Sequence record: OR455461.1
Source of the DNA: Staphylococcus phage AH12
Length of the DNA: 64,000 nucleotides
Direction: 5' to 3' (one strand)
The translations under genes were made by a program, and so were the position numbers. Below the pieces are notes generated by a model, which had not been told where the DNA came from, made no database searches, and worked only from the letters and a program-made list of their open reading frames with translations. This document shows, one piece after another, positions 1 through 64,000 of this stretch (positions are counted from its first letter, which is position 1; each line of letters starts with the position of its first letter).

Positions 1-193
1 TTTTCCAGATCCATTATCTCCAAGAAGCATTATCATATTATTTTTACTCTTACTGAAGTCTATTTCAATTTCTTTTAATCCTGTTCCAGCATATATACCT
101 ATAAAGTTAACTAACTTTAATCTTTTAATTTTCATTATCCAAAGTCACTCTCCTAGCTGAATTATAATTTTTCGTTACTATAAATTTTTAATT

Positions 194-922
194 TTATTTA
201 AAATTATCTCTCACTAAATACTTCTCAATAGTTTCTTTATCAGTTATTTCCTTAAATATTCTACCAGAATCAAATTTAAAAAATTCAATTTCTCTATTAT
301 CGAATTTATCATAGTCTTCTAAACTTTTAGTTCCAATTATAGGTGCAAAAGAAGTTTCTTTTATTAAAAATTTTAAATCAGAATACTTAGACATTAAATT
401 TAAAGTATTGAAAATTGCACTATTCATATCAGATAAATTAAACTTCATATCATTATTATTTTTAAGATTTTCATTTTTAAGATCTGAAAAGAAAATATCA
501 TAATCACTTATTGTTGGAACATACTCCATTTTTATTAAATTATCTTTGTCTAAGATATTTCCTGATATAGATCTAAAAAATGGATTATATTTATTAGGAT
601 AATCTCCAATATTAAATACTAAAGTTAAGTAGCTAACATCATTTTTATTCATTTCAAATCTCCCAGCGATATTAATATAATCAATTGATTCTTCATTTTT
701 GCTTTTTATTGAATAATATAATCTAGGAAATATTTTACTAAAATCTATGGTAAAAGATTCCCCGTTTTCATCATAACTTACATATTCATAAAAATCAGTT
801 TTTACTTGTAAACTAGCAAGCAAATAATTGAAAAATACATCATTATTTACTTGCTCTGAATTTACATTATTTATTTCAACTAATTTATCACTTAATTTTG
901 TTACAAAATATTTTTTACCCAT
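194..922 (-). CDS. hypothetical protein; member of tandem paralog family with conserved C-terminal tag (..EITDKETIEKYLVRDNFK)
   Basis: 242-aa ORF. Tight spacing to the next ORF. C-terminal motif shared with about 15 other ORFs in the window. Confidence 0.6.
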   Translation of the reverse strand: MGKKYFVTKLSDKLVEINNVNSEQVNNDVFFNYLLASLQVKTDFYEYVSYDENGESFTIDFSKIFPRLYYSIKSKNEESIDYINIAGRFEMNKNDVSYLTLVFNIGDYPNKYNPFFRSISGNILDKDNLIKMEYVPTISDYDIFFSDLKNENLKNNNDMKFNLSDMNSAIFNTLNLMSKYSDLKFLIKETSFAPIIGTKSLEDYDKFDNREIEFFKFDSGRIFKEITDKETIEKYLVRDNFK

Positions 923-938
923 ATTAGATTCCTCCTTT

Positions 939-1721
939 TTATTTAAAATTATCTCTTACTAAATATTCTTTAATAACTTTTTCATCAGTAATCTCTTCAA
1001 ATACTCCAGATATTTTATACTCGTCAAATAAATTATAGTATTCATCATCTATATCATCATTATCTCTTTTATCATTCTCCGGTATGTGCGAGAAACAACC
1101 ATCTGATACAAAGAATTCTATATTAAAATGATCTCTAATTTGTGATAAAAGTTCCAATATAGAACTATTTACTTCAACTAATATTTGGTATAAATCTTTA
1201 TTATTTCTAAAATTATTTTCTGCACTATTATTAAAATCTGATATTAAATTTTCCATACTATTTATATAAAATCTAAAAGGTATTTTTAAAGAATTGGATT
1301 CATCTAATATATTGCCAATAGCATTATTAAAAAGTATCGAATTTATACTTGAAGAGTATGGATTTTCAATTCTAACTTTTAAATAGTTCTCATTTTCTAT
1401 TGATTCGTTGAAAATAATATCAAAATCAATAATAAGTATATTCGTTGTCTTTTTATTATTAACATTATATTTGATAACTGGAAAAATATATCCAGTCGAT
1501 ATAATCCCTGACCATAAATTCTCTCCATTATCATCTTTACCAACAATCTCTTCAGAAAGTATATTTATTTCTTCATTACTTTTTACTTGTAAATTAGAAA
1601 GTAATTGAGGTAGATATAAATAATCTTCATTTATATTATATCTGTATAAGTTAGTAACTTCAAATAAATCATCTGTCATTTTACTTAAAAAATATTTTTT
1701 ATGGCTTTTATTTATACTCAT
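939..1721 (-). CDS. hypothetical protein; C-terminal-tag paralog family (..EEITDEKVIKEYLVRDNFK)
   Basis: 260-aa ORF. RBS-like AAAGGAGG upstream. Conserved 3' coding end and downstream sequence. Confidence 0.6.
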   Translation of the reverse strand: MSINKSHKKYFLSKMTDDLFEVTNLYRYNINEDYLYLPQLLSNLQVKSNEEINILSEEIVGKDDNGENLWSGIISTGYIFPVIKYNVNNKKTTNILIIDFDIIFNESIENENYLKVRIENPYSSSINSILFNNAIGNILDESNSLKIPFRFYINSMENLISDFNNSAENNFRNNKDLYQILVEVNSSILELLSQIRDHFNIEFFVSDGCFSHIPENDKRDNDDIDDEYYNLFDEYKISGVFEEITDEKVIKEYLVRDNFK

Positions 1722-1737
1722 TACATTGATCTCCTTT

Positions 1738-2481
1738 TTATTTAAAATTATTTTTCACTAAATATTCTTTAATAACTTTTTCATCTGTAACCTCTTCAAA
1801 TAATCCAGAATCATTAAGTAGAAAATTATAATCAAATATAGGAAATAATGTATCTTCTTGTTCTTCCATTTTTGTATATATTCTTGTCATAAAATATGAT
1901 AACTCTGATTTTTTAACATTTAATTTTAAATCTCCATATTCCATTAAATCCATCAGATAATTTAAAAGAGTTCTATTAAATTCTTTGACCAACAATTCTA
2001 TTTCTCCAAAATTTAAAATATAATCTTTATCATCTAGATTAACAAAATTTTCACTAGTATGTCTTATATCATCAGTTAAAATTAAAAGTTTTTTATTCAT
2101 ATTATTTTCTATTTTGTCATGAAAAGATCCCTCTGGAAAATCTTTTTTAAATACTCCTCCATCTAAAATAGAATTAAATTGTAAATTAAAATTCGTATTG
2201 TAATTTAATAAATCTCTTACATAATCTTTACTTGATATTCTAGAATTTTGTTTGATTTTAACTACTTTATCATTAAAAAGAGAATAATCTAAAAAAAGCT
2301 CAGATTGATAAATAAAGTTTCTTGGTCTATTAAGCATTTTTTCATTTTTATAAATATATTCCATTTGCATTTTAGTAAATATTTCAGTCAATATATCTCT
2401 ACTTAAATCAGTTCTATCAATATTAAAGTGAAGTATTTTTCCATCTATTTTATATCTATAATAATTATTATATTCCATCAT
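1738..2481 (-). CDS. hypothetical protein; C-terminal-tag paralog family (..EEVTDEKVIKEYLVKNNFK)
   Basis: 247-aa ORF. Start overlaps the stop of the upstream gene by 4 nt. Confidence 0.6.
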   Translation of the reverse strand: MMEYNNYYRYKIDGKILHFNIDRTDLSRDILTEIFTKMQMEYIYKNEKMLNRPRNFIYQSELFLDYSLFNDKVVKIKQNSRISSKDYVRDLLNYNTNFNLQFNSILDGGVFKKDFPEGSFHDKIENNMNKKLLILTDDIRHTSENFVNLDDKDYILNFGEIELLVKEFNRTLLNYLMDLMEYGDLKLNVKKSELSYFMTRIYTKMEEQEDTLFPIFDYNFLLNDSGLFEEVTDEKVIKEYLVKNNFK

Positions 2482-3299
2482 GAAAATCCTTTCTTGACTT
2501 TAAAATTTTTAATATCTTTTTCATCTGTTAATTCTTTGAATAAATCATTTTCATCAACATCAACTAAATCCAATATACTAATTAAATTAGGTCCTATGTT
2601 ATTACTGATATTAATAAAGAATTCTATATTATCTTCATACATATATTTAATTTCATAAAGAGTCATTAGTACACTAACATTATTTTGATATATTAAAATA
2701 AAGAAGAAATCTTTAAATTTTTCTATAAAATTCTTACTATAAGCCTCAATTGATGGTCCCATAAATAATGGATCGTGTTTAAGTGTATTTTCATATTTTA
2801 TATAATTAAAACTTTCTTCAAAAGATTCAAAGTGTACAAATGTACCTTCTAATCCTTTATTTATTCCTTCATTAACTAGACCATTATTATCCATCAAGTT
2901 ATCTGTAATATTATTAAAATATTTTTTAGATATTAAATTATCAAATTTAAAATGTAAGTTAAATTTTCCAATATCCATTTTATCAATTCCTCTAATGTTA
3001 TAATCAATGGAAAAATTACTATTAATTTTTTTAAGTGTATCACTTTTATTACGTGAATCTTTAAAATATATATCTTTATTAAATTTAATATCAGTAAATT
3101 TTATCGATTCATCATTCAATTCTTCTTTCTTCATTTTAATATCATCTATGAAATATTTAGAAAGATGTATATTACTTAATATATTTCTAAGATCTATATG
3201 TGTTAAAATATACGCAATATATTCATATCTATTAATGTAATTTTTTTTATTAATTTCAATTAATTCATCTTCCTTTTTATCTATAAAATATTTTGTCAT
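2478..3299 (-). CDS. hypothetical protein; C-terminal-tag paralog family (..KELTDEKDIKNFKVKKGFS)
   Basis: 273-aa ORF. Confidence 0.55.
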   Translation of the reverse strand: MTKYFIDKKEDELIEINKKNYINRYEYIAYILTHIDLRNILSNIHLSKYFIDDIKMKKEELNDESIKFTDIKFNKDIYFKDSRNKSDTLKKINSNFSIDYNIRGIDKMDIGKFNLHFKFDNLISKKYFNNITDNLMDNNGLVNEGINKGLEGTFVHFESFEESFNYIKYENTLKHDPLFMGPSIEAYSKNFIEKFKDFFFILIYQNNVSVLMTLYEIKYMYEDNIEFFINISNNIGPNLISILDLVDVDENDLFKELTDEKDIKNFKVKKGFS

Positions 3300-3335
3300 T
3301 ATCTATTTCATCTCCTAATTTATATCTATATTTCA

Positions 3336-4115
3336 TTATGAAAATCCTTTCTTGACTTTAAAATTTTTAATCTCTTTATCATCAGTTATTTCTCTAAAAT
3401 ATACATTTGCATCAAAATCATTTAAACTAATATACTTATCATATTCTTTTTCAAAACTAAAACCTTTTTCTTTTACCTTTTCATTAACGCTAAAATCCCA
3501 ATCCGGTGCAATAAGAAATTCAATATCTGAATGATCTTGTATCTGATCCAGTAATTCAAAGATTAATTTATTTGTTTCATTAAATATATCATATAAATCA
3601 TCTCTGAGTTCTACAGCTCTTTTTCCTTTTCGTATATGACTTTTATAGTATTTTAAAAATCGAGACATAGTTTCTTCATTAAATTTATGAGGTAAATACA
3701 TTTCACCATTATTATCAAATATACCGGATCTTTTACTAAATAATCTTTTACCTATCTCACTATTATTATATACAGGGAAAGCTCTAAAATTAATATAGTT
3801 ATCGTCTTCTTCTTTTAAACTAAAACGTATTGTAGAGTAGAAGAGAAGTTCCATTTTGTTTGTTTTACCTTTATATTTATATTTTACTGTAGGGAAAGAA
3901 TTAAAAAATAATCTAATACCAAATAAACCATCGTCATCATTATATTCTTCATGAGTTATGAAAAATTTTTTATTATACTTTAACTGCATTTCAGCGAATA
4001 ATTTGCTTAAAACTTTCCATTTAAAGTCAAAATATTTTGTTTCATTTTCATTGAAAGTTAATTCGATAAATTCTTTTTCAGATTTACTAGTGTAGTATTT
4101 GTTAATTTTTTCCAT
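3336..4115 (-). CDS. hypothetical protein; C-terminal-tag paralog family (..REITDDKEIKNFKVKKGFS)
   Basis: 259-aa ORF. Confidence 0.55.
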   Translation of the reverse strand: MEKINKYYTSKSEKEFIELTFNENETKYFDFKWKVLSKLFAEMQLKYNKKFFITHEEYNDDDGLFGIRLFFNSFPTVKYKYKGKTNKMELLFYSTIRFSLKEEDDNYINFRAFPVYNNSEIGKRLFSKRSGIFDNNGEMYLPHKFNEETMSRFLKYYKSHIRKGKRAVELRDDLYDIFNETNKLIFELLDQIQDHSDIEFLIAPDWDFSVNEKVKEKGFSFEKEYDKYISLNDFDANVYFREITDDKEIKNFKVKKGFS

Positions 4116-4141
4116 TTATTTAACTCCTTTTATTATAATAA

Positions 4142-4169
4142 TCCCAATACTAAATTAATAGTATTGGGA
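4142..4169. terminator. hairpin terminator TCCCAATAC-loop-GTATTGGGA
   Basis: Perfect 9-bp inverted repeat with flanking T/A runs. Same stem sequence recurs at 19047..19080. Confidence 0.5.
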
Positions 4170-4195
4170 TAACTTTTTAATAATATATATTTATT

Positions 4196-4597
4196 CTAAT
4201 CTTCAGAATTAGGTGATACTTGTCCATTTTCCATTTCTTCACGTTGTTCTTTAAGTCTGTCGAGAACTTCTTTTTCTTCTTTATTTTGAGTTAATTCTGG
4301 TTCAATTAATAATTCTTTTTCTTTCATATCTTCTAATATACTTAAACCTTTTTGAACTTCTGGCGATTCATTAGAAGGATTAAATCTATTGTGTTTATTA
4401 TCATAGTAATTTAATTTAACTAGGTCTGAATTAGTTTCAATAACTACTTCAGCTTCTATGAATAAAATATCATTTGGATCAGTCACACGCTTTCTATATA
4501 CTAAAGCTTTAGTATAAGAATCTTTTCTAAAACCATAATCTCTTAATAGTTGTTTAATATTTTCTTTATTACTATTTAATCTATATTCTGATAACAT
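4196..4597 (-). CDS. hypothetical protein with acidic C-terminus
   Basis: 133-aa ORF followed by the hairpin terminator at 4142..4169. Confidence 0.5.
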   Translation of the reverse strand: MLSEYRLNSNKENIKQLLRDYGFRKDSYTKALVYRKRVTDPNDILFIEAEVVIETNSDLVKLNYYDNKHNRFNPSNESPEVQKGLSILEDMKEKELLIEPELTQNKEEKEVLDRLKEQREEMENGQVSPNSED

Positions 4598-4610
4598 TAT
4601 AAATCACTCC

Positions 4611-4736
4611 TTAATTGTTTTTACTAAATTCATGAACTTCATTAAGATGCTCATGGTCTTGATAACTAAATTTAAATTCATATAGTTTCTTTTCAAATCT
4701 TTTTCTAGTTAATAATTCGTATAATCTTTTTAACAT
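4611..4736 (-). CDS. small hypothetical protein (41 aa, MLKRLYELLTRKRFEKK...)
   Basis: Short ORF not in the supplied track. Preceded by AAGGAGATG plus 8 nt then ATG. Confidence 0.3.
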   Translation of the reverse strand: MLKRLYELLTRKRFEKKLYEFKFSYQDHEHLNEVHEFSKNN

Positions 4737-4760
4737 ATCTAATTCATCTCCTTATTAATT

Positions 4761-5171
4761 TTAAAATGACGCATCTATTATTAAATAAAAATCATGCTTA
4801 TTGCTTTCTAAATAGTATCTATTTTGAAATATTTCTAACATTAATTTGTAGTATTTTGTTAGATCATTATCAAAATTATCTTCTTTTAATTCTTTTTTCA
4901 TTAATTCTTTTAAATTTGATTCTGAAATTACTTGAACATCATAACCTTCATCATCTTTAAAAATAGTTGAATTTTCACTTAAAACTTTAAATAATTCATG
5001 TGGTTTATATAATTCTAATTCAAATAAGTGATTTTTCTTATTTATATATCTTTTATTTTTAATATACCAATCTAAATTTCTTTGATGACTTTTATTTATT
5101 CCATATATACTAAGTTCCATACCCATAAATAATACATCTCCTATATAATAAATACCCATAATATATTGCAT
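4761..5171 (-). CDS. hypothetical protein
   Basis: 136-aa ORF. Exact start uncertain, several in-frame Met codons. Confidence 0.45.
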   Translation of the reverse strand: MQYIMGIYYIGDVLFMGMELSIYGINKSHQRNLDWYIKNKRYINKKNHLFELELYKPHELFKVLSENSTIFKDDEGYDVQVISESNLKELMKKELKEDNFDNDLTKYYKLMLEIFQNRYYLESNKHDFYLIIDASF

Positions 5172-5194
5172 TAATATATTATGGGTAAAATAAT

Positions 5195-5980
5195 TTAAAA
5201 TTCTGCTTTTTGATAGATGTTACCAAATTCATCTTTAACTATTTCATCATTACCTTCAATATCTTCAAAGATAAGATCTCTAGTCATAGCAAATAATTCT
5301 GGATATTCATCTTCAAGTTCATCTTCTTCAATGATATTCATTTCTTTATCGGCAATTACTAACTCATATTCATCTAAATTATCACCTAATACAAAGAATT
5401 TCAATGTGTCTTTATATACTTTTAAAATAGATGATAAGTCTTGATGTTTAAGTTCATTAACCTCTTTTTGTAATTCTTCTCTTTTTTCAATTTCTTTTTC
5501 ATCTTCATCTATATTTTTATTTAGATTTTCTAAAGTTTGATCTAATTTATCTTTCAAATCTTCTTCTTCTTCAGTAGTATCTTCTTCATTTTCTGTCATA
5601 CTGTTCAATATATCTTTATTAGACATAGTATTAAGCTGACTAAGTACATTTTTAGCAAGAACTTTATAATTATCTTCAGATTCATCATCTTCAACCATTT
5701 TCTGAGCTTTCATAGTTAAGTCAATAATATCTTTTTTAACATTTTTCATTTGCATAATAGTGTCTTTAATTTCTTTTTCTACACTAATAATGTTAGCTTC
5801 CATATTAGATACAAATGTATGTTTAGGATATTTCAGATTCTTAGTCAGATCTCTAATTCTTTCTTCTAATTGAATTTCTTTACGTTCCATTTTAGATTTA
5901 AATCCAACTAGCATTTTATATTCTTCCATCATATCATTAATTTGTGAAATTAAATCAATTTCATTATTTTCATTAGACAT
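5195..5980 (-). CDS. hypothetical acidic coiled-coil protein
   Basis: 261-aa ORF, Glu/Lys/Asp-rich heptad-like sequence. Confidence 0.55.
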   Translation of the reverse strand: MSNENNEIDLISQINDMMEEYKMLVGFKSKMERKEIQLEERIRDLTKNLKYPKHTFVSNMEANIISVEKEIKDTIMQMKNVKKDIIDLTMKAQKMVEDDESEDNYKVLAKNVLSQLNTMSNKDILNSMTENEEDTTEEEEDLKDKLDQTLENLNKNIDEDEKEIEKREELQKEVNELKHQDLSSILKVYKDTLKFFVLGDNLDEYELVIADKEMNIIEEDELEDEYPELFAMTRDLIFEDIEGNDEIVKDEFGNIYQKAEF

Positions 5981-6026
5981 TTATTTAATCACTTCTTTCA
6001 TATATTATAAAAGTAAGTTAATTAAA

Positions 6027-6713
6027 TTACTTAAAGTTTTTATTTACTAAATAGTTTTTAATTTCTTTCTCATCTTTAACTTCAATAAATTTCTTATTGA
6101 AATTTAATATATTATAATCATCTAATGTCCCATCTTTATATTTAGAGAAATCTTCTAGTTTTATTTTATTCTTATTTTCTTCAAATTCTTCTAGAATTTC
6201 TTCATTAATTATATATAAATCAATATCATCATTTTCAATTTCTTTTAATATCGCTTCAAACATTTCACTAAAGAAAATCTGATCGTCTTCTTTATGAGTG
6301 TATTCAAATTTAGGATAATTTTCATATTCAAATAATTTCCGGTTATAAAATAAGTTTCTTACTTTTGTGAAATTTCCAACGCTTTCAAATTTATTAAGAG
6401 TTGCAGCAGTAGGTACAAGTTTAATATCAATTATAGCTTCATGATTAAGCTTCAACCGAATAATCAATTCTATTTCTTTTATTCTATACATGATATTATT
6501 GTGATTAATTACAATGAACTTTCTAGTCATTCCTTGATGCCTTAATATATAGTCTCCTTCTGTATATTTCTCATGCTTCACTAAGTATAGATTATCATCT
6601 ACATAGTTAATGAATGAAAAAGCTCTAATATATTTTTCTATCCCATCTTTTGCTTCTACATATTTTCCATTATCTTTATTTTTGTATAATTTGAAATCAT
6701 ACATATCATTCAA
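6027..6713 (-). CDS. hypothetical protein; C-terminal-tag paralog family (..EVKDEKEIKNYLVNKNFK)
   Basis: 228-aa ORF. Confidence 0.55.
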   Translation of the reverse strand: MNDMYDFKLYKNKDNGKYVEAKDGIEKYIRAFSFINYVDDNLYLVKHEKYTEGDYILRHQGMTRKFIVINHNNIMYRIKEIELIIRLKLNHEAIIDIKLVPTAATLNKFESVGNFTKVRNLFYNRKLFEYENYPKFEYTHKEDDQIFFSEMFEAILKEIENDDIDLYIINEEILEEFEENKNKIKLEDFSKYKDGTLDDYNILNFNKKFIEVKDEKEIKNYLVNKNFK

Positions 6714-7323
6714 ACCCTTTCTTGACTAAGTAATTTTTAATTTCCTTTTCATCCGTTACTTCTTCAAATAGTTCATCTATATTACTTAAATCATAGATTT
6801 CTTTTATATTATCTTTACTTATTTTGTAATCATGAATATTATCTTTATCATTTAATGAAAATACATTGAATATAGAACCATTTTTATTAAATATATCTCT
6901 AGTCAAGTATTCTTTAGCTTTGTCTATTAAAGTTTTTCCTTCAGTATATATTTCTCCATCATTAAAATAAAATTTACTTTCACCTTCTTCAGATACAAAA
7001 GGTCCTATTTCACAGTGAACTTCTTTTTTTGAAAACTTTGGAATATTCAATACAAAACTAAATTCATATTGACCGTCATTTTTATCTACGAAAAGATCAA
7101 ATTCATTTACATAAAAAAGATTATTCATATCATAACCGAATCTTAGAATTAGACCATCCATAGAATTTATCCACAGACGAACATTTTCAACATCATAACC
7201 AGTACAGCCCGGATGTTTGAAAAATTGATCAAAAGATATATCAAATAATTCTTTTCTAGAAAGACTCTTTTCATTAATGAAACTATATTCTAGGATGTCA
7301 GACACATATAATGTTTTATTCAT
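6706..7323 (-). CDS. hypothetical protein; C-terminal-tag paralog family (..EEVTDEKEIKNYLVKKGFE)
   Basis: 205-aa ORF. Confidence 0.55.
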   Translation of the reverse strand: MNKTLYVSDILEYSFINEKSLSRKELFDISFDQFFKHPGCTGYDVENVRLWINSMDGLILRFGYDMNNLFYVNEFDLFVDKNDGQYEFSFVLNIPKFSKKEVHCEIGPFVSEEGESKFYFNDGEIYTEGKTLIDKAKEYLTRDIFNKNGSIFNVFSLNDKDNIHDYKISKDNIKEIYDLSNIDELFEEVTDEKEIKNYLVKKGFE

Positions 7324-7341
7324 TTTAATTACCTTCTTTCA

Positions 7342-7887
7342 TCATTTAAAATTTTTCTCTACTAAATATTTTTTAATTTCTTTTTCATCTTTAATTTCAT
7401 CAAAGCATTCTAATATACCGCTAATATCTCTTTCAATCCCATCAATAATTATTTTTAATTCAATTCTATCATTCTTAATAATATAATCAGAAGCATTAAC
7501 AACGGATTGAATTAAATCTCCTTTATCAGTTTCATAATTATCAAGAAGAATATATGTGTATAATCTAGTATTAACATTGTATTCTCTTAATTTAAATAGA
7601 TCTAATGGTAATCTAATTCTAGAATATACCAATATGCTATTATTGTCTCCATGCGTTATTGATAAAGGACCTTTTAAATAACCATCTATTTTCATGTATA
7701 CATTTGATAAATAATCATAAATACTAATATCATCAGAATCACTTCTTATATAAACATTAGTAAATAATATTAATAAAGATAAACCTAACACACGATCATT
7801 TTCTATATTATTATGATTAAATTGTATTATTTTATGATGTTTACTTTTTCTTAAAAATCTAGAGTTTTTTAAATCCATATATTTCAC
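7342..7887 (-). CDS. hypothetical protein; C-terminal-tag paralog family (..DEIKDEKEIKKYLVEKNFK)
   Basis: 181-aa ORF. Confidence 0.55.
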   Translation of the reverse strand: MKYMDLKNSRFLRKSKHHKIIQFNHNNIENDRVLGLSLLILFTNVYIRSDSDDISIYDYLSNVYMKIDGYLKGPLSITHGDNNSILVYSRIRLPLDLFKLREYNVNTRLYTYILLDNYETDKGDLIQSVVNASDYIIKNDRIELKIIIDGIERDISGILECFDEIKDEKEIKKYLVEKNFK

Positions 7888-7893
7888 TTCTCT

Positions 7894-8535
7894 CTACTTA
7901 AAATTTTCTTTAACTAAGTATTGTTTAATTTCTTTTTCACTTTCTAATTTTTCTAAGACCTTGTATATTTCATCGAGTGTATATTCTTCTAAAATTAAAT
8001 CTTTCTTAAATTCTCGACTTGTCATAAAATCAATATCATCCTCTACAGAATCAACTGTATATATTATTAAATTTGTTTCTTTTTTACTACTAAAGAGATC
8101 AATTATATTTGAAATTAATTCATGTTCCAAATTATCTCTATTTTTAATTTGAATTTTAGCTGTATATGAAAATACTTGACTACTAATTGAACTTTTAAAA
8201 GGTCCTATATTCTTGTATCCATTTTCATTTTTATCTAATAATGAAAATACAAAATATAATTCAAAATAATTATTATTGCACGTGTCTGTTATATCTATAT
8301 AAGAATTCTTAGTTCTGTAATAAGTATTTTTATCCCTTATCAAAATACTATTGGTTTTTAATGAAAATAAACCAATTTCATCTATTTTTTTCTTAACGTT
8401 ATTAAAATTAAATAATTCTTTGAATAGATTAACATTTAATTCATCTTTAGTAACATCTTTATTAGTTACTATTATTTGCCCTCTACTATCAACTTTATAG
8501 AATTCATGATTATTTATATATTCATTATTATCCAT
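7894..8535 (-). CDS. hypothetical protein; C-terminal-tag paralog family (..ESEKEIKQYLVKENFK)
   Basis: 213-aa ORF. Confidence 0.55.
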   Translation of the reverse strand: MDNNEYINNHEFYKVDSRGQIIVTNKDVTKDELNVNLFKELFNFNNVKKKIDEIGLFSLKTNSILIRDKNTYYRTKNSYIDITDTCNNNYFELYFVFSLLDKNENGYKNIGPFKSSISSQVFSYTAKIQIKNRDNLEHELISNIIDLFSSKKETNLIIYTVDSVEDDIDFMTSREFKKDLILEEYTLDEIYKVLEKLESEKEIKQYLVKENFK

Positions 8536-8569
8536 ATTAACTTCATCTCCTCTATTTAAAATATTATTA

Positions 8570-8600
8570 GAGATAATGAATTATTATAATCCATTATCTC
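8570..8600 (-). terminator. hairpin GAGATAATG..CATTATCTC
   Basis: 9-bp inverted repeat in intergenic gap. Confidence 0.35.
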
Positions 8601-8629
8601 ATTTTTATAATATATATTTAATACATATT

Positions 8630-9301
8630 TCACCTAAATCCTTCTTTAACTAAGTAATTCTTGAATTCTTTATCAGTAGCAGTTCTAAATAAATCTTTAT
8701 TGTGTAAATTAATATCTTTTAAACTATAATATGATCCATCAATTAAAAACTGTAGGTCTTCATATTTATTCAATTCACTTATCATCTTGATGAATTGTTT
8801 TTGAAACTTCTCAAGTGATAAGTGAAATTTAGGACATCTTTCACTAATACTATTCAAAGCAACGCCTTCATTTTTGGTTAGTTTAATTGTATTAAGTTTA
8901 CTATTTATACTTGTACCCATCTTCATCATATTATACTCATACAACATTTCATCTTTTAGATAACTATTATCTTTCTCTTTACTTATTAATTTTAATTCAG
9001 TTTTTACAAATGATATTCCAGCAAAACTAGTTGATCCTGAATCCATATTTTGATAATAAGACAACTTCATATTCTTATAATCATTAAACCCTCTTAATTT
9101 CAGTTTACATTCAACTGTAAATTGCAATACATTTTCATAATCAGGATTAGCGTTATCAGTTAATAATTTTATCATATTGATAGTATCTACTCTTTCAATA
9201 TAATCTCTATCATTATCATATCTATCTTTATTTATTTTCATGAAACGATTATCTTCCAAATCTTTATTTATTATATATAAATCAAAATCATAACCTTCCA
9301 T
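8630..9301 (-). CDS. hypothetical protein; C-terminal-tag paralog family (..TDKEFKNYLVKEGFR)
   Basis: ORF 8630..9397 trimmed to the Met (MEGYDFD) that follows AAGGAGG. This removes the overlap with the upstream gene. Confidence 0.5.
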   Translation of the reverse strand: MEGYDFDLYIINKDLEDNRFMKINKDRYDNDRDYIERVDTINMIKLLTDNANPDYENVLQFTVECKLKLRGFNDYKNMKLSYYQNMDSGSTSFAGISFVKTELKLISKEKDNSYLKDEMLYEYNMMKMGTSINSKLNTIKLTKNEGVALNSISERCPKFHLSLEKFQKQFIKMISELNKYEDLQFLIDGSYYSLKDINLHNKDLFRTATDKEFKNYLVKEGFR

Positions 9302-9314
9302 TAACAATTCCTCC

Positions 9315-9800
9315 TTATTTAAAATGATTTCTAACTTTAAAATCTTTAACTTCTTTACAATCTTCTGAGATAATTTCAAATATATCTTCATTATCAAAAT
9401 TGAATTTTTCTAATGGAATATTATAATATTTCATATTTATATCTATCGTATCACATATTCTTTTATAAAATAAATAATAAAGATCAACTGAAGAGTCTGA
9501 TATGACAAGATTTTGATTTGTTAAATTTATATTTTTAGGTATAAAAGGGGCACTATTAAAGTCCCAATTAATATGTGTAGCTAAATTATGATTAGTAAAA
9601 TCGTAAATTAAGAAAAAATCTAGTTTTATATTACCTTCTTCTTCATCATATAATTCAATCTTTTTACCATCAGATTTATAAAAAGAAAAATTTTCTTTTT
9701 TAAATTCATTATTGAATACATAATAGAAAGCATCGTCTTTTCTATGAATATCATTAACTTCATATATTTCATTATTTACTTTATCTTTGTAATATATCAT
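9315..9800 (-). CDS. hypothetical protein; tandem duplicate of 9818..10297, short version of family tag (..VKDFKVRNHFK)
   Basis: 161-aa ORF. Its first ~30 aa and the underlying DNA are nearly identical to the neighbour. Confidence 0.55.
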   Translation of the reverse strand: MIYYKDKVNNEIYEVNDIHRKDDAFYYVFNNEFKKENFSFYKSDGKKIELYDEEEGNIKLDFFLIYDFTNHNLATHINWDFNSAPFIPKNINLTNQNLVISDSSVDLYYLFYKRICDTIDINMKYYNIPLEKFNFDNEDIFEIISEDCKEVKDFKVRNHFK

Positions 9801-9817
9801 TATCTATTTCAGCTCCA

Positions 9818-10297
9818 TTATTTAAATGTATTTCTAACTTTAAAATCTTTTACTTCTTGACTATTTTCATCCAATATTTCAAATATATCTGTATTACTAA
9901 ATTTAAAATCTTTTAATTTGACATAGTACTTTGATAATTTTTGATCTATCTCACATATATTTTTATATATTAAATAATAGAGATCCTCAGCAGAATCACT
10001 TGAAATAAAATTTTGACTCATTAAATTAAGTTGATGGCCCATTAAAGGTACATCTTTATTCCATGAAGGAATTAATGTCGTTTCATAATTAATAAAATTA
10101 TAACGAATATCAAATCTATATTTTAAAAATCCATACTCTTCATCTATAAATTCTACTATTTTGCTACTAGAAAAATACATATCCTCAAATGTTGGTAAAA
10201 ATTCGTTTCCAAATACATAATAGAATGCATCATCACTTCTATGAATATCATTAACTTCATATATTTCGTTATTTACTTTATCTTTGTAATATATCAT
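9818..10297 (-). CDS. hypothetical protein; tandem duplicate of 9315..9800 (..VKDFKVRNTFK)
   Basis: 159-aa ORF. Confidence 0.55.
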   Translation of the reverse strand: MIYYKDKVNNEIYEVNDIHRSDDAFYYVFGNEFLPTFEDMYFSSSKIVEFIDEEYGFLKYRFDIRYNFINYETTLIPSWNKDVPLMGHQLNLMSQNFISSDSAEDLYYLIYKNICEIDQKLSKYYVKLKDFKFSNTDIFEILDENSQEVKDFKVRNTFK

Positions 10298-10311
10298 CTA
10301 TTTACCCTTCC

Positions 10312-11022
10312 TTATTTAAAATTTTCTTTAATTAAATATTTCTTAATTTCTTTTTCATCAGTTATTTCTTCAGATATAGAATACAGATAATTTTTAATAT
10401 ATTCCATAAAAGGTATAAACGCTCCATCTATATTAATTGACATATCTTTTAATATATAGTGAATCAGACTGTCTAAAGACTTATATTCATTATCTTCTAT
10501 ACTCTCTAAATATTCTTTTTTAAAATCTACTCTAAAAGATATATCTTCATCAATTAGCATTATTCTTTTAATTGAGTATTTCTCACTGTCACAATTATCT
10601 AATACATTTTTTACCTTTTGAGGGTTTTTTATTTTTAAAACAATTTGAAATATTCTTTCATTATCAATATTATCATAAAAACAAACAATTGAAGCCTTTA
10701 TTTTATCAGAATCATTACCCTTAATTACCATATTTTTATCTTTTCCAGTTAGATTTTTAAGATTCATAATAATATCTGAGTAAATATAAAAATGGAAATT
10801 CATCTGCATATTGTTTACTAGAAAACTACTATCAAGAAATTCAATATTCTTTTGATTTTTATTTGTTATATGTTCCATAGCTTTATATAAAAATCTACCA
10901 TTATCAATTTCATTATTATTTAAAGAAAATTTTTGATTAGTTATTGTATTATTGTATACTTTTATATTATTCATTTTATCCACCTCAATTTTATAATATA
11001 TATTTAAATAAGCATTTTGCAT
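10312..11022 (-). CDS. hypothetical protein; C-terminal-tag paralog family (..EEITDEKEIKKYLIKENFK)
   Basis: 236-aa ORF. Confidence 0.55.
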   Translation of the reverse strand: MQNAYLNIYYKIEVDKMNNIKVYNNTITNQKFSLNNNEIDNGRFLYKAMEHITNKNQKNIEFLDSSFLVNNMQMNFHFYIYSDIIMNLKNLTGKDKNMVIKGNDSDKIKASIVCFYDNIDNERIFQIVLKIKNPQKVKNVLDNCDSEKYSIKRIMLIDEDISFRVDFKKEYLESIEDNEYKSLDSLIHYILKDMSINIDGAFIPFMEYIKNYLYSISEEITDEKEIKKYLIKENFK

Positions 11023-11079
11023 AAAAGCAATATAATAAGAGTAACGATCTATATTAGACCGTTACTCTGAATTTTTAAA

Positions 11080-13246
11080 TTATTCTTTAGTTAAAGAATA
11101 TAAAGCTTGTACCATATATTTATGATAATTAGACTATATCTTATGATATTTAAATCATTTCCATATTTAGTCGTTGAACAACTTTTATTAAGTTGATGCT
11201 GATTAGTTTTGTTTTTCCAGCAATTAATGAAATTTATTGAGAGCATACAAACTTACTCTCATTACCAACTCCACGTATACTATTTCCTGTGTAGTTTAAG
11301 TAATTAGTTTTCTTATTAATAAGTTTATCAGCTTCTTTATTTGCCTCTACAGACCATAAAGAGCGTATTGAAATCATATCCATTTTATATACATGTATTT
11401 ACATATAATTAGACTATATCTTCTTTAGTAATATATTTAGTCGTTGAACAACTTTTATTAAGTTGATGCTGATTATCTTATAGATTTTCCAGCAATTAAT
11501 ATTATTTAATGATGGTAATATGAAATTTTGCCATCAAAGTCAGCCGTAGTATTAACTTCATATAAATTTTTTATGAAGACTAGACTATATCAAACACTTT
11601 TAATTAAGTGTAATTATATTTAGTCGTTGAACAACTTTTATTAAGTTGATGCTGGTTAGATTTGACATTCCAGCAATTAATAATTTTTTGACATTATATC
11701 GCTATAATGAAAGGTCATTAAAATAGCCAAGTGCTTGAGCATATGAATTGTGTATGATTGCAGTATCTAAGAAAATATCTTCATCAATAGGATATTCTCT
11801 TACTACTTTAGGGTAATCTTTTAATACTATATCATCTAAAACTATTTCTGGAATAGTATCAACAGTAGTTAATATTTTAATTTTAGCAGGGGCTACGTTC
11901 AAGAAATTTTCGCATTTATTATATTTATATAATACTTATATAAATTAGACTATATTATATACTATTTAATAGTACCATTGCATTTAGTCGTTGAACAATT
12001 ATATTTAATTGATGCTGATTAACTTTATTAATAGTATTTCAGCAATTAACAGTGTTTATCGACTTAAATCACTTTAAGAAGCGACCATTTTATTAATCGG
12101 ATATCTTGAATACATAACATGCTTATCTTCTACTATTTCAGTTGCAGCGATATAAAGTAAATCAATTACAGTAAAATCTCTACCTAAAGTATTTTCAAAT
12201 AATTTAACTTTATGACGTTTACCTTCTCTATCATTTACATATATAGGACTAAATCTTTCATTAGGATCTTTAATAAAAAATTCTAGCATATTCTTAATTT
12301 CTTTATCATCAAATTGTTCATAAACTTCCTCTAATGAAAGCTCTTTATCTCCTTCACCTGTAGCTGTTTGGAAAGCATCTTTATGAAGTTCAATAAAATC
12401 AATTATATACTTATTAAAGAATGGTAAGAATAATGTAACTAATTGAGTTAATGGTACACCTAACTCACCAAACTCTATCTGCATTTCATCCCATTTATTC
12501 GAATTAATTTTAGGTGAAGAAATAACTGCACGAGTACTATTATCTACTGTTTTACCCAATATACGTTTTTGCATAAAACCAGTTTTACCTGATAATTCTC
12601 CTGAAGTAAATTTCTGATATATTTCAAATAATGTATTTTGTATATTATATTTAGTACTGTTAGCTATAAATCCGAATGAATTAAAACTAATAGCATCTAC
12701 AGAACGTATAATAGAAGAATACATATTATTAACTTCTTCAGTATCTTGAATTTCTCCTGAAGTTTCATTAGGATTAAAGTCTCTATAAAATGCAGGTATT
12801 ACTAACCATTTATCTACAAATATTTTTTGTTTATCCGTATTCTTAATCATATCAATTTTTTCAGATCTAATACGAGAATCATTCTTTCTAAATTTTAAAT
12901 CATCAAATACTTCATATAAGAAATTCAGTCCAGTGTCTCCATCTTCTGAAGGAACTAATTGACCTTTTTCTACTTTAAAATACTCTGAACCCTGAATACA
13001 TAGTTCAATATTTTTATCTAAATCTTTTAATGCTTTATAAGCTACCGGATTAAGGTATTTATCCTTTAAATTAATCCAACCTAAATTATTTTTTCTTTCA
13101 GGAGTACCTATCAAACCAAATATGTCATATGAAAATAAACCATCATCTTTTGGTAGTATACCCGAATCAAAAAATACAGGGTTGGTTACTTCTTTAGCAT
13201 TAGTGTCAGTTATGACTTGTTCAATATCTATCATATCTACTTTCAT
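11080..13246 (-). CDS. multisubunit RNA polymerase beta-prime-like subunit, N-terminal/catalytic-loop part. Split gene: join(13246..12096, 11912..11717, 11544..11530, 11380..11255, 11112..11080), about 506 aa
   Basis: Exon A contains GKTGFMQKRILGKTVDNSTRAVI, matching the beta-prime [23 protein letters not shown] motif. Predicted spliced product reads ..GYFN-ADFDG-DMISIRSLWSVEANKEAD.., matching ..[26 protein letters not shown]... Exon E gives ..VQALYSLTKE, matching VVLGLYYMTR. Exon borders were derived from P1/IGS pairing and reading frame. Confidence 0.7.
11113..11254 (-). ncRNA. ultra-compact group I intron R4 (142 nt) in the RNAP beta-prime-like gene
   Basis: P1 is exon GAGAGU paired to IGS GCUCUC with terminal U.G, 10-nt loop. 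Same core. Ends ..AUAUAUG before GUACAAGCU (V Q A). The first intron nucleotides encode KFVCSQ* when unspliced. Confidence 0.7.
11381..11529 (-). ncRNA. ultra-compact group I intron R3 (149 nt) in the RNAP beta-prime-like gene
   Basis: Same core. Hairpin UGAUGG(C)-15 nt loop-CCAUCA(A) forms P1. Ends ..AUAUAAAAUG immediately before GAUAUGAUU (D M I). The 5' splice site appears to follow C of GGC, facing A in the IGS. Confidence 0.6.
11545..11716 (-). ncRNA. ultra-compact group I intron R2 (172 nt) in the RNAP beta-prime-like gene
   Basis: Same conserved core. 5' exon ends ..UUUUAAU (Asn). GNRA hairpin CAUUAUA-GCGA-UAUAAUG lies in the P1 loop. Tentative IGS is GUCAAAA. The terminal G sits just before GCUGACUUUGAUGGC. 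Exact 3' splice site is tentative. Confidence 0.55.
11913..12095 (-). ncRNA. ultra-compact group I intron R1 (183 nt) in the RNAP beta-prime-like gene
   Basis: P/Q/R/S cores present (UUAAUUGCUG, AAUCAGCAUC, GUUCAACGACUAAAU, GAUAUAGUCUA). P1 is exon CGAU paired to IGS GUCG with U.G at the splice site. GNRA-capped hairpin CUUAAA-GUGA-UUUAAG. Ends ..AAUAAAUG. The reading frame is restored (AU + C = Ile). Confidence 0.7.
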
Positions 13247-13249
13247 TTA

Positions 13250-13540
13250 CTATTTCACATCACTTTCTTTTAATAATGGATTAATATCTTTTTCAATATA
13301 ATAATCTACCATAGTTTCTTTATTATAATATTTTAGTAATTCTTTATTATCTTCTTTATTAAATGAATTATACATTAATGTAGTAATACATATAAATAAA
13401 ACGATTATCATATTAAAGGATAGTATAATAATTTTATTACTTTTTTTGTAATTAGTTTTACTTAATAATACTACAGACGGTATAGCAGCTAAAATAAGAT
13501 ATAATAAAGAAAAAACTATTATGAAATCTTTAATTTCCAT
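13250..13540 (-). CDS. small membrane protein (two predicted TM helices)
   Basis: 96-aa ORF with hydrophobic stretches IIVFSLLYLILAAIPSVVLL and IIILSFNMIIVLFICITTLM. Confidence 0.5.
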   Translation of the reverse strand: MEIKDFIIVFSLLYLILAAIPSVVLLSKTNYKKSNKIIILSFNMIIVLFICITTLMYNSFNKEDNKELLKYYNKETMVDYYIEKDINPLLKESDVK

Positions 13541-13597
13541 TTTTCATTTTAATTTCCCTTCTCAATGTCAATTTTTATAAAAAAAAAATTATAATAA

Positions 13598-13630
13598 ATC
13601 CATGTTTGACTTGAATTTGTCAAACATGGA
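13598..13630 (-). terminator. rho-independent terminator
   Basis: 13-bp perfect stem ATCCATGTTTGAC..GTCAAACATGGAT followed on the minus strand by a U10 run. Confidence 0.6.
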
Positions 13631-13638
13631 TTATTTGT

Positions 13639-14373
13639 TTATTTAATACTTTGTCCCATATAACTGAAATAATTTAAATCAATTTTCTTTTCTTTAGCTT
13701 TTAATATAGTGCCTTCGTCTATATTTTGATTATAACCTAGTGATGGAATATCTATACCAGTCTGTGATACATTTTCACAATTCTTTATGATATCACTAAT
13801 ATTACTTACTTCATCTTCATATATTCTAGTAACATATCCTAAAGTATTAATTACGTCAGACTTTTTCTCATCTGGTTCTAAGTAGAATATATCGACTTTA
13901 TCCATACTTCCTCTAAATAAAGTTTTTAAAAACTTCTCTTTAGATTTTAGATTATTATCTGAAGTTTTAGTAACGATAGATAATTTATTCATTAACGGTG
14001 TATTAATAGTATATGATAAACTTCTACCTAAATTAGTTGGTTGAAGTTCATCATATAAATCTTTTTTAAATATAATTTCATTTTGTAGTCTTTCTCTTGC
14101 TTCATTAACTTCTTTTTCTGAAAAATTATTATAAACATCTTTCCTAACTAACCATTGGTCTATATAGTATTCAGGTCTACTTAATATTACATCATAATGT
14201 TTATTATAATCAAAGTCTTCAGATAATCTAAAGAATTGATTATAATATTCATAATCCTCATGCATTAATTGAACTATCTTTGGTGAAATATTAACTAAGA
14301 CTTCATCACAATCAGCAACTATATGACCTGTATTCATTTCATCTTCTGTATACATATATTCGTTATCCTCCAT
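13639..14373 (-). CDS. HAD-superfamily 5'(3')-deoxyribonucleotidase-like protein (putative dNMP phosphatase)
   Basis: N-terminal HIVADCDEVLVN resembles the HAD motif I (D-x-D-x-V/T-L) of the NT5C-type nucleotidase family. Assignment from motif only. Confidence 0.4.
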   Translation of the reverse strand: MEDNEYMYTEDEMNTGHIVADCDEVLVNISPKIVQLMHEDYEYYNQFFRLSEDFDYNKHYDVILSRPEYYIDQWLVRKDVYNNFSEKEVNEARERLQNEIIFKKDLYDELQPTNLGRSLSYTINTPLMNKLSIVTKTSDNNLKSKEKFLKTLFRGSMDKVDIFYLEPDEKKSDVINTLGYVTRIYEDEVSNISDIIKNCENVSQTGIDIPSLGYNQNIDEGTILKAKEKKIDLNYFSYMGQSIK

Positions 14374-14376
14374 ATA

Positions 14377-15687
14377 CTATTCAAAATCCTTTATAAATTT
14401 ATCTTTTAAATTTGTTATTTTATCTTCTCTAAATTTAGTTTGTCTAATTTTAAACGGTCTTTCAGGTATTAAGAAATCAGTTGTATGAATATTTTCTTCA
14501 TCTGAAATTGTCATATATTTAGGGTTAGATGTATCAAAAGCTGTATAAATATCAAATTTATTTTTCTTCATTAAATTATATTTAGCTTGTGAAATTAATA
14601 CACTATAATAAATATCTTTTAATTTAACTGATTTTCTATAATTAGATGGATCTTGAAGCTCTGGAGATTCTTGACCATTAACTAATATACCTTTACCATG
14701 ATAATTCTTACCAATATAGTATATTAAATAAATGAACCCTTGATCATCTTTAACACTGAATAATCTATAACCATCTTTATCTTCATCAAATATTTCATAA
14801 ATATTCCAGTCTTTAATTATTCTACGTTTAGCATAATAAGGTCTATTTTCAGGTCTTAAATGATAAGGTTGTCCTCCAATAGGCATTTTCTTATCGTATT
14901 CTTCTTTTTCAAGTTGTTTAATATATGTTTTACTGAAATTATCAAATAAGAAGGACACTTGATCATCAAAACCTTCATAATTATAAGTAATTGGTAAAAT
15001 AACTTTAAATATTTTGCTATTAGTTTTATTAAATACTTTTCTTAAATTAAAATCGTTTAATTTAATTCTTATTTCATCAGAACTAATATCTTCATAATAA
15101 TCATCAATTTTAATTGATTCTAAAGAACTAATTAAAGTACTATATGATTTTGGATTTTCTTCTTCAATATCTGTATGAATAACAATTTCTTCATTTTCAT
15201 GATCAATATGAGCAATCATTCTATAATATTTCATATCAAGATAATCAACATCATATACTTCTTCTTTATCAGGTTCTCTTGACCATATTTCTAAATCATC
15301 AAATCCTTTTATTTCTAATTTAGAATTATCTTTCAAAGTAATATTTTTTAAGAAATCTTTTCCAATATGTTTTCTAGATAAATGAGTGAAGAATATCTTT
15401 AACTGAGATTTATTTAATTTAGGTATATCTTTATCTAGTTCAAAGAAGTAACAATCATTATTAAATTTTTCTTTATTATCATAATTATTTCTATAATCAT
15501 TTAATAAGTTTTTTAATTCTTTATCTTCCATAAATCTAGTTAAATTATCAATAATAAATCTATTATGATCAAATCTATAAAACCAAGTACCATCTACATC
15601 CATCTTTCTAAACTTAGAAGGTATTTTTCTACCATTTTTTCTATATAACGATTTCTTCTTACTAAATACATCTGATTGTTTTGCCAT
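14377..15687 (-). CDS. hypothetical protein
   Basis: 436-aa ORF with basic N-terminus. Confidence 0.5.
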   Translation of the reverse strand: MAKQSDVFSKKKSLYRKNGRKIPSKFRKMDVDGTWFYRFDHNRFIIDNLTRFMEDKELKNLLNDYRNNYDNKEKFNNDCYFFELDKDIPKLNKSQLKIFFTHLSRKHIGKDFLKNITLKDNSKLEIKGFDDLEIWSREPDKEEVYDVDYLDMKYYRMIAHIDHENEEIVIHTDIEEENPKSYSTLISSLESIKIDDYYEDISSDEIRIKLNDFNLRKVFNKTNSKIFKVILPITYNYEGFDDQVSFLFDNFSKTYIKQLEKEEYDKKMPIGGQPYHLRPENRPYYAKRRIIKDWNIYEIFDEDKDGYRLFSVKDDQGFIYLIYYIGKNYHGKGILVNGQESPELQDPSNYRKSVKLKDIYYSVLISQAKYNLMKKNKFDIYTAFDTSNPKYMTISDEENIHTTDFLIPERPFKIRQTKFREDKITNLKDKFIKDFE

Positions 15688-15824
15688 TTCTTTTCACTCT
15701 CCAAATTTATTAAGAATAAGTTTAATTTTAATAGTGACATATTCTCGTTTTTATAATATATATTTTAACATGAAATTAAAAATTAAGCAAGAATTTTTAT
15801 ATAAAAATAATAATTTTTTTCAAA

Positions 15825-16319
15825 CTACATAAAAGTCTTTTTAGTTTCTATTTTCATAAATTCTTTTTTATCTATCTCTTCAAAAATAATATAAATATCA
15901 TTTAAGTAAATATAAAAATCATCATCTTTGTCATTATATTGAAAATTTAAACGAAGATAATTGTTATCATTATCTTCGTCAATAGATGGACATTTAATTA
16001 AACCATGTTTATAAGGCATGTTAGTCTCATACTCTATACTATTTTTATTTATATTTATTTCTTTATGAATATCCAAACTAATAGCGTTATATACTTCTAG
16101 TATTTCTCCATCTTTTTTATTGTATACTTTACATCTTATAAAAGGTAATATTTCATCACTTAAAATACTATATAACATCATAAAAATATCATCATTTTTA
16201 CCAACTTTAAATACAATATCTTCTTTCATTTCCATATAATATTTAAAAACAGACGATAATTTCTTTTCAGTTTCAAATAGTTCTTGAAACTTTTTAGGTT
16301 TAAATAAAAAGTACCTCAT
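15825..16319 (-). CDS. hypothetical protein
   Basis: 164-aa ORF. Confidence 0.45.
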   Translation of the reverse strand: MRYFLFKPKKFQELFETEKKLSSVFKYYMEMKEDIVFKVGKNDDIFMMLYSILSDEILPFIRCKVYNKKDGEILEVYNAISLDIHKEININKNSIEYETNMPYKHGLIKCPSIDEDNDNNYLRLNFQYNDKDDDFYIYLNDIYIIFEEIDKKEFMKIETKKTFM

Positions 16320-16336
16320 TAAATATACCTCTTTTT

Positions 16337-18626
16337 CTAAAATTTAACCATATTTGATACGAAAGAACTATTTGAAGATTCTAACACTTTAACTCCAATA
16401 GATTCAATAATATCTTTACCTGGTTTAATGTGATCTTCTATCATTGAATCATAATCAATAAATGGTCTAAACTCTTCAGGTATTTTATTTCCTTCTACAG
16501 CAATTACATTCATTCCATTTTTAACTAATCTTTCGTTTCTAAATATTTCTCTAAATTTATCTAATAATTCTTCATCATCAACTTTATCTTTAATATCTCC
16601 AAATGATTTAATATTTAACTTAACCATTAAGATATTTGATGGAAGAGATATTTCTTTATCTGGATACATTAAATTCCATGATAAAGCTGCTCTATAATTC
16701 ATTTGTGTATAAGGATCTTTATATACTTCTGCATTATTAGCTTTACCAGGTTTTAAGAATTCAATATCACCATTCTCTAATGATTTTTTAATCATCTCTT
16801 CAATTTCTTTATATTTACGTATAATACCAATTCTATCAATACCAGTTTTATTTTCTAAAATATCTTTCTGTAGTATTTCAGTGAATAATTCTCTAATACG
16901 TTTATTAGTATTAACTTTTCTAATAGCCATACCTTTAACATCTAAGTCTGGTGGTTGAACTAAATTACCTTCTTGTTGTATTACTGATGATGCATAAGTT
17001 TTCTTTTTATCTGTTGTTAATTGTTTGTCAAGTAAAACGTTTATACTTATATTTAAAATATAAGACTAGACTATATCATATTCTTTATTATTAAGAATTA
17101 TTATATTTAGTCGTTGAACTTCATTATTGAAGATGCTGATTAAGTTTATTTTGTCTCAGCAATTAATAATATTTACTAATACACATTACTGTATACTGGA
17201 GCATTTACATACTCATTTTTCATTGATATAACACCTAAATGTTCATCTTCTAATCCTAAATCTTTACAGAATCTATGATAAGATAATTCTAGTAATTTAG
17301 TTATTTGATAGTTAATAATAGATATATTACCTACACGTTGTTCTAATTTATCTTCTAAACCATTTTCTGCAATAGGGAAATCTTCAGGTTTCTTTTCTTT
17401 CATTTTTTGATATAATGGATCTAAATGTACAAAGTTACTATCTGTCTTTAATATTATATTTTTAAATATAAAATAGACTATATCATATACTCTTTATGAG
17501 CATCATTATATTTAGTCGTTGAACAATCATATTGATTGATGCTGATTAATTTAATAAATACTTTCTCAGCAATTAATAATGTGAATCAACTTAAATTACT
17601 TTAAGCGGCGACCATGTTATCATAATCGATTGTAAGTACACTTCTACGTTTTTTATAATTCATTCTATACATTCTATTGTAATCTTGATAATTATAGATA
17701 ACCCAGTCTTCTAATATATCAAATAATTCATCTAATAATGGAATCATATCTTCAGGTGGTTCATTTGGATCTAAGAAATCTTCTCTACCAGTCATTTTAC
17801 TAATTTTATTATCAAATATATCTGTATGATCTAATAAACCATAAAGATTATTTTTAAAATAAACTCTATTTTTCTCATCTTGAGTTAAATTACTAAAGAA
17901 TTCTTTCAAATCATTTTCTTCATCTTCAGAGAAATTATATTCTACGTTATCCAATAAACCTTTTAATATTTCATTATCAGTAGGAACTGAATTTATCTTA
18001 ATATCGTGTTCTTTATATTCTTCTTGACATATTCTTACGATATAATTATAAATCTCACTAATATTCATAAAGAATATTTTACTTCCTATAAATCTTTCTA
18101 AAGCTATTGCTGAAGTAGTAACAATATCAACACCACTATATGTGATAGCAGGGCCTGAATAAGGATCATAGAAAATACTATTTCCTTGTATCATTGCACC
18201 ATAGTAACTATTAGCCAAAATCTTAATTGTTTTTTGCTCGTTCATATATTTATGATATTTAATATCGTCTACACCTTTACTTATAAACATATTATGTTTA
18301 GCTACTTTACGTGAGTCAATGAAGTCTTTTAACATCTCTGCATTTAAATTTTTTCTTTGTGATTGTGGTTGATAAATCGAACCTGATCCAGTTACTATTA
18401 AATTTGAATTAATAACTGTACGTAATAAAGAATCAACATTCATTTCTTGACCTGATACTTCTGTCATGACAGGTTTAACATTTTCTTTTACAAATTCTCT
18501 ACACTCTTTTAATATTTCTTCTTTATCAAAATCAGGATTATTCTTTTGAACCATCCATACCAATTGTTCTAAGTATCCGGTTAAAGCTCTTTTTCTTTCT
18601 TCTTTATTCTTTAATTCTGTTGTCAT
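16337..18626 (-). CDS. family-B DNA polymerase, C-terminal catalytic (palm/fingers/thumb) part, encoded as its own gene. Split gene: join(18626..17625, 17445..17193, 17037..16337), about 651 aa
   Basis: Exon 1 has motif B KILANSYYGAMIQG (Kx3NSxYG). Predicted splicing joins ..VLTID to TDSNFV.., giving motif C IDTDS (cf YGDTDS). Exon 3 has the KKxY motif DKKKTYASS. AGGAGGT RBS lies before the ATG at 18626. The N-terminal exonuclease part and motif A are not in this gene. Confidence 0.7.
17038..17192 (-). ncRNA. ultra-compact group I intron (155 nt) between polB exons 2 and 3
   Basis: Same core. P1 is exon GUAU plus intron AC, paired to IGS GUGUAU with U.G at the splice site. Hairpin CUUAUAU..AUAUAAG precedes the 3' end ..AUAAACG. 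The frame is restored (U + UU = Phe). Confidence 0.6.
17446..17624 (-). ncRNA. ultra-compact group I intron (179 nt) between polB exons 1 and 2
   Basis: Same P/Q/R/S core. P1 is exon CGAU paired to IGS GUCG with U.G. GNRA hairpin CUUAAA-GUAA-UUUAAG. Closely related to intron R1, same 5' flank AUGGUCGC..CUUAAAGURAUUUAAGUYGAU. Ends ..AUAUUAAAG. The unspliced frame reads YDNMVAA*. Confidence 0.7.
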
Positions 18627-18757
18627 TTGGTTTACTACCTCCTACATAATTATAAAAATCTAGTTATTCTTTAGTATTAAAATTTTTAAACTATCATTAA
18701 CAAAACATACTATTTATTAATAAACTAAATAAATCTAAGAAAGAGATGTGAAACATT

Positions 18758-19036
18758 TTGTCTAATAATTTATCTTCAATCGAAAAACAAATATTAGAAG
18801 CTACTGATGAAGCTCTTATTCAAGAGCAAAACATCATGCGTTTGGATGAACGTACTAAACGTAAACGTAGATTAAATCAAGCAGCATTAATTGCAGCTAA
18901 AGAAGCTCAAGATCCTATTTATTTTAAATACCAAAAAGCTTCTAGAGCACGTAGAAAATGGCGTGACTTAATTCGTCAAAAATACGCTACTAAAGCTAAA
19001 TTAAAATTAGCTGAGTATGATCACAACAAAAAATAA
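18758..19036 (+). CDS. hypothetical basic protein
   Basis: 92-aa ORF, the only plus-strand gene in this block. Followed by the hairpin terminator at 19047..19080. Confidence 0.5.
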   Translation: MSNNLSSIEKQILEATDEALIQEQNIMRLDERTKRKRRLNQAALIAAKEAQDPIYFKYQKASRARRKWRDLIRQKYATKAKLKLAEYDHNKK

Positions 19037-19046
19037 TTTATATTTA

Positions 19047-19080
19047 TCCCAATACCTATTAATACAATAGGTATTGGGAT
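19047..19080. terminator. bidirectional hairpin terminator TCCCAATACCTATT..AATAGGTATTGGGA
   Basis: 14-bp stem plus T-run. Lies between convergent genes. Confidence 0.55.
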
Positions 19081-19085
19081 TATTT

Positions 19086-19742
19086 TTATTTAAAATTTTT
19101 ATTTATTTTATATTTTTTAACTTCACTTTCAGAAAGCTCTTCAATTATATTATTTTTTCTGCTGTTAAATACATTTTCAATCTCTTGTAAATAAAATATA
19201 TTACTATCTTCTATTTCCCCATTTTTAAATAAAGATAGATTAAATGAATACATATCTCCTAAAATGGTTTTAATTTTGTTTAGAACAGAATAAACTGCGT
19301 TTTCAAAATTATCTTTATCTGTACGAACCATAACAATTTCATCCGAATATTCTATATGAAATTCTTCATTTAAATCTATTAAAGCTTTTTTAGATGCATA
19401 TAAATCATAATATACACCTAAATCTAATTTCAATTCAATATCAGAATCATTCTTAATAAATAATAAAGAAATAAAATTATTATTATCAATATCGCTTGAA
19501 AATACTAACGATACGCCATTTTCATCTAAATTATTTGAAATAAAATCTTTTATTAAAATTTTAAAATATAAGAAAAAACTGATTTCAGTATTCATTTTAA
19601 ATACATTATTTTTTCTTAAATTTACATCTTTAGAAAAATTGAAATTCAAATAATTAATTTTTAATCTATAATAAAAAGAATCATCTTTGAATCTCAATAG
19701 ATTTGTGTAATGGTTTATTAACTCATCTTTAAATTTCTTCAT
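19086..19742 (-). CDS. hypothetical protein; outlying member of C-terminal-tag family (..SESEVKKYKINKNFK)
   Basis: 218-aa ORF. Confidence 0.5.
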   Translation of the reverse strand: MKKFKDELINHYTNLLRFKDDSFYYRLKINYLNFNFSKDVNLRKNNVFKMNTEISFFLYFKILIKDFISNNLDENGVSLVFSSDIDNNNFISLLFIKNDSDIELKLDLGVYYDLYASKKALIDLNEEFHIEYSDEIVMVRTDKDNFENAVYSVLNKIKTILGDMYSFNLSLFKNGEIEDSNIFYLQEIENVFNSRKNNIIEELSESEVKKYKINKNFK

Positions 19743-19829
19743 TCAAAATTTCCCTTCAATAAATTTTTTAAATTCACTCCAATTCTAATTTTTTATATCC
19801 TAAATAACCTTTAGATTTTACATATTTTA

Positions 19830-20144
19830 TTAATTTCTAATATATGAAATTACAAATGAAATTACAAATAAAATACTCAATGCAAGAATTACTGTCAATC
19901 CAAATGTTACTATAAAGTCTAAGACAGGACTACCCAAATGGATATCTGGAAAGTTAAATATTGATTCGTTAGGAATATTATCGTCTGGTGTATGTTGTGG
20001 CATATTTGCAGGATTAGTTGGACTAGTGGGATTAGCTGGATGTAAAGGATTATTTGGACTAGCTGGGCTAGCGGGATTACTTGGATTTAAAGGGCTAGCG
20101 GGATTACTTGGATTTAAAGGGCTAGCGGGATTACTTGGATTCAT
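19830..20144 (-). CDS. small membrane-anchored protein with N-terminal Pro/Ser/Asn repeats (NPSNPASPL x3) and a C-terminal TM helix
   Basis: 104-aa ORF. 27-bp tandem DNA repeats encode the peptide repeat. Hydrophobic C-terminus VLDFIVTFGLTVILALSILFVISFVI. Confidence 0.5.
   Translation of the reverse strand: MNPSNPASPLNPSNPASPLNPSNPASPASPNNPLHPANPTSPTNPANMPQHTPDDNIPNESIFNFPDIHLGSPVLDFIVTFGLTVILALSILFVISFVISYIRN
20040..20130. repeat. 27-bp tandem repeat (about 3 copies) inside CDS 19830..20144
   Basis: TTAAAGGGCTAGCGGGATTACTTGGAT repeated head-to-tail. Encodes the PSNPASPLN peptide repeats. Confidence 0.7.
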
Positions 20145-20203
20145 TATTTATCCTCTCCTTATTTAAAGTTTAAATTCTAAGTATATTATCTAAAAATATT
20201 GAA

Positions 20204-20926
20204 TCATTCCAATTCTAATCTTTCATATCCTAAATAACCTTTAGCTTCTTGTATATTATTATACTTATTTATTAAACTAACTAAACTATGTCTTAATCTA
20301 TAATATACAGTACCTTTACATTTACTAATATTCTCATCTAAAAACATAATCCATTCGTATAATACTTTTTCATCAATTTCTTTAATTAAATTCCTATGAA
20401 TTAGATATTCTATTACAGATTGTAAATTAGGATTAAATATAATTCTATTTAATTTATTCTGATTAAATTCATCTTTAAAATTGACATATATTACATCTGA
20501 AATATACTTGGAATCGTCTTCTTTAATTTTAGTTCCTATATTAATTAATCGATTAATAAATAAATATTTATCATTAATAATCATGGTATCGGAATCTACC
20601 ATTTTAACTAATCTCTTAATTGATGCTTTTCTTAATAGACCGGTTAAAAATTTATCCTCTTTTCCATTAATTCTTATACCTTCAGATTCAAAATTGTCTA
20701 TGATATAATTTATAAATTCTTCATATTTGTTTAACTCATTTTTAGTAAATAATGTTTTATCTAAGTTATCTTTAATGTAACAACTTAAAATATTACTTTC
20801 CAGTAATAATTGAAAAGTAATAATATTCTTTGAAGATGGATCATTTAAATTAATTGTCATTAATTGATCTATACGTATACTTTCTCTATTCTTTAACTTC
20901 ACTTCTTTATTCTCTTTTACTAACAT
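20204..20926 (-). CDS. hypothetical protein
   Basis: 240-aa ORF. Confidence 0.5.
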   Translation of the reverse strand: MLVKENKEVKLKNRESIRIDQLMTINLNDPSSKNIITFQLLLESNILSCYIKDNLDKTLFTKNELNKYEEFINYIIDNFESEGIRINGKEDKFLTGLLRKASIKRLVKMVDSDTMIINDKYLFINRLINIGTKIKEDDSKYISDVIYVNFKDEFNQNKLNRIIFNPNLQSVIEYLIHRNLIKEIDEKVLYEWIMFLDENISKCKGTVYYRLRHSLVSLINKYNNIQEAKGYLGYERLELE

Positions 20927-20945
20927 GTCTCATAACCTCTTTCTT

Positions 20946-22190
20946 TTAAATAAATGTTTTCTTAACTGTATTGTGCATAATTATTTTCTTAAGTTCTCCT
21001 TTAGATTTACTAACTAAAAACCTTGGATCGTTATATTTAAATTTATCAACATTACCATAGCTAGGACTTAAAATATCTTTTATAAGTTTTTTCTTCTCTA
21101 CTGTAGTTATATTTTTATTAATTAAATCTAATAATTTAATAAAGAATTCTTCAACATTCTCATTTTCAGGTAATTTATTTTTAAATATTACACATATACG
21201 AAAAATACTATCATATTGATAATTATTGAAAAAGAATACTTTAGCTATATCATCTTTATCACCTAAGTAAGTTTCGTCATCATATTTTAAATAATTATCT
21301 ATTATATTATAAACACCTGTATCTTTTATATTTTTATTGAAAAATTTTATTCTTTCAATTAAATACTTTTTATCAAATTCTTTATATTTACTATCTTTAA
21401 CTTTATTATTAATAATATTATCCACTGTATTTTCAATATAATTTAATATATCGTTATCAGATTTTTTATATTTTTCCCCAAATACACGATACAACTCATT
21501 CATAATTAATATTTTATTACTGTATGTTTTATTTTTAGTTCCAGTATAAATATAATCAATTACAGTTTTAATAAATTTTTCCTCTTTATCTTTATTAAAA
21601 GATTTAGTATAGAATATTTTATTAAATAATTGAGTTATACCTATTTTATTAATATAATTTAAACTCATTATATGTGTATTTTCTTTAAAGAAATCCATAT
21701 CTTCATCTTTTATTAATTTGACCATATATGCAAGATCTGTTTCGTTAGAGAAGCATTCCTCTATATCAATATTAATTTTATTTAAATCATTATCATAAAT
21801 AAATTTACTGATATACATAAATTTAATTAATACATTTATATCTTTATTCATATAATAATTATCTTCCATATTTATTTCTTTAATTAAATTATCCTTTAAT
21901 ATTTCTTTTAAAGCTAAATTTTCGGTATGATAATAATTCAATATTAATGAAGCTAATATGTCACCATTTTTTAAATTATCAAGATATTTTATTTTGATAA
22001 TCTTAATATTATCATTTATTTTTACTTCTTTTGAATCTAAAATATTCAAATTTTCTATACCTTCTGTAATTGAATATCTATAGAACAAATTTGTAATAAA
22101 TTTATTAATCATATATTTATCATCTTCATTTAAATCATTATTTTTTAAATCAAATGTAAATATATCATTTAAATATAAATCTTCTATCAT
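20946..22190 (-). CDS. hypothetical protein
   Basis: 414-aa ORF. Confidence 0.5.
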   Translation of the reverse strand: MIEDLYLNDIFTFDLKNNDLNEDDKYMINKFITNLFYRYSITEGIENLNILDSKEVKINDNIKIIKIKYLDNLKNGDILASLILNYYHTENLALKEILKDNLIKEINMEDNYYMNKDINVLIKFMYISKFIYDNDLNKINIDIEECFSNETDLAYMVKLIKDEDMDFFKENTHIMSLNYINKIGITQLFNKIFYTKSFNKDKEEKFIKTVIDYIYTGTKNKTYSNKILIMNELYRVFGEKYKKSDNDILNYIENTVDNIINNKVKDSKYKEFDKKYLIERIKFFNKNIKDTGVYNIIDNYLKYDDETYLGDKDDIAKVFFFNNYQYDSIFRICVIFKNKLPENENVEEFFIKLLDLINKNITTVEKKKLIKDILSPSYGNVDKFKYNDPRFLVSKSKGELKKIIMHNTVKKTFI

Positions 22191-22220
22191 ATCTATTTCA
22201 TCTCCTTATAAATTAAAAAT

Positions 22221-22250
22221 AGTGTAATATCAAATTAATGATATTACACT
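22221..22250 (-). terminator. hairpin AGTGTAATATCA..TGATATTACACT
   Basis: 12-bp inverted repeat in intergenic gap. Confidence 0.4.
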
Positions 22251-22289
22251 CTAATTATTACATTTTTATAATATATATTTGAATCACAT

Positions 22290-24512
22290 TTATAAAAATA
22301 TATTTCTTGCTAGATATTTAGTTCTGTATTTTCTAAATTTTTTCAATACTTCATAATTCAGATCATCTTCATTATCTTTAATGAAATTATTGAAACTTCC
22401 ACTTTTAATTTTACCTTCATTATCTTTGTAAGCAAACTCTGAATTTAAGAAATATTTTGAGCTTATATTAAGCTTTTCTAAATAAAAATCATTATACGGT
22501 TGGTTGAAATTAATATTTCCGAATAATAGTAAAAGCATATTTGAAATAGATTCAGAATTACCATCTATAAATATACTTTTAATTACATTTAATGATGTTG
22601 TTTGCCCTTTATAATCTACATCATCTCTAAATAAAGAAATCATATTATTTGTACTTGCAAATTCTAATTCTTCACTTTCTTGTTTAAATCCATTAATTGA
22701 CATTAAGAATATTAATGATATATCCTCAATACTTAGATCATTATTAATAATTCTAATACTTTCAGCTACTATATTATTAGATCCAAAACCAGAAAATTTA
22801 TTAAAGTTAATTATAAAATTGTCTAGACTAACACTCATTATATTTTTATGGTCATTTTTCTTACTGTCTATTTCTTCAAAAATCTTTTTGTAATTTTTAA
22901 TTAAATAATCTCTATCAAATTCATTTATATCTTTAATGCACATTTTAGTGAAATAATCTATATTATCTAAAGAAGGAGACATCGTTATTTTCATAAAATT
23001 ATCATTTTCAAGAGAACTAATTAACTCATATGTTGAATCTTTTAATTTACTGAAATCAATATTAGTTGCGTCAATATCTATTTTTTTATTATATTTTTTA
23101 ATAACTTCAATTAAATTTCTTGTAAGATTTTCATCATGTAAATCTTTAATATAAAATTTATCTTCATTATTTGGATTCATTAAAGAATTATAAATGTTAA
23201 AAATTCTAATTTCAAAATCATCTAATTGTTCTACTTTCTCATTAGCTTTTTCATCAAGAAAATAATTGATTATATTTTCTTGATTTATATAACCTATAGA
23301 GTTTTTAATTTCACTAATAATATTAGATAATGTATTATTGTATTTTTCTTTAACTTTATTAATTGTATGACTAGAAATACTTGAATTATTATCTTTAATG
23401 GATTTTTCAATTGACTTATCTAAGACATCATTAAAACCAATTTTTATATTCTCATTAACATCTAAATTTTTATTTAATTTATTAAGAACATCATTAAATT
23501 CACTTAAAATTCTTTTATTTAAATCACTTCTTTGTCTCATGAATTCTTCTAATTCTATATTTTCATCTTTTTTAATTTCAATTACATTTCTATTTAATCT
23601 TGGTCTCAAATCAGGATATTTTAATTTTTGATCATCAATAATATTATTGATTTCATTAACTCTAATTAAATTATTTAGTAACATCATTAGATTTGCAAGA
23701 GAATAATAACTGTTTTTGTTATATCCTCTATATACACCCACAAACAATAAATATTCTAATCCAATGAAATTGTATATATCTGGTCTAAAGTCAGTAGTTT
23801 TATATACACATGTAGCTATAAATTTCATTACCTCTGGTGCATACTTATATATGATATTCATATTTGGAATAGATTCTTTTTCTATTGATTTATACCATTT
23901 TCTTCTTTCTCTAATAGATACTGTCTCATCAATACATAATATATTTTCAAAAGATAATTCAGATATTTTATTATTTTCATCAATAAAGGAATCAGATTGG
24001 AAGAATTTTATATCAGTTTCTAATCTATCTGTAATTGTATTATTATAATTTATAGACATATTTCGAAGCACAAAAGTATCTTTTAATTTAGTGCCATTAT
24101 CTAATCGTTCACCTTTATTTGTAAAAATATCCTCACGTCTATTTACATTATTTATAACATCTGAATCTCTTATTATGCTGTTATCAGCATAAGGATCTCT
24201 AAAAATAGAAATACCTTCTTCATTTTCATCCAATAATCCTTCTGTATTAATATCAGGATGCTTCATTAGAAAATCTTTATAATTTTTTCTATATTCATTA
24301 TCCCTAACCATTACTTTTTGTTTAACGTCTCCATATGAGTATCTAATAAGATTAATTAAATTTTCTTCTATTCTACTTTTCAAATTATCAGTTAAAAAAG
24401 TTCTAGTATTCGTATCTTTTCTATTGTACATAACATCTAAATCACAAAATTCTTTATTATATAAAGTTACATTAAATAATTTTTCTATCTCATCTTTTAC
24501 AAAATTTTCCAT
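22290..24512 (-). CDS. hypothetical protein
   Basis: 740-aa ORF. Confidence 0.5.
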   Translation of the reverse strand: MENFVKDEIEKLFNVTLYNKEFCDLDVMYNRKDTNTRTFLTDNLKSRIEENLINLIRYSYGDVKQKVMVRDNEYRKNYKDFLMKHPDINTEGLLDENEEGISIFRDPYADNSIIRDSDVINNVNRREDIFTNKGERLDNGTKLKDTFVLRNMSINYNNTITDRLETDIKFFQSDSFIDENNKISELSFENILCIDETVSIRERRKWYKSIEKESIPNMNIIYKYAPEVMKFIATCVYKTTDFRPDIYNFIGLEYLLFVGVYRGYNKNSYYSLANLMMLLNNLIRVNEINNIIDDQKLKYPDLRPRLNRNVIEIKKDENIELEEFMRQRSDLNKRILSEFNDVLNKLNKNLDVNENIKIGFNDVLDKSIEKSIKDNNSSISSHTINKVKEKYNNTLSNIISEIKNSIGYINQENIINYFLDEKANEKVEQLDDFEIRIFNIYNSLMNPNNEDKFYIKDLHDENLTRNLIEVIKKYNKKIDIDATNIDFSKLKDSTYELISSLENDNFMKITMSPSLDNIDYFTKMCIKDINEFDRDYLIKNYKKIFEEIDSKKNDHKNIMSVSLDNFIINFNKFSGFGSNNIVAESIRIINNDLSIEDISLIFLMSINGFKQESEELEFASTNNMISLFRDDVDYKGQTTSLNVIKSIFIDGNSESISNMLLLLFGNINFNQPYNDFYLEKLNISSKYFLNSEFAYKDNEGKIKSGSFNNFIKDNEDDLNYEVLKKFRKYRTKYLARNIFL

Positions 24513-24560
24513 ATCTTAAATATTCATCCCTTTCAATATATAAAAAATAAAATATAATAT

Positions 24561-24591
24561 GTGGTAATAGAGAAATTAATCTCCATTACCA
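24561..24591 (-). terminator. rho-independent terminator
   Basis: Stem GTGGTAATAGAG..CTCCATTACCAC followed by a U-run on the minus strand. Confidence 0.5.
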
Positions 24592-24602
24592 CATAATTAA
24601 TA

Positions 24603-26546
24603 TTAGAAACTATTACGATTATTATCTATTTCTAATTTTAGTACTTTACCTTTTGGATCGTTAACTGATAAATTTTTCTCATCTTCAGTGATAACCCAAA
24701 TAATGTCTTTTAATACACCATAATCAACTTCCGGTTCTCCAAAACCATCTGAGAAGAATAGTAAAATATCATCTTTTGTTACATTGTATTTATTTTTATT
24801 ATCATCATTATTTAAATAATTAAATACAGAACTAAAATAAGTTCCTCCTCGACCCATTACATAATTATTAAATTGGTTAGGTCTAGTTACTTCTACAACT
24901 TCTTCTACATCTGTAGAGAAGAATAATAAAACTAAATCAATCTTCATATCTTTACTGATATAATATAATTCAGCAATAATTTCTTCAATTTCATTTTTAC
25001 TCATTGAACCTGAAGTATCAATAGCTGCAAACACTTTACCTAATTTCTTACCAGGTAATGTTCCCCTTACATCATTACGATAAGGTTGTCTTCTGTTACG
25101 TCTTAAGATAGTTTTTCTAGTGTCTGCACGTTTTTTACCAACTTTAGCTTTTAAGAAATCTTGCCATTTAATTTTTGGTTTACGTTTCAGTATTTCAATT
25201 TGTTCTTTAATATGAGCTGGTGTATCACCTCTACTATTACTAACAGCATTAGTTAATAGTTCATGAAGTTGATCTTTCATTCTTTCTTCAGTAGCATCGT
25301 TTTGTAATGGATTGACATCAAATCTATCTTCATATTTTTTATTACCTTCTAATGAAGAAGACATAGTCATATTACTTCCCATATCACTAATATTTTGACC
25401 ATTACCCATTCCACCATCTTCACCTTGCATACCTTCAGAACCTTGTTGCATACTATTTTGAATCATCTGATTTAATAAGTTTGATTTCATTTCTTGAATT
25501 TTGTCAGATAAATCAGAATTATTAGATTGATCGAAATCATTATTATTACTATTATCTTTCATAGAATCTAATAAATCATTCATCTTTTCTTCAATCTCTT
25601 TTTGACTTTTAGTATCATTACTTTCTTTTTCATTATTACCATTCATTTCATCTAACTGATTCATATAATCTTGAGCCTGTTTTTCAAAGTCATCAATATC
25701 TGAATCATCAATTTTATTATTGGAAAGTTGTTTTGATAAATCATTCTTTTCCTCTATATCTTTTAATTTATCCAACATATCTTTCAACTGTTCATTTTCT
25801 TGTTCTAATGATTCTTCGCTTCTTTCATTTTGTTTCTCAGAAGCTTCTTGAATCATATCTTGAATAGATTCACCCATAGAATCAAACATGTCTTCTTCAT
25901 TATTTTCTCTATATACATCTACTAATTCTTTAATATAATAATGAGAACCATCTTTGTGATTTAATTTAAAATCTGTCTTATTAAATTTATCTTGAATATA
26001 CTTTTCAATCTTATCTACATTAGGTGCAATTTCAGGTAATACTTTTTTACTAGTATTAGCTTCACGTTTACCTAATTGGAAGTCTTCATCAATTTCAAAT
26101 ATAGATAAATCCATACCTAAATGACTTATCATTTTTAATTGTTGATCTTCTTTATTCTTTAACATTCTAAATTCAATCAAATGTCCATGAGCAACATGCA
26201 TAGCTTCATGTAGGAACATAGAAATAATTTCCTCATCTTTATCAACTGTAGTAGCTAATAGTACTGGATTAATACCAATTCTATATCCTTTATCTTCATC
26301 ATATACTGAGAATGTAGCTTCAGGTACATCAAGATCAATAATCTTTTCTACAGTCATTAACATAACTCCATAGATATCTACATCTGAAGTATATAATACA
26401 AATATACTATTCTCCATTAATTCTTTACCAAGTTTAACTAATTTTTCTTTATCATAACTTCTATCTTCTCTAATAGAATCTTGAACTTCATCAAGTATAT
26501 CTCTTCTAATAACTTTAATAGTACGTTTTTCCATTATCCAATTCAT
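24603..26546 (-). CDS. VWA-domain protein with N-terminal putative Zn-metallopeptidase-like domain (HExxH)
   Basis: HEAMHVAHGH motif near the N-terminus. Long acidic low-complexity middle. C-terminal VFAAIDTSGSMS (MIDAS-like DxSGS) of a VWA fold. Adjacent to the AAA+ ATPase gene. Confidence 0.6.
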   Translation of the reverse strand: MNWIMEKRTIKVIRRDILDEVQDSIREDRSYDKEKLVKLGKELMENSIFVLYTSDVDIYGVMLMTVEKIIDLDVPEATFSVYDEDKGYRIGINPVLLATTVDKDEEIISMFLHEAMHVAHGHLIEFRMLKNKEDQQLKMISHLGMDLSIFEIDEDFQLGKREANTSKKVLPEIAPNVDKIEKYIQDKFNKTDFKLNHKDGSHYYIKELVDVYRENNEEDMFDSMGESIQDMIQEASEKQNERSEESLEQENEQLKDMLDKLKDIEEKNDLSKQLSNNKIDDSDIDDFEKQAQDYMNQLDEMNGNNEKESNDTKSQKEIEEKMNDLLDSMKDNSNNNDFDQSNNSDLSDKIQEMKSNLLNQMIQNSMQQGSEGMQGEDGGMGNGQNISDMGSNMTMSSSLEGNKKYEDRFDVNPLQNDATEERMKDQLHELLTNAVSNSRGDTPAHIKEQIEILKRKPKIKWQDFLKAKVGKKRADTRKTILRRNRRQPYRNDVRGTLPGKKLGKVFAAIDTSGSMSKNEIEEIIAELYYISKDMKIDLVLLFFSTDVEEVVEVTRPNQFNNYVMGRGGTYFSSVFNYLNNDDNKNKYNVTKDDILLFFSDGFGEPEVDYGVLKDIIWVITEDEKNLSVNDPKGKVLKLEIDNNRNSF

Positions 26547-26576
26547 CTCCTAATATTTATAAATAAAAAAATAAAT

Positions 26577-26607
26577 AAGATAATGGAGAACTTAATCTCC
26601 ATTATCT
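26577..26607 (-). terminator. rho-independent terminator
   Basis: Stem AGATAATGGAGA..TCTCCATTATCT followed by a U-run on the minus strand. Confidence 0.5.
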
Positions 26608-26615
26608 GTATTATA

Positions 26616-28163
26616 TTATCCTAAAGAACCTGTCATTTTTTCATATAGTTTAAATGCTTCTTCACTGTATAAATCATTATCAGTAAATTTATCATATAGA
26701 ATTTGATCTGTATCTTCTGTTGATTCAGATAATCTACTAATTAATCTTACTGATGTAGCATTAGTTTCAGTTTTACCTAATAATAAAGCTTCTACTGCAA
26801 CTTGAATAACTTTCTCATCAATTAAGTCTGGATTATTTTTAAGATAGTTAATGATAGCAGTTTTCAGTGTCAATTGACGAATTGTAGATTGACCTTCAAT
26901 AACTTCAATGTGTTGTTTCAATAATTCTTTTCTTGGAGTCATTACTCCTCTATCATATTCAAATAGAATATCAGAAGGTCTTGGAAGTTTAGCTTGATTA
27001 TCAATATAGAATTTAGTAAATTTATTAGCTAAAGACATATTAATTTTACCTTCTGCAGAAATCTGTAATGCTTTTTGTTTATTACGTCTATTTTCTTCTG
27101 GACTTCCTGTTTTTAATAAGTCACTATCTTCAATAGTATATACAAGATTACTTAACATTTCCCAAGAACGAGGGTTAGTGTCATTAAAGTCAACATTCGC
27201 TTCTTTATTAGGATTGAATAAATATTCATAACTTTCTTTTTCAGTAATAAATTCTAATACAGAAGGATGAATATTTTGTTTTTCAGAATCTGGTTTATAT
27301 TGAGTTGCATATTGTACGAAACTAGTCATATCTGGTTCCATATGAATATGAAGTAAACGAGAAGATACTGCATTATCCATAGATGTTGAAGAATAGTCTG
27401 TATCTTCAAAACCAGGCATATCAGAACTTGGATTTTGTGCTAGAGCAATTTTAACATTGTCAGGTAAATAATATCCATTAACTTGACGTTCTAATAAGAA
27501 GTTCATAAGTTCAGACTGTACTTGTTGATCTGTACGAGCAATTTCATCAACAAATAAAAGCGTATAAGGTCTAGGAATTAATTCTAATACTTTACTAATA
27601 TAATAACCTTTACCTAGTTTATCTTTTAGTTCTTTACCAGTAAGTTCTTTAAAGATTTCTTCTAATTCTGATACAGATTTATTTCTTAATTCTGCATGAG
27701 TATATTTAACATTTTTAACTTTAGCTTTGTTAAATACTTTATTAACATAGTTTTCTTGAGTGTCTTCATAATATTCAACTAGATTATCTTCTTTAGAAAG
27801 ATCTTTATAAAGTTCTTTAAGTTCATCTAATTTCATATTAGCTAAATCTCTTTGAGAATATTGAACTCCACCATTAGCTTGATACTCTTTATAAGCTTCA
27901 TAAAGTCTATTTGCTTCTTTAATTTTATCCATTGGAGCATATACAACTTCATTATCTTTAGGTGAAAGCATAGGCATTGAAAGCTCACCTTCTTTTAAGT
28001 TGTTAGCTGCAATAGTAATGAAGTTCATATTTTCTTCTCTAGCAATTTCTTTGAATAATTGAGTCTTACCAATTCCTCCGTGACCGATGATATTCACCAA
28101 GTTATCCGCCTCAAAGTTTAATTTTGCTACTAATTTTACATCACTGTATTTTGTTACTGACAT
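26616..28163 (-). CDS. MoxR-like AAA+ ATPase
   Basis: Walker A GHGGIGKT, Walker B LLFVDEIAR, sensor region ..ALAQNP... A coiled-coil insertion lies between the Walker motifs. Confidence 0.6.
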   Translation of the reverse strand: MSVTKYSDVKLVAKLNFEADNLVNIIGHGGIGKTQLFKEIAREENMNFITIAANNLKEGELSMPMLSPKDNEVVYAPMDKIKEANRLYEAYKEYQANGGVQYSQRDLANMKLDELKELYKDLSKEDNLVEYYEDTQENYVNKVFNKAKVKNVKYTHAELRNKSVSELEEIFKELTGKELKDKLGKGYYISKVLELIPRPYTLLFVDEIARTDQQVQSELMNFLLERQVNGYYLPDNVKIALAQNPSSDMPGFEDTDYSSTSMDNAVSSRLLHIHMEPDMTSFVQYATQYKPDSEKQNIHPSVLEFITEKESYEYLFNPNKEANVDFNDTNPRSWEMLSNLVYTIEDSDLLKTGSPEENRRNKQKALQISAEGKINMSLANKFTKFYIDNQAKLPRPSDILFEYDRGVMTPRKELLKQHIEVIEGQSTIRQLTLKTAIINYLKNNPDLIDEKVIQVAVEALLLGKTETNATSVRLISRLSESTEDTDQILYDKFTDNDLYSEEAFKLYEKMTGSLG

Positions 28164-28350
28164 ATCTAAATCTCTCCTCTTAATTAAAAATTTTTATTTT
28201 ATATTTGAGAATTAAGTCTAATAATAACTCATTCTCAATAAAATAATATATATTTAAAATATTATTTGAAAATTCTAATTTTTTATCTATATCGATAAAT
28301 GCTTTAACAACCATTTATTATAACAATAAAATGAACGGAAGTGAAATTAA

Positions 28351-30579
28351 ATGCTTATACGTAACGTAGGGAACTCGAATATGGGAAAGAATGATGTTCC
28401 TGAAATGGCTGAAGAAATACAATACTCCAAATCAAATAAACTATTATTGAATAATATATCTGAATGGTATATATTTGAAAAGCAATCAGTATTTGGTTTT
28501 CCATTATTAAAGAAATATGAAAATGTATTAAAGGCAGATTTGATAGATTATGACTTAGATAAAGAATATCATTATAAACCTGAGTATCTTTCTAATGAAT
28601 TGTATGGAACAACAGATCTATGGTATTTATTATTATTCGTAAATGATATGCAGACAGTGGATCAATTTAATACAGATACTGTTAAAATATTCACAGAAAC
28701 TGTAATTAACGATTTAAATAAAATTATCAATAGTGAAAACGATGTATTAGGATCTGAAACTAATCCTAAACCAATATATAAACATATGATTAAAAGTACT
28801 GAAGAAGATTCAGACAGAGTAACACCTAAATACAGAAATCCTAAAATTATACCTTTTGTACCCGAATTAGACTTTGATGATAAATTGAATGATATTACTT
28901 CAGATCGCTATTTAAGAGAAAGATATGAAGTTCATGAACACAAATTCTATAGACCTGATACAGATAAAAAAGAATTAGTTGAACCTTTTACACTTAATAA
29001 TGATGGTTTAAAAACTTTACCTCATATTTTTTATAAGAAAGGTTTTTCTCGTAAATTTAAAGGTAAGATGTATTTCAAACCTGGTGAAAAATACTTATTT
29101 GCTCCATTACAAAATGGAACTTCTAAATTAAATATAACAGACAGTAAAGGGTTTAATATAATTAATGCTACAGAAAATTATCAATTTAAAGCTCCAACTG
29201 CTATATTTGATTTAAGAAAAGCTAATGATGAAGATGTACAGCATTCTAATTTAGAATCAACTAGATTATCTTCAGTAAGTTTTAATAAAGAAACTGGTCT
29301 TTATGAAGTTAAAGGAGATATGTTCAGTAAGTCAGATAAAGAAGAAGGCGATTCAGCTTCTTTTGTTAAAATAACTCTAGATGATGAAAATGAAAATCCT
29401 AGAATGAATATTAAACGTTTACTTAAATATGATTTCTTTGCATTTAATTTAGGTTATTCAACTAATTTTAAAGATAATAATAATCCAACAGCTAAATTAG
29501 TATATGATATTACATTAACTTCTAATACTGGTAAAGTTAAGAAAGTTGAAAACATATTTCCTTCAACTAATAAAAATTATAATACTCAAGGTCAAAAATC
29601 TTATCTTAAGCATATGATGTATAATATGAAGAACATTAAAAAAATGGAGATAGATGTTAAATTAACTAATTTTGATAATGAAGTTGATCCAAATGAAATT
29701 ATACAAGTTAGTCTTGATGAACTTGAAATAGCTGGAATTAGTCATGAAGAATTTAATAATACATTTATAGTGACTAAAGAAGATTGGTATGATGTGGAAT
29801 TGGAATACAACTATTCATTAAAAAATCCAGATGGATCACAGTATTTCTTTGATGAAAGTCGTTCAGGAATCTTCTTTAACCCTATGATAGTTGCAGTAAG
29901 GTCTTATGGAACTTATCCAGTTGATACACAGACATATACAGGATTTTACAATAAATCAATTACTAAACAATCATTAGGAAACTATGGTTACGTTAGCTTT
30001 AAAGATGGAACAACTAAATTTGATGACGATTCTTTAAACTATGTATATAGTCAAAATTTCAAATTCCCTAAAAATTATATTATGACATTTAAAGTTATTA
30101 ATAAAAATAATACTGGTGGAGCAGGTATCATATTTGATTATAATTCTAATCTTAACTCAGGTTATATGTTATGGATAGCTTCTCAACAAGAAAATTGGGA
30201 TGTACCTTATTTTGATTTGGATGATAAAGATGTAATGGATGATCCTGATCGTGTAATGAAAACTGGTTTCTATGAAATTGATAAAGTATTTGGAAAACCT
30301 AAAGAAATATTCCAAGATGAAAAGGAAAAACAACTATATGTAACTAATCATGTACCTTTAGATATTAATAATAAATATATTAAGATTATAAAGAATGAAA
30401 ATAGAATTAGAATTTTCATAGACAAAAATAAAGATTTTAATTATAGAAAACCTGATGTTGATATTAAAGATATTGAAAATATTAATATGGAAGGTCATAT
30501 GGGATTCATATCCGCTTTTTCAGGTTTAGAAGTTCAATATGACAGTTATTATGAATATAGAGATAAGTATGATGATTAA
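28351..30579 (+). CDS. hypothetical protein (possible virion or carbohydrate-binding protein)
   Basis: 742-aa ORF. Start follows GGAAGTGAAATTAAA. Terminator hairpin at 30594..30622. Confidence 0.5.
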   Translation: MLIRNVGNSNMGKNDVPEMAEEIQYSKSNKLLLNNISEWYIFEKQSVFGFPLLKKYENVLKADLIDYDLDKEYHYKPEYLSNELYGTTDLWYLLLFVNDMQTVDQFNTDTVKIFTETVINDLNKIINSENDVLGSETNPKPIYKHMIKSTEEDSDRVTPKYRNPKIIPFVPELDFDDKLNDITSDRYLRERYEVHEHKFYRPDTDKKELVEPFTLNNDGLKTLPHIFYKKGFSRKFKGKMYFKPGEKYLFAPLQNGTSKLNITDSKGFNIINATENYQFKAPTAIFDLRKANDEDVQHSNLESTRLSSVSFNKETGLYEVKGDMFSKSDKEEGDSASFVKITLDDENENPRMNIKRLLKYDFFAFNLGYSTNFKDNNNPTAKLVYDITLTSNTGKVKKVENIFPSTNKNYNTQGQKSYLKHMMYNMKNIKKMEIDVKLTNFDNEVDPNEIIQVSLDELEIAGISHEEFNNTFIVTKEDWYDVELEYNYSLKNPDGSQYFFDESRSGIFFNPMIVAVRSYGTYPVDTQTYTGFYNKSITKQSLGNYGYVSFKDGTTKFDDDSLNYVYSQNFKFPKNYIMTFKVINKNNTGGAGIIFDYNSNLNSGYMLWIASQQENWDVPYFDLDDKDVMDDPDRVMKTGFYEIDKVFGKPKEIFQDEKEKQLYVTNHVPLDINNKYIKIIKNENRIRIFIDKNKDFNYRKPDVDIKDIENINMEGHMGFISAFSGLEVQYDSYYEYRDKYDD

Positions 30580-30593
30580 AGACAGTATAATTG

Positions 30594-30630
30594 AGGTAAT
30601 GACATTAATTTGTCATTACCTCTTATTTTT
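30594..30630. terminator. bidirectional terminator
   Basis: Stem GAGGTAATGACA..TGTCATTACCTC then TTATTTTTT. Lies between convergent genes. Confidence 0.6.
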
Positions 30631-30644
30631 TGCTATGTCAACTT

Positions 30645-30872
30645 TTAACTCATATTTTTTCTAACTAAATAATCTTTTATTTCTTTAACATCATATTTTT
30701 TAGCTACTTCGTAAATAAGCTCTCTAAGTTCTTTTACTTCTTTTTCTAGAGAATATTCTTCATTATCTTTCAATATATCTTTTTCTACTTGTTTAGATGC
30801 TCTAAGTTGTATTCTTGAATAAAGTTCATCCATAGATGAACCGTTATCATTAAAATTAATATATGAACTCAT
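30645..30872 (-). CDS. small protein with family-like C-terminal tail (..KEIKDYLVRKNMS)
   Basis: 75-aa ORF. Confidence 0.45.
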   Translation of the reverse strand: MSSYINFNDNGSSMDELYSRIQLRASKQVEKDILKDNEEYSLEKEVKELRELIYEVAKKYDVKEIKDYLVRKNMS

Positions 30873-30877
30873 AATTA

Positions 30878-31159
30878 TTATTTCCCTTCATTTTTATATA
30901 ATAATCTATTATATCTGGATTTTATACTTCTACTATTAATTTTCTCTTTAGATAAAGCTTCTTTTAGTTCCTTAATTTGTCTTTCTTTTTCTTTATTATC
31001 TTCAACAACTCTATTAGCCAAAGCTAGAGACTTATCAACTCTATTATTTAAATCGTAAAATTTCTCTTCTACTTTCTTAGTTCTAGCTATAGTTTTCTTT
31101 ACAGTGTTAATAAATTCTTCTGATCCAATTATTCTTTTAATAGCCTTCATATGCTTCAT
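30878..31159 (-). CDS. small coiled-coil protein
   Basis: 93-aa ORF. Confidence 0.45.
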   Translation of the reverse strand: MKHMKAIKRIIGSEEFINTVKKTIARTKKVEEKFYDLNNRVDKSLALANRVVEDNKEKERQIKELKEALSKEKINSRSIKSRYNRLLYKNEGK

Positions 31160-31163
31160 TCCT

Positions 31164-31439
31164 TTATTTAAGATTATCTCTTATAAAATTCTTTAGATAC
31201 TTTTTAGTTACTTCAGAATGTGAATTTAATTCGTTAGAAAGACGAACTAATTCTAATCTTACCTCATCCAATTTCTTTTCATTAGTTTGATTAGAATTAT
31301 CTATTTTATTAATTAATGTGCCTATAATATCATTTACATAATGATAGTTATCTTTCATAGTATTTAATTTAATTTCATTCATTCTAGTACGTTCTTCTAA
31401 ATCTTCCATACGCTTAATTAAACTTTTTTCATTATCCAA
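31164..31439 (-). CDS. small coiled-coil protein
   Basis: 91-aa ORF. Confidence 0.45.
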   Translation of the reverse strand: MDNEKSLIKRMEDLEERTRMNEIKLNTMKDNYHYVNDIIGTLINKIDNSNQTNEKKLDEVRLELVRLSNELNSHSEVTKKYLKNFIRDNLK

Positions 31440-31459
31440 AATAAAATCACATCTCTTTA

Positions 31460-31738
31460 TTATTTAAAATTTTCTTTAACTATTTCGTTAGATAGTTTAT
31501 TTATATAATCATTTTCAAATCCTGTATGCTTAGAAATAGATACTATTGCTTCTTTAAGAAGTTCATTTTCTTTTTTAAGATTTTCATTATATGCATAAAG
31601 ATCATTTACAGCTTTATTTAATTTTTCAATTTCAAAATTAATAATTGATCTATCATTAGATAATCTATGAGTCATATCTTTAAGGTCAACTTCTAGATTG
31701 TTTATTCCTCCTGCTAAATCTTCGATTTCTTCATTCAT
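31460..31738 (-). CDS. small coiled-coil protein ending ..IVKENFK
   Basis: 92-aa ORF. Confidence 0.45.
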   Translation of the reverse strand: MNEEIEDLAGGINNLEVDLKDMTHRLSNDRSIINFEIEKLNKAVNDLYAYNENLKKENELLKEAIVSISKHTGFENDYINKLSNEIVKENFK

Positions 31739-31751
31739 TTTTAAATCACCC

Positions 31752-32207
31752 TTATTTAATTAATTTAAATAAATTACGTCCAAATTCTTTATACTTTTTA
31801 TTTTCAATTAAACTAAAATCAGCTAAGCTACTATCTACTTGTAATAAGTAAATTGGATCGTCCTTTTTATTTTTATTATTTAAAATAAAACTTCCAAAAT
31901 AAATATTTTCTTCTCTAGGTTTTTCTTTTTTAACTTTTAAATCTTTTTCGTTGAATTCAAATTTATATATGAAACCCATCAACTGTATAGGGCCATTTTT
32001 AAATATATGATAATCAAAACTATTTTCAAATTTATGATTTTCTTTATTAATTTGATCTATTAATTCATCTTTAATAACTTCATTATAAAAAGACTCATCA
32101 ACTTGACTCAATGGTCTTAAATAAGATTCTTCCTGTATTTTAGGTTCTAATAATTTAATTTTTTGGTCTAAAGTTAAATCTGATGCAATTTTCTTTTCAT
32201 TTGTCAT
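31752..32207 (-). CDS. hypothetical protein
   Basis: 151-aa ORF. Confidence 0.45.
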   Translation of the reverse strand: MTNEKKIASDLTLDQKIKLLEPKIQEESYLRPLSQVDESFYNEVIKDELIDQINKENHKFENSFDYHIFKNGPIQLMGFIYKFEFNEKDLKVKKEKPREENIYFGSFILNNKNKKDDPIYLLQVDSSLADFSLIENKKYKEFGRNLFKLIK

Positions 32208-32221
32208 TATTTTAAATCTCC

Positions 32222-32449
32222 TTATATAAATTTACTATTAATATCTTTAAAAAGTATTTTCTTTAACTCTTTTCTATCAACTTCATTATTCTGATAAATT
32301 TTAAAAAGGAAGTCATGAAGTTCTTTATTCTCTTGTTTCAGTTCTTCAATTTTATCAAGTTTATCCTGACCTCTTACTGTTCTAGAAAGATTATTCAATG
32401 CAGTGTTTAATTGATTTGAAACTTGATTAATTTGATTGTTATTTGCCAT
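32222..32449 (-). CDS. small hypothetical protein
   Basis: 75-aa ORF. Confidence 0.4.
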   Translation of the reverse strand: MANNNQINQVSNQLNTALNNLSRTVRGQDKLDKIEELKQENKELHDFLFKIYQNNEVDRKELKKILFKDINSKFI

Positions 32450-32462
32450 TGAAAAATCTCCT

Positions 32463-33686
32463 TTACTTAACTATAATTAAATTCTTTTTAGCACGAGTAA
32501 TTGCAGTATATAATGATTTGTATCTATCTTTAGAATAATTTTCATCGAATACAATAACGTTATCAAATTCAGATCCTTGAGATTTATGAACAGTTATTCC
32601 ATAAGCATAATTAAAAGGATTAACTTTCATACTAAAATTACTCATAGTGGTTACATAACGTTTTTTAAAGATCTTATTAATTTCATTATCTGTCTTTCTT
32701 AATTCAAATAATTCTTGTTGATCTCTAATAGTTCCATTGAAAATTAAATCATCATAATATATTCTACTAAATCTTTCATCTTTAAAACCAACAGGTTTAA
32801 AATCTAATTGTGTTGAAGCAGTAAAACTATTTTTCTTACCGGATCTTGTTATTTCTCCAATTAAACCATTTGTAAGATATTGATTTATATTTCCTTCAGT
32901 AATAACTTTATTCCAGTTATTTTTTAAACAAATAATTTTTTCTCCTGATTTAGGGAAAGGATTTGATTCAATGTCAATTCCTTCAACTTGACTTCTATAG
33001 AAGCTATTAAATTGATTAACTGTTTTATTATAACTCATAAGAACTTGATCTGCATTTTTATACATATCTATTGTTAAATCATTTGAATTTATTACTTGTA
33101 AATTATCTCCATAAGAACCATATTCAATATCTTCTCCTTTACGGACTTCATTAGCCATTTTAAGAATAGGATTATCTAATGCCTGTCTAACAGGTTCATC
33201 TAAGAATATGTCTGGATTTTCTATTAATGAATTAGTACCAAATACTGGTGTCAATTGAGATTTATCTCCACAAACTAATATAGGTATTTCAAATTGTTTA
33301 ATCTCTTCAATCATTTTATCAGGAACCATAGATATTTCATCAATGATTATTAATTTAATTTCAGGATTAAATTCTTCTTTAGTTTTTAAAACAAATCTAA
33401 CTTCACCTGTTTTTTCATCTACGAAAGGATTATAGATAGTTCTATGAATGGTAGTAGCGTTTATACCTCTCTTAACTAATACTCCTGCTGCCATACCTGT
33501 ATATGCTATAAATGATACTTGAGATTCATGTAATCCTAAAGTATCTATTATTTTAGTCATCAAATAACTTTTACCACTTCCAGCAATTCCTGCTAAAACA
33601 AAAGGTCTTGATGTATCATTATTCCACCAGTACTTAGCTTTCATTAATCCTTCTTCTTGTTTTTTATTTAATCCCATGAAATTCAT
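32463..33686 (-). CDS. SF1B Dda/RecD-like DNA helicase
   Basis: Walker A LAGIAGSGKSYL, Walker B LIIIDEISMV, C-terminal GITVHKSQGSEFDNVIV (helicase motifs V/VI of the RecD/Dda family). Confidence 0.6.
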   Translation of the reverse strand: MNFMGLNKKQEEGLMKAKYWWNNDTSRPFVLAGIAGSGKSYLMTKIIDTLGLHESQVSFIAYTGMAAGVLVKRGINATTIHRTIYNPFVDEKTGEVRFVLKTKEEFNPEIKLIIIDEISMVPDKMIEEIKQFEIPILVCGDKSQLTPVFGTNSLIENPDIFLDEPVRQALDNPILKMANEVRKGEDIEYGSYGDNLQVINSNDLTIDMYKNADQVLMSYNKTVNQFNSFYRSQVEGIDIESNPFPKSGEKIICLKNNWNKVITEGNINQYLTNGLIGEITRSGKKNSFTASTQLDFKPVGFKDERFSRIYYDDLIFNGTIRDQQELFELRKTDNEINKIFKKRYVTTMSNFSMKVNPFNYAYGITVHKSQGSEFDNVIVFDENYSKDRYKSLYTAITRAKKNLIIVK

Positions 33687-34050
33687 ACACCTCGATTATT
33701 TTTGTAAATTATTCACTTTATATTTTAATAATTATTGGTTAAGTCAGTTTAATAATTTTTTCTTTATAAAAAATTTGAAATCCACCACAATATATTATTT
33801 ATATATTTGTAAATAATAGATTTTTTATTAATTAATAAATATATTATAAAAAATAATAGTAATTAAAAATGTTATTAAAAATTAAGTAATTAAAATTAAA
33901 GAAAAATTCATATAAATAAACTTAATTTGGATCATAGAAAAAATTAAAAATTCCAACTAATATTTTAAATATATATTATTTTAATGAGATTAGGTTAAAT
34001 ACTAATTTCAAATATATAAAAATATGTAAAATATAAGGAGAGAATATGGT
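33687..34050. promoter_or_regulatory. 364-bp very AT-rich divergent intergenic region (candidate promoter hub or origin-like region)
   Basis: Largest non-coding gap in the window, between divergently transcribed genes. Many A/T tracts and short direct repeats (ATTAAAAAT, TAAATAT). Confidence 0.35.
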
Positions 34051-34983
34051 ATGGCAATTACAAGAAGAAAAGTAACTAATGAGACTAAGGATTTAAGTGT
34101 ATTGGAATCAGCAGAATTAAAAGTAAGTGAAGAACAAGGTTATAAAGGTGATGTATTAACTTTTGAAATTGAAACAGTTCCAAAAGAATATGATAGAAAG
34201 AATTTAGTATTAATTCCAGAAGATGATAATGTAATTAAAATTAATTACAATAAGAATGAAATTAATATTGCTTCTGATGAATTAAAAGATGTAAGTATCA
34301 AATTAAAGGATATTCCAACAGATACAGAATATGATAATGTAACTATTACAGCTTCAGGAATTAATCCTGATAAAGAAAAAGAAATTAAAGAGGAAAAAGA
34401 AGAAAAAGAAGTTAAAGAAGAAAAAGTAGAAGAAGTTAAGAATCCAGTTAAAAAGAAACCTAGTACAAAAACTAAAACTAAAACAAATAAAAAGGATGAT
34501 AATAAAATGGAAAAAATTAAAGTTAATCGAGTTAAAAAAGACGTTAAGAAAACTGCTAAAAAGGAATACAGTGATAAATCATACACTAAAGATGAATTGT
34601 TAAATGATTTATTAACGAATCTTGTAGATGAATCAGGAGATGCTGCATACAGTAAGAAAGAATTAAAAGATATTATAACATTAGCAGATTCATTACGTAC
34701 ATCAGCTTTAAAAGATGGTAAAACAATTTCAATTAATAACATCAACTTTACACGTAAATTACAAAAAGCTCGTATTCATGCACCTAAATTAGATACAGTT
34801 AAATCACCTTCATATGTAACTCCACATGTAGTTATGCAAGCTAAAGTTGAATCTGATGATAAAAAAGTATTAAAAGGTGAGAAATTATCTGCTGATAAAT
34901 TTAAAACAGTAGATGGTGAAGAAATCGATTTAAATAAAGTTAATGAAGAGTATGAAAAAGAGTTTAAAAATAAATTTCAATAA
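34051..34983 (+). CDS. hypothetical Lys/Glu-rich protein
   Basis: 310-aa ORF. AAGGAGAG RBS. KEKEIKEEKEEKEVKEEKVEEVK low-complexity segment. Confidence 0.5.
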   Translation: MAITRRKVTNETKDLSVLESAELKVSEEQGYKGDVLTFEIETVPKEYDRKNLVLIPEDDNVIKINYNKNEINIASDELKDVSIKLKDIPTDTEYDNVTITASGINPDKEKEIKEEKEEKEVKEEKVEEVKNPVKKKPSTKTKTKTNKKDDNKMEKIKVNRVKKDVKKTAKKEYSDKSYTKDELLNDLLTNLVDESGDAAYSKKELKDIITLADSLRTSALKDGKTISINNINFTRKLQKARIHAPKLDTVKSPSYVTPHVVMQAKVESDDKKVLKGEKLSADKFKTVDGEEIDLNKVNEEYEKEFKNKFQ

Positions 34984-34995
34984 TAAATAGATTGG

Positions 34996-35658
34996 ATGAT
35001 ATTAATGAAGCATTTTTACAATAAAAAAAGAAGTATTAATATTAATATAGAAAATTTATATTTAAATCATATTGATGTAATTAAACGTTACGATTTTGGT
35101 GATGAAGAATTACATCAAATGATTGATAGATTTTTACCTCAAGTAATTGAAGAATCTTATGAGTTTAATATTGAAATGTATAATTTATTAAAGACTGATA
35201 ATATTAAAGAACGCTATGAATTAACTTCATTAGCTTCTCTTGAATTATTAGATATAATTCTTTATTTCGTTTCTATAAATTCTACTTTAATTGAGAAGTA
35301 TAATTTAGAATACAAATATGTAATAGAGTTGAATGATTTAAATTTCAGTAAAGACTTTGTATTAAATACAGGTGAAAAAGTTAATGATGATAAATTCTAT
35401 CAAACAATAATTGATTCTGTAAGTAAAACAGTAGTTAATAACGGTGGTCATATAAGAAGATTAACTCCTAATAGAAAATATCATCAAGAGAATAAAGAAG
35501 TTAGTAAAAAAGAAATGAATCATATTATTGGTACTATTTTCTTTATTAATCATAGAACAATAGATTTCTTATTAACTGTATTATTTGAAAAACTATCTTT
35601 AGAAAAAGATGTAGATCCAATATTAGATAAAATTCAAGAAGTAGTTAAAAATAAATAA
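34996..35658 (+). CDS. hypothetical protein
   Basis: 220-aa ORF, followed by hairpin plus T-run terminator at 35664..35727. Confidence 0.5.
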   Translation: MILMKHFYNKKRSININIENLYLNHIDVIKRYDFGDEELHQMIDRFLPQVIEESYEFNIEMYNLLKTDNIKERYELTSLASLELLDIILYFVSINSTLIEKYNLEYKYVIELNDLNFSKDFVLNTGEKVNDDKFYQTIIDSVSKTVVNNGGHIRRLTPNRKYHQENKEVSKKEMNHIIGTIFFINHRTIDFLLTVLFEKLSLEKDVDPILDKIQEVVKNK

Positions 35659-35663
35659 TTATT

Positions 35664-35727
35664 TTCCCTAACACTTATATTCCTTAAATGGAGTATTTGT
35701 GTTAGGGAAATTTTTGTTTTTTTTTTG
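35664..35727 (+). terminator. rho-independent terminator
   Basis: Stem TTCCCTAACAC..GTGTTAGGGAA followed by T18. Confidence 0.6.
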
Positions 35728-35805
35728 TAAATTATTATCAAATCATATATCTCGATGAAACATATTTGTATTAAGAAAATATGAGCGGTGGTGAAATTAA
35801 AAGTA

Positions 35806-38800
35806 ATGGATAATAATAAAAAGAATATAAAGAGACTAGAGAAAAATAACAATTCAGAGATAATTAAAAATGCTTCTAAAAATACTAGTCGTATTCTTTT
35901 CAATGCATTTATTAAATCAAATCCAGCACTAGATAGTGTTATTGGTTCTGATGGATTAAATTTAATGAATCAAGAAGAAAGAAGAATTAAAAATGTTTCT
36001 GAAATTAAATCTTCTACTAAGAATTTAATAAAAAGTATTAAATCTAGTTCAGAAGAAAATGATATATTTTCAGAAGAAAGTGAAAAACTATCAAATTCTA
36101 AACCTGAGTATGAGACAGTTACTGAAATAATTGATAATGATGATGGTACAAAATCTGAAATAATAAACGTTTCAGATAAAAAGAAATCTAGTCTAGTAAA
36201 TTCACCTTTAATTGCTTTTAATAATCTCGCTACGATTAACCAAAAAGGTTTTACAGGAACTAATATAGCTTTAAGAAATTTAGCGGTATCAAATGAAGCT
36301 ACAAGTACTTTAATGAATTCAGCAGTATTGAATTTAGAATCAATACAGAATTCTATATATCAAAATACTTTACTTGAAGAAAACACTAAAAGAGGAAAAC
36401 AGAGTAAATTATTTGAAATAGTTAATGGTAATATAAGTTTATTAAAATATTTAGACAATAAAACAAATATTGAAAATAATTCAATGATAAGTATGTTAGG
36501 TGGTTCTGAAGGACTTAAGAATATATTAATGGGATTTGCAAAAAATCCTATTGAATTAGCATTAACTACAGGTGCTCAAATGGGCATGAAGAAATTAATG
36601 TATGGAAGTACTTCAGGATATGATCCAGATGATGTTGAAAATAAAGGTATATTTAGTAGACTTAATAGAAAATTTGATCCTAATAATTTAGGTTCTTTAT
36701 TAGTAAGTGAACTGACTGATGATGAAGGAAGAATATCAAATACCCTAGATAAACTTAAAGGTAATGATAATAAATATATTTCTAATTTAGGAGAAGCACT
36801 TAATAAGAGAATCGGAAATTTAAAAGATAATGTTTTAAGTGATGGAACAATATCAACTAAGAATAAAAGAGATAAAAATACTCCAGTTCAATTTGATAGA
36901 GAAAGTCATACTTCTATTAATAAAGCTATACCAGATCTTTTATCTAGATTACAAGGTAATCTAATTGCTAGAAGAGAAGGAAAATCTAATGGTTTAGTTA
37001 ATAATAGCGAATTAGGTAGTATATATAACTATTCTAAAGGAACTTGGGATAGTAGAGGGAATAATAGAAAAAATATAAATGACAAATTAAAAGAAAAATC
37101 ATTATTTAATTTTAAAGATACTAAGTTAGGAAAAGATTTATCTAATAATGGTATTGAAGATGAAGAAGTTAAAGACATCTTATTCTCTTTAAGTAAAATT
37201 AATAAACCAGTAAAAAATAAAGATGAATTATCTAAATATACTAAAGATATAAATTATTCAGATATTGTTGAAAATATTTTCAATAATGATATATCTAAAT
37301 TTAATATTGATCTTTTTAATATTAAGAAATCAATAGGTACTGAGTATAACAAGATTGATAAAGATGGTTCATCATTAATGACATTTACAGATATTAAAGG
37401 TTTAAAAAGAAGAAATAATGAAGTTCAATCAAGTTCTGCTAGAGTAAATAAAATTAATGAAGTTAAAGATTATTCTAATATCGAATGGAAGAATGATGAT
37501 CTTGATGAACTTAAAAAATTATTCTTAGAAATAGAAAGTAAATTAGATGATATTAACCCAGAAAATATAAGCAATAATAAAGATTATGTAAATGATAAAA
37601 TAGGAAGAATTAATAGTATTATAGATTCTTCTAGTAAGTTTAATTTACCTAGCTATTTATCTAATGAAAAAACAAAATCAGTTCAAGACAAATTAGGTAA
37701 ACTATCAAACTCCGTTAATAAATTTAATGATATACGTAAAGATCCTTCATCTATTTTAAAAGGAAACACTTATAATGATAATAATAATGAAGATCTTAAT
37801 TCTGGGATCATAGATAATAACTATACAGATAATCATCCTTTAATGAATTTAATAAATAATATTAAAGGAAAACAGAGTAATAATAAAGTTGATTTAAATA
37901 AAGAACCAACTAAAAGCATTGATGATTTATCTAGAGAAGAAAAGCAATCTAAAGCTAGAAAGTATCTTGAAAATATAATTAGCACTGCTTATCCTAAGCA
38001 AAGTAAAACTATGATAAATGACATGAATCAATCTGATGATAATAAAAAATTAGATGAAATGAAAAAAGGTTTATCAACTGCAAATGCTGCTGAAACTGGT
38101 GAAGATGTTATATCAAAATTATCAGGATCTAGTAAAACAAAAGTTGCTGAAGATTTAAGAGGAACTCTTAAATTTGGTTCTGGTGGAGCTGCTGAAAAAG
38201 AAATGGGTACTAAAAAATTAATGAATTCAATGTTAGATTTTAGTAAACCAGGAACAATTGCCTTTGCAGGACTATCCGCTACTGTTTTAGCTAAATTAAT
38301 GAACGGTAAAAAGAAAAAAGATCAAGAAAAAGGTCTAATGGGTAGCGTTGGAACAGGATTAGGTTTCTTAGGTAAAGCTGGATTAATGTTAGGTGGAGGA
38401 GTTTTAGCTGCTAAATTCTTACCTAAACTCTTAGGTAAATTTTTACCTAAAGGTGCTATGAATATGTTTGATACAATTAAAAATTTACCTGGAAAATTAA
38501 AAGGAACTTTTGGTAAAGTTTTTGATGCCGGTAAAAATTTCTTCGGTAAAGGTAAAAACCTAATTGGAAAAGGATTAGGATTAGGTAAAAATATATTCGG
38601 TAAAGGAATTAAGTTAGGTAAAAATATCTTAGGAAAAGGTGCTCAATTAGGAAAATCTTTAATGGGTAAAGGATCTTTAGGATTAATTAAAGATGGTTTC
38701 GGTAAAGGTGCTTCTATAGCTAAAAGTGGATTTAATAAATTATTTAATCTTGGTGGTAAAAATTCTTTTGCAACTAAAGGTCTTCCTAAATCAGGTGGGA

Positions 38801-41751
38801 TTTTAGGAAAAGGATTAAGTAAAGCTGGTTCCATCGGTAAAGGTCTATTTAGCTCTATGAAAAATGGTGGTAAAAAAGCATTAGGTTTCTTAGGTAAAGC
38901 TAAAAATAAATTATTCAGTAAAGGCGGTATGAAAGCTGCTGGAAAATTTGCTTTAAAAGCTGGTCTAAAAACAGCATTACCTTTTATACCTGTTGTTGGA
39001 CCTATTATAGGTGCTGCAATGTGGGCACCAGATATTGTTAAAACTATAAAACACCCTATTGAATCTCTTAAACATCCAATTAAAACTTTAGGAAGCTTTT
39101 TCGGATTGTCTAAGCATCCAGGAGATACTCTTGAGGCTAAACAAAAAGAAGAAAAAGAAAATGAAGATGAAACAGGTTTAGGAAGATTAATATTATCTAC
39201 TTCTAAAATGATGTTTAGATCATCTCCTTTATTCCCAATTTCCAAAGTTGGAGGAGATATGTTTAAAACAATAACTGATAATAAAATGAAGTCAGGTCCT
39301 AAAGCTGAAGAAGAAATACAAGAAAATATGTTCTATGATACTCCTTTAGGTAGCCTATATCAAATGGCTAAAGGTGGTATAGATTTCTCTACTAAAGGTG
39401 GAGGAGAAATTGGCGACTGGTTTGCTAGATTTTTAGTTAAAATGGAAGGCATGGTTGTGGCTATGTCTAAAATGAAGAATTCTAGTTCAGGAGGAGATTC
39501 ATCTTCGTCTTCATCAGATAGTGGTAGTGGACAATTACAAGGTAATGAAATTGAAATAGATAAAAATGCACCTTCTATTACATCACAATCTGTATTGAGT
39601 AAAATACCTGATAATGCTGCAGGTGCTTGGATTAAGAAACATCAATTCTGGCAACCTTTCGGTAACTATCAAGGACTATCATTTAATGGTAGTTCAAAAC
39701 ACTGGGGTATTGATATTGGTATGCCTACAGGAACAGATATATTGGCTATTGTACCTGGTACAGTAAGTAATATAATTAAAGATGTTGGTGGAGGTAATAT
39801 CGTTGAGGTCAAAAACGGTAGTATCTACACTTGGTATATGCATAATAGTAAAATAATTGCTAAAAAAGGTGATAAAGTAGGAGTAGGTCAAAAAATTGCC
39901 ATATCTGGTAATACAGGTGCTCAAACTACTGCACCACATATGCACTTCCAGGTCATGAAAGGAAGACCTTCAAATGAAACTGCGATTGATCCAGCACCTT
40001 ATGTATTTGCTAAGGTAAAAGGTAAAGGTTCAGATGATGATGACAAGAGCAGTTCTAAAGGTGGAAGTAGTAAAAAAGGTGAAAAAGATAAAGGTGGAGG
40101 ACATTCACTAATAGGTGATATGAATTCTGTATCTATGCAAAGACAACTTAAGAAGAAAAATATTCAAGATATGCAGAATAAGAGAAAAGAAATTGCTCAA
40201 CAAAAGAGAGATCAAGATAAAATTGATACACAAATAAATAGAATTAATAAGCAAGATGATTATAAAGTTAAAGAAAAAGCTAAAAAAGTAAATAAAGTAT
40301 TTAATGCAATTAAAGAAAGTAAAGAGAAAAAACAAACTGGAATATTAAGATCATCAAATCAATTTAATAAAATTTTGATTATAGGTGATGAAATAACTAA
40401 AGATGCTTCAAATGATCTTAGAATTAAAATTAAAGGTGCTAAAATAGAAGCTTCTGTAGGAAAACAATATTCTGGTGGATCTGAATCTGGTAGAAGAATA
40501 TTACAAAATAATATTGATGAGTATAACAGAACCGGTGTAGCAATAGTTATCCAATTAGGTTTAAACGGAGGATTATCTACAGGAGAAATATCAGAAATAC
40601 AGAATATGTATGATAAAGCTAATGTATATTTCGTTAATACTTATTTCAATAGTAATAAAAATGGTACTAGTTTAGATTTAACTGATTTAATGAATGCAGT
40701 CAATGAATCAATTAATGCTAGTGCAGCTAATATAATTGACTGGTTTAGCAAAGCTAATTCTGTTTTAGTTAAAGAAGATGGATATATGCCAACAAATAAA
40801 GGTAGAATGATATTAGTAGATTTAATAAAAATGTATGTAAATCCTTATATTGGTGGTGGCGGTGCTTCTGATGATAAAAAAGCAGAAGAAAAAATTGATA
40901 AAGAAGTAGAAAAAGAAAAATCTAAAGCTGATAAAAAAGATAATAAAGATGAAGATGAAAAAGGATCTGAATCTAAAGTTTCTAAAGATGAAGATGGAGA
41001 ATCTTCTGATAGTGATAGTTCTGATTCTTCTTCAGGTGCCGGAGAGTACAGTTTCAAAAATGGTACTTGGTATGGCTCTATTACTGGTAGAGATGATAGA
41101 CGAATGGATGAAGAAGAGCAAGAAGAGCTTAATGATCGTTTAATGAAACGTTATGCTAAAATCTATGGAATTGACTATGAAGAAGCTAAGAAAATAGATA
41201 AGGAACAACAAGAAGAACTTAAAGCTAAAGCAGGTAAAGAAGCTACAGAATCTGGTTCTTCAAGTGGATCAAGTTCATCTAAAGATGGAGATGATAAAGA
41301 TTCAGGATCTTCTGCAAGTTCTTCTAAAGACAAAGCTAAAGAAAATATCGAAAAAGCAGGAAGTCAAATTTCCAAATTAGGTAATGGTTTCCAATTACCT
41401 ACATTAGAGAATAGTGGTTTTTCTAATACTAATAAAACAACACAAAATAATCAAGGCGATACAAGTAATAGTACAACAAATAATAATTATAATCAAGGTC
41501 AAGAAAGCACTGTTAATAATACTGATGTGAAACAAGAATTTGTAAAAGGTAAAAATAAAACTACAAATCATTATAATAAAATTGTAAATAATTATAAAAA
41601 TTCAACTGTGACTAATGGTAATACAGATTATGTATATGATTATGAGCAATATTGGTATTCAGATGACCTCGTTAAAATGTTGTCAAATATAGATAGAAAT
41701 ACATTAGCTTCTACTAAAGAATTAGATAGACTTTTAGAAGAATTAAAATAA
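35806..41751 (+). CDS. giant virion/tail-associated protein (~1981 aa) with peptidase M23 (LytM-like) domain and a second hydrolase-like domain; tape-measure/lysin-like
   Basis: HWGIDIGMPTGTDILAIVPG...HNSKIIAKKGDKVGVGQKIAISGNTGAQTTAPHMHFQ matches the M23 HxxxD/HxH signature. Gly/Lys-rich repeats (GKGLGLGKNIFGKG..). The ORF track starts at GTG 35788. ATG 35806 is preferred from RBS context. Confidence 0.6.
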   Translation: MDNNKKNIKRLEKNNNSEIIKNASKNTSRILFNAFIKSNPALDSVIGSDGLNLMNQEERRIKNVSEIKSSTKNLIKSIKSSSEENDIFSEESEKLSNSKPEYETVTEIIDNDDGTKSEIINVSDKKKSSLVNSPLIAFNNLATINQKGFTGTNIALRNLAVSNEATSTLMNSAVLNLESIQNSIYQNTLLEENTKRGKQSKLFEIVNGNISLLKYLDNKTNIENNSMISMLGGSEGLKNILMGFAKNPIELALTTGAQMGMKKLMYGSTSGYDPDDVENKGIFSRLNRKFDPNNLGSLLVSELTDDEGRISNTLDKLKGNDNKYISNLGEALNKRIGNLKDNVLSDGTISTKNKRDKNTPVQFDRESHTSINKAIPDLLSRLQGNLIARREGKSNGLVNNSELGSIYNYSKGTWDSRGNNRKNINDKLKEKSLFNFKDTKLGKDLSNNGIEDEEVKDILFSLSKINKPVKNKDELSKYTKDINYSDIVENIFNNDISKFNIDLFNIKKSIGTEYNKIDKDGSSLMTFTDIKGLKRRNNEVQSSSARVNKINEVKDYSNIEWKNDDLDELKKLFLEIESKLDDINPENISNNKDYVNDKIGRINSIIDSSSKFNLPSYLSNEKTKSVQDKLGKLSNSVNKFNDIRKDPSSILKGNTYNDNNNEDLNSGIIDNNYTDNHPLMNLINNIKGKQSNNKVDLNKEPTKSIDDLSREEKQSKARKYLENIISTAYPKQSKTMINDMNQSDDNKKLDEMKKGLSTANAAETGEDVISKLSGSSKTKVAEDLRGTLKFGSGGAAEKEMGTKKLMNSMLDFSKPGTIAFAGLSATVLAKLMNGKKKKDQEKGLMGSVGTGLGFLGKAGLMLGGGVLAAKFLPKLLGKFLPKGAMNMFDTIKNLPGKLKGTFGKVFDAGKNFFGKGKNLIGKGLGLGKNIFGKGIKLGKNILGKGAQLGKSLMGKGSLGLIKDGFGKGASIAKSGFNKLFNLGGKNSFATKGLPKSGGILGKGLSKAGSIGKGLFSSMKNGGKKALGFLGKAKNKLFSKGGMKAAGKFALKAGLKTALPFIPVVGPIIGAAMWAPDIVKTIKHPIESLKHPIKTLGSFFGLSKHPGDTLEAKQKEEKENEDETGLGRLILSTSKMMFRSSPLFPISKVGGDMFKTITDNKMKSGPKAEEEIQENMFYDTPLGSLYQMAKGGIDFSTKGGGEIGDWFARFLVKMEGMVVAMSKMKNSSSGGDSSSSSSDSGSGQLQGNEIEIDKNAPSITSQSVLSKIPDNAAGAWIKKHQFWQPFGNYQGLSFNGSSKHWGIDIGMPTGTDILAIVPGTVSNIIKDVGGGNIVEVKNGSIYTWYMHNSKIIAKKGDKVGVGQKIAISGNTGAQTTAPHMHFQVMKGRPSNETAIDPAPYVFAKVKGKGSDDDDKSSSKGGSSKKGEKDKGGGHSLIGDMNSVSMQRQLKKKNIQDMQNKRKEIAQQKRDQDKIDTQINRINKQDDYKVKEKAKKVNKVFNAIKESKEKKQTGILRSSNQFNKILIIGDEITKDASNDLRIKIKGAKIEASVGKQYSGGSESGRRILQNNIDEYNRTGVAIVIQLGLNGGLSTGEISEIQNMYDKANVYFVNTYFNSNKNGTSLDLTDLMNAVNESINASAANIIDWFSKANSVLVKEDGYMPTNKGRMILVDLIKMYVNPYIGGGGASDDKKAEEKIDKEVEKEKSKADKKDNKDEDEKGSESKVSKDEDGESSDSDSSDSSSGAGEYSFKNGTWYGSITGRDDRRMDEEEQEELNDRLMKRYAKIYGIDYEEAKKIDKEQQEELKAKAGKEATESGSSSGSSSSKDGDDKDSGSSASSSKDKAKENIEKAGSQISKLGNGFQLPTLENSGFSNTNKTTQNNQGDTSNSTTNNNYNQGQESTVNNTDVKQEFVKGKNKTTNHYNKIVNNYKNSTVTNGNTDYVYDYEQYWYSDDLVKMLSNIDRNTLASTKELDRLLEELK
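41035..41290. repeat. about 250-bp segment nearly identical to 46375..46625 (shared between the two giant genes)
   Basis: Encodes GAGEYSFKNGTWYGSITGRDDRRMDEEEQEELNDRLMKRYAKIYGIDYEEAKKIDKEQQEELKAKAGKEATESG. The second copy reads GASEYSFKNGTWYGSITGRDDNRMDEEEQEALNDRLMKRYARIYGIDYEEAKKIDEEQQAELKAKAGKEATESG. Confidence 0.7.
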
Positions 41752-41772
41752 AAAGAGTGGTGAGAATAAAAA

Positions 41773-44700
41773 TTGGCTAAAGATAAATTTAATACTAAGA
41801 AATTAGAAAGAGAGTTCAATAGGAACTCTTCTTCTAATTCTTCTAGAAAATATATTGATAATGAATTCAAAAAGAATTTAAATAGTATGAAATCAAACAA
41901 CATGAAAAAACTTATTGATAACAATAATCCTTTAAAAGCTATCAAAGAAGTTAAAGATAATAGAAAAGAACAATTTAAGAAATTAACTGAAACTGGAAAA
42001 GATTTGTCTAAAGAAGCTCTTAAAAGTACTAAAAGAACTTTAAAAACTGGTGAAACAATCATAGATAAAGAAGCTTTAAGTAAATCATCTAATTTAGATG
42101 GTGGAACAATGGGCATGGGCGATGATTTTGATTTCAGTAGCTTTGATGATCTTGATATGGGTGATGAAAATCTAGATAATGATGAAGTAGGAGATTTTTC
42201 TTTCGATGATTTTGATGAAGAAGAAAGTAATAAATCTGAAGTAATTTCATCAACAACAATAGTTAGTGATAATTCATCTTCAGCTAAATCTTCTGCTCTT
42301 TTAACTTCTTCTATATCTAATTTATCTCAAATTAATGCCACAGGTTTTAATAATTTGATGGAAACTCTTCATTATATGAGAGAAACTAATGATAATGTTA
42401 GAACGGATTTATTTGAAGGATTAACAGGTTTAATCAAAACTAGTAATGATATTAGAAGTAATACAACCGTAAAAAATATAAGTGAAATTAAAAATAGCAA
42501 TTCTTTAGAAGATTTGTTCTTATCTAATATAACTCTTTCTAATATATTAAGTGGTAGTAAAGAAACTGGTTTTAAAGATAAAGCTAAAGACTTTGCTAAA
42601 AAACAAGGTATTGAATTAATTAAAGATGTTATTGGGAGTAGGTCTAAAGGTATACAAGGTGGACTTTTAGATAGTGCTAAAGGCAAAGCTTTTGATATAC
42701 TAAACAGTGACAAACTTAGTGAAAAGCTAACAAATATGTCAACAGTATTTACTAAAGATGAAGATAAAAAAGGTAAGAAGAAAACCAATCGTGATTTCAT
42801 AGATAAACAGAAAAGCAAACTTATAGATAAATTATTTAATAATATAGATGGTGGAATTTCAACAGCAAATAAAAAGAATAAAAATGAAAAAGTAGCTTTT
42901 GATGTTGAAACCCATAGTACTATTAATACAGTTATTCCTGGTTATTTATCTAAAATAGTTGGTTTAACTTCTGAAGATGGTCAAGAAATTCACTATGATT
43001 ATGATTCAGGTTCATTTAAAACTTCTAAATCTATTAATGATGAAATTAAAAAATCTATAGATAGTACTATTGAAAGTTCTGAATTCTTCAAGAGAGTTGA
43101 AAGTAAAGCTAAAGATAAAAATATAGACTCTAAAGATTATAAATCATTAGTAAAGAATATTATTAGTGAAAATGTTAATAGTTCTAAAGATAGTGATAAA
43201 GTTAAAACTAAGTCATCTAATGTAAATAGTCTTTTAGAAGAGCTATTTGAAGATAAAGAAGTAAAAACTAGTTTAACTAAAGCTAGAATGCAATTGAATC
43301 AAAAATCTAAATCAATTAGAAAAAATCTTGGCGGAAGTACTATAAATGCAGTTAATGATAAAGGTCAAAAACCTAAGTCATATGCTTCTAAAGGTAACAA
43401 TGAATTTTCTGACATTAATTTTAATATTATCAATAGCGATATAAGTGAAATTAAAAATATTGTATCTAGAATAAATGATAAACTAGATGTAAGAAAAAAT
43501 AATCAACAATCTTCACAAAATGATAATAATAATATTGTATCTGGAGATAGTCAAAAACAAGATAGTAAATTTGATGAAATTAAAGAAAAATTGGATGATA
43601 TTAAAGATACTAAGTCTTCTAATTCTAATAATTCTTCTAATTCTAATAATGGAAATAATTTAAATAATAGAGATGAACAAAAATCTACTTTGATTCCAGA
43701 TAGTAATGAAGCTCATGCTTCTGAAGTAAGCAGACAACAAGAAGAAAAAGAAGATAATCCATTAAAAGATGAAATTAAAGATAAAATAGAAGAAAAAGCT
43801 AAAGATAAAATTAAAGATATTGATAAAGATAAACTTAAAAGAAAAGTATTAGATAGTAAAATGGCTAATACTAAAATTGGTAAAAGTGTTATAGGTGCTG
43901 GTGAATCACTTGCCGGTAAATTTGCTGCTGGTGGAGCTTTGTTATCTGGTGCTGGAAGAGGATTACGTTCTAAACTAAGAAATAAAGCTAAAGGTAAATT
44001 TGGTGCAAGTAAAGTTGGAAGTAAATTAATGGGATCTAGAGTTGGTAAAGGTATAGCTAAAGCTGGTTTGAAAGTAGGTTCAAGAGTAGGACTAGCTGCA
44101 ACTGGTGTAGGATTACCTTTATCTATACTATTGTCTGCTCCTGAAATAATGAGTACTATAGCACATCCGATTGAATCTCTTAAACATCCAATTAAAACTT
44201 TAGGAAGCTTTATAGGTTTTAATGATCACCCTGCAAAACAGAAAAAAGAACAAGAAAAATTAGATTCAGAACAACCTAATGGTGAAAATGCTAAATTTAG
44301 TGTTGATCCTTTAATTGATTCTAAATTAACTGGTGATAAAGATAGTTCTTCATTAATTGGAAGTTTTATTAAAGACAATCCTTTATTAGCTCAAGTTCCT
44401 TTAATGGGATTAGCTGGAGTTGGACTTTATAAAGGAATTGTAAAACCTGCTTTCGGTCTAGGTATGAATATGGTACAGAAAACTACTGGAATGGCTAAAG
44501 GATTTGGTGATTCTACTGATAGTATGATGGAAGAAAAATCTGGCGGTTTTGGTGGTTTAATTAAAAAAGCTGTAGGTGGAGCTTCAATGTTATTAATGGC
44601 ACCTTTAGCTATGGCTGGAAAAGGAATTAGTAACATGGTAGGAGCTACTTCTAATCTTATTCAAGGTGGAATAGGCTTAGCTAAAAACTTATCAGGATTC

Positions 44701-47523
44701 CTTGATGACAAATTTTCTTCTCATGAAGAAGATATGTCTAATCAAAGTCGTGAAATGGTAGAAGCTAGTAAAGAAGAATTAGGTTCTTATCAAGAAGGTA
44801 TTGAAGATCATGCATCTGAAAGAGCTAAAAAAGAAATGGCTGAAATGCAAGGAATGTCTGATAAAGCTAGTAAAGATGCTAAAAAACAAGTAGAAGATTC
44901 AACTAATAAAACTAAAGATAGTATCGAGAAAGATGTTAATGGAGTGATGAAAAATTCTCCTTTATCTATCATGGGTAAAATTAGTGAAAAAATGCATAAA
45001 ATGATGCCTAATAATTTAATGAGTAAACTTAAAAAAGCTCCTAAAAAATTGGCTGAAACTATGTTAAGATTATCTCCTTTCTATTCTTTATTAAGTAAAA
45101 AGAAAAAGAAAAAATCTAAAAAAGATATAACTGATCCTGATGGTGAAGTAGTAAACAAAATTGGTGATTGGTTTGATAAACTTGGCGGAATGATGAACGA
45201 TATTATGGCAGGATTCATGGCCGGTTCATCAGGAAGTTCTTCTTCAGAAGGATCATCTGATGGAGGAGCAGAAAGTGTTGATGGTAAAGATGTTGCATCT
45301 AAAGTATGGAATTTCTTTGCTGAAAAGGGGTTAGAAGATCATCAAATAGCAGGTATATTAGGTAACTTTGAACGTGAATCCAAAATGGATCCTGGTGCTG
45401 AACAAAACTCTGGATGGGTTGGAGGTAAAGGGCTAGCTCAATGGGATGACCGTAAAGATAATCTTAAAGCATTTGCTGAAAAGAAAGGTAAGAAATGGTC
45501 TGACCTTGATGCTCAGTTAGACTTCATGTGGTATGAACTTCAAGGATCTGAATCTGCTGCTTGGTCTGCTATTAAGAAAGCTAAAAATGTTGATGAAGCA
45601 ACAGTTGTATGGGAGAATTTATATGAACGTGCAGGAGTTAAAGTTATTCCTGAAAGACAATCAAACGCTAAAAAATGGTTAGATAAACTAGGGGGTTCAT
45701 CTAAGAAATCCACTAAAGCTAAAGGTGGAGGTTCTAGTACTGTTTATAGTGATACGAACGTTAATCAATTTGCAAATATGGTATCATCTACATCTAATAA
45801 AAATAAAAAAGTTGGAAAAACTGGTTTAGTTTTAGAAAAACCTACTATTACTGGTGGAGTTTATGGTAAAGGTGGAGGTGGAGGATCCGGTGGATCTGAA
45901 AAAGATAAAATTAAACAAGCTGTACAATGGGCAATAGCTCAAGACGGTGCAACATACTCTCAGTCAAATAGACAAGGTAAAAATTCATTTGACTGTTCTA
46001 GTTTAATTGCTCGTTCATTTAAAAAAGCTGGTTTAGAAATGGATATTAATGCTACCACTTTTACTTTTAGAGATGGTGGTACTAAATTTAGAAAAATAAG
46101 TAAAGGTACTAAGAAAAAAATTGGTGATATTACTTTATGTGATAACGATAACCATGTTACTATGTATATAGGTGGAGGAAAACAAGTTGAATCATATTAT
46201 GGTCATGGTGTTGCTGTAACTCCTGCAAATAAATACCAAAAAATGGGATTACAAATTGGTATTACAATGAGATATGGCGGCGGTGGTCCTGATGATACAG
46301 GCAAACCTCTAGATGGTAGTGATAAAATAGGTGGAAGCGATAATGAAGGAGGAGACTCTAACGGTTCTTCTGCTGGAGCTTCTGAATATAGTTTCAAAAA
46401 TGGTACTTGGTACGGTTCTATTACTGGTAGAGATGATAACCGTATGGATGAAGAAGAACAAGAAGCTTTAAATGATAGATTAATGAAACGTTATGCTAGA
46501 ATTTATGGAATTGACTATGAAGAAGCTAAGAAAATAGATGAAGAACAACAGGCTGAACTTAAAGCTAAAGCAGGTAAGGAAGCTACTGAATCTGGAGCTT
46601 CAAGTGGATCAAGTTCATCATCTGACGGTTCAGAAGGGTCATCTGGCAAAGATGGTTCTGATGGAAAAGATGGTAAAGACGGTTCATCACCTTCATATAG
46701 TTCTGGAGCTGATGGTGACAATCAATCATCTTCAGGAAGTCAAGGAAATGTTAATAATAACCAAAATAATTCTAGTATAATTAATAATGGAGGAAACAAT
46801 AGTTCTACGGTTATTAATAATAATTATAATAATGGTAAGCCTACAACTAATAATAACTCTATTACAAATCAAACTATACAAGGCAACAATAATACAGTAA
46901 GAAATATCTATAATATTACTAATAATTATAATAATTCTAAAGTAAATTATGAAAATAAAGGACCTATGAAAGTAGATCCACAAAAACGTATGGATTTAGA
47001 TAATATAATTAAACATACAAGTAATATTGATAAAAATACTGCCAAAATGTTAGAACAACTTAAAGATATGTCCTTTAAAGGTAAAAATATTAATAAAGAT
47101 GGAAATACAACAAATATTTCTAATACTATTATTAATAATAAAGGTGATTTAGTAGATTCTAAAGGTAATGTAATTATTAAAGATATTCAAAAAGAGCTTG
47201 AAAAAATTATTAAAGAAAATCCTAATATTATTAATAATGGTTCTAATGGTCAAAATGGTTCTAATGGATCTAATGGTTCTAATGGAAATAGTAACAATAA
47301 TAATGGAAATGATAATCAATCAAATCCTAATAATCCTAATGATCCAAACAATTCTAATAATCCAAATAATCCTAATGATCCAAATAATCCTTATACTCCT
47401 GATGGTTCAAGTCAAGATCCATCTACAGGTAATCAGGATTTACAAGAAGCAATTAGAGATTCTTATGGAGATAGATTTGTTATTGACGTTAGACCAGCTA
47501 TACCTGTTTTCTCAGGAAAATAA
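41773..47523 (+). CDS. giant virion/tail-associated protein (1916 aa) with phage-tail-lysozyme-like domain and NlpC/P60 (CHAP-like) peptidase domain
   Basis: GILGNFERESKMDPGAEQNSGWVGGKGLAQWD matches the phage tail lysozyme domain. ..NSFDCSSLIARSF..HVTMYIGGG..YGHG gives the Cys/His papain-like NlpC/P60 signature. TTG start after GAGTGGTGAG. Shares segments with the preceding gene. Confidence 0.6.
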   Translation: MAKDKFNTKKLEREFNRNSSSNSSRKYIDNEFKKNLNSMKSNNMKKLIDNNNPLKAIKEVKDNRKEQFKKLTETGKDLSKEALKSTKRTLKTGETIIDKEALSKSSNLDGGTMGMGDDFDFSSFDDLDMGDENLDNDEVGDFSFDDFDEEESNKSEVISSTTIVSDNSSSAKSSALLTSSISNLSQINATGFNNLMETLHYMRETNDNVRTDLFEGLTGLIKTSNDIRSNTTVKNISEIKNSNSLEDLFLSNITLSNILSGSKETGFKDKAKDFAKKQGIELIKDVIGSRSKGIQGGLLDSAKGKAFDILNSDKLSEKLTNMSTVFTKDEDKKGKKKTNRDFIDKQKSKLIDKLFNNIDGGISTANKKNKNEKVAFDVETHSTINTVIPGYLSKIVGLTSEDGQEIHYDYDSGSFKTSKSINDEIKKSIDSTIESSEFFKRVESKAKDKNIDSKDYKSLVKNIISENVNSSKDSDKVKTKSSNVNSLLEELFEDKEVKTSLTKARMQLNQKSKSIRKNLGGSTINAVNDKGQKPKSYASKGNNEFSDINFNIINSDISEIKNIVSRINDKLDVRKNNQQSSQNDNNNIVSGDSQKQDSKFDEIKEKLDDIKDTKSSNSNNSSNSNNGNNLNNRDEQKSTLIPDSNEAHASEVSRQQEEKEDNPLKDEIKDKIEEKAKDKIKDIDKDKLKRKVLDSKMANTKIGKSVIGAGESLAGKFAAGGALLSGAGRGLRSKLRNKAKGKFGASKVGSKLMGSRVGKGIAKAGLKVGSRVGLAATGVGLPLSILLSAPEIMSTIAHPIESLKHPIKTLGSFIGFNDHPAKQKKEQEKLDSEQPNGENAKFSVDPLIDSKLTGDKDSSSLIGSFIKDNPLLAQVPLMGLAGVGLYKGIVKPAFGLGMNMVQKTTGMAKGFGDSTDSMMEEKSGGFGGLIKKAVGGASMLLMAPLAMAGKGISNMVGATSNLIQGGIGLAKNLSGFLDDKFSSHEEDMSNQSREMVEASKEELGSYQEGIEDHASERAKKEMAEMQGMSDKASKDAKKQVEDSTNKTKDSIEKDVNGVMKNSPLSIMGKISEKMHKMMPNNLMSKLKKAPKKLAETMLRLSPFYSLLSKKKKKKSKKDITDPDGEVVNKIGDWFDKLGGMMNDIMAGFMAGSSGSSSSEGSSDGGAESVDGKDVASKVWNFFAEKGLEDHQIAGILGNFERESKMDPGAEQNSGWVGGKGLAQWDDRKDNLKAFAEKKGKKWSDLDAQLDFMWYELQGSESAAWSAIKKAKNVDEATVVWENLYERAGVKVIPERQSNAKKWLDKLGGSSKKSTKAKGGGSSTVYSDTNVNQFANMVSSTSNKNKKVGKTGLVLEKPTITGGVYGKGGGGGSGGSEKDKIKQAVQWAIAQDGATYSQSNRQGKNSFDCSSLIARSFKKAGLEMDINATTFTFRDGGTKFRKISKGTKKKIGDITLCDNDNHVTMYIGGGKQVESYYGHGVAVTPANKYQKMGLQIGITMRYGGGGPDDTGKPLDGSDKIGGSDNEGGDSNGSSAGASEYSFKNGTWYGSITGRDDNRMDEEEQEALNDRLMKRYARIYGIDYEEAKKIDEEQQAELKAKAGKEATESGASSGSSSSSDGSEGSSGKDGSDGKDGKDGSSPSYSSGADGDNQSSSGSQGNVNNNQNNSSIINNGGNNSSTVINNNYNNGKPTTNNNSITNQTIQGNNNTVRNIYNITNNYNNSKVNYENKGPMKVDPQKRMDLDNIIKHTSNIDKNTAKMLEQLKDMSFKGKNINKDGNTTNISNTIINNKGDLVDSKGNVIIKDIQKELEKIIKENPNIINNGSNGQNGSNGSNGSNGNSNNNNGNDNQSNPNNPNDPNNSNNPNNPNDPNNPYTPDGSSQDPSTGNQDLQEAIRDSYGDRFVIDVRPAIPVFSGK
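46375..46625. repeat. second copy of the shared about 250-bp segment
   Basis: See 41035..41290. A second shared block (..HPIESLKHPIKTLGSF..) lies at 39055..39105 and 44165..44215. Confidence 0.7.
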
Positions 47524-47566
47524 TATTTTGATGCAACATAAATTTATAGTAAATAAATTAAATTGG

Positions 47567-47605
47567 GGATATGACATTTATTATGTGTCATATCCTCTTT
47601 ATTAT
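47567..47605 (+). terminator. rho-independent terminator
   Basis: Stem GGATATGACA..TGTCATATCC then TCTTTATTATTT. Confidence 0.5.
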
Positions 47606-47625
47606 TTAAAAGGAAGTGAAATAAA

Positions 47626-49101
47626 TTGGCTGAAGAAAAAGATAAAAAAGAGTCTAAAGAACAAGAACCTTTAAAAGTTGCTGACGATGATATGGCTTTA
47701 ATACCTCAAGCTGATGAGAAAAAAGGTGATTATGACTATCATGAATATGATCCTACTCAAAAAGATACTGGTGCTTTTATGGATGCTTTGGGTAATCAAA
47801 GACAAGCAACTGAATATTTAACAGATAAAAATGCTAAAGATAAAAAACAATTAAGAAATGTTAAAGGTGAACTAGATGTATTTGGAATGCCTATGTACTA
47901 TTCTAGTTTAGATGATCCTAATAGAAGAATATATAAAAGAACATTTGAATTAGATTTACCTTTAGTATTTATAATGCCGGGTATGCCTAAATTAAATGGT
48001 AAATTATTTGGTAAACCAGGAGAAGGTAAATTATGGAGTTTTGGTGAAGGAATGGATAGATTAGTAAACTCTGGGTTATCTTTAGTTGGTATCGGTAATA
48101 CTAAAGATGGTCGTATGATAAGCTTTGAACCTAAAATGGCTGAATATTATAAATATGTACAAACTATGGCTTCTCAAGTTCATGCATCAATGGGATTAAA
48201 AGGATCATTTGATCTAGGTGGATCTCTACAAGATGATAAAAACTATGGACTAGCTTACTATGCAGATAAATCAACTAGTATATCAGAATCTGCAATGCAT
48301 GAATATAATCAATCTGATATTGCTTCTCAAGTTAATAATAAAAACCAAGAAATACGAGAACAAAAAGAAATGGCTCGTATTGGAGGAGCTTCTATTTTAG
48401 GTAAAATTACAAGATCTATTAAAGATAGTGTTAATGATATGGTAGCAAATATGCCAGTTATTGGTGGTATTGTAGGTAACTTTATGGAACATTTAGATGG
48501 TGCAAGTATGTACTATCCCGATGTATGGATGAACTCGACATTCGATAGAACTTATAATCTAGAATTTAAATTCTATAGTGCTTATGGAGATCCTCAATCT
48601 ATCTTTGATAATGTATATTTACCATTCTTGTCACTATTAGTTTTAGCATTACCATTACAAGACTCAATTTTCTCTTATAAGCAACCATTTATTATTAGAG
48701 CTAATTGTCCTGGTAGATTTGAATGTAACACAGGTATAATAACTTCAATGAATATAGTTCGTGGTGAAGAGGGTACATGGACTGCAGATGGTTTCCCAAG
48801 AGAAATTACTGTATCTATTAATATTAGAGATATGTATCCAAACTTAATGGCATCAAAATCATTCCAACGTATGAAATTTAACACAGGATTATTATCTTAT
48901 ATTGATTGCTTAGCCGGAATTAGAAGGGATCAACTATCTATTATTGATAAAGCTCAAATTAATATGAAAACTCAATACTCTAGAAGTATGCAGGTAATTA
49001 AAGGAAGAGTCTTTCAACAACAAATTGATGATGCAATCTATGGATATAAATCCCAATATAATCCTCATCCAAATAGCCCGGGATTGAATATGTTTACTTA
49101 A
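47626..49101 (+). CDS. hypothetical virion-associated protein
   Basis: 491-aa ORF. TTG start after GGAAGTGAAATAAA. Position in the structural block. Confidence 0.5.
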   Translation: MAEEKDKKESKEQEPLKVADDDMALIPQADEKKGDYDYHEYDPTQKDTGAFMDALGNQRQATEYLTDKNAKDKKQLRNVKGELDVFGMPMYYSSLDDPNRRIYKRTFELDLPLVFIMPGMPKLNGKLFGKPGEGKLWSFGEGMDRLVNSGLSLVGIGNTKDGRMISFEPKMAEYYKYVQTMASQVHASMGLKGSFDLGGSLQDDKNYGLAYYADKSTSISESAMHEYNQSDIASQVNNKNQEIREQKEMARIGGASILGKITRSIKDSVNDMVANMPVIGGIVGNFMEHLDGASMYYPDVWMNSTFDRTYNLEFKFYSAYGDPQSIFDNVYLPFLSLLVLALPLQDSIFSYKQPFIIRANCPGRFECNTGIITSMNIVRGEEGTWTADGFPREITVSINIRDMYPNLMASKSFQRMKFNTGLLSYIDCLAGIRRDQLSIIDKAQINMKTQYSRSMQVIKGRVFQQQIDDAIYGYKSQYNPHPNSPGLNMFT

Positions 49102-49135
49102 TTTAAAATTAATATAACTGAAAGGAACTAAAATT

Positions 49136-51298
49136 ATGAAATTATATAGAATAGAAGAATTAATTGATAAACACAATTCTGGAGACATTGTAATAACTAA
49201 AATTAAAGATAATGAAAATAAAACTTTAATAGAAACTAAAACAAAGAAAAGTGATAAATTAATATTAAGAGTGAAATTCAATTCTGAGGAATATAATAAA
49301 TTTATATTTAATGAAGATAATACACTTGATATTTTAAAATCAGAAGATTATATCAAAAGTGAATATGGATTAGAGAATCCAACTTTTAGATTAGAGGATA
49401 TTTCTTCAGATATTTTAGTATATGAAGAAAGACCTTATGAAATTATCGGTGATTTAAAATATGACTTATTTACTATATTCTATAATTATTTAGGTAAAAC
49501 AGAGAGAATTTATGATACAAACTTCATAGGTAATATAGAATATGAAGATTTGTCTTTTAATAGTATAGAAAGAAAGGAAGTGAAAATAGAACCTTACCCA
49601 CCAATATATCAAGATAATAGAAAGTACCCTAAAGATTATGCTTATAATAGTAAAGTATTAAAAGAATCTGAAATTATAGATGGTTTAATACATGAAGGGT
49701 TATTAGATGATGGCAGGATATTTTATGATGCATATCTAGGTGATATATATAAAACAAGGGAAAGCATCTTTGATGGAGCTTATAAAAGAAAATCAGGATA
49801 TGATAGATTTCTTGGAGAAGGCTATGTAACTATTGAAGATGGAATATTGGAAATGAATATTTATATTCCTAAGTCTTCTTATTATGAAGTTAGATGTAAA
49901 AATGGAAACCACTTTAGTAATGGTACAGTAAACAAAGTATTTGTGGACAATGTAGGATACTATTTTAGATCTCCGACAGATAGGGAATTTATATGGAATA
50001 GATCTATATTAGAATTTTACAAAGATTCAGAAAATGAATTTTATGAAGAAGTACCATTGTATTTGGAAAAAGGAAAACATACGTTTAAATTTGAATACGA
50101 TAAAAGATTCTCTACTAAAAATAATGATATAGATATTCTTATACTTCGAGAGACTGAAGTTCCTAAATCTAAAAATCCTTTTTATATTAAAACTTATAAT
50201 GACTTCAAGATTGGTACTCGTACTATAATTCCAATGAGTGATTTTTATGTAGATAATGATTCACTAAATATGGGTACTGGAAATATCTTAGAAACTGTAA
50301 AGATAAATGGTAAATTAACTTCTATTGATGAAGTTAATAGAATGAACAATAAATTTACAATTTTAACAGGTACACTTAGAAATGAAATAACATTAACTGA
50401 ATCTGGAATGTACACATTCAATTTACTGTTTAGAAGAAAAAATGAGAATGAAGTTAATAATAAAAAAGAAGAAGCAATAATTAGTATAAATGGTAAGAAT
50501 TACTTAGCCAAAGTATATGAAGATCATAATGATTTATGTACATTGTCTTTATACAAGAGAAATACTGTTTTAGGTATAGATGATCGTATTAAAGAAGTAT
50601 ATCTAAAAAAAGAAAATGAAATTAAAATAACAGTACCCGATGAAAATAATTTTTTATTTGATTCATTGATAATAAATTCAAATACTATTGAAAAACATTC
50701 AAATGTCAATCCAAAAGCATTATTATATCCTAATATTAAAGATCATTATTTCATATTTAAGGATTATGTAGAAACAAATAATGATGATGAGTTAAATAAT
50801 ATTGATGGTGAAAAATCAAGATCATTCAGAAGTATTAGTGAATATATAGATACTGAAGATAATATTGAGTTTTATATAGAAAAACCTCCTATATATTACG
50901 CTATTAATGAATTTGATTATAATACTAGAAAATTGGAATTCGATATTAGGTATAAAAACCCAATACAAAATTTAGATATTTCTTTCCAAATAAAATCTCA
51001 TTATTTACCTAAAATTTTAATGATACATGATGATATGCAATTTGATAGATATATGATATTTAAACCTTATGTATTTGAATCCATTAAATATCTGAGTCAG
51101 GATTATACTTATGATGGTTATATTAGTAAATTTAATAAGTATGATGCTAAATTAGTTCCACTACAGAATTTTACTGAAAGTGAAATTGGTGAAACAATAT
51201 ACGATCTCGGAGAAAATTGGAAAAACAAATTATTGAATGAAACTGAGAATTTAGACATTATAACATTATGTCACATATATTCTAGAATAAATTATTAA
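49136..51298 (+). CDS. hypothetical protein (possible baseplate/fibre component)
   Basis: 720-aa ORF. Bidirectional terminator at 51305..51334. Confidence 0.5.
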   Translation: MKLYRIEELIDKHNSGDIVITKIKDNENKTLIETKTKKSDKLILRVKFNSEEYNKFIFNEDNTLDILKSEDYIKSEYGLENPTFRLEDISSDILVYEERPYEIIGDLKYDLFTIFYNYLGKTERIYDTNFIGNIEYEDLSFNSIERKEVKIEPYPPIYQDNRKYPKDYAYNSKVLKESEIIDGLIHEGLLDDGRIFYDAYLGDIYKTRESIFDGAYKRKSGYDRFLGEGYVTIEDGILEMNIYIPKSSYYEVRCKNGNHFSNGTVNKVFVDNVGYYFRSPTDREFIWNRSILEFYKDSENEFYEEVPLYLEKGKHTFKFEYDKRFSTKNNDIDILILRETEVPKSKNPFYIKTYNDFKIGTRTIIPMSDFYVDNDSLNMGTGNILETVKINGKLTSIDEVNRMNNKFTILTGTLRNEITLTESGMYTFNLLFRRKNENEVNNKKEEAIISINGKNYLAKVYEDHNDLCTLSLYKRNTVLGIDDRIKEVYLKKENEIKITVPDENNFLFDSLIINSNTIEKHSNVNPKALLYPNIKDHYFIFKDYVETNNDDELNNIDGEKSRSFRSISEYIDTEDNIEFYIEKPPIYYAINEFDYNTRKLEFDIRYKNPIQNLDISFQIKSHYLPKILMIHDDMQFDRYMIFKPYVFESIKYLSQDYTYDGYISKFNKYDAKLVPLQNFTESEIGETIYDLGENWKNKLLNETENLDIITLCHIYSRINY

Positions 51299-51304
51299 AA
51301 TATA

Positions 51305-51340
51305 TCCCCTAACACATTTATTTGTGTTAGGGGATTTTTA
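51305..51340. terminator. bidirectional terminator
   Basis: Stem TCCCCTAACAC..GTGTTAGGGGA plus T-run. Lies between convergent genes. Confidence 0.6.
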
Positions 51341-51349
51341 TTGCTAAAA

Positions 51350-52156
51350 TTATTTAATATCTCCGTTACCTGAACCTGTAATTCCACCTTTGTTATAATC
51401 AAAGTCAGAAAGCTGAGCTCCTGCTTCTTTAGGTGCATTAGGATCAAACATACCTTGTTCAACGAAGCTGTATACTTCTTTAAGTTTAGACTTAGCGAAG
51501 TCATTTACACGAGCAGAGATTTCCATATTACCTGCGAAATCTTGTTCAATTTGAACTTCTTCGTGAGTTTCCATAGTATAGTTATGGTGATCAATGCTAA
51601 TACGAGTAGGCATAACAGCTGTATAGTAAGCAGCAAATTCAATATTATTTTTACTAGTGTTATTAGCATCAGGACGAGTTTGGATGTATAGTAATTCTCC
51701 TGTATGGTTCTTAGCAGCATATTCTAAGTTATGAATCTTAGGATAAGTAGCAATACCAGTACGAGGATCACGGATACCAGATACCCAATATTGATACATA
51801 TTTTTAATTGGACTACCAGAGAATTCTTGGTGAGTCATTTGGAAACCAGTGTTCCCTTTAGTGATAGACGCAGCAGTACGATAGTTATTACCGTTAAATG
51901 TATGCATATAATCATTTGTAGTTAATTCAATATTTTCTAAACCTTGGAATGATTTAAAGTTCTTTTGAGTCATAGCTTTAAATCCAGGGAATTGTTTTTC
52001 AACCCATGAAGGAACTTTAGTCCATACGATAAAGCTGTAACCAGTTACGAACGGATCAAACTCAAGAGTTTGTAAGTTCATATGGCCATTGTAGAACCAT
52101 TTATTTTTAGCGATGTTATTATCAAATACACGCTGATTCTTACTTGGTAAAATCAT
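51350..52156 (-). CDS. putative tail tube protein
   Basis: 268-aa ORF directly downstream of the putative sheath gene. Assignment by gene order and size only. Confidence 0.35.
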   Translation of the reverse strand: MILPSKNQRVFDNNIAKNKWFYNGHMNLQTLEFDPFVTGYSFIVWTKVPSWVEKQFPGFKAMTQKNFKSFQGLENIELTTNDYMHTFNGNNYRTAASITKGNTGFQMTHQEFSGSPIKNMYQYWVSGIRDPRTGIATYPKIHNLEYAAKNHTGELLYIQTRPDANNTSKNNIEFAAYYTAVMPTRISIDHHNYTMETHEEVQIEQDFAGNMEISARVNDFAKSKLKEVYSFVEQGMFDPNAPKEAGAQLSDFDYNKGGITGSGNGDIK

Positions 52157-52288
52157 AGATTATTTTCTCCTTTTCATAAATATTTATCCATAATGATATA
52201 TAATAAAGAGTTTATATAAACTTCATATTAGTATAAATAATTATAAGATAATATCTTTTATATTTTAAAATTTATATAAATAAAAAAT

Positions 52289-52315
52289 AGGATACGACTT
52301 ACATTGTCGTATCCT
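52289..52315 (-). terminator. rho-independent terminator downstream of putative sheath gene
   Basis: Stem AGGATACGAC..GTCGTATCCT with a U-run on the minus strand. Confidence 0.55.
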
Positions 52316-52337
52316 ATAATGGGTTTATATTAAACTA

Positions 52338-55300
52338 TTATTTTTCAACATTGATATCAATGAAGATACGTTCAATAACATTATTGAATTTAACAGAAAT
52401 ACGTACACGTACGATACGTTGAGCTTTATCATATTCATCAGCACTAACTTCAGCTTGAATAGTTTCACAGCTACGGTTAGATACATAACGAGTTAAATAA
52501 GAATTCAATTCTGTATTCATGATAGAACGAGTTTCATCATCATTAAGTTCAAATTGGTAATCAGATACAAGTAATTCTGCATCACGTTTAATTTGATTTA
52601 ATGTGAAGATATTATTAAGGTTAGATAATGGACCATCTGATTTAATAGATGTCATTTGAGAACCAAATTTAGTTCTATCAATATCTTTTTCAATGTAGTT
52701 AATTTTAGAAGTATAAAGTTTTTCTTTATAAGGTTCATTAGGAGCCCATGATAAAGCTTTATGTCCTTCTACTAGTCCACGTCTAGGTCCTGCAATAGGG
52801 AAGTGTAAACCAGAGTTAATTGCTTGATAAGGAATCATTGAAGCTAAACGATAAGTTGGTGTGAAACGAATGTCTCTACCAGTATACTCATCATAATAAG
52901 TTAAATCTTGAGAGTAAATAGCTGTGTACTCAGAAGATACTGCAAATTCTTCTTTTCTCCATTTAATTGCATCTTCAGGACTAACTGGGTAACGATCTGT
53001 AATAGTATCAGCTAAGAATACAAAGTCTTTACGGTTGTTTTTAGCTAATTCAGAAATAGCGAACTTAACTTCGTTAGAATAACGAGCATCAAGAACAACA
53101 TCAAACGGAACAGCTTTTGTATTTGTTAAATCTTCATCAATTAAACCTTTATAAGCTTTAATTAATTCACGATTAACTGCATTCTTACGTTCACTATATG
53201 ATAAATCATTTTCATAAGAGAAATCGCCATCTGAACCGAATAAGAATTTAACTGGACTAGCCACATCAATAAGGTTAGTATTGAAGTATTTAGAGTTAGC
53301 TTTATTCAAGTTAGCAACAGCTAATTCAATATTTTGATGAGCATTTGAAGTGATATCACGTTCAGTATAGTTAGAACGAGTTTGGATCATTTCATCAATA
53401 TTCTTACGGAAAATAGCAATATCATAATAGATAGTGTTAGCTGCAATACGTACAGCACGAGCAACTTTATAAGTTGAAGATACTGAAACCGCTCTATTAA
53501 TTAAGTCAACTAATTGATTAGCAATTTCATTACATGTAGTATAAACTTCTTCACGATTAGTTGCATTATCATCCATTAAACCTACACGAACATCATCAAT
53601 TAATAATTGACAATCTGCAATACGATTTAACATAGATTCAGGAGAAACTATTTCACGTTCACCGTCTCCATCTTCATCAGGAATAGTGTTAATGAATGTG
53701 ATAGCGTCTTCTGGTAATCCTTCTTTAACAGCAGGAATTAAATTGTCAGTAACATATTTAAGTTCAGTTTCAGTATCATTTAATACTTTACTCATACCTT
53801 CAATATTAGTTACAGATTTCATTCCAATACGTAATTCAGCAATATCATTAGTAATATCTAAGATATTAGATTTATGCTGAATACCAAAGATACGGATTTG
53901 GTCTTTTTGAGAAAGAATATCACGTAATTCTTTAACATCTGCTTGATATTTAGGATTTGAAGAAATACCTGAGTTAGATTTATAAACTAATTCATAAGCG
54001 GCATTAAGTTTATTACCATTGTCTAAGAATTCATTTAATAGTAAAGAACCAATTTCTTCAGAAGAAGCTAATACAGCTGATAAGTTTTCTTCATTAGAAT
54101 CTTCGAAATAAGTTTTATAGTTTTCAACTAATTCAGATACAACACCTGAAGGTTTACCACCAAAGTTAATTTCAGAAGGTTTGAATTTTTCAGCTAATTC
54201 TTTTTCTACTGCTTCTTCATCTTCGATATTAGCTGTAACATCTTCTTGAGTTAATTTATCAGAAACTAAATTCTCTTTAATTATCTTAGGAAGATCACCT
54301 GCATCATCAACAAATAGTCCACCATTAGGCACGATAATTTTGTTTAAGATTGATTTAAATTCAGAGAATTTATCAGAACGTAGAGTCTTATATTGATCTC
54401 TCATGTAAGATAAACGATCAGAATCTGTTACGAATGATTTCTCACGAATACCATTATCTAATGAAATTAAAGCATTTTCAACTGGATCGTTAAAATCAGG
54501 TTTATTTAATACTGGTTGTCCATTAATAGTTACTGGAATACCTTTATTATTATAACGTTGTAAAGAAACATGAACATCTTCTGAATCTTTAGTAACTTCA
54601 GAATAGAATGTTTCAGGTGCTCCGTCTAAACCTACTTTAGAACGTCCAGAAATAACATCAATACTAGCTGGATGAACATATGGATTAATTTGTTCAGCTA
54701 ATCTTTGGAAATTTTCAATATTAAATTTAATATTGATATATTTAGAATAACGATTAACTACTTCTTCGATAAACATTGATTCACCAGTATCAGAAATTGA
54801 ATCTGTATCAAATGTTACTAAGAAAGGTCCATCTATTACATTAACATTACCAAATTCATCGAAATCTAATACTTCTAGATTATAAACACGTTCTGTACGA
54901 CCACTAGTGTCATAAGAAGTATTTAAAGTTAAACGAATTCCTAGATCGTTATAAGATTCACCACGACCATTTGGATAAGCTAATAGTAAGAAATTATTAT
55001 TATATCCATCTACAGTTTGTTCTGCAGTACGATCTAATGAAATTTCATTTACTAATTCTTCAATATTTCTATTATTTTTCTTAACAAATGCAATAGTTGG
55101 ACGAATTTTAACATCATCAATTTCTACTAATTCATTTGCTTCTGTTAAAACTTTTTTGCCTTTACGTTGAACTCTACTTTGAACATTTAAAATGGCATGA
55201 GAATAAGTTGCGTTGTTAGGTAGTACACGTAATACGTAAGCTTGACCACCAGAACGTAACCAGTTTACCATGTTGTAAGCAGTTTGTCCATATTTTGCGT

Positions 55301-55487
55301 AATTTGGTTCACCATATTTAAAGATAAATTCTTCTTCAGTACCAACAAAGTCAATAACTCCATCTTTACCTTTTTCAAATGTGTCAGCTGCAAATAAAGT
55401 CACTGGACCTTGAGCTGTTTGGAAGTTATTTTGATAAGAGTTAACTTGAGTTTGTACAGAAGGATGGAGATACATAAAGTCTGCCAT
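52338..55487 (-). CDS. putative tail sheath protein (large, 1049 aa)
   Basis: C-terminal ..FDVVLDARYSNEVKFAISELAKNNRKDFVFLADT resembles the conserved sheath core (cf T4 gp18 ..DVQLFIAGSCAGE..CLVLCSPP). Codon usage suggests a highly expressed structural gene. Weak motif-level call. Confidence 0.4.
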   Translation of the reverse strand: MADFMYLHPSVQTQVNSYQNNFQTAQGPVTLFAADTFEKGKDGVIDFVGTEEEFIFKYGEPNYAKYGQTAYNMVNWLRSGGQAYVLRVLPNNATYSHAILNVQSRVQRKGKKVLTEANELVEIDDVKIRPTIAFVKKNNRNIEELVNEISLDRTAEQTVDGYNNNFLLLAYPNGRGESYNDLGIRLTLNTSYDTSGRTERVYNLEVLDFDEFGNVNVIDGPFLVTFDTDSISDTGESMFIEEVVNRYSKYINIKFNIENFQRLAEQINPYVHPASIDVISGRSKVGLDGAPETFYSEVTKDSEDVHVSLQRYNNKGIPVTINGQPVLNKPDFNDPVENALISLDNGIREKSFVTDSDRLSYMRDQYKTLRSDKFSEFKSILNKIIVPNGGLFVDDAGDLPKIIKENLVSDKLTQEDVTANIEDEEAVEKELAEKFKPSEINFGGKPSGVVSELVENYKTYFEDSNEENLSAVLASSEEIGSLLLNEFLDNGNKLNAAYELVYKSNSGISSNPKYQADVKELRDILSQKDQIRIFGIQHKSNILDITNDIAELRIGMKSVTNIEGMSKVLNDTETELKYVTDNLIPAVKEGLPEDAITFINTIPDEDGDGEREIVSPESMLNRIADCQLLIDDVRVGLMDDNATNREEVYTTCNEIANQLVDLINRAVSVSSTYKVARAVRIAANTIYYDIAIFRKNIDEMIQTRSNYTERDITSNAHQNIELAVANLNKANSKYFNTNLIDVASPVKFLFGSDGDFSYENDLSYSERKNAVNRELIKAYKGLIDEDLTNTKAVPFDVVLDARYSNEVKFAISELAKNNRKDFVFLADTITDRYPVSPEDAIKWRKEEFAVSSEYTAIYSQDLTYYDEYTGRDIRFTPTYRLASMIPYQAINSGLHFPIAGPRRGLVEGHKALSWAPNEPYKEKLYTSKINYIEKDIDRTKFGSQMTSIKSDGPLSNLNNIFTLNQIKRDAELLVSDYQFELNDDETRSIMNTELNSYLTRYVSNRSCETIQAEVSADEYDKAQRIVRVRISVKFNNVIERIFIDINVEK

Positions 55488-55614
55488 ATTTTTTGTAACC
55501 TTCCTTTCGATATTTACATCTATGTGATTTTATTTTTTCAATAGACATTTTTAATATAATAAATTTTATAATAGTATGTTTAAAGTACAGAAGTATATAT
55601 GAAACACAATGTAG

Positions 55615-55809
55615 CTATTCCATAGAACTTTTAACTAATTTTTCTACATCAGATTTATATTCTTCAGGTACTTGATCTATACTTATTTCATTTTGAAAAA
55701 CTAAAAATGCTAAATAAGGTTTAAAATATTTTTTATTAGAATTAAATTTAGCAAATAACAGTAAAGATTTTACCAAAGGTAATAAATTTTTTGATAATTT
55801 CCATATCAT
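55615..55809 (-). CDS. small hypothetical protein
   Basis: 64-aa ORF. Confidence 0.3.
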   Translation of the reverse strand: MIWKLSKNLLPLVKSLLLFAKFNSNKKYFKPYLAFLVFQNEISIDQVPEEYKSDVEKLVKSSME

Positions 55810-55829
55810 ATTATTAACACTTCTTTCTA

Positions 55830-56603
55830 TTAATATTTCATAACATCTTCTAAAGGTGTACGTTTTTCTTCTCCACCCTTAGCAGTTCTACCTATAGAAC
55901 TTACAATTGTATCGTCCATTCCTTCAAATGTAAATGAAGCAAATGTTGAATTAAGATTAGGTAGTTTCTTAAGGTTATAATTAATATAATCTAATGATCC
56001 TACATTATCTTTTTTATTCAAAGCTATTCTATAAGGCATTTCTACATTACCTTTATATCTACATATTTCAGCAATAATTAATTCATAAGTTAATGAATTT
56101 GATTTAAGATTTACTTTATTACTATTTAATACATCATAATGAAGTTTAATAATATCATTATAATCTACAAATGAAGGTAATTTACCTGCATGGAATAAAA
56201 ATAAAAAATTCTTAACAGTTTCAGCTGATTGTTCAATATGTACATTAGCCATAAACTGACATCCATTAGTTAATCTAAATACATCATACTGAATTGGATC
56301 TAAACCTTCTGATAATTTCCCATCAAATTTAAACTGTTCTGTATAGTTGAAATCCATTCTGTTAGGATATTTAATCTTTCTAACTTCTCCAGATTTACCT
56401 TCTTCAGCTTGTTTTTCAGTTTTAATTTCAAATTGGAACATACCATAAGCATTAATATATTCTCCACGATGTTCAGCTAAACCATTTTTAAATTGTTCTC
56501 TTGGTATATAAATATCTAATACTTCACCAGTAAAAATTATTGAATTTCCATCTCTTTTAAATTCTTTAATATTCAATTTTAAATATATCTCCCTTCCATT
56601 CAA
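55830..56603 (-). CDS. hypothetical protein
   Basis: 257-aa ORF. Confidence 0.5.
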   Translation of the reverse strand: MNGREIYLKLNIKEFKRDGNSIIFTGEVLDIYIPREQFKNGLAEHRGEYINAYGMFQFEIKTEKQAEEGKSGEVRKIKYPNRMDFNYTEQFKFDGKLSEGLDPIQYDVFRLTNGCQFMANVHIEQSAETVKNFLFLFHAGKLPSFVDYNDIIKLHYDVLNSNKVNLKSNSLTYELIIAEICRYKGNVEMPYRIALNKKDNVGSLDYINYNLKKLPNLNSTFASFTFEGMDDTIVSSIGRTAKGGEEKRTPLEDVMKY

Positions 56604-56654
56604 TATTTCATAAATATAAGAATGTTAAAGCTCAATTTTCGTGCGTAAAAAATA

Positions 56655-56683
56655 CCCTAACATCTCAGTTAGAAATGTTAGGG
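56655..56683 (-). terminator. rho-independent terminator downstream of nrdF
   Basis: Stem CCCTAACAT..ATGTTAGGG with a U-run on the minus strand. Confidence 0.5.
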
Positions 56684-56711
56684 CTGCAAATTAATCATAT
56701 ACATTTGTTTA

Positions 56712-57785
56712 TTAATCTATATAGTAGCTGTGTTTGAATCTATCATCTGCTTTATCTTTATATGAATTAATAATATTTTTATTAAGTTCATTAACATCAA
56801 TTACATCGTAATCTTCTTCTTTAGTATTTTCAGCTTTACCAATAAGATATCCGTTACCTTCTTGAGAGAAGAAATCATGATTACCAGTAGAAGTTTTTAA
56901 TCCAGCCATTACAATTGGATTTACATCTTCTTCAGTAGTTTCGAAAATAGGATCTAATTTAAGATTTAATAAAGCTTTATTGGCATTATATTGAGCAAAT
57001 ATTTTAACATCTTCAGCCCAACCAATTTCAGTATAAACTTCTTCAATGAATTCACATTCAACTTGATAAAGTTCAAATAGTAAATTAGTTACCCACATTT
57101 TAATTTCGTTTTGTTCATTTTCTTCTAATTTTTCATAACGTTTACCAAATTTATATCCAATATAAGAACCATGAAGTGACTCATCTCTTAAGATTAATTT
57201 AATGATTTCTAATACACTTTTAAGACTATCTTTTAATCTTAATGGAGTATAAAAACCTGAATAAAATAAGAATGACTCTAAGAATACTGAAGCGGCTTGC
57301 ACTTTAAGGATATCACCTGATTGATAAGCTTCATTAATCAATTTAATTTTCTTTTGAACATGTTCATTTTCTTCTACCCATTTGAAGTTTTCATCTACTT
57401 GTTTTGAATTTAACAAAGTAGTAAAAATAGTACTATACGAGCGATTGTGAATACTTTCCATAAATCTGATGTTGTTTAATACATCTTCTTCCATAGGTGT
57501 AAGAGCATGATGAAGTAAAGCATCTCCTCCTTCACGTGATTGAAGTGTATCAAGAGTAGTTAATTCGGCAAATACTTTATTAACTACATCTTTTGTATTA
57601 TCATCTAATCCATTCCAAGCTTTAATATCATTTGAAACTGGAATACGTGTTGAAGTCCAAAATTGTGATACTAAAGTATCAAATGTCATTAAATCTACAT
57701 AATCGTCTACTTTATTCCAATTCATAGGACTATAATAACTTTTATTATCATTACTACTTGTTAAGAAATTTCCTTTTGTTGTCAT
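56712..57785 (-). CDS. nrdF: ribonucleotide reductase class Ib beta subunit
   Basis: 357 aa. Ferritin-like R2 signatures (..MESIHNRSYSTIF.., ..EEV..E..). Downstream of nrdE in the nrdHIEF arrangement. Confidence 0.8.
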   Translation of the reverse strand: MTTKGNFLTSSNDNKSYYSPMNWNKVDDYVDLMTFDTLVSQFWTSTRIPVSNDIKAWNGLDDNTKDVVNKVFAELTTLDTLQSREGGDALLHHALTPMEEDVLNNIRFMESIHNRSYSTIFTTLLNSKQVDENFKWVEENEHVQKKIKLINEAYQSGDILKVQAASVFLESFLFYSGFYTPLRLKDSLKSVLEIIKLILRDESLHGSYIGYKFGKRYEKLEENEQNEIKMWVTNLLFELYQVECEFIEEVYTEIGWAEDVKIFAQYNANKALLNLKLDPIFETTEEDVNPIVMAGLKTSTGNHDFFSQEGNGYLIGKAENTKEEDYDVIDVNELNKNIINSYKDKADDRFKHSYYID

Positions 57786-57806
57786 CTAAGTAACTCTCCT
57801 TATTCT

Positions 57807-58052
57807 TTATACTAATATAAAATCAATTATCTTTACTTTTTTATCTCTAACATGTCTAAATTGATCATCATAATTTTCTAAGTAATAATGAACTTTATTA
57901 TCCAAGTCAGAGCTATTAGAGATGACCTCTTTAGCTCCACTTGGTAAATCTATTACTACTATTAATATTTCTGGTTCTTTATTTAAATTTCTATATTTAC
58001 TTTCAAATTTTTCTTTTAATGTCATATAATTTCCTCCAATTAGATAGAACAA
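57807..58052 (-). CDS. small hypothetical protein between nrdE and nrdF
   Basis: 81-aa ORF. Overlaps the nrdE stop by 13 nt. Confidence 0.4.
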   Translation of the reverse strand: MFYLIGGNYMTLKEKFESKYRNLNKEPEILIVVIDLPSGAKEVISNSSDLDNKVHYYLENYDDQFRHVRDKKVKIIDFILV

Positions 58053-60403
58053 GATTCACATTCAACAATACCTTGAGAATTTTCATCATGGTCTGGTGAA
58101 TAAATACGAGTATAATACATAGATTTAATACCTTTACTGTAAGCATAGTTACGTAATCTACTAATATCACGAGTAGTAGTTTCTTTATCTAAAGAATCTT
58201 TTTTCCATTCATACAATTCAGGATCAAGTTCATTCATTAAATAAATATTCATAGAGATACCTTGATCAACATGATATTGAGCTTCTGAATATAAATCAAT
58301 CATATCACGCATATCTAATTGATAAGCATTTTTCTTAAAGTAATCAAAGTTATCTGGTGTAATACCTGGTGCTGGATAGAAAGTAGTACCTGTTTTACCT
58401 TCTACACGTTCTTCAATTAATTCAACAATAGGGTGAATTGAAGGTGATACTTCTCTAACATAACCAATAGAACCATTAGGTGCTACAGCTAATCTATTTT
58501 GATTGTATAAACCATCCATAACGATATTATTTCTTAATTGTTCCCAATCACTATCAGATGGAATAAAGATATCTTCAAATAATTCTTTAACTTTTTCAGT
58601 ACGTGGTTGAATATTTTTACCAATATAACGTTTATCAAAGTAAGAACCATCAGCATATTCAGTTTTTTCAAATAAATAGAATGATTCATCTTTTTCTTTA
58701 GCAATTTTATTTGATTCAACTAACGTCCAATAGTTTAATAGCATGAAATAAATATTAGTGAAATCTTTAGATTCTTCTGATCCATATTGAATATGATTTT
58801 CAGCTAAATAAGTGTGTAATCCCATTGCACCTAAACCAACTGTATGGAATAAATCATTAGCTTTCTTAACTGTAGGTACAGCTTCAATATTAGATTTTTC
58901 TGCTACTGAATTTAAACTTCTTAACATAGTTCCAACTGATTTACCAAAGTCTTCTGATTTCATTAAACCAGGTACGATAGTTGAAGCTAAGTTACATGAA
59001 ACATCTGTTCCTGTTTTAACATATTGTTGATTATCGTCAACTAATGAAGGGTATTGTACTTGCAGAATTTCACTACACAAATTACTCATTTTAATTGTAC
59101 CATGACTAATTGGATTAGCTCTATTAGCTGTATCAATATTAATAATATAAGGATATCCAGATTCTTGTTGTAATTTACTAATAGTAGTTTCTAAATCACG
59201 AGCATACATTTTCTCTTTACCAATACGTTTATCATCTACAAAGATATCATAGTAAGTATTAAAGTCAATACTATCGAAATCTAAATCATAATATTTTTTA
59301 ATATCATATGGACTAAATGTATATAATGATTTATTTTCTTTAACTAATTGGTAATATTTATCTGGAACTGTTAAACCTAATGAAATAGTTTTTAGTCTTA
59401 CTTTCTCATCAGCATTTTCTTTCTTAGTATCTAAGAATTTCACTACATCTTTATGGAAAATATTTAAGTAAAGTGCACCTGCACCATTTCTTTGCATTTA
59501 TATTAACTATATGAAATTCATATAGATTAGACTATATCTTATACTATTAATAAGTATTATTATATTTAGTCGTTGAACAATCATCTTGATTGATGCTGAT
59601 TAAGTTTATAAACTTTTCCAGCAATTAATATTATTTATACTGAGCCATTAAAATTAACCCAGTTGATTTACATATGATAAAGTATCTTCAAATACTTTCA
59701 TAACTGGAACTACTCCTGAAGCAGCACCTTCAACACCTTTAATTGGATCATTATCAGCACGTAGATTACTTAAAGATACTCCTATTCCTCCACCACGTTT
59801 ACTTAATTGTGCCACATTAGAGATATTTCTATAAATAGATGATAAAGAATCCTCCATAGTTAATAAGAAACAACTTACTAACTCACCAGAACGTACTCTA
59901 CCTGCATTAAGAAATGTAGGTGTAGCTGGTTGGAAAGTACCTGTAATAATTTCATTAGCAATATCTCTAGCTAATTCTTCATCACCGTCAGCTAAGTATA
60001 AAGCTACAAATAAAATTCTATCTTCATATAGTTCTAATAAGATTTCCCCTGCATCATCTTTCATTGCATACTGTTCATAGAATTTTTTAGCTCCTAATAA
60101 ACGAGTAAAACGATGTTTATAAGCCATTAATTCTTTCATTAATCCTTTAATAAATTCAAAATTATAGTTATTGATCATATCTCCATCAATATAATCATTA
60201 TTAACTAAGTAATTAATTTTTTCCTTATATGTTTTAAAATATCTTACATTCTTATTAACTTTTTCATCGAAGTATTTACTAACAGAAGCTAACTCAAATT
60301 CTAGATCTAAATTACCGTCTTTTAATTGTGAACCTCTTGAATTCAATTCATTGTATGAATAATCTTTGAACTTTTCTGAGTTTAAGTCTATTTCTTTTGT
60401 CAT
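58040..60403 (-). CDS. nrdE: ribonucleotide reductase class Ib alpha subunit. Split gene: join(60403..59657, 59494..58040), about 733 aa
   Basis: Exon 1 has ..TFQPATPTFLNAGR..GELVSCFLL..SKRGGGIGVSLSNLR... Exon 2 has ..QRNGAGALYLNIFH.. and the C-terminal Cys pair (CESCSI). Predicted splicing gives the seamless ..NQLG-QRNGAGA.. junction. Confidence 0.8.
59495..59656 (-). ncRNA. ultra-compact group I intron (162 nt) in nrdE
   Basis: P1 is exon CUGGGU paired to IGS GCUCAG (C-G, U-A, G-C, G.U, G-C, terminal U.G), 11-nt loop. P/Q/R/S cores AAUUGCUGG, AAUCAGCAUC, GUUCAACGACUAAAU, AAGAUAUAGUCUA. P9-like hairpin CUAUAUG..CAUAUAG. Ends ..AUAUAAAUG. The ATG of the downstream ORF is actually the intron 3' end. 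Confidence 0.8.
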
Positions 60404-60423
60404 TTTATCCTATCTCCTTATAT

Positions 60424-60846
60424 CTATACTAACTCTAAATCTTTATTTATAATACTAGAGTTACTTAAGTCTTTTAATTTTTTATTTAATTCGATATGTT
60501 CATTTTTAATTCCGAATAATTCTATACCCATTAATAATTCTAAATTAAAATCATTACATAATTTCTTAGGTGTAGTTAAGAATTCATAATTAAGATTTCT
60601 ATTACCTGAACCTACAATGCCAATACATCTACTTAGATTCATTCCATTACTAAAGAACTTTTTAACGTGATTATAAATTGCATGTGGAGTATTATAAGAT
60701 CCACATATAAGTATATAATCTTCATTCATTTCTATTTCTTCACAGTTATTTCTATTAAGTTCAATAGGTTCTCCAACTATTGTTTTGTCTAATTTATCTG
60801 CAAATTTTTTACTATTACCTGTTAGAGTAAAATAAACTAATTTCAT
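60424..60846 (-). CDS. nrdI: flavodoxin-like RNR class Ib activation protein
   Basis: 140 aa. N-terminal KLVYFTLTGNSKKF typical of NrdI. Position between nrdH and nrdE. Confidence 0.7.
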   Translation of the reverse strand: MKLVYFTLTGNSKKFADKLDKTIVGEPIELNRNNCEEIEMNEDYILICGSYNTPHAIYNHVKKFFSNGMNLSRCIGIVGSGNRNLNYEFLTTPKKLCNDFNLELLMGIELFGIKNEHIELNKKLKDLSNSSIINKDLELV

Positions 60847-60941
60847 GAAAATCTCTCCATTTAATTATATTTTCTAAATTCGAGGTTTAAAATAGATCCA
60901 TCATAAGTTATCCTTATGATAGATCATTTTAATTCATATAT

Positions 60942-61145
60942 TTAATATCCTACTTGACGATATTCCCAGTTCCAAAAACTACCATCAGACTCAAAGGTAT
61001 AATTCCAACCTTCAATACTGAAATTTTCTTTATAAGGTCCTTCGTATAAAGGTTTATCATTTAATTCTTTAACTTGACCGTTTTGAACCATTTCAGCAAG
61101 TTTTTTATAATCTACTGATTCTTTATTTTCAAAGATAGTATTCAT
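60942..61145 (-). CDS. small hypothetical protein
   Basis: 67-aa ORF between nrdH and nrdI. Confidence 0.4.
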   Translation of the reverse strand: MNTIFENKESVDYKKLAEMVQNGQVKELNDKPLYEGPYKENFSIEGWNYTFESDGSFWNWEYRQVGY

Positions 61146-61163
61146 AATGATAAATCATCCTTT

Positions 61164-61397
61164 CTATAATGAAGATAATACTTGATTTAATTTAGCTGGA
61201 TCGTTTCCAACTACAACATCAGTACCGAAATCAATTACTGGTAAAGATTGATAGCCTTTAGATAAAAGATCTTCTTTAGCTTTTTCATCCTCATCAATAT
61301 TAATTTCTGTATATTCAATTCCTTGATTACCTAAAACCATTTTACTAAACATGCATTTACTACAATTATTCTTTGTATAAAATTTAATTTCTGGCAT
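61164..61397 (-). CDS. nrdH: glutaredoxin-like protein NrdH
   Basis: 77 aa. CSKC redox motif near the N-terminus. Thioredoxin-fold size. Leads the nrd cluster. Confidence 0.7.
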   Translation of the reverse strand: MPEIKFYTKNNCSKCMFSKMVLGNQGIEYTEINIDEDEKAKEDLLSKGYQSLPVIDFGTDVVVGNDPAKLNQVLSSL

Positions 61398-61435
61398 AAC
61401 TAACTCTAACCTCTTTCTATTCTAATTTTTATAAT

Positions 61436-62188
61436 TTATTTTTGGTATCTAATTAAGATACTATTAATTACTTTGATAAAATCTTCGTTCTGTTCTAATT
61501 TATTACCGAATTTTCCAATATAATCAACATTTTCAGAAAGAGATTTTATATAATAAGGAGATTTTTCATAATTTTGTAACATGTATGAACCTAATGAACA
61601 CATAAATTTATACAATGAATTTGTTTCTTTGAAACTATCACTGTCTAATGCATTTTTTAGATTTTCATAGATCTCTTCTAGATCAATATAATTGTATTCA
61701 TTATTTTCATTTCCATGAATTTTATTATGATTATAAATTTTCATATTTAATTTTTCATTTACTTTTTTAAGTTTATTTTCTTTAACAGGTAATTTACTAA
61801 TAGTAATATTATCTAACATATGTTTAGCTTCTTTACTATCTTTAATTTGTTCAATGATATTTTCAATTTGTTTAGCATCATTAATCTTTAAATCTTTTAA
61901 AGGTTTTAATCTTTCAGGAATATCTTCATCTTTTTCAAAAGTTAAATCACCATTAATGAAATCTAATTTCTCTTGATATCTTTGAACTTTAGAATCTACA
62001 GATAGTACATCATTGATATCAATATTATCTTTACCATAGTAAGTTGATAATTCTTTATTGATATCTTCCTTTTTTTCTTCGATTTCTTTTTCTAATTTAT
62101 CATTCTCTTCATCAAATTCTTCCATAGCATTTTGTAAATCTTTTTCTAGTTCTTCAACATATTTATTCTCTTCTACCATTTTTGACAA
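61436..62188 (-). CDS. hypothetical coiled-coil protein
   Basis: 250-aa ORF. Confidence 0.5.
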   Translation of the reverse strand: MSKMVEENKYVEELEKDLQNAMEEFDEENDKLEKEIEEKKEDINKELSTYYGKDNIDINDVLSVDSKVQRYQEKLDFINGDLTFEKDEDIPERLKPLKDLKINDAKQIENIIEQIKDSKEAKHMLDNITISKLPVKENKLKKVNEKLNMKIYNHNKIHGNENNEYNYIDLEEIYENLKNALDSDSFKETNSLYKFMCSLGSYMLQNYEKSPYYIKSLSENVDYIGKFGNKLEQNEDFIKVINSILIRYQK

Positions 62189-62194
62189 ATCTCC

Positions 62195-62995
62195 TTATTT
62201 ATATTTATTAATGAAATAATACTGTATTTCTCTAAATAATACATTATTATCTTCAAATGTGTCTCTTAATACATTAATAAGATTATTATCAAATCTAACA
62301 TCAGTAATTGATTGTTCTACTAACATTTTATCAATTTGATAATTATTCAATTCAGATTCTTCATCTAGAATTACAGTTTCAATAATATCTTCATTATCTC
62401 CAATATAAACTCCTTCAATAATATCTGGAATAGAATAAATCATTGCAGTGTATTCATTATCAATAGTTTTCTTTAAATTGTTATATGATAATGAAGTATT
62501 AATATCATCATTTAAATTATCTTCATAAGTCTTAGATAAGTGTACAATATTTTTTTCAATATGATTAATAAATAGATTATTAATCATTTCTTTTTTATTT
62601 AATACAAAGAAATAATATAATGATTTAATATACTGAGCTTTATCTTCAACTAAAATATCTTCTGAAAATTCAATAGATAATTGATAAGTATCTTGAATTG
62701 ATTCTAATATTTCATTTAAAATATCATTATAAACTTCTTTAGTTCTATTTAAAATATCATTATCTTCTTTATATCTTTCTAATACAAAATTAAATCGGAT
62801 TTCAAAATATTCAAAAAAATTCTTATGGTGTTGATCCGTATAAAACTGTTTTGTGTTAGATTCATGAATTTGATCTTTAATATTATCTACCATAATATCT
62901 TCAGAGATATTCATAATAATCTCATCGTATTCCTCTTTAACCATTTCTAAATCATCTTTATCATCAATTAAGTATGTCTTAGTCAAAATTTTCAC
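62195..62995 (-). CDS. hypothetical protein
   Basis: 266-aa ORF. Confidence 0.5.
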   Translation of the reverse strand: MKILTKTYLIDDKDDLEMVKEEYDEIIMNISEDIMVDNIKDQIHESNTKQFYTDQHHKNFFEYFEIRFNFVLERYKEDNDILNRTKEVYNDILNEILESIQDTYQLSIEFSEDILVEDKAQYIKSLYYFFVLNKKEMINNLFINHIEKNIVHLSKTYEDNLNDDINTSLSYNNLKKTIDNEYTAMIYSIPDIIEGVYIGDNEDIIETVILDEESELNNYQIDKMLVEQSITDVRFDNNLINVLRDTFEDNNVLFREIQYYFINKYK

Positions 62996-63167
62996 TTCCC
63001 ATTTATCTTTTTATTTTTATATAATATATTATTCTAACGAATAATTAAAATTTTCTTTTATCTTTTCTAAAATTAACTCTACTATACAACTTAGTTAATA
63101 CTATTTTTTAAAAATTTCCAATAAAATAGAGTAATGACGAAGTTAATCATCATTACTCTTATATATT

Positions 63168-64000
63168 TTATTTGAATAAATCCATAATACGTTTATTATT
63201 GTTGTCCATTGGTTTTTGTTGTTGACCAAATATAGAATTACTCATATCATTTCCTTCAATAACACTATTGATACGTTTTATTGAAGTAATATCTTTTCTT
63301 CTAGCTTCTTGTTCTTTTCTGATTCCTTCTGCATTTTCTCCGTTAGATGAGAGTTTAGAACCATATTTAATTTTTACAAATTTATTAATATCCTTTTCAT
63401 AATAATATGCATATAAACAGAATAAATAAGACATCATTAAGTCATCGTGACCTCCCGGTGGATGGTCAATACGTCCTTTAATCATTTGTAAAGATTTTAC
63501 TTCTTGGAAGAGTGCTTTATTATTAATTAAATATGGTTTTTCTTCAACAAGCATAGATAGTATTTCATTTAACATTATATCACGAGATTTTTTAGTTGTA
63601 TCAATACCATATCTACGAGTTTCTTTTTTAACTTTTTCATTTTTACCATATCTAGATACTTCATTAAATAAACCTTTATCTTCTACTTGTTTTTCAGCTA
63701 CACGAGTTTTAAGTGTATAGAATAGATTAGATTCTAAACCATCATAAGTTATCATATGATCAATTACTGTTAAACCTGCATAGTTACGTTCAGGTATTAA
63801 TATAGCGTTAGGTATATAGAAACTAACCAATTCTTTAATTAATTTTCTGAATGTAGGTCCATTAATTACGTTATTTTTAAATGTCATCACTGGTTCCAAA
63901 GTAGCTGGATCCACTACAGTAAATGCTGTATTATCTCGTCCTAAACCACCAGACATATCAATACCAATAAGCCAATTTTTCTCTGTAATATTATCCATAT
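63168..64000 (-). CDS. terminase large subunit, C-terminal RNaseH-like nuclease domain (5' part of gene lies beyond window end or in another exon)
   Basis: ..NWLIGIDMSGGLGRDNTAFTVVD.. and ..IDHPPGGHDDLMMSYLFCLYAYY.. match the catalytic Asp clusters of terminase nuclease domains. The ATPase domain is not in the window. Confidence 0.55.
   Translation of the reverse strand, partial: MDNITEKNWLIGIDMSGGLGRDNTAFTVVDPATLEPVMTFKNNVINGPTFRKLIKELVSFYIPNAILIPERNYAGLTVIDHMITYDGLESNLFYTLKTRVAEKQVEDKGLFNEVSRYGKNEKVKKETRRYGIDTTKKSRDIMLNEILSMLVEEKPYLINNKALFQEVKSLQMIKGRIDHPPGGHDDLMMSYLFCLYAYYYEKDINKFVKIKYGSKLSSNGENAEGIRKEQEARRKDITSIKRINSVIEGNDMSNSIFGQQQKPMDNNNKRIMDLFK

Follow-up and report, generated by a model that had tools for sequence, protein, structure and literature searches.

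Two giant genes stand side by side in the DNA of Staphylococcus phage AH12 (sequence record OR455461.1); their products share segments that are nearly identical, while the lytic domains that they carry are different. What are these two proteins, how did the pair arise, and what keeps the shared segments alike? Here, we analysed a 64,000-nt stretch of this record (the window, hereafter). The phage belongs with the Staphylococcus jumbo myophages of the S6/PALS2/MarsHill/Machias group, which has AR9 and PBS1 among its relatives, and the window is 95-96% identical to the Staphylococcus jumbo phages PB50 and Machias (megablast). We consider it likely that the locus is a tandem-duplicated pair of tail genes of the tape-measure family, bearing different lytic cassettes, and that the identity of the shared blocks is due to conservation.

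The gene pair and its setting

The locus is composed of two genes, bordered on both sides by terminator-like structures:

35666..35727, + strand: terminator-like hairpin and T-run, recognised from the sequence (CCCTAACAC...GTGTTAGGG, then the T-run)
35806..41751, + strand: gene 1, 1981 aa; probable tape-measure-family paralog with M23 and OatA-like SGNH domains
41773..47523, + strand: gene 2, 1916 aa, TTG start; probable tape-measure-family paralog with lysozyme and NlpC/P60 domains
47565..47597, + strand: terminator-like hairpin of 13 pairs and T-run, 3' of gene 2

Both genes are long, intact open reading frames on the + strand, and they are collinear paralogs with three shared blocks, which agrees with the two adjacent giant paralogs of the preliminary description. 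The reading frame of gene 1 opens at GTG 35788, however, the likely start is ATG 35806, 12 nt downstream of GGTGGTGA; the TTG start of gene 2 at 41773 is preceded by GTGGTGA. The two genes appear to form one two-gene unit. The hairpin at 35666..35727 closes another two-gene unit upstream, the giant-gene pair begins downstream of it, and the Machias and MarsHill records have a terminator annotated at the equivalent place. A read-through fusion of the two genes, which lie in the same frame, was rejected, since the TAA of gene 1 is followed by in-frame TGA and TAA codons. The scan for sigma-70 promoters gave 81 sites versus 97 in shuffled sequence and is uninformative here, as the sites are fewer than in the shuffled sequence and the phage encodes its own RNA polymerases. 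The pair lies among tail genes (sheath, 52338-55487; tube, 51350-52156; baseplate wedge, 28351-30579), while the PHROGs search returned no match for the two genes upstream of gene 1 or for 49136-51298.

The pair was present in all ten genomes of the group examined. Machias, PB50, MarsHill, Madawaska, S6, PALS2, DC4, SA1 and LY01 carry both genes, with order and flanks unchanged, and protein identity to the genes of the window is 90-97% for Machias and PB50 and 51-63% for the other Staphylococcus jumbo phages. The length of gene 2 varies little (1916 aa in the window, 1904 in PB50 and 1914 in Machias). There is no essential difference from Machias and PB50, and the window represents a further isolate of their clade.

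The preliminary description likened both products to tape-measure or ejected lytic proteins of jumbo phages, and annotators have come to a similar reading. In Machias and PB50 gene 1 is named 'tape measure protein' and gene 2 'tail lysin', in SA1 both are 'tail tape measure protein', and tape measure is also what the AR9 and phiR1-37 records call their homologs. Korn et al. reported "two potential tape measure proteins", taking a high proportion of alpha-helix and the prediction of several transmembrane domains as indicators of a tape measure; the same Pfam domains are already noted in the literature on these Staphylococcus jumbo phages. Thus, the gene pair, its tape-measure/tail-lysin reading and the Pfam domains are already known from GenBank records and papers on near-identical phages, and our main finding adds little beyond them. 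The new details are modest. A term search of four papers on these phages found no mention of the paralogy blocks, of the OatA-like SGNH domain or of its inactivation, and a full-text search for SGNH together with 'tape measure' found none of these features mentioned.

Lytic cassettes

Each protein carries two enzymatic or enzyme-like modules:

39697..39993, + strand: Peptidase M23 domain of LytM/lysostaphin type in gene 1, from Pfam and the HWGID and HMH motifs
40339..40851, + strand: OatA-C-type SGNH domain in gene 1, from a PDB sequence match and AF2/Foldseek
45292..45690, + strand: Phage_lysozyme2 domain in gene 2, a relative of the lysozyme-like domain at the N-terminus of phi29 gp13
45910..46230, + strand: NlpC/P60 (Amidase_5-like) cysteine peptidase in gene 2, with Cys in FDCSS and His in NHV

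Three different peptidoglycan-hydrolase domains had been proposed for the pair, and all three were recovered by Pfam together with their catalytic motifs. Peptidase_M23 of gene 1 scored 78.5 bits against a cut-off of 28.7 (E 4e-22); its best PDB matches were 5KQB, LytM and lysostaphin, and the zinc ligands HxxxD and HxH are present as HWGID and HMH, motifs which are retained in all orthologs. In gene 2, Phage_lysozyme2 (PF18013) scored 138.6 bits against 28.2 (E 2e-40), and GNFERES aligns with GNMQSES of phi29 gp13 in the PDB alignment; the Glu of GNFERES we take, from what we know of gp13, to be the catalytic Glu of the lysozyme. NLPC_P60 (30.9 bits, cut-off 23) and Amidase_5 (29.1, cut-off 21) both match the remaining domain of gene 2, and the PDB alignment pairs the Cys of its FDCSS and the His of its NHV with CwlO. 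Searched against PHROGs and Pfam, both proteins gave matches to the enzymatic domains only, and these domains are closest to those within tape measure proteins of other Staphylococcus phages. When Pfam was run on sub-regions at E up to 10, the N-terminal halves, the C-terminal blocks and the SGNH region yielded nothing credible. As putative virion-associated peptidoglycan hydrolases from phages of S. aureus, the two proteins are possible enzybiotic leads, and the pair would offer four modules, in three of which catalytic motifs were checked.

The fourth module corresponds to a stretch of gene 1 (ILIIGDEITKD..GLNGG) that had been noticed as hydrolase-like and left unassigned. The region (aa 1512-1682) is a real domain: Pfam gave no match for it, and its best match in both sequence and fold is the C-terminal domain of S. 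aureus OatA (PDB 6VJP, 6WN9), with a PDB sequence E of 2.5e-9 and a profile E of 5e-15 (6WN9). Single-sequence AlphaFold gave an unusable model (pLDDT 35), thus a 17-sequence alignment was used instead, which yielded a pLDDT of 88.1; with this model OatA-C occupied Foldseek ranks 1-4 at target TM-scores of 0.78-0.82. A word-sharing homolog search with the region returned 118 candidates, none of them significant, the query protein itself included. A search of protein representatives gave as nearest relative (40% identity) an unannotated protein of 1518 aa, which has transmembrane segments as well as a coiled coil. We rejected a recent capture of oatA from the host, since identity to OatA-C is only about 24-30%.

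Although the SGNH assignment holds, the catalytic residues do not: in the window Glu stands in place of the Block I Ser (IIGDEIT) and Met in place of the Block V His (EDGYMPT against DGVHPT in the family), with the Asp retained. The Block I Ser is present in 16/16 other SGNH family members, and Ser and His together are kept in these relatives and in S6, PALS2 and MarsHill. Within the phage group Block I reads GDE in the window, PB50, Machias and SA1, GDD in LY01, and GDS in S6, PALS2 and MarsHill. In Block III, LGLNGG of the window aligns with LGTNG, the Gly and the oxyanion-hole Asn being invariant in the family alignment. The SGNH domain of the window is thus probably non-catalytic, judging by these replacements, and the OatA-type assignment with its inactivation is a modest new detail. 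Close relatives carry apparently active or inactivated versions of the domain, which makes the group a natural experiment on coping with O-acetylated, lysozyme-resistant peptidoglycan.

Shared blocks and what keeps them alike

Three collinear blocks were found between the paralogs in every genome tested. These and the accompanying segments are as follows:

36805..37092, + strand: N-terminal conserved block of gene 1 (..VQFDRESHTSINKAIPDLLSRL..), common to gene 2
42817..43050, + strand: N-terminal conserved block of gene 2 (..VAFDVETHSTINTVIPGYLSKI..), by sequence comparison
38206..38955, + strand: Gly/Lys-rich region of gene 1 (G 17-26%, K 17-19%), including a tandem repeat (period 33 nt, 38550-38655)
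38965..39099, + strand: hydrophobic segment of gene 1 (LKTALPFIPVVGPIIGAAMWAPDIV) followed by invariant HPIESLKHPIKTLGSF, by repeat and conservation
44086..44211, + strand: hydrophobic segment of gene 2 followed by invariant HPIESLKHPIKTLGSF, by repeat and conservation
41044..41256, + strand: gene 1 copy of the conserved 71-aa block EYSFKNGTWYGSITGRDD...ATESG, within DNA repeat 41025-41279
46384..46596, + strand: gene 2 copy of the conserved 71-aa block, within DNA repeat 46365-46619
41653..41748, + strand: C-terminal motif of gene 1 (WYSDDLVKMLSNIDRNTLASTKELDRLLEELK), kept in orthologs and echoed inside gene 2 at 46990-47070
47235..47400, + strand: low-complexity tail of gene 2, rich in Asn and containing tandem repeats of 9 nt

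The N-terminal block (FDxE[ST]HxxINxxIP) is 36% identical between the paralogs and is absent from the preliminary description; the gene 1 copy also has counterparts in BpSp, LPJP1, phiR1-37 and Fusobacterium jumbo phages, each time in the single tape-measure gene. The two other shared blocks, the Gly/Lys-rich repeats and the Asn-rich tails had been noticed before. The block described as 83 aa long with about 90% DNA identity (41035-41290 and 46375-46625) is a direct repeat of 255 nt at 87% identity (41025-41279 / 46365-46619), in whose protein 66/71 residues (EYSF...ATESG) are identical, with a Ser-rich flank. The second block is an 88-nt repeat of 81% identity (39020-39107 and 44132-44219) that encodes identical HPIESLKHPIKTLGSF in both genes. 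The Gly/Lys-rich repeats, with their 33-nt period, and the Asn-rich tails, with 9-nt repeats at 47235-47400, were likewise recovered. EYSFKNGTWYG... and HPIESLKHPIKTLGS are nearly invariant across paralogs and orthologs of the seven genomes compared, the C-terminal block is nearly invariant in MarsHill too, and among 40-aa segments of gene 1 conservation is highest in the 71-aa block (0.91, versus 0.63-0.74 for M23).

Such near-identity was read in the preliminary description as a sign of ongoing recombination between the copies. According to this explanation, ongoing gene conversion keeps the segments alike and also shuffles the domains. Several observations fit it: codons 55-72 of the block are clade-specific and yet common to both paralogs (ELKAKAGKEATESG here; EKxKSEAGKKKSESG in S6 and LY01), SA1 has T19, D24 and E28 in both copies, and synonymous codon differences in the block (9/47) are slightly below the 14.7/47 expected from the genes' own codon usage (p about 0.05 by a rough one-sided estimate). 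Moreover, the cassettes sit between two conserved blocks, and LY01, whose gene 1 has a window-like M23+SGNH cassette within an S6-like backbone, shows that cassettes are exchanged.

However, DNA identity of the core block is no higher between paralogs within a genome (83-89%) than between any two sequences across clades (82-91%), and the three close genomes (the window, PB50 and Machias) have in common 24 fixed nucleotide differences between the paralogs, interleaved with polymorphic sites and with no conversion tract visible. Several paralog-specific residues (R/N19, E/A28) recur in the distant LY01, and in the HPIES block orthologs cluster together while paralogs do not. The exchange in LY01 took place between orthologs of different phages; thus, of the domain swapping proposed earlier, cassettes lying between shared blocks and their exchange stand, but as an exchange across phage lineages and not between the two copies. 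The high DNA identity of the shared blocks is explained by amino-acid conservation together with extreme A+T codon bias, which roughly predicts its level. These comparisons indicate that the near-identical segments reflect purifying selection, with no ongoing recombination, and we regard gene conversion as improbable and, for the recent past, as apparently largely refuted. For codons 55-72, old occasional gene conversion or co-evolution with a common partner might still apply; synonymous sites there do not separate the two, since the identity matches the codon-bias prediction. This is a caution for sequence-only scans: at 22-30% G+C, a DNA identity of 85-90% in protein-identical segments says almost nothing on recent recombination.

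Origin, place in the virion and known systems

In BpSp, AR9 and PBS1 (Bacillus phages), Yersinia phage phiR1-37 and Listeria phage LPJP1, one such gene is found at the syntenic place. In BpSp the gene next after gp263, gp264, is homologous to window 47626-49101, and LPJP1 has one region of ~4.6 kb flanked by homologs of window 34996 and 47626; the same two flanking genes border the single gene in both LPJP1 and BpSp. A single matching place was found in each of the AR9, PBS1 and phiR1-37 records, and in those of AR9 and phiR1-37 it carries a tape measure annotation. The N-terminal block matched BpSp gp263 and LPJP1 with tblastn E of 3e-3 and 1e-6, and with pairwise blastp values of 1e-8 to 1e-10. 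With BpSp gp263 as the query, matches were obtained to phiR1-37 g083 and, at 40% over 87% of the query, to the AR9 'tail tape measure protein'. Homology to these outgroup genes is confined to local stretches of about 100-160 aa (28-40% identity), and is accompanied by common architecture and synteny. The single genes of AR9, PBS1, BpSp (gp263), LPJP1 and phiR1-37 (g083) have the N-terminal FD..[ST]..I..IP..LS motif of the window pair, Gly-rich basic as well as hydrophobic segments, a muralytic domain towards the C-terminal end, the C-terminal motif and the synteny with the gp264 homolog. They differ in being one gene, not two, and in the lack of M23, SGNH and the EYSFKNGTWYG and HPIESLK blocks; their cassette is gene-2-like and glycosidase-like, with NlpC/P60 in addition in LPJP1.

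One gene in the syntenic outgroups, set against a pair in ten genomes, points to an old, lineage-specific tandem duplication of an ancestral single gene. The comparison shows a single tape-measure-family gene in the ancestor, set between these flanking genes, as in BpSp, LPJP1, AR9, PBS1 and phiR1-37. Both copies have kept the structural skeleton, that is the N-terminal block, the Gly/Lys-rich region, the hydrophobic segment with invariant HPIESLKHPIKTLGS, the invariant EYSFKNGTWYGSITGRDD...IYGIDYEEAKKID block and the C-terminal motif, and have come to hold different enzymatic cassettes between the two invariant blocks, M23 and SGNH in gene 1 and lysozyme and NlpC/P60 in gene 2. We propose that both proteins are built into the tail at low copy number and extruded on sheath contraction, when the cassettes would cut three kinds of bonds in staphylococcal peptidoglycan (Gly-Gly cross-bridges, glycan strands and the stem peptide), and that the hydrophobic and Gly/Lys-rich parts would help in crossing the membrane. 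The invariant blocks may be contact surfaces for shared assembly partners, which would explain their near-identity in both paralogs and in all of the phages.

The length of a tape measure scales with the tail, at about 0.15 nm per helical residue. A PALS2 tail of 201 +/- 29 nm corresponds to ~1340 helical residues, and the two proteins have ~1900-2000 aa, including ~300-500 globular or low-complexity residues; the estimate fits either paralog and does not discriminate between them. Both proteins are Lys-rich, and they would be low-copy. Neither protein is listed among the 52 virion proteins of SA1 (LC-MS/MS, Suppl. Table S2; a shallow survey which missed the tail fibres too) or the 15 of DC4 (LC-MS/MS, also shallow), and the published BpSp virion proteomics does not list these proteins. 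We treat their absence from proteomics as uninformative, not as negative.

It is possible, though in our view doubtful, that the copies have become sub-functionalised, gene 1 alone being the length-setting tape measure in the tube and gene 2 a tail-tip or hub-associated lysin without a ruler role. The annotation of Machias and PB50 is in line with this, as are the conserved extension of gene 2, which runs ~150 aa past the ancestral C-terminal motif and ends in conserved ...IDVRPAIPVFSGK, and the match of its NlpC/P60 domain to a 'hub-hydrolase' of a contractile system (8V3W). However, no structural block of the family is missing from gene 2, whose length matches that of gene 1, and the annotators of SA1 name both tape measure. 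Furthermore, the outgroup single genes bear a gene-2-like cassette, so gene 2 would be at least as near to the ancestral tape measure as gene 1.

Packaging in the head is highly improbable: the proteins would then be ejected like the inner-body/E proteins of phiKZ-like phages and would not belong to the tail. This phage group is related to phiKZ-like phages with virion RNA polymerases, the proteins are giant, and their tail location is a prediction. Nevertheless, the genes are placed among tail genes, the AR9 and phiR1-37 homologs are annotated as tape measure, the enzymatic domains are nearest to those in tape measure proteins of other Staphylococcus phages, and the hydrophobic segment, like the high alpha-helical content and predicted transmembrane domains reported by Korn et al., suits a tape measure.

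An extension of the tail-gene-pair reading, speculative and in our opinion unlikely, is that the paralogs work as one unit. They would form a heteromeric tape measure/ejection complex through the invariant blocks, with an SGNH module handling 6-O-acetyl groups and with exchangeable cassettes. 6-O-acetyl groups make staphylococcal peptidoglycan resistant to lysozyme. If the extension is true, the SGNH domain of the S6 clade (Ser and His intact) would be a de-O-acetylase priming the wall for the gene 2 lysozyme, that of the window clade (Ser to Glu, His to Met) a non-catalytic module binding O-acetyl-peptidoglycan, and cassettes between the invariant blocks would be exchangeable across phage lineages, as LY01 suggests. 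Given two tape-measure paralogs that share invariant motifs, one may ask whether different tape measure proteins occur together in a single tail.

Tape measure proteins with muralytic domains include T5 Pb2, the tape measure protein of mycobacteriophage TM4 and phiKZ gp181. In T5 Pb2 and similar proteins, a long protein of the tail lumen joins the roles of ruler, membrane-active agent and peptidoglycan-cutting enzyme, Pb2 having an M23-type motif. There is no detectable sequence relationship to the window pair beyond the enzymatic domains, and those phages have one such protein, whereas here two paralogs divide four modules. OatA-C and the phage SGNH domain both conserve Block I Gly-Asp and Block III Gly-x-Asn (PMC9487903); however, the phage protein is devoid of the AT3 membrane domain of OatA, and Ser is Glu and His is Met here. 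A C-terminal SGNH/GDSL domain is also found in another Staphylococcus phage tail protein, the baseplate Tal protein Gp44 of phi11, whose SGNH domain resembles a CE2 esterase (2WAO); MurNAc 6-O-acetyl groups belong to the phi11 receptor (PMC4876445). Finally, the N-terminal domain of phi29 gp13 (PDB 3CSQ), a tail-tip peptidoglycan hydrolase, aligns with the gene 2 lysozyme (E 2e-7), including the catalytic Glu, and gp13 likewise pairs a lysozyme with an M23 peptidase. In gp13 both domains lie in one chain of a 365-aa tail-tip protein, while here lysozyme and M23 are on separate 1900-aa paralogs.

The giant gene pair and its surroundings

Read at the sequence level, this part of the AH12 genome contains a pair of paralogous genes, both intact and both belonging to the tape-measure family of this phage supergroup. 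Together they encode three lytic domains with catalytic motifs, a fourth domain without them, and invariant non-enzymatic motifs. The window is very A+T-rich (G+C 20-34%), and the region comprises two long ORFs, both on the + strand. The features concerned are:

35666-35727, hairpin with T-run upstream of gene 1 (read by eye)
35806-41751, + strand, gene 1, 1981 aa; open from GTG 35788, likely start ATG 35806
40339-40851, + strand, OatA-C-type SGNH domain, gene 1 aa 1512-1682
41773-47523, + strand, gene 2, 1916 aa, from a TTG start
47565-47597, terminator-like hairpin downstream of gene 2

A ribosome-binding site, GGTGGTGA, lies 12 nt before the gene 1 ATG, and GTGGTGA is found 9 nt before the gene 2 TTG; in most relatives TTG is the start codon of both giant genes. 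Since hairpins stand at both ends, and the Machias and MarsHill records have terminators annotated at the equivalent places, gene 1 and gene 2 look like a single bicistronic unit. A read-through fusion was also considered; the frame is common to both genes, but in-frame TGA and TAA codons after the TAA rule it out.

Megablast of 30000-52000 gave matches only among Staphylococcus jumbo phages: vB_StaM_PB50 (95.5% over 96% of the query), Machias (96.4%), and LY01, S6, DC4, PALS2, Madawaska, MarsHill and SA1 (about 80%). The two genes are annotated as "tape measure protein" and "tail lysin" in PB50, Machias, MarsHill and Madawaska, both as "tail tape measure protein" in SA1, as "tail length tape-measure protein" and "hypothetical protein" in PALS2, and both as hypothetical in S6 and LY01. 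Korn et al. wrote of two potential tape measure proteins and named one of them tail lysin for its PF18013 and PF00877 domains; the DC4 paper mentions both a tail lysozyme and an M23-bearing tape measure protein. The neighbourhood matches a tail module (sheath, tube (PF23806), baseplate wedge, virion proteins). The earlier reading of both products as tape-measure or lytic virion proteins thus agrees with annotation, literature and gene context. Because the same genes are annotated in related records and described in papers, the core of the finding is already public; the modest new details are the OatA-type SGNH pseudo-enzyme, its putatively active S6-clade counterpart, the invariant paralog motifs and the lineage-specific tape-measure duplication.

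Several further observations were made in the window. G+C reaches 0.33-0.34 at 38001-40000 and 44001-46000 (Gly-rich/enzymatic parts) versus 0.20-0.26 in most of the window; near 34 kb and near 52 kb the coding strand changes, and the sign of GC and AT skew with it. At 47235-47400 the NGS and NPN runs of the Asn-rich tail of gene 2 are encoded by 9-nt tandem repeats. Gene 2 measures 1904, 1914 and 1916 aa in the three closest genomes, and we suspect that these repeats cause the variation, which would then be of the kind typical of replication slippage. Tandem arrays of paralogous small ORFs occupy 194-4115 (-) and 9315-10297 (-), several of them of 240-270 aa with 30-36% mutual identity; the two ORFs at 9315-9800 and 9818-10297 (-), each some 160 aa long, share 53% identity. 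A 646-aa ORF (24603-26546, -), whose C-terminal part matches the HNH endonuclease PHROG phrog_1314, adjoins an AAA-type ATPase-like ORF (26616-28163).

Lytic domains and the SGNH domain of gene 1

Pfam assigned Peptidase_M23 to gene 1 (E 4e-22), and Phage_lysozyme2 (E 2e-40) together with NLPC_P60 and Amidase_5 (each over the curated cut-off) to gene 2. In searches against solved structures, the M23 domain, in which HWGID and HMH are present, aligned to 5KQB, LytM and lysostaphin. The lysozyme matched the phi29 gp13 N-terminal domain, and the alignment takes in the Glu of GN..ES. The NlpC/P60 domain aligned to DL-endopeptidases of the CwlO and RipC type; its Cys lies in FDCSS and its His in NHV. 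The M23 motifs are preserved in all orthologs. For the M23 and lysozyme domains, the closest relatives sit within tape measure proteins that belong to other Staphylococcus phages, some sipho-type and some Twort-like. The three hydrolase domains named in the preliminary description are therefore correct. The second hydrolase-like region of gene 1, which it had left unassigned, is real as well and can now be given an identity.

Pfam gave no match for aa 1512-1682; a search of PDB sequences matched this region to entries 6WN9 and 6VJP (E 2.5e-9; 5e-15 with a four-ortholog profile). An AlphaFold model, built from an alignment with 16 relatives, was confident (pLDDT 88.1), and its first four Foldseek matches in the PDB were S. 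aureus OatA-C (target TM-scores 0.78-0.82), followed by generic SGNH esterases. When 1.84 billion representatives were scanned in full with HMMER, 46 relatives came up, 16 of which supplied the alignment for the model. The 46 include OatA-like proteins that also have an Acyl_transf_3 domain, and multi-lytic proteins in which this SGNH type is joined to M23, NlpC/P60, Phage_lysozyme2, SLT, transglycosylase or beta-lactamase-like domains (P0009, P0010, P0011, P0042). One 1973-aa representative (P0001) is 100% identical over the SGNH region. Unannotated proteins 1500-1660 aa long (P0002, P0003) carry the same type at their N-terminus as well; read by eye, they have several hydrophobic segments, probably transmembrane, and a long repetitive region rich in Glu, Gln, Ala and Lys.

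The family consensus is IGDSI...LGTNG...DGVHP, and Ser in Block I and His in Block V are retained in 16 of 16 relatives. The window has IIGDEIT (Ser to Glu) and EDGYMPT (His to Met), a pattern common to PB50, Machias and SA1; LY01 has GDD and lacks the His, and S6, PALS2 and MarsHill (gene 1 aa ~1555-1730) keep GDS and GVH intact. As, according to a review of SGNH proteins (PMC9487903), all members of the family need the Block I Ser for catalysis, the domain of the window is most likely a non-catalytic relic. It is 45-58% identical to distant orthologs, with QLGxNGGL[ST]TG invariant, and is possibly kept as a binding module. Judged by catalytic residues, intact and inactivated forms coexist in one phage group. 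Of the parts of the finding, the OatA-type SGNH domain of this gene pair is the only one for which we found no description, either in the papers searched on these phages or by full-text search for SGNH with "tape measure".

Paralogous blocks and exchange between lineages

BLASTP of gene 1 against gene 2 gave three collinear matches: an N-terminal block (36% over 96 aa), a Gly/Lys-rich region with a hydrophobic segment and HPIESLKHPIKTLGSF (41% over 133 aa), and a C-terminal part (50% over 258 aa). The last contains the 71-aa block EYSFKNGTWYG...ATESG (EYSF block), in which 66 of 71 residues are identical. Each protein has one clearly hydrophobic segment, immediately ahead of the HPIES motif, and in both the enzymatic cassettes sit between the HPIES and EYSF blocks. 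The C-terminal motif of gene 1 is found again within gene 2, followed by an extra conserved tail of about 150 aa. DNA repeats of 255 nt (87% identity) and 88 nt (81%) link the genes. Two intact ORFs, the collinear blocks and the repeats thus bear out the adjacent giant paralogs with near-identical shared segments.

These segments had been taken as a sign of ongoing recombination (gene conversion) between the copies, which our comparisons make very unlikely. The EYSF block and HPIES motif are nearly invariant in 14 of 14 sequences (both paralogs, seven genomes), the EYSF block also in both MarsHill copies, and no other 40-aa window of gene 1 is as well conserved when compared with distant orthologs (0.91, versus 0.63-0.74 for M23 and 0.44-0.58 for SGNH). 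Over EYSF codons 1-54, DNA identity between paralogs is 89% in the window, 88% in S6, 87% in SA1 and 83% in LY01, but any two sequences of different clades, orthologous or not, reach 82-91%, so that 83-89% is a floor value and not a sign of recent exchange. The synonymous differences of the window would slightly favour exchange: where both copies have the same residue, 9 of 47 degenerate codons differ, a little under the 14.7 of 47 expected from independent draws from the codon usage of both genes (12-18 in paralogs of other genomes, 10-19 in cross-clade pairs). However, at 24 nucleotide positions the two paralog blocks differ in a way that is fixed across the window, PB50 and Machias; the 19 polymorphic sites alternate with these, so that no conversion tract can be seen. 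LY01, of a distant clade, shares several of the paralog-specific residues (R/N19, E/A28, K39), and in the HPIES block orthologs group together. Only codons 55-72 look concerted, with ELKAKAGKEATESG in both window-clade copies; S6 and LY01 likewise have EKxKSEAGKKKSESG in each of their two copies, and a few SA1 positions show the same behaviour. This pattern could reflect gene conversion long ago or a common partner with which both copies co-evolved, and synonymous sites fit either.

The idea of domain swapping is partly supported, as modular exchange between genomes rather than between the two copies. Over most of aa 1-1200, LY01 gene 1 (L003 1353-7298) has 93-97% identity to S6, with 74-88% in three 100-aa windows; its aa 1201-1800, the M23+SGNH cassette, are 54-86% identical to the window versus 33-69% to S6, and its last ~180 aa return to the S6 type, to which LY01 gene 2 belongs over its full length. 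The breakpoints of this mosaic lie near the conserved blocks. With an S6-like backbone and a window-like cassette, LY01 therefore indicates that the cassette between the blocks moved between lineages. Such exchange explains the inactive SGNH of the window clade, SA1 and LY01 versus the intact, very different (39% identity) type of the S6 clade.

Origin by duplication and proposed role in the virion

Both giant genes are present in 9 of 9 database genomes and in the window. Bacillus phage BpSp and Listeria jumbo phage LPJP1 have matches to the N-terminal block too. In BpSp, gp263 (1797 aa) is the only giant gene of this kind, and directly after it comes gp264, a homolog of window 47626-49101 (36% identity, E 1e-73). 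LPJP1 shows one region, about 4.6 kb long and divided in its annotation, between homologs of 34996-35658 and 47626-49101. A search with gp263 found exactly one place each in AR9 ("tail tape measure protein"), PBS1, Goe21, Internexus and phiR1-37 ("putative tape measure tail fibre protein"). As relatives have one syntenic copy and staphylococcal phages a pair, the comparison points to tandem duplication of an ancestral lytic tape-measure gene in the staphylococcal lineage. Since single-copy relatives carry a glycosidase-like domain, LPJP1 also NlpC/P60, it looks as if gene 2 has the ancestral cassette and gene 1 acquired its M23+SGNH cassette.

Two conserved genes, 34051-34983 and 34996-35658, lie directly upstream of the pair and end at the terminator; searches of PHROGs and Pfam placed neither in a family. 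The single LPJP1 tape-measure gene is directly preceded by a homolog of 34996-35658, and both products are candidate tape-measure chaperones. In Machias the homolog of the virion-protein gene 47626-49101 (17825-20942) is split by an inserted TnpB/CasX-like "transposase" gene; it is uninterrupted in the window and PB50.

The virion LC-MS/MS surveys of SA1 (52 proteins) and DC4 (15) list neither giant protein; these surveys are shallow, and that of SA1 missed the tail fibres too. The putative virion residence of both proteins is unproven rather than refuted. The PALS2 tail, 201 +/- 29 nm long, is compatible with either giant protein as the ruler.

We propose that both proteins would be low-copy tail components, whose invariant blocks may bind shared assembly partners. 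The M23 domain would cut the pentaglycine cross-bridge, the lysozyme the glycan and the NlpC/P60 domain the stem peptide, and the hydrophobic and Gly/Lys-rich parts may work at the membrane. Lytic tape measure proteins such as T5 Pb2 are extruded, and by analogy sheath contraction would lead to the extrusion of both proteins.

Follow-up and report, generated by a model that had tools for sequence, protein, structure and literature searches.

Introns in the nrdE genes of phages are classical, and the group I type is ordinary for phages. The first intron in nrdE of phage Twort was reportedly published with a length of 429 nt by Landthaler, Begley, Lau and Shub in 2002, matching the location that we find for it (AY954970, 57194..57622, 429 nt), and its splicing is said to have been shown in the same work. 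Among small self-splicing group I introns, the usual benchmark is the one in Azoarcus pre-tRNA-Ile, which is 205 nt in length, belongs to subgroup IC3, possesses P2 and makes GNRA tetraloop-receptor contacts. A cryo-EM construct of it is listed as 197 nt (PMC8864457), and this single table entry, together with the length of the intron, forms our size benchmark for small introns. Group I introns have also been described in nrdE and nrdF of the Bacillus cereus group and of SPbeta type (Tourasse and Kolsto, 2008; PMC2504315), and group I introns of nrdE/nrdF generally open with an in-frame stop codon (PMC2504315).

The stretch of DNA analysed here (the window; 64,000 nt of Staphylococcus phage AH12, OR455461.1) carries the class Ib nrdE gene of an S6/MarsHill-like Staphylococcus jumbo phage. 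In this gene, positions 59656..59495 of the minus strand very probably (we would put it at about 0.9) constitute a very compact group I intron, free of ORFs, whose splicing we infer from the sequence. The type of intron is already known from nrdE, but this example is unusually small and comes from a family that escapes standard RNA scans.

An insert of 162 nt in nrdE

The initial annotation had proposed an intron of 162 nt at 59495-59656 together with its P1 pairing, and both are borne out by the sequence, by intron-less relatives and by a compensatory change in phage PB50. Exactly these 162 nt are missing from nrdE of six relatives (PALS_2, S6, DC4, MarsHill, Madawaska and SA1). The 5' exon of the window ends ...CAACUGGGU at 59657 on the minus strand, and the intron-less gene of PALS_2, with 2202 nt (2364 - 162), reads ...CAATTGGGT|CAACGT.... 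Only one cut restores the sequence of the relatives, as a shift by one base in either direction fails to give GGGTCAA, and the intron-less alleles thereby fix U as exon base -1 and G (59495) as the last intron base, the omega-G. With the boundaries set in this way, the ATG of the downstream ORF (58040..59497, minus strand) falls on intron nt 160-162, so that the earlier reading of this apparent start as the terminal AUG of the intron is correct. The upstream ORF (59654..60403, minus strand; 249 aa) ends on a TAA formed by intron nt 1-3. The coordinates of all features are collected in Table 1.

Table 1. Features of nrdE, its predicted intron and the neighbouring genes in the window.
Feature	Position	Strand	Description	Basis
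nrdE exon 1	59657..60403	-	249 codons up to ...VNQLG; final base U	ORF list; collinear with intron-less PALS_2 nrdE
Predicted group I intron	59495..59656	-	162 nt, without ORF; starts with in-frame UAA, ends ...AAAUG	absent from intron-less relatives
nrdE exon 2	58040..59494	-	484 codons + stop, begins QRNGAGALYLNIFH	ORF list; PALS_2 comparison; NrdE structure alignment
P1 5' strand	59657..59662	-	CUGGGU, last six exon bases	MFE fold pairs CUGGGU with guide
P1 3' strand, internal guide sequence	59640..59645	-	GCUCAG, intron nt 12-17	sequence; PB50 variant
P3 5' strand	59628..59633	-	UAAUAU, nt 24-29	two-sided changes at 5 of 6 pairs (alignment A2, columns 7-12 with 81-86)
P4-P5 hairpin	59594..59623	-	P4 UGCUGG/UCAGCA, nt 34-39 with 58-63; P5 AAGU/ACUU, nt 42-45 with 52-55	covariation; MFE fold
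P6 hairpin	59578..59592	-	CAAUC/GAUUG, nt 65-69 with 75-79	covariation; MFE fold
P7 5' strand	59567..59571	-	GACUA, nt 86-90, within conserved R element UUCAACGACUAAAU	Rfam alignment; covariation
P3 3' strand	59558..59563	-	AUAAUA, nt 94-99	covariation
P8 hairpin	59541..59557	-	AUACU(U)/(U)AGUAU, nt 100-105 with 111-116	two-sided changes at 4 of 6 pairs
P7 3' strand	59530..59534	-	UAGUC, nt 123-127, within conserved S element AAGAUAUAGUC	Rfam alignment; covariation; pseudoknot with P3
P9 hairpin	59507..59525	-	CUAUAUG/CAUAUAG, nt 132-138 with 144-150	Rfam alignment; MFE fold
3' tail	59495..59506	-	UUAAUAUAAAUG including terminal G; the false start ATG occupies the final three bases
NrdH-like ORF	61164..61397			counterpart in PALS_2, Machias, PB50 annotation
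NrdI/flavodoxin ORF	60424..60846			counterpart in PALS_2, Machias, PB50 annotation
RNR beta subunit ORF (nrdF)	56712..57785			counterpart in PALS_2, Machias, PB50 annotation

Joined at this cut, the exons encode one protein of 733 aa. Its translation (...VNQLGQRNGAGALYLNIFH...) is identical to that of PALS_2 over 45 aa around the junction, in keeping with the seamless product expected in the initial annotation. The protein resembles solved class Ib NrdE structures over its full length, and its alignments run without a gap across the junction (1PEM, E = 2.8e-88; 9L6O, 1.2e-87; 6CGL, 4.3e-79), with the SCFLL, NLCSEI and SCNL motifs aligned and loop 2 intact. The junction, G249|Q250, lies inside specificity loop 2 (NQLG|QRNG), away from the catalytic cysteines. 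This loop bridges the effector and substrate sites and corresponds to residues 292-301 in E. coli, including Gln294 and Arg298 (PMC4728125). The earlier description of the site as an active-site region is in this respect loose.

Related jumbo phages carry introns at the very same site. Those of Machias (97.5% identical) and LY01 (94.4%) have the same 162 nt at the identical position. The Machias gene, already annotated as a three-piece exon join, contains an additional, HNH-containing intron of 982 nt upstream, at codon 208. In PB50, the same-site intron extends to 714 nt and holds an HNH endonuclease ORF of 179 aa in its P8 loop (PF01844, 29.7 bits), enclosed by a P8 stem of 12 bp. This allele shows how the element spreads; the window copy, with no ORF and hence no endonuclease gene, can probably not move by itself.

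As the downstream ORF starts with an ATG, and as the site is annotated in the GenBank records of LY01 and PB50 as a pair of distinct 'alpha subunit' CDSs, one could suppose that fragments of 249 aa and 485 aa are translated separately and assemble into an active NrdE. The NrdA of Aeromonas phage Aeh1, split by mobE, is reportedly a precedent for such a gene in pieces. Here, however, an arrangement of this kind is extremely improbable. The ATG at 59497 lacks a Shine-Dalgarno sequence, which is present at every neighbouring gene checked and, as AAGGAGA, upstream of the nrdE start at 60403; the break would fall midway in a short, functionally critical loop; a fragment starting M-QRNG would add a residue absent from the intron-less alleles; and the intervening 162 nt form a covarying group I ribozyme core with exact splice-site features. 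The two-CDS records of LY01 and PB50, set beside the join in Machias, instead exemplify the false two-ORF annotations that the initial annotation had anticipated. An intein was rejected because the insert opens with a stop codon and cannot encode a protein, and translational bypassing because it comprises 162 nt with a ribozyme core.

A compact group I core

The RNA of the insert forms a group I core, with P1, P3 to P9 and a pseudoknot between P3 and P7. In P1, the exon end and the guide pair as C-G, U-A, G-C, G.U, G-C and U.G, which places a U(-1).G12 wobble at the 5' splice site. The helix shows a compensatory change: where PB50 has UUGGGU/GCUCAA, the window, LY01 and Machias share CUGGGU/GCUCAG. 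Since a 6-bp helix (G.U allowed) would arise by chance within about 25 nt with a probability of roughly 0.07 (estimated as 0.375^6 x 25), P1 on its own is weak evidence, which cannot be said of the element as a whole. P10 would span just 2 bp.

Compensatory variation extends through the remaining helices: in PB50, the GCUG/CAGC of P4 is replaced by GCUA/UAGC, P9 reads CUGUAUU/AAUACAG and P6 also shows compensated changes, while other copies of the family have CAACUU/AAGUUG in P6. When the core, drawn by hand, was applied to ten family members, 94.5% of the cells were paired as opposed to 26-50% in slid controls, and 14 pairs carried compensatory changes, a value matched by none of 500 shuffles. 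In 40 distinct and unrelated copies from metagenomes, 92.9% of the cells were paired, with compensation at 22 of 27 pairs. The MFE fold recovers P1 and P4 to P9 with a z-score of -3.99, and none of 200 shuffles folds equally well. Other registers were considered for individual helices: P8 as CUUAU/AUAAG fails covariation in the sister introns A1, A2, B1 and B2, a P3 overlapping P8 (UAAUAUU/AAUAAUA) covaries more weakly than columns 7-12 with 81-86, and P6 as CAUC/GAUG was replaced by the present pairing on covariation.

The P3 of the window copy contains one A.A mismatch, which LY01 and Machias do not have, their base at the position of A26 being U. Owing to this mismatch, and because the introns A4 and B1 possess P1 helices equally good, the initial ranking of the nrdE intron as the cleanest in the window is a matter of taste. 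Six unpaired bases and no P2 lie between P1 and P3, and P3' directly adjoins P8; the P2 and the P7.1/P7.2 between P3' and P8 that characterize subgroup IA2 are missing, and likeness to subgroup IA is confined to the R/S core sequence. P5abc, P9.1 and other peripheral domains are likewise absent, and the loops, rich in A and U, contain no GNRA tetraloop. With so few elements outside the core, the tertiary fold may be poorly stabilised, and it is uncertain whether the RNA would self-splice without help.

The proposed mechanism follows the canonical group I pathway, from which its steps are taken. In the pre-mRNA, the exon end CUGGGU would pair with the guide GCUCAG to form P1, with the wobble at the 5' splice site. 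The P3-P9 core and its pseudoknot would hold a free guanosine in P7, which would attack after the U. The terminal G (59495) would next take the same guanosine site, and the freed 3'-OH of the exon would attack after this G, joining ...GGU to CAA... and giving one NrdE with an intact specificity loop. Ribosomes on unspliced RNA would be stopped by the in-frame UAA. We infer that splicing proceeds by these two steps with no protein helper. It is also conceivable, although rather unlikely in our view, that the intron belongs to group I but is too reduced to fold alone and depends on a trans-acting helper, such as an RNA chaperone of phage or host, a maturase-like protein or the transit of ribosomes. 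The absence of P2, P5abc, P7.1/7.2, P9.1 and GNRA loops would fit such a dependence, as would sister introns that go further, one of 149 nt (A3) apparently without P8 and one of 142 nt (A4) apparently without P5; with up to 34 copies per genome, a shared helper would be economical. Against it, the helices of the core are well formed and covary strongly, self-splicing is known from small bacterial group I introns such as that of Azoarcus, and no candidate factor has been identified. Dependence on a helper is a variant of the explanation given above and does not contradict it.

A family of mini-introns and its detection

When a stretch of 361 nt was scanned with Rfam, the model RF00028 (Intron_gpI) matched the nrdE intron over its full length (1-253) with 36.9 bits (E = 4.8e-8), a score below the curated gathering threshold of 50 bits. 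P1, P3, P4, P5, P6, P8 and P9 are aligned, but the intron lacks the P2 of the model along with the greater part of its P6 and P8. Sub-threshold matches to CRISPR-DR14, MIR5291 and ST7-OT4_3 in the same scan (E = 3-10) are regarded as noise. Over the whole 64-kb window, Rfam gave no match at the gathering threshold and none at E <= 0.1 in E-value mode. A covariance model built for the family (R1), on the other hand, gives exactly seven matches in the window, with 88-117 bits (116.9 bits for the nrdE intron) and the next best at 22.9 bits, in agreement with the seven introns counted initially; searched with filters off, it found no further members in the window. In a published analysis of the related phage DC4, Rfam found no introns (PMC10638138). 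DC4 has no blastn match to the nrdE intron, and this published negative may thus be genuine; the miss by Rfam is demonstrated in the window. As the family-specific covariance model recovers every copy, correct proteomes of these jumbo phages need a model of this kind. For annotation, the consequence is that an intron makes one essential gene look like two, as it was deposited for LY01 and PB50, while standard Rfam stays silent.

The seven mini-introns of the window measure 142-183 nt. Besides the one in nrdE, they interrupt the RNA polymerase beta' subunit and the DNA polymerase at catalytic motifs (NADFDGD and DTDS, respectively). The sister introns A2 and A3, on either side of an exon of 15 nt, appear to have C in place of U at -1. 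The same family is present in 34 copies in the 259-kb Staphylococcus jumbo phage LY01 and in hundreds of copies in uncultivated jumbo-phage contigs of 200-400 kb. Tentatively, and at somewhat less than even odds, the nrdE intron may belong to a large lineage of ultra-compact group I introns that has gone unrecognised until now. Its members would have neither P2 nor peripheral domains for tertiary contacts, in some copies seemingly not even P5 or P8, and would score under the Rfam threshold; they would have proliferated, with a preference for splitting catalytic motifs, and would sometimes leave micro-exons of 15-27 nt. If so, no smaller self-splicing group I ribozymes would exist in nature, or else these introns would rely on a common helper that assists their splicing in trans.

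The family also bears on whether the window copy is a decayed remnant that no longer splices, which would make nrdE a pseudogene here. The P3 mismatch specific to this copy, the lack of an ORF and the Rfam score below threshold could be taken in this sense. Both exons, however, are intact and free of frameshifts and share about 95% identity with relatives that look functional, the nrdH-nrdI-nrdE-nrdF cluster is otherwise intact, LY01, Machias and PB50 keep the same intron with changes that are compensatory and not random, and the six sister introns interrupt polymerase genes that are not dispensable. Decay is accordingly very improbable.

Comparison with known group I introns

Like the predicted intron of the window, those of the Bacillus cereus group and SPbeta type sit in frame in conserved parts of class Ib RNR, begin with a stop codon and use the last 4-6 exon bases for P1 (PMC2504315). 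They differ in that their subclasses (IA1, IA2, IA3 and IB4) are larger and that endonuclease genes occur in many of them (PMC2504315). With the Azoarcus intron, the nrdE intron shares a compact build of core helices only; compared with its approximately 200 nt, the latter has 162 nt, its sisters as few as 142 nt, and there is neither a P2 nor a GNRA loop. If introns of 140-180 nt splice unaided, they would represent a natural group I core smaller than the commonly used Azoarcus ribozyme; otherwise, an unknown splicing helper would be indicated.

The first intron of Twort nrdE resembles that of the window in its class Ib host gene, the loop-2 motif, the U at -1, the terminal G and the absence of an ORF, and its core elements CAACGACUA ... 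GAUAUAGUCU are of the same type. It is, however, 2.6 times longer, with extra helices, has no match to the family model at E <= 0.001 (90 kb of Twort searched), resides in an unrelated host phage (Herelleviridae, 131 kb) and lies one codon further upstream (NQG|GKREG, against NQLG|QRNG in the window). In Twort and in the lineage of the window, loop 2 of RNR is interrupted by different introns at a distance of one codon, and the insertions in loop 2, NADFDGD and DTDS agree with the rule by which homing elements choose the codons that are most conserved.

Boundaries of the nrdE intron and continuity of the predicted spliced protein

Two separate ORFs within an nrdH / nrdI / nrdE / nrdF cluster encode a class Ib ribonucleotide reductase alpha subunit, one its N-terminal and the other its C-terminal part. 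By megablast, nrdE is matched at 92-96% identity in nine Staphylococcus jumbo phages (S6, PALS_2, DC4, MarsHill, Madawaska, Machias, SA1, LY01 and PB50), and the window as a whole is ~80% identical to PALS_2, which makes its phage a further member of that group. In six of the nine, the match covers 93% of the query and falls into two pieces with a combined span of 2202 nt, 162 short of the 2364 nt found here. Across the junction PALS_2 reads CAATTGGGT followed by CAACGTAATGGT; excision of the intron leaves CAACTGGGT followed by CAAAGAAATGGT, with a local protein identical to that of PALS_2. Shifting the cut by one base either way gives GGGG/CAA or GGGTT/AAA (slash, junction), neither of which matches PALS_2, and the 162-nt interval is therefore unique. 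The last exon base is U and the last intron base is G. Intron nt 1-3 form an in-frame TAA, and the final three bases are the ATG called as a start by the ORF finder, so that the PALS_2 comparison bears out the initial annotation, in which the start codon of the downstream ORF was read as the intron's terminal AUG. Group I introns in nrdE and nrdF are generally known to open with an in-frame stop (PMC2504315).

The spliced NrdE of 733 aa aligns without a gap across the junction to Salmonella NrdE (1PEM, E = 2.8e-88; NQLG/ARQGAGAVYL), to a second NrdE (9L6O) and to that of Bacillus subtilis (6CGL; DQMG/QRQGSGAAYLNIFH), and the product is seamless, as had been proposed. The junction lies between G249 and Q250, which probably correspond to residues 296 and 297 of E. 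coli R1, in the middle of loop 2, judging from the Gln...Arg spacing and the ungapped offset to the E. coli protein (query 6 = residue 213). Loop 2 spans residues 292-301, includes Gln294 and Arg298, and signals to the substrate site which effector is bound (PMC4728125). The description of the junction as an active-site region is thus loosely right with respect to loop 2, but the catalytic cysteine motifs SCFLL, NLCSEI and SCNL are located elsewhere in the nrdE exons.

We infer that the intron splices, most likely by the canonical group I mechanism, in which an exogenous G would attack after U(-1) of exon 1 and the freed exon 1 would then attack after the intron's terminal G, yielding one NrdE. 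Separate translation of the two ORFs, with the second starting at the internal ATG, is argued against by the 25 nt upstream of this ATG (uaugaauuucauauaguuaauauaa), which hold no Shine-Dalgarno sequence, whereas AGGAG-like sites are found at the usual distance from the true nrdE start, nrdF, nrdI, nrdH and one neighbouring ORF.

Features of the nrdE locus, the nrdE intron (helices in intron numbering) and other elements of the window
Feature	Position	Strand	Description
nrdE N-terminal ORF	59654..60403	minus	249 aa, ends SYVNQLG then TAA
nrdE C-terminal ORF	58040..59497	minus	485 aa, starts MQRNGAGALYLNIFH
nrdE intron	59656..59495	minus	162 nt
P1	intron nt 12-17		exon CUGGGU with GCUCAG; U.G wobble at splice site
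J1/3	intron nt 18-23		UAUAAA; no P2
P3	intron nt 24-29 / 94-99		UAAUAU / AUAAUA; one A.A mismatch
P4	intron nt 34-39 / 58-63		UGCUGG / UCAGCA
P5	intron nt 42-45 / 52-55		AAGU / ACUU
P6	intron nt 65-69 / 75-79		CAAUC / GAUUG
P7	intron nt 86-90 / 123-127		GACUA / UAGUC
P8	intron nt 100-105 / 111-116		AUACUU / UAGUAU
P9	intron nt 132-138 / 144-150		CUAUAUG / CAUAUAG
Tail	intron nt 151-162		UUAAUAUAAAUG
A1	12095..11913	minus	183 nt, RNA polymerase beta'-like gene
A2	~11726..11545	minus	~181 nt, RNA polymerase beta'-like gene
Micro-exon	11530..11544	minus	15 nt, GCTGACTTTGATGGC; encodes ADFDG
A3	~11529..11381	minus	149 nt, RNA polymerase beta'-like gene
A4	11254..11113	minus	142 nt, RNA polymerase beta'-like gene
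B1	17624..17446	minus	179 nt, family B DNA polymerase gene
B2	17210..17038	minus	173 nt, family B DNA polymerase gene
Paralogous ORF 1	9315..9800	minus	161 aa, starts MIYYKDKVNNEIYEVNDIHR
Paralogous ORF 2	9818..10297	minus	159 aa, starts MIYYKDKVNNEIYEVNDIHR

Group I core and covariation

The intron carries the classical core elements R (UUCAACGACUAAAU) and S (AAGAUAUAGUC), and in an Rfam scan of 59400..59760 only, it matched the full RF00028 (Intron_gpI) model (1-253) at 36.9 bits (E = 4.8e-8), which is below the gathering score of 50; P1, P3, P4, P5, P6, P8 and P9 were aligned and the model's P2 was deleted. Over the whole 64-kb window, Rfam gave no match either at the curated threshold or in an E-value scan. 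The RF00028 match was lost from the latter despite a scaled E-value of about 1e-5, likely through speed and bias filters acting on a 21%-GC RNA. When the intron was folded together with the nine exon bases preceding it, P1, P4/P5, P6, P7, P8 and P9 all appeared unprompted in the minimum free energy (MFE) fold, at -35.9 kcal/mol vs -22.3 +/- 3.4 for shuffles (z = -3.99). Two extra intron-internal pairs, U1.G11 and A2-U10, are possible in P1, and P10 would be limited to C+1/G11 and A+2/U10. The structure contains no P7.1/P7.2 helices, P9.1 or GNRA tetraloops. Because peripheral stabilising elements are all missing, splicing might require a chaperone or cofactor, a variant that we regard as rather unlikely.

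The same 162-nt intron is present in LY01 (94.4% identical) and Machias (97.5%), and at the same position PB50 nrdE harbors a 714-nt intron with paired differences from the window copy in P1 (exon UUGGGU with guide GCUCAA vs CUGGGU with GCUCAG), P4 (GCUA/UAGC vs GCUG/CAGC), P6 (CAACUU/AAGUUG vs CAAUC/GAUUG) and P9 (CUGUAUU/AAUACAG vs CUAUAUG/CAUAUAG). The P1 pairing recognized in the initial annotation is thus found both in the MFE fold and as a paired change in PB50. In a core alignment of ten members, comprising the seven window copies and three nrdE homologues, 94.5% of cells are paired in the drawn structure, P7 pseudoknot included, vs 26-50% with slid partners, and two-sided changes occur at 14 pairs, values reached by 0 of 500 shuffles. 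The covariance model R1 was built from this alignment. Among 40 distinct sequences from unrelated IMG/VR phage loci, 92.9% of cells are paired and 22 of 27 pairs are compensated, in an alignment fitted to R1 and hence biased towards the structure. Exact boundaries, RF00028 match, R and S elements, fold and covariation together uphold the group I call.

No ORF is present in the window nrdE intron. The PB50 intron (2251..2964 of its nrdE locus, L004) encodes an HNH endonuclease (179 aa; PF01844, 29.7 bits), which is enclosed by a perfect 12-bp P8 stem (AUUAUUCUUCUC/GAGAAGAAUAAU) and extends into the ribozyme core, its stop UAG lying within the S element (GACAUAGUC) and P7 3' strand. Machias nrdE (L003) has a second intron of 982 nt with an HNH gene at codon 208 (SKRGGG/IGV; approximately 2124..3105), which is absent in the window and other relatives.

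The mini-intron family within and beyond the window

Seven copies of the R element are present in the window, all on the minus strand, and R1 matches exactly these seven introns, with nothing else above 23 bits, in agreement with the number initially annotated. The boundaries of the six others (A1-A4, B1-B2) were derived by comparison with intron-less PALS_2 and their host genes by Pfam; none was found by Rfam in whole-window scans. They split catalytic motifs, namely ADFDG of NADFDGD in RNA polymerase, where a micro-exon separates A2 from A3, and D/TDS in DNA polymerase. U.G at the group I 5' splice site is near-universal. Judging from protein alignment, an A2 and an A3 that both terminate in G would each be preceded by an exon-terminal C rather than U, giving C-G and C.A instead of U.G. 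A3 appears to have almost no P8, with CUAAAG alone between P3' and J8/7, and A4 is apparently without P5 (GGAAAAACAAAACUAAUC); if so, both would be more reduced than any functional group I core known to us. Separately, two adjacent paralogous ORFs sharing their start sequence cross-match in PALS_2 too, which marks them as a tandem gene duplication.

In the 259-kb whole genome of LY01 (OR836606), R1 finds 34 matches of 77-117 bits, none of them annotated, including clusters at L098 40407..41105, L101 26214..27526 and L102 32906..33618 (genome segments). R1 gave zero matches on 70 kb of PALS_2. By blastn, the nrdE intron matches 30 places in Machias, 21 in PB50, 10 in MarsHill and 12 in Madawaska, and none in S6, DC4 or SA1. 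An exact-pattern scan of IMG/VR returned 89 stretches, mostly on 200-400-kb contigs, and R1 identified 258 copies on 0.7 Mb of such loci (L007-L086), often tandemly arranged, one about every 200 nt, with micro-exons (e.g., contigs L042, 72..1274, and L055, 10877..12247). In L042, six introns break up the gene for RNA polymerase beta' into micro-exons, with a split at CEPLNAD/FDGDTVSIR. For crAss-like phages, 14 introns per genome have been termed an unprecedented density (PMC7886860). The Flavobacterium phages FpV4 and Fpv3 show an 85% blastn match to nrdE intron nt 105-157 (window 59495..59552) at about 79.1 kb, inside or adjoining an 'endodeoxyribonuclease' gene, which may be the 3' half of a related intron in an unrelated phage group.

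Previous annotation and known introns in nrdE

In GenBank, the Machias nrdE CDS joins three pieces and is marked 'predicted based on alignment', and an intron at the exact AH12 site is already implicit there; the accompanying paper predicted introns solely from protein alignments, and neither nrdE nor any RNA structure is discussed in its text (bioRxiv 10.1101/2020.12.14.422802). In LY01 and PB50, nrdE was deposited as two genes, the false two-ORF annotation that such elements had been said to create. For DC4, Rfam gave no introns (PMC10638138), a result which may be genuine, since DC4 has no blastn match to the nrdE intron.

On boundary, core and protein evidence, the intron call as a whole was correct, and by itself the nrdE intron is a further example of an already known intron type; the spread of the family across phages bears on how noteworthy this single copy is. 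Phage RNR genes are a classical setting for group I introns. We placed nrdE intron 1 of Twort (AY954970) at 57194..57622, giving 429 nt, the length that Landthaler and colleagues reportedly described in 2002. Although 2.6 times longer than the AH12 intron and not detected by R1, the Twort intron shares its R/S core, and its site (NQG/GKREG) lies one codon upstream of the AH12 site.
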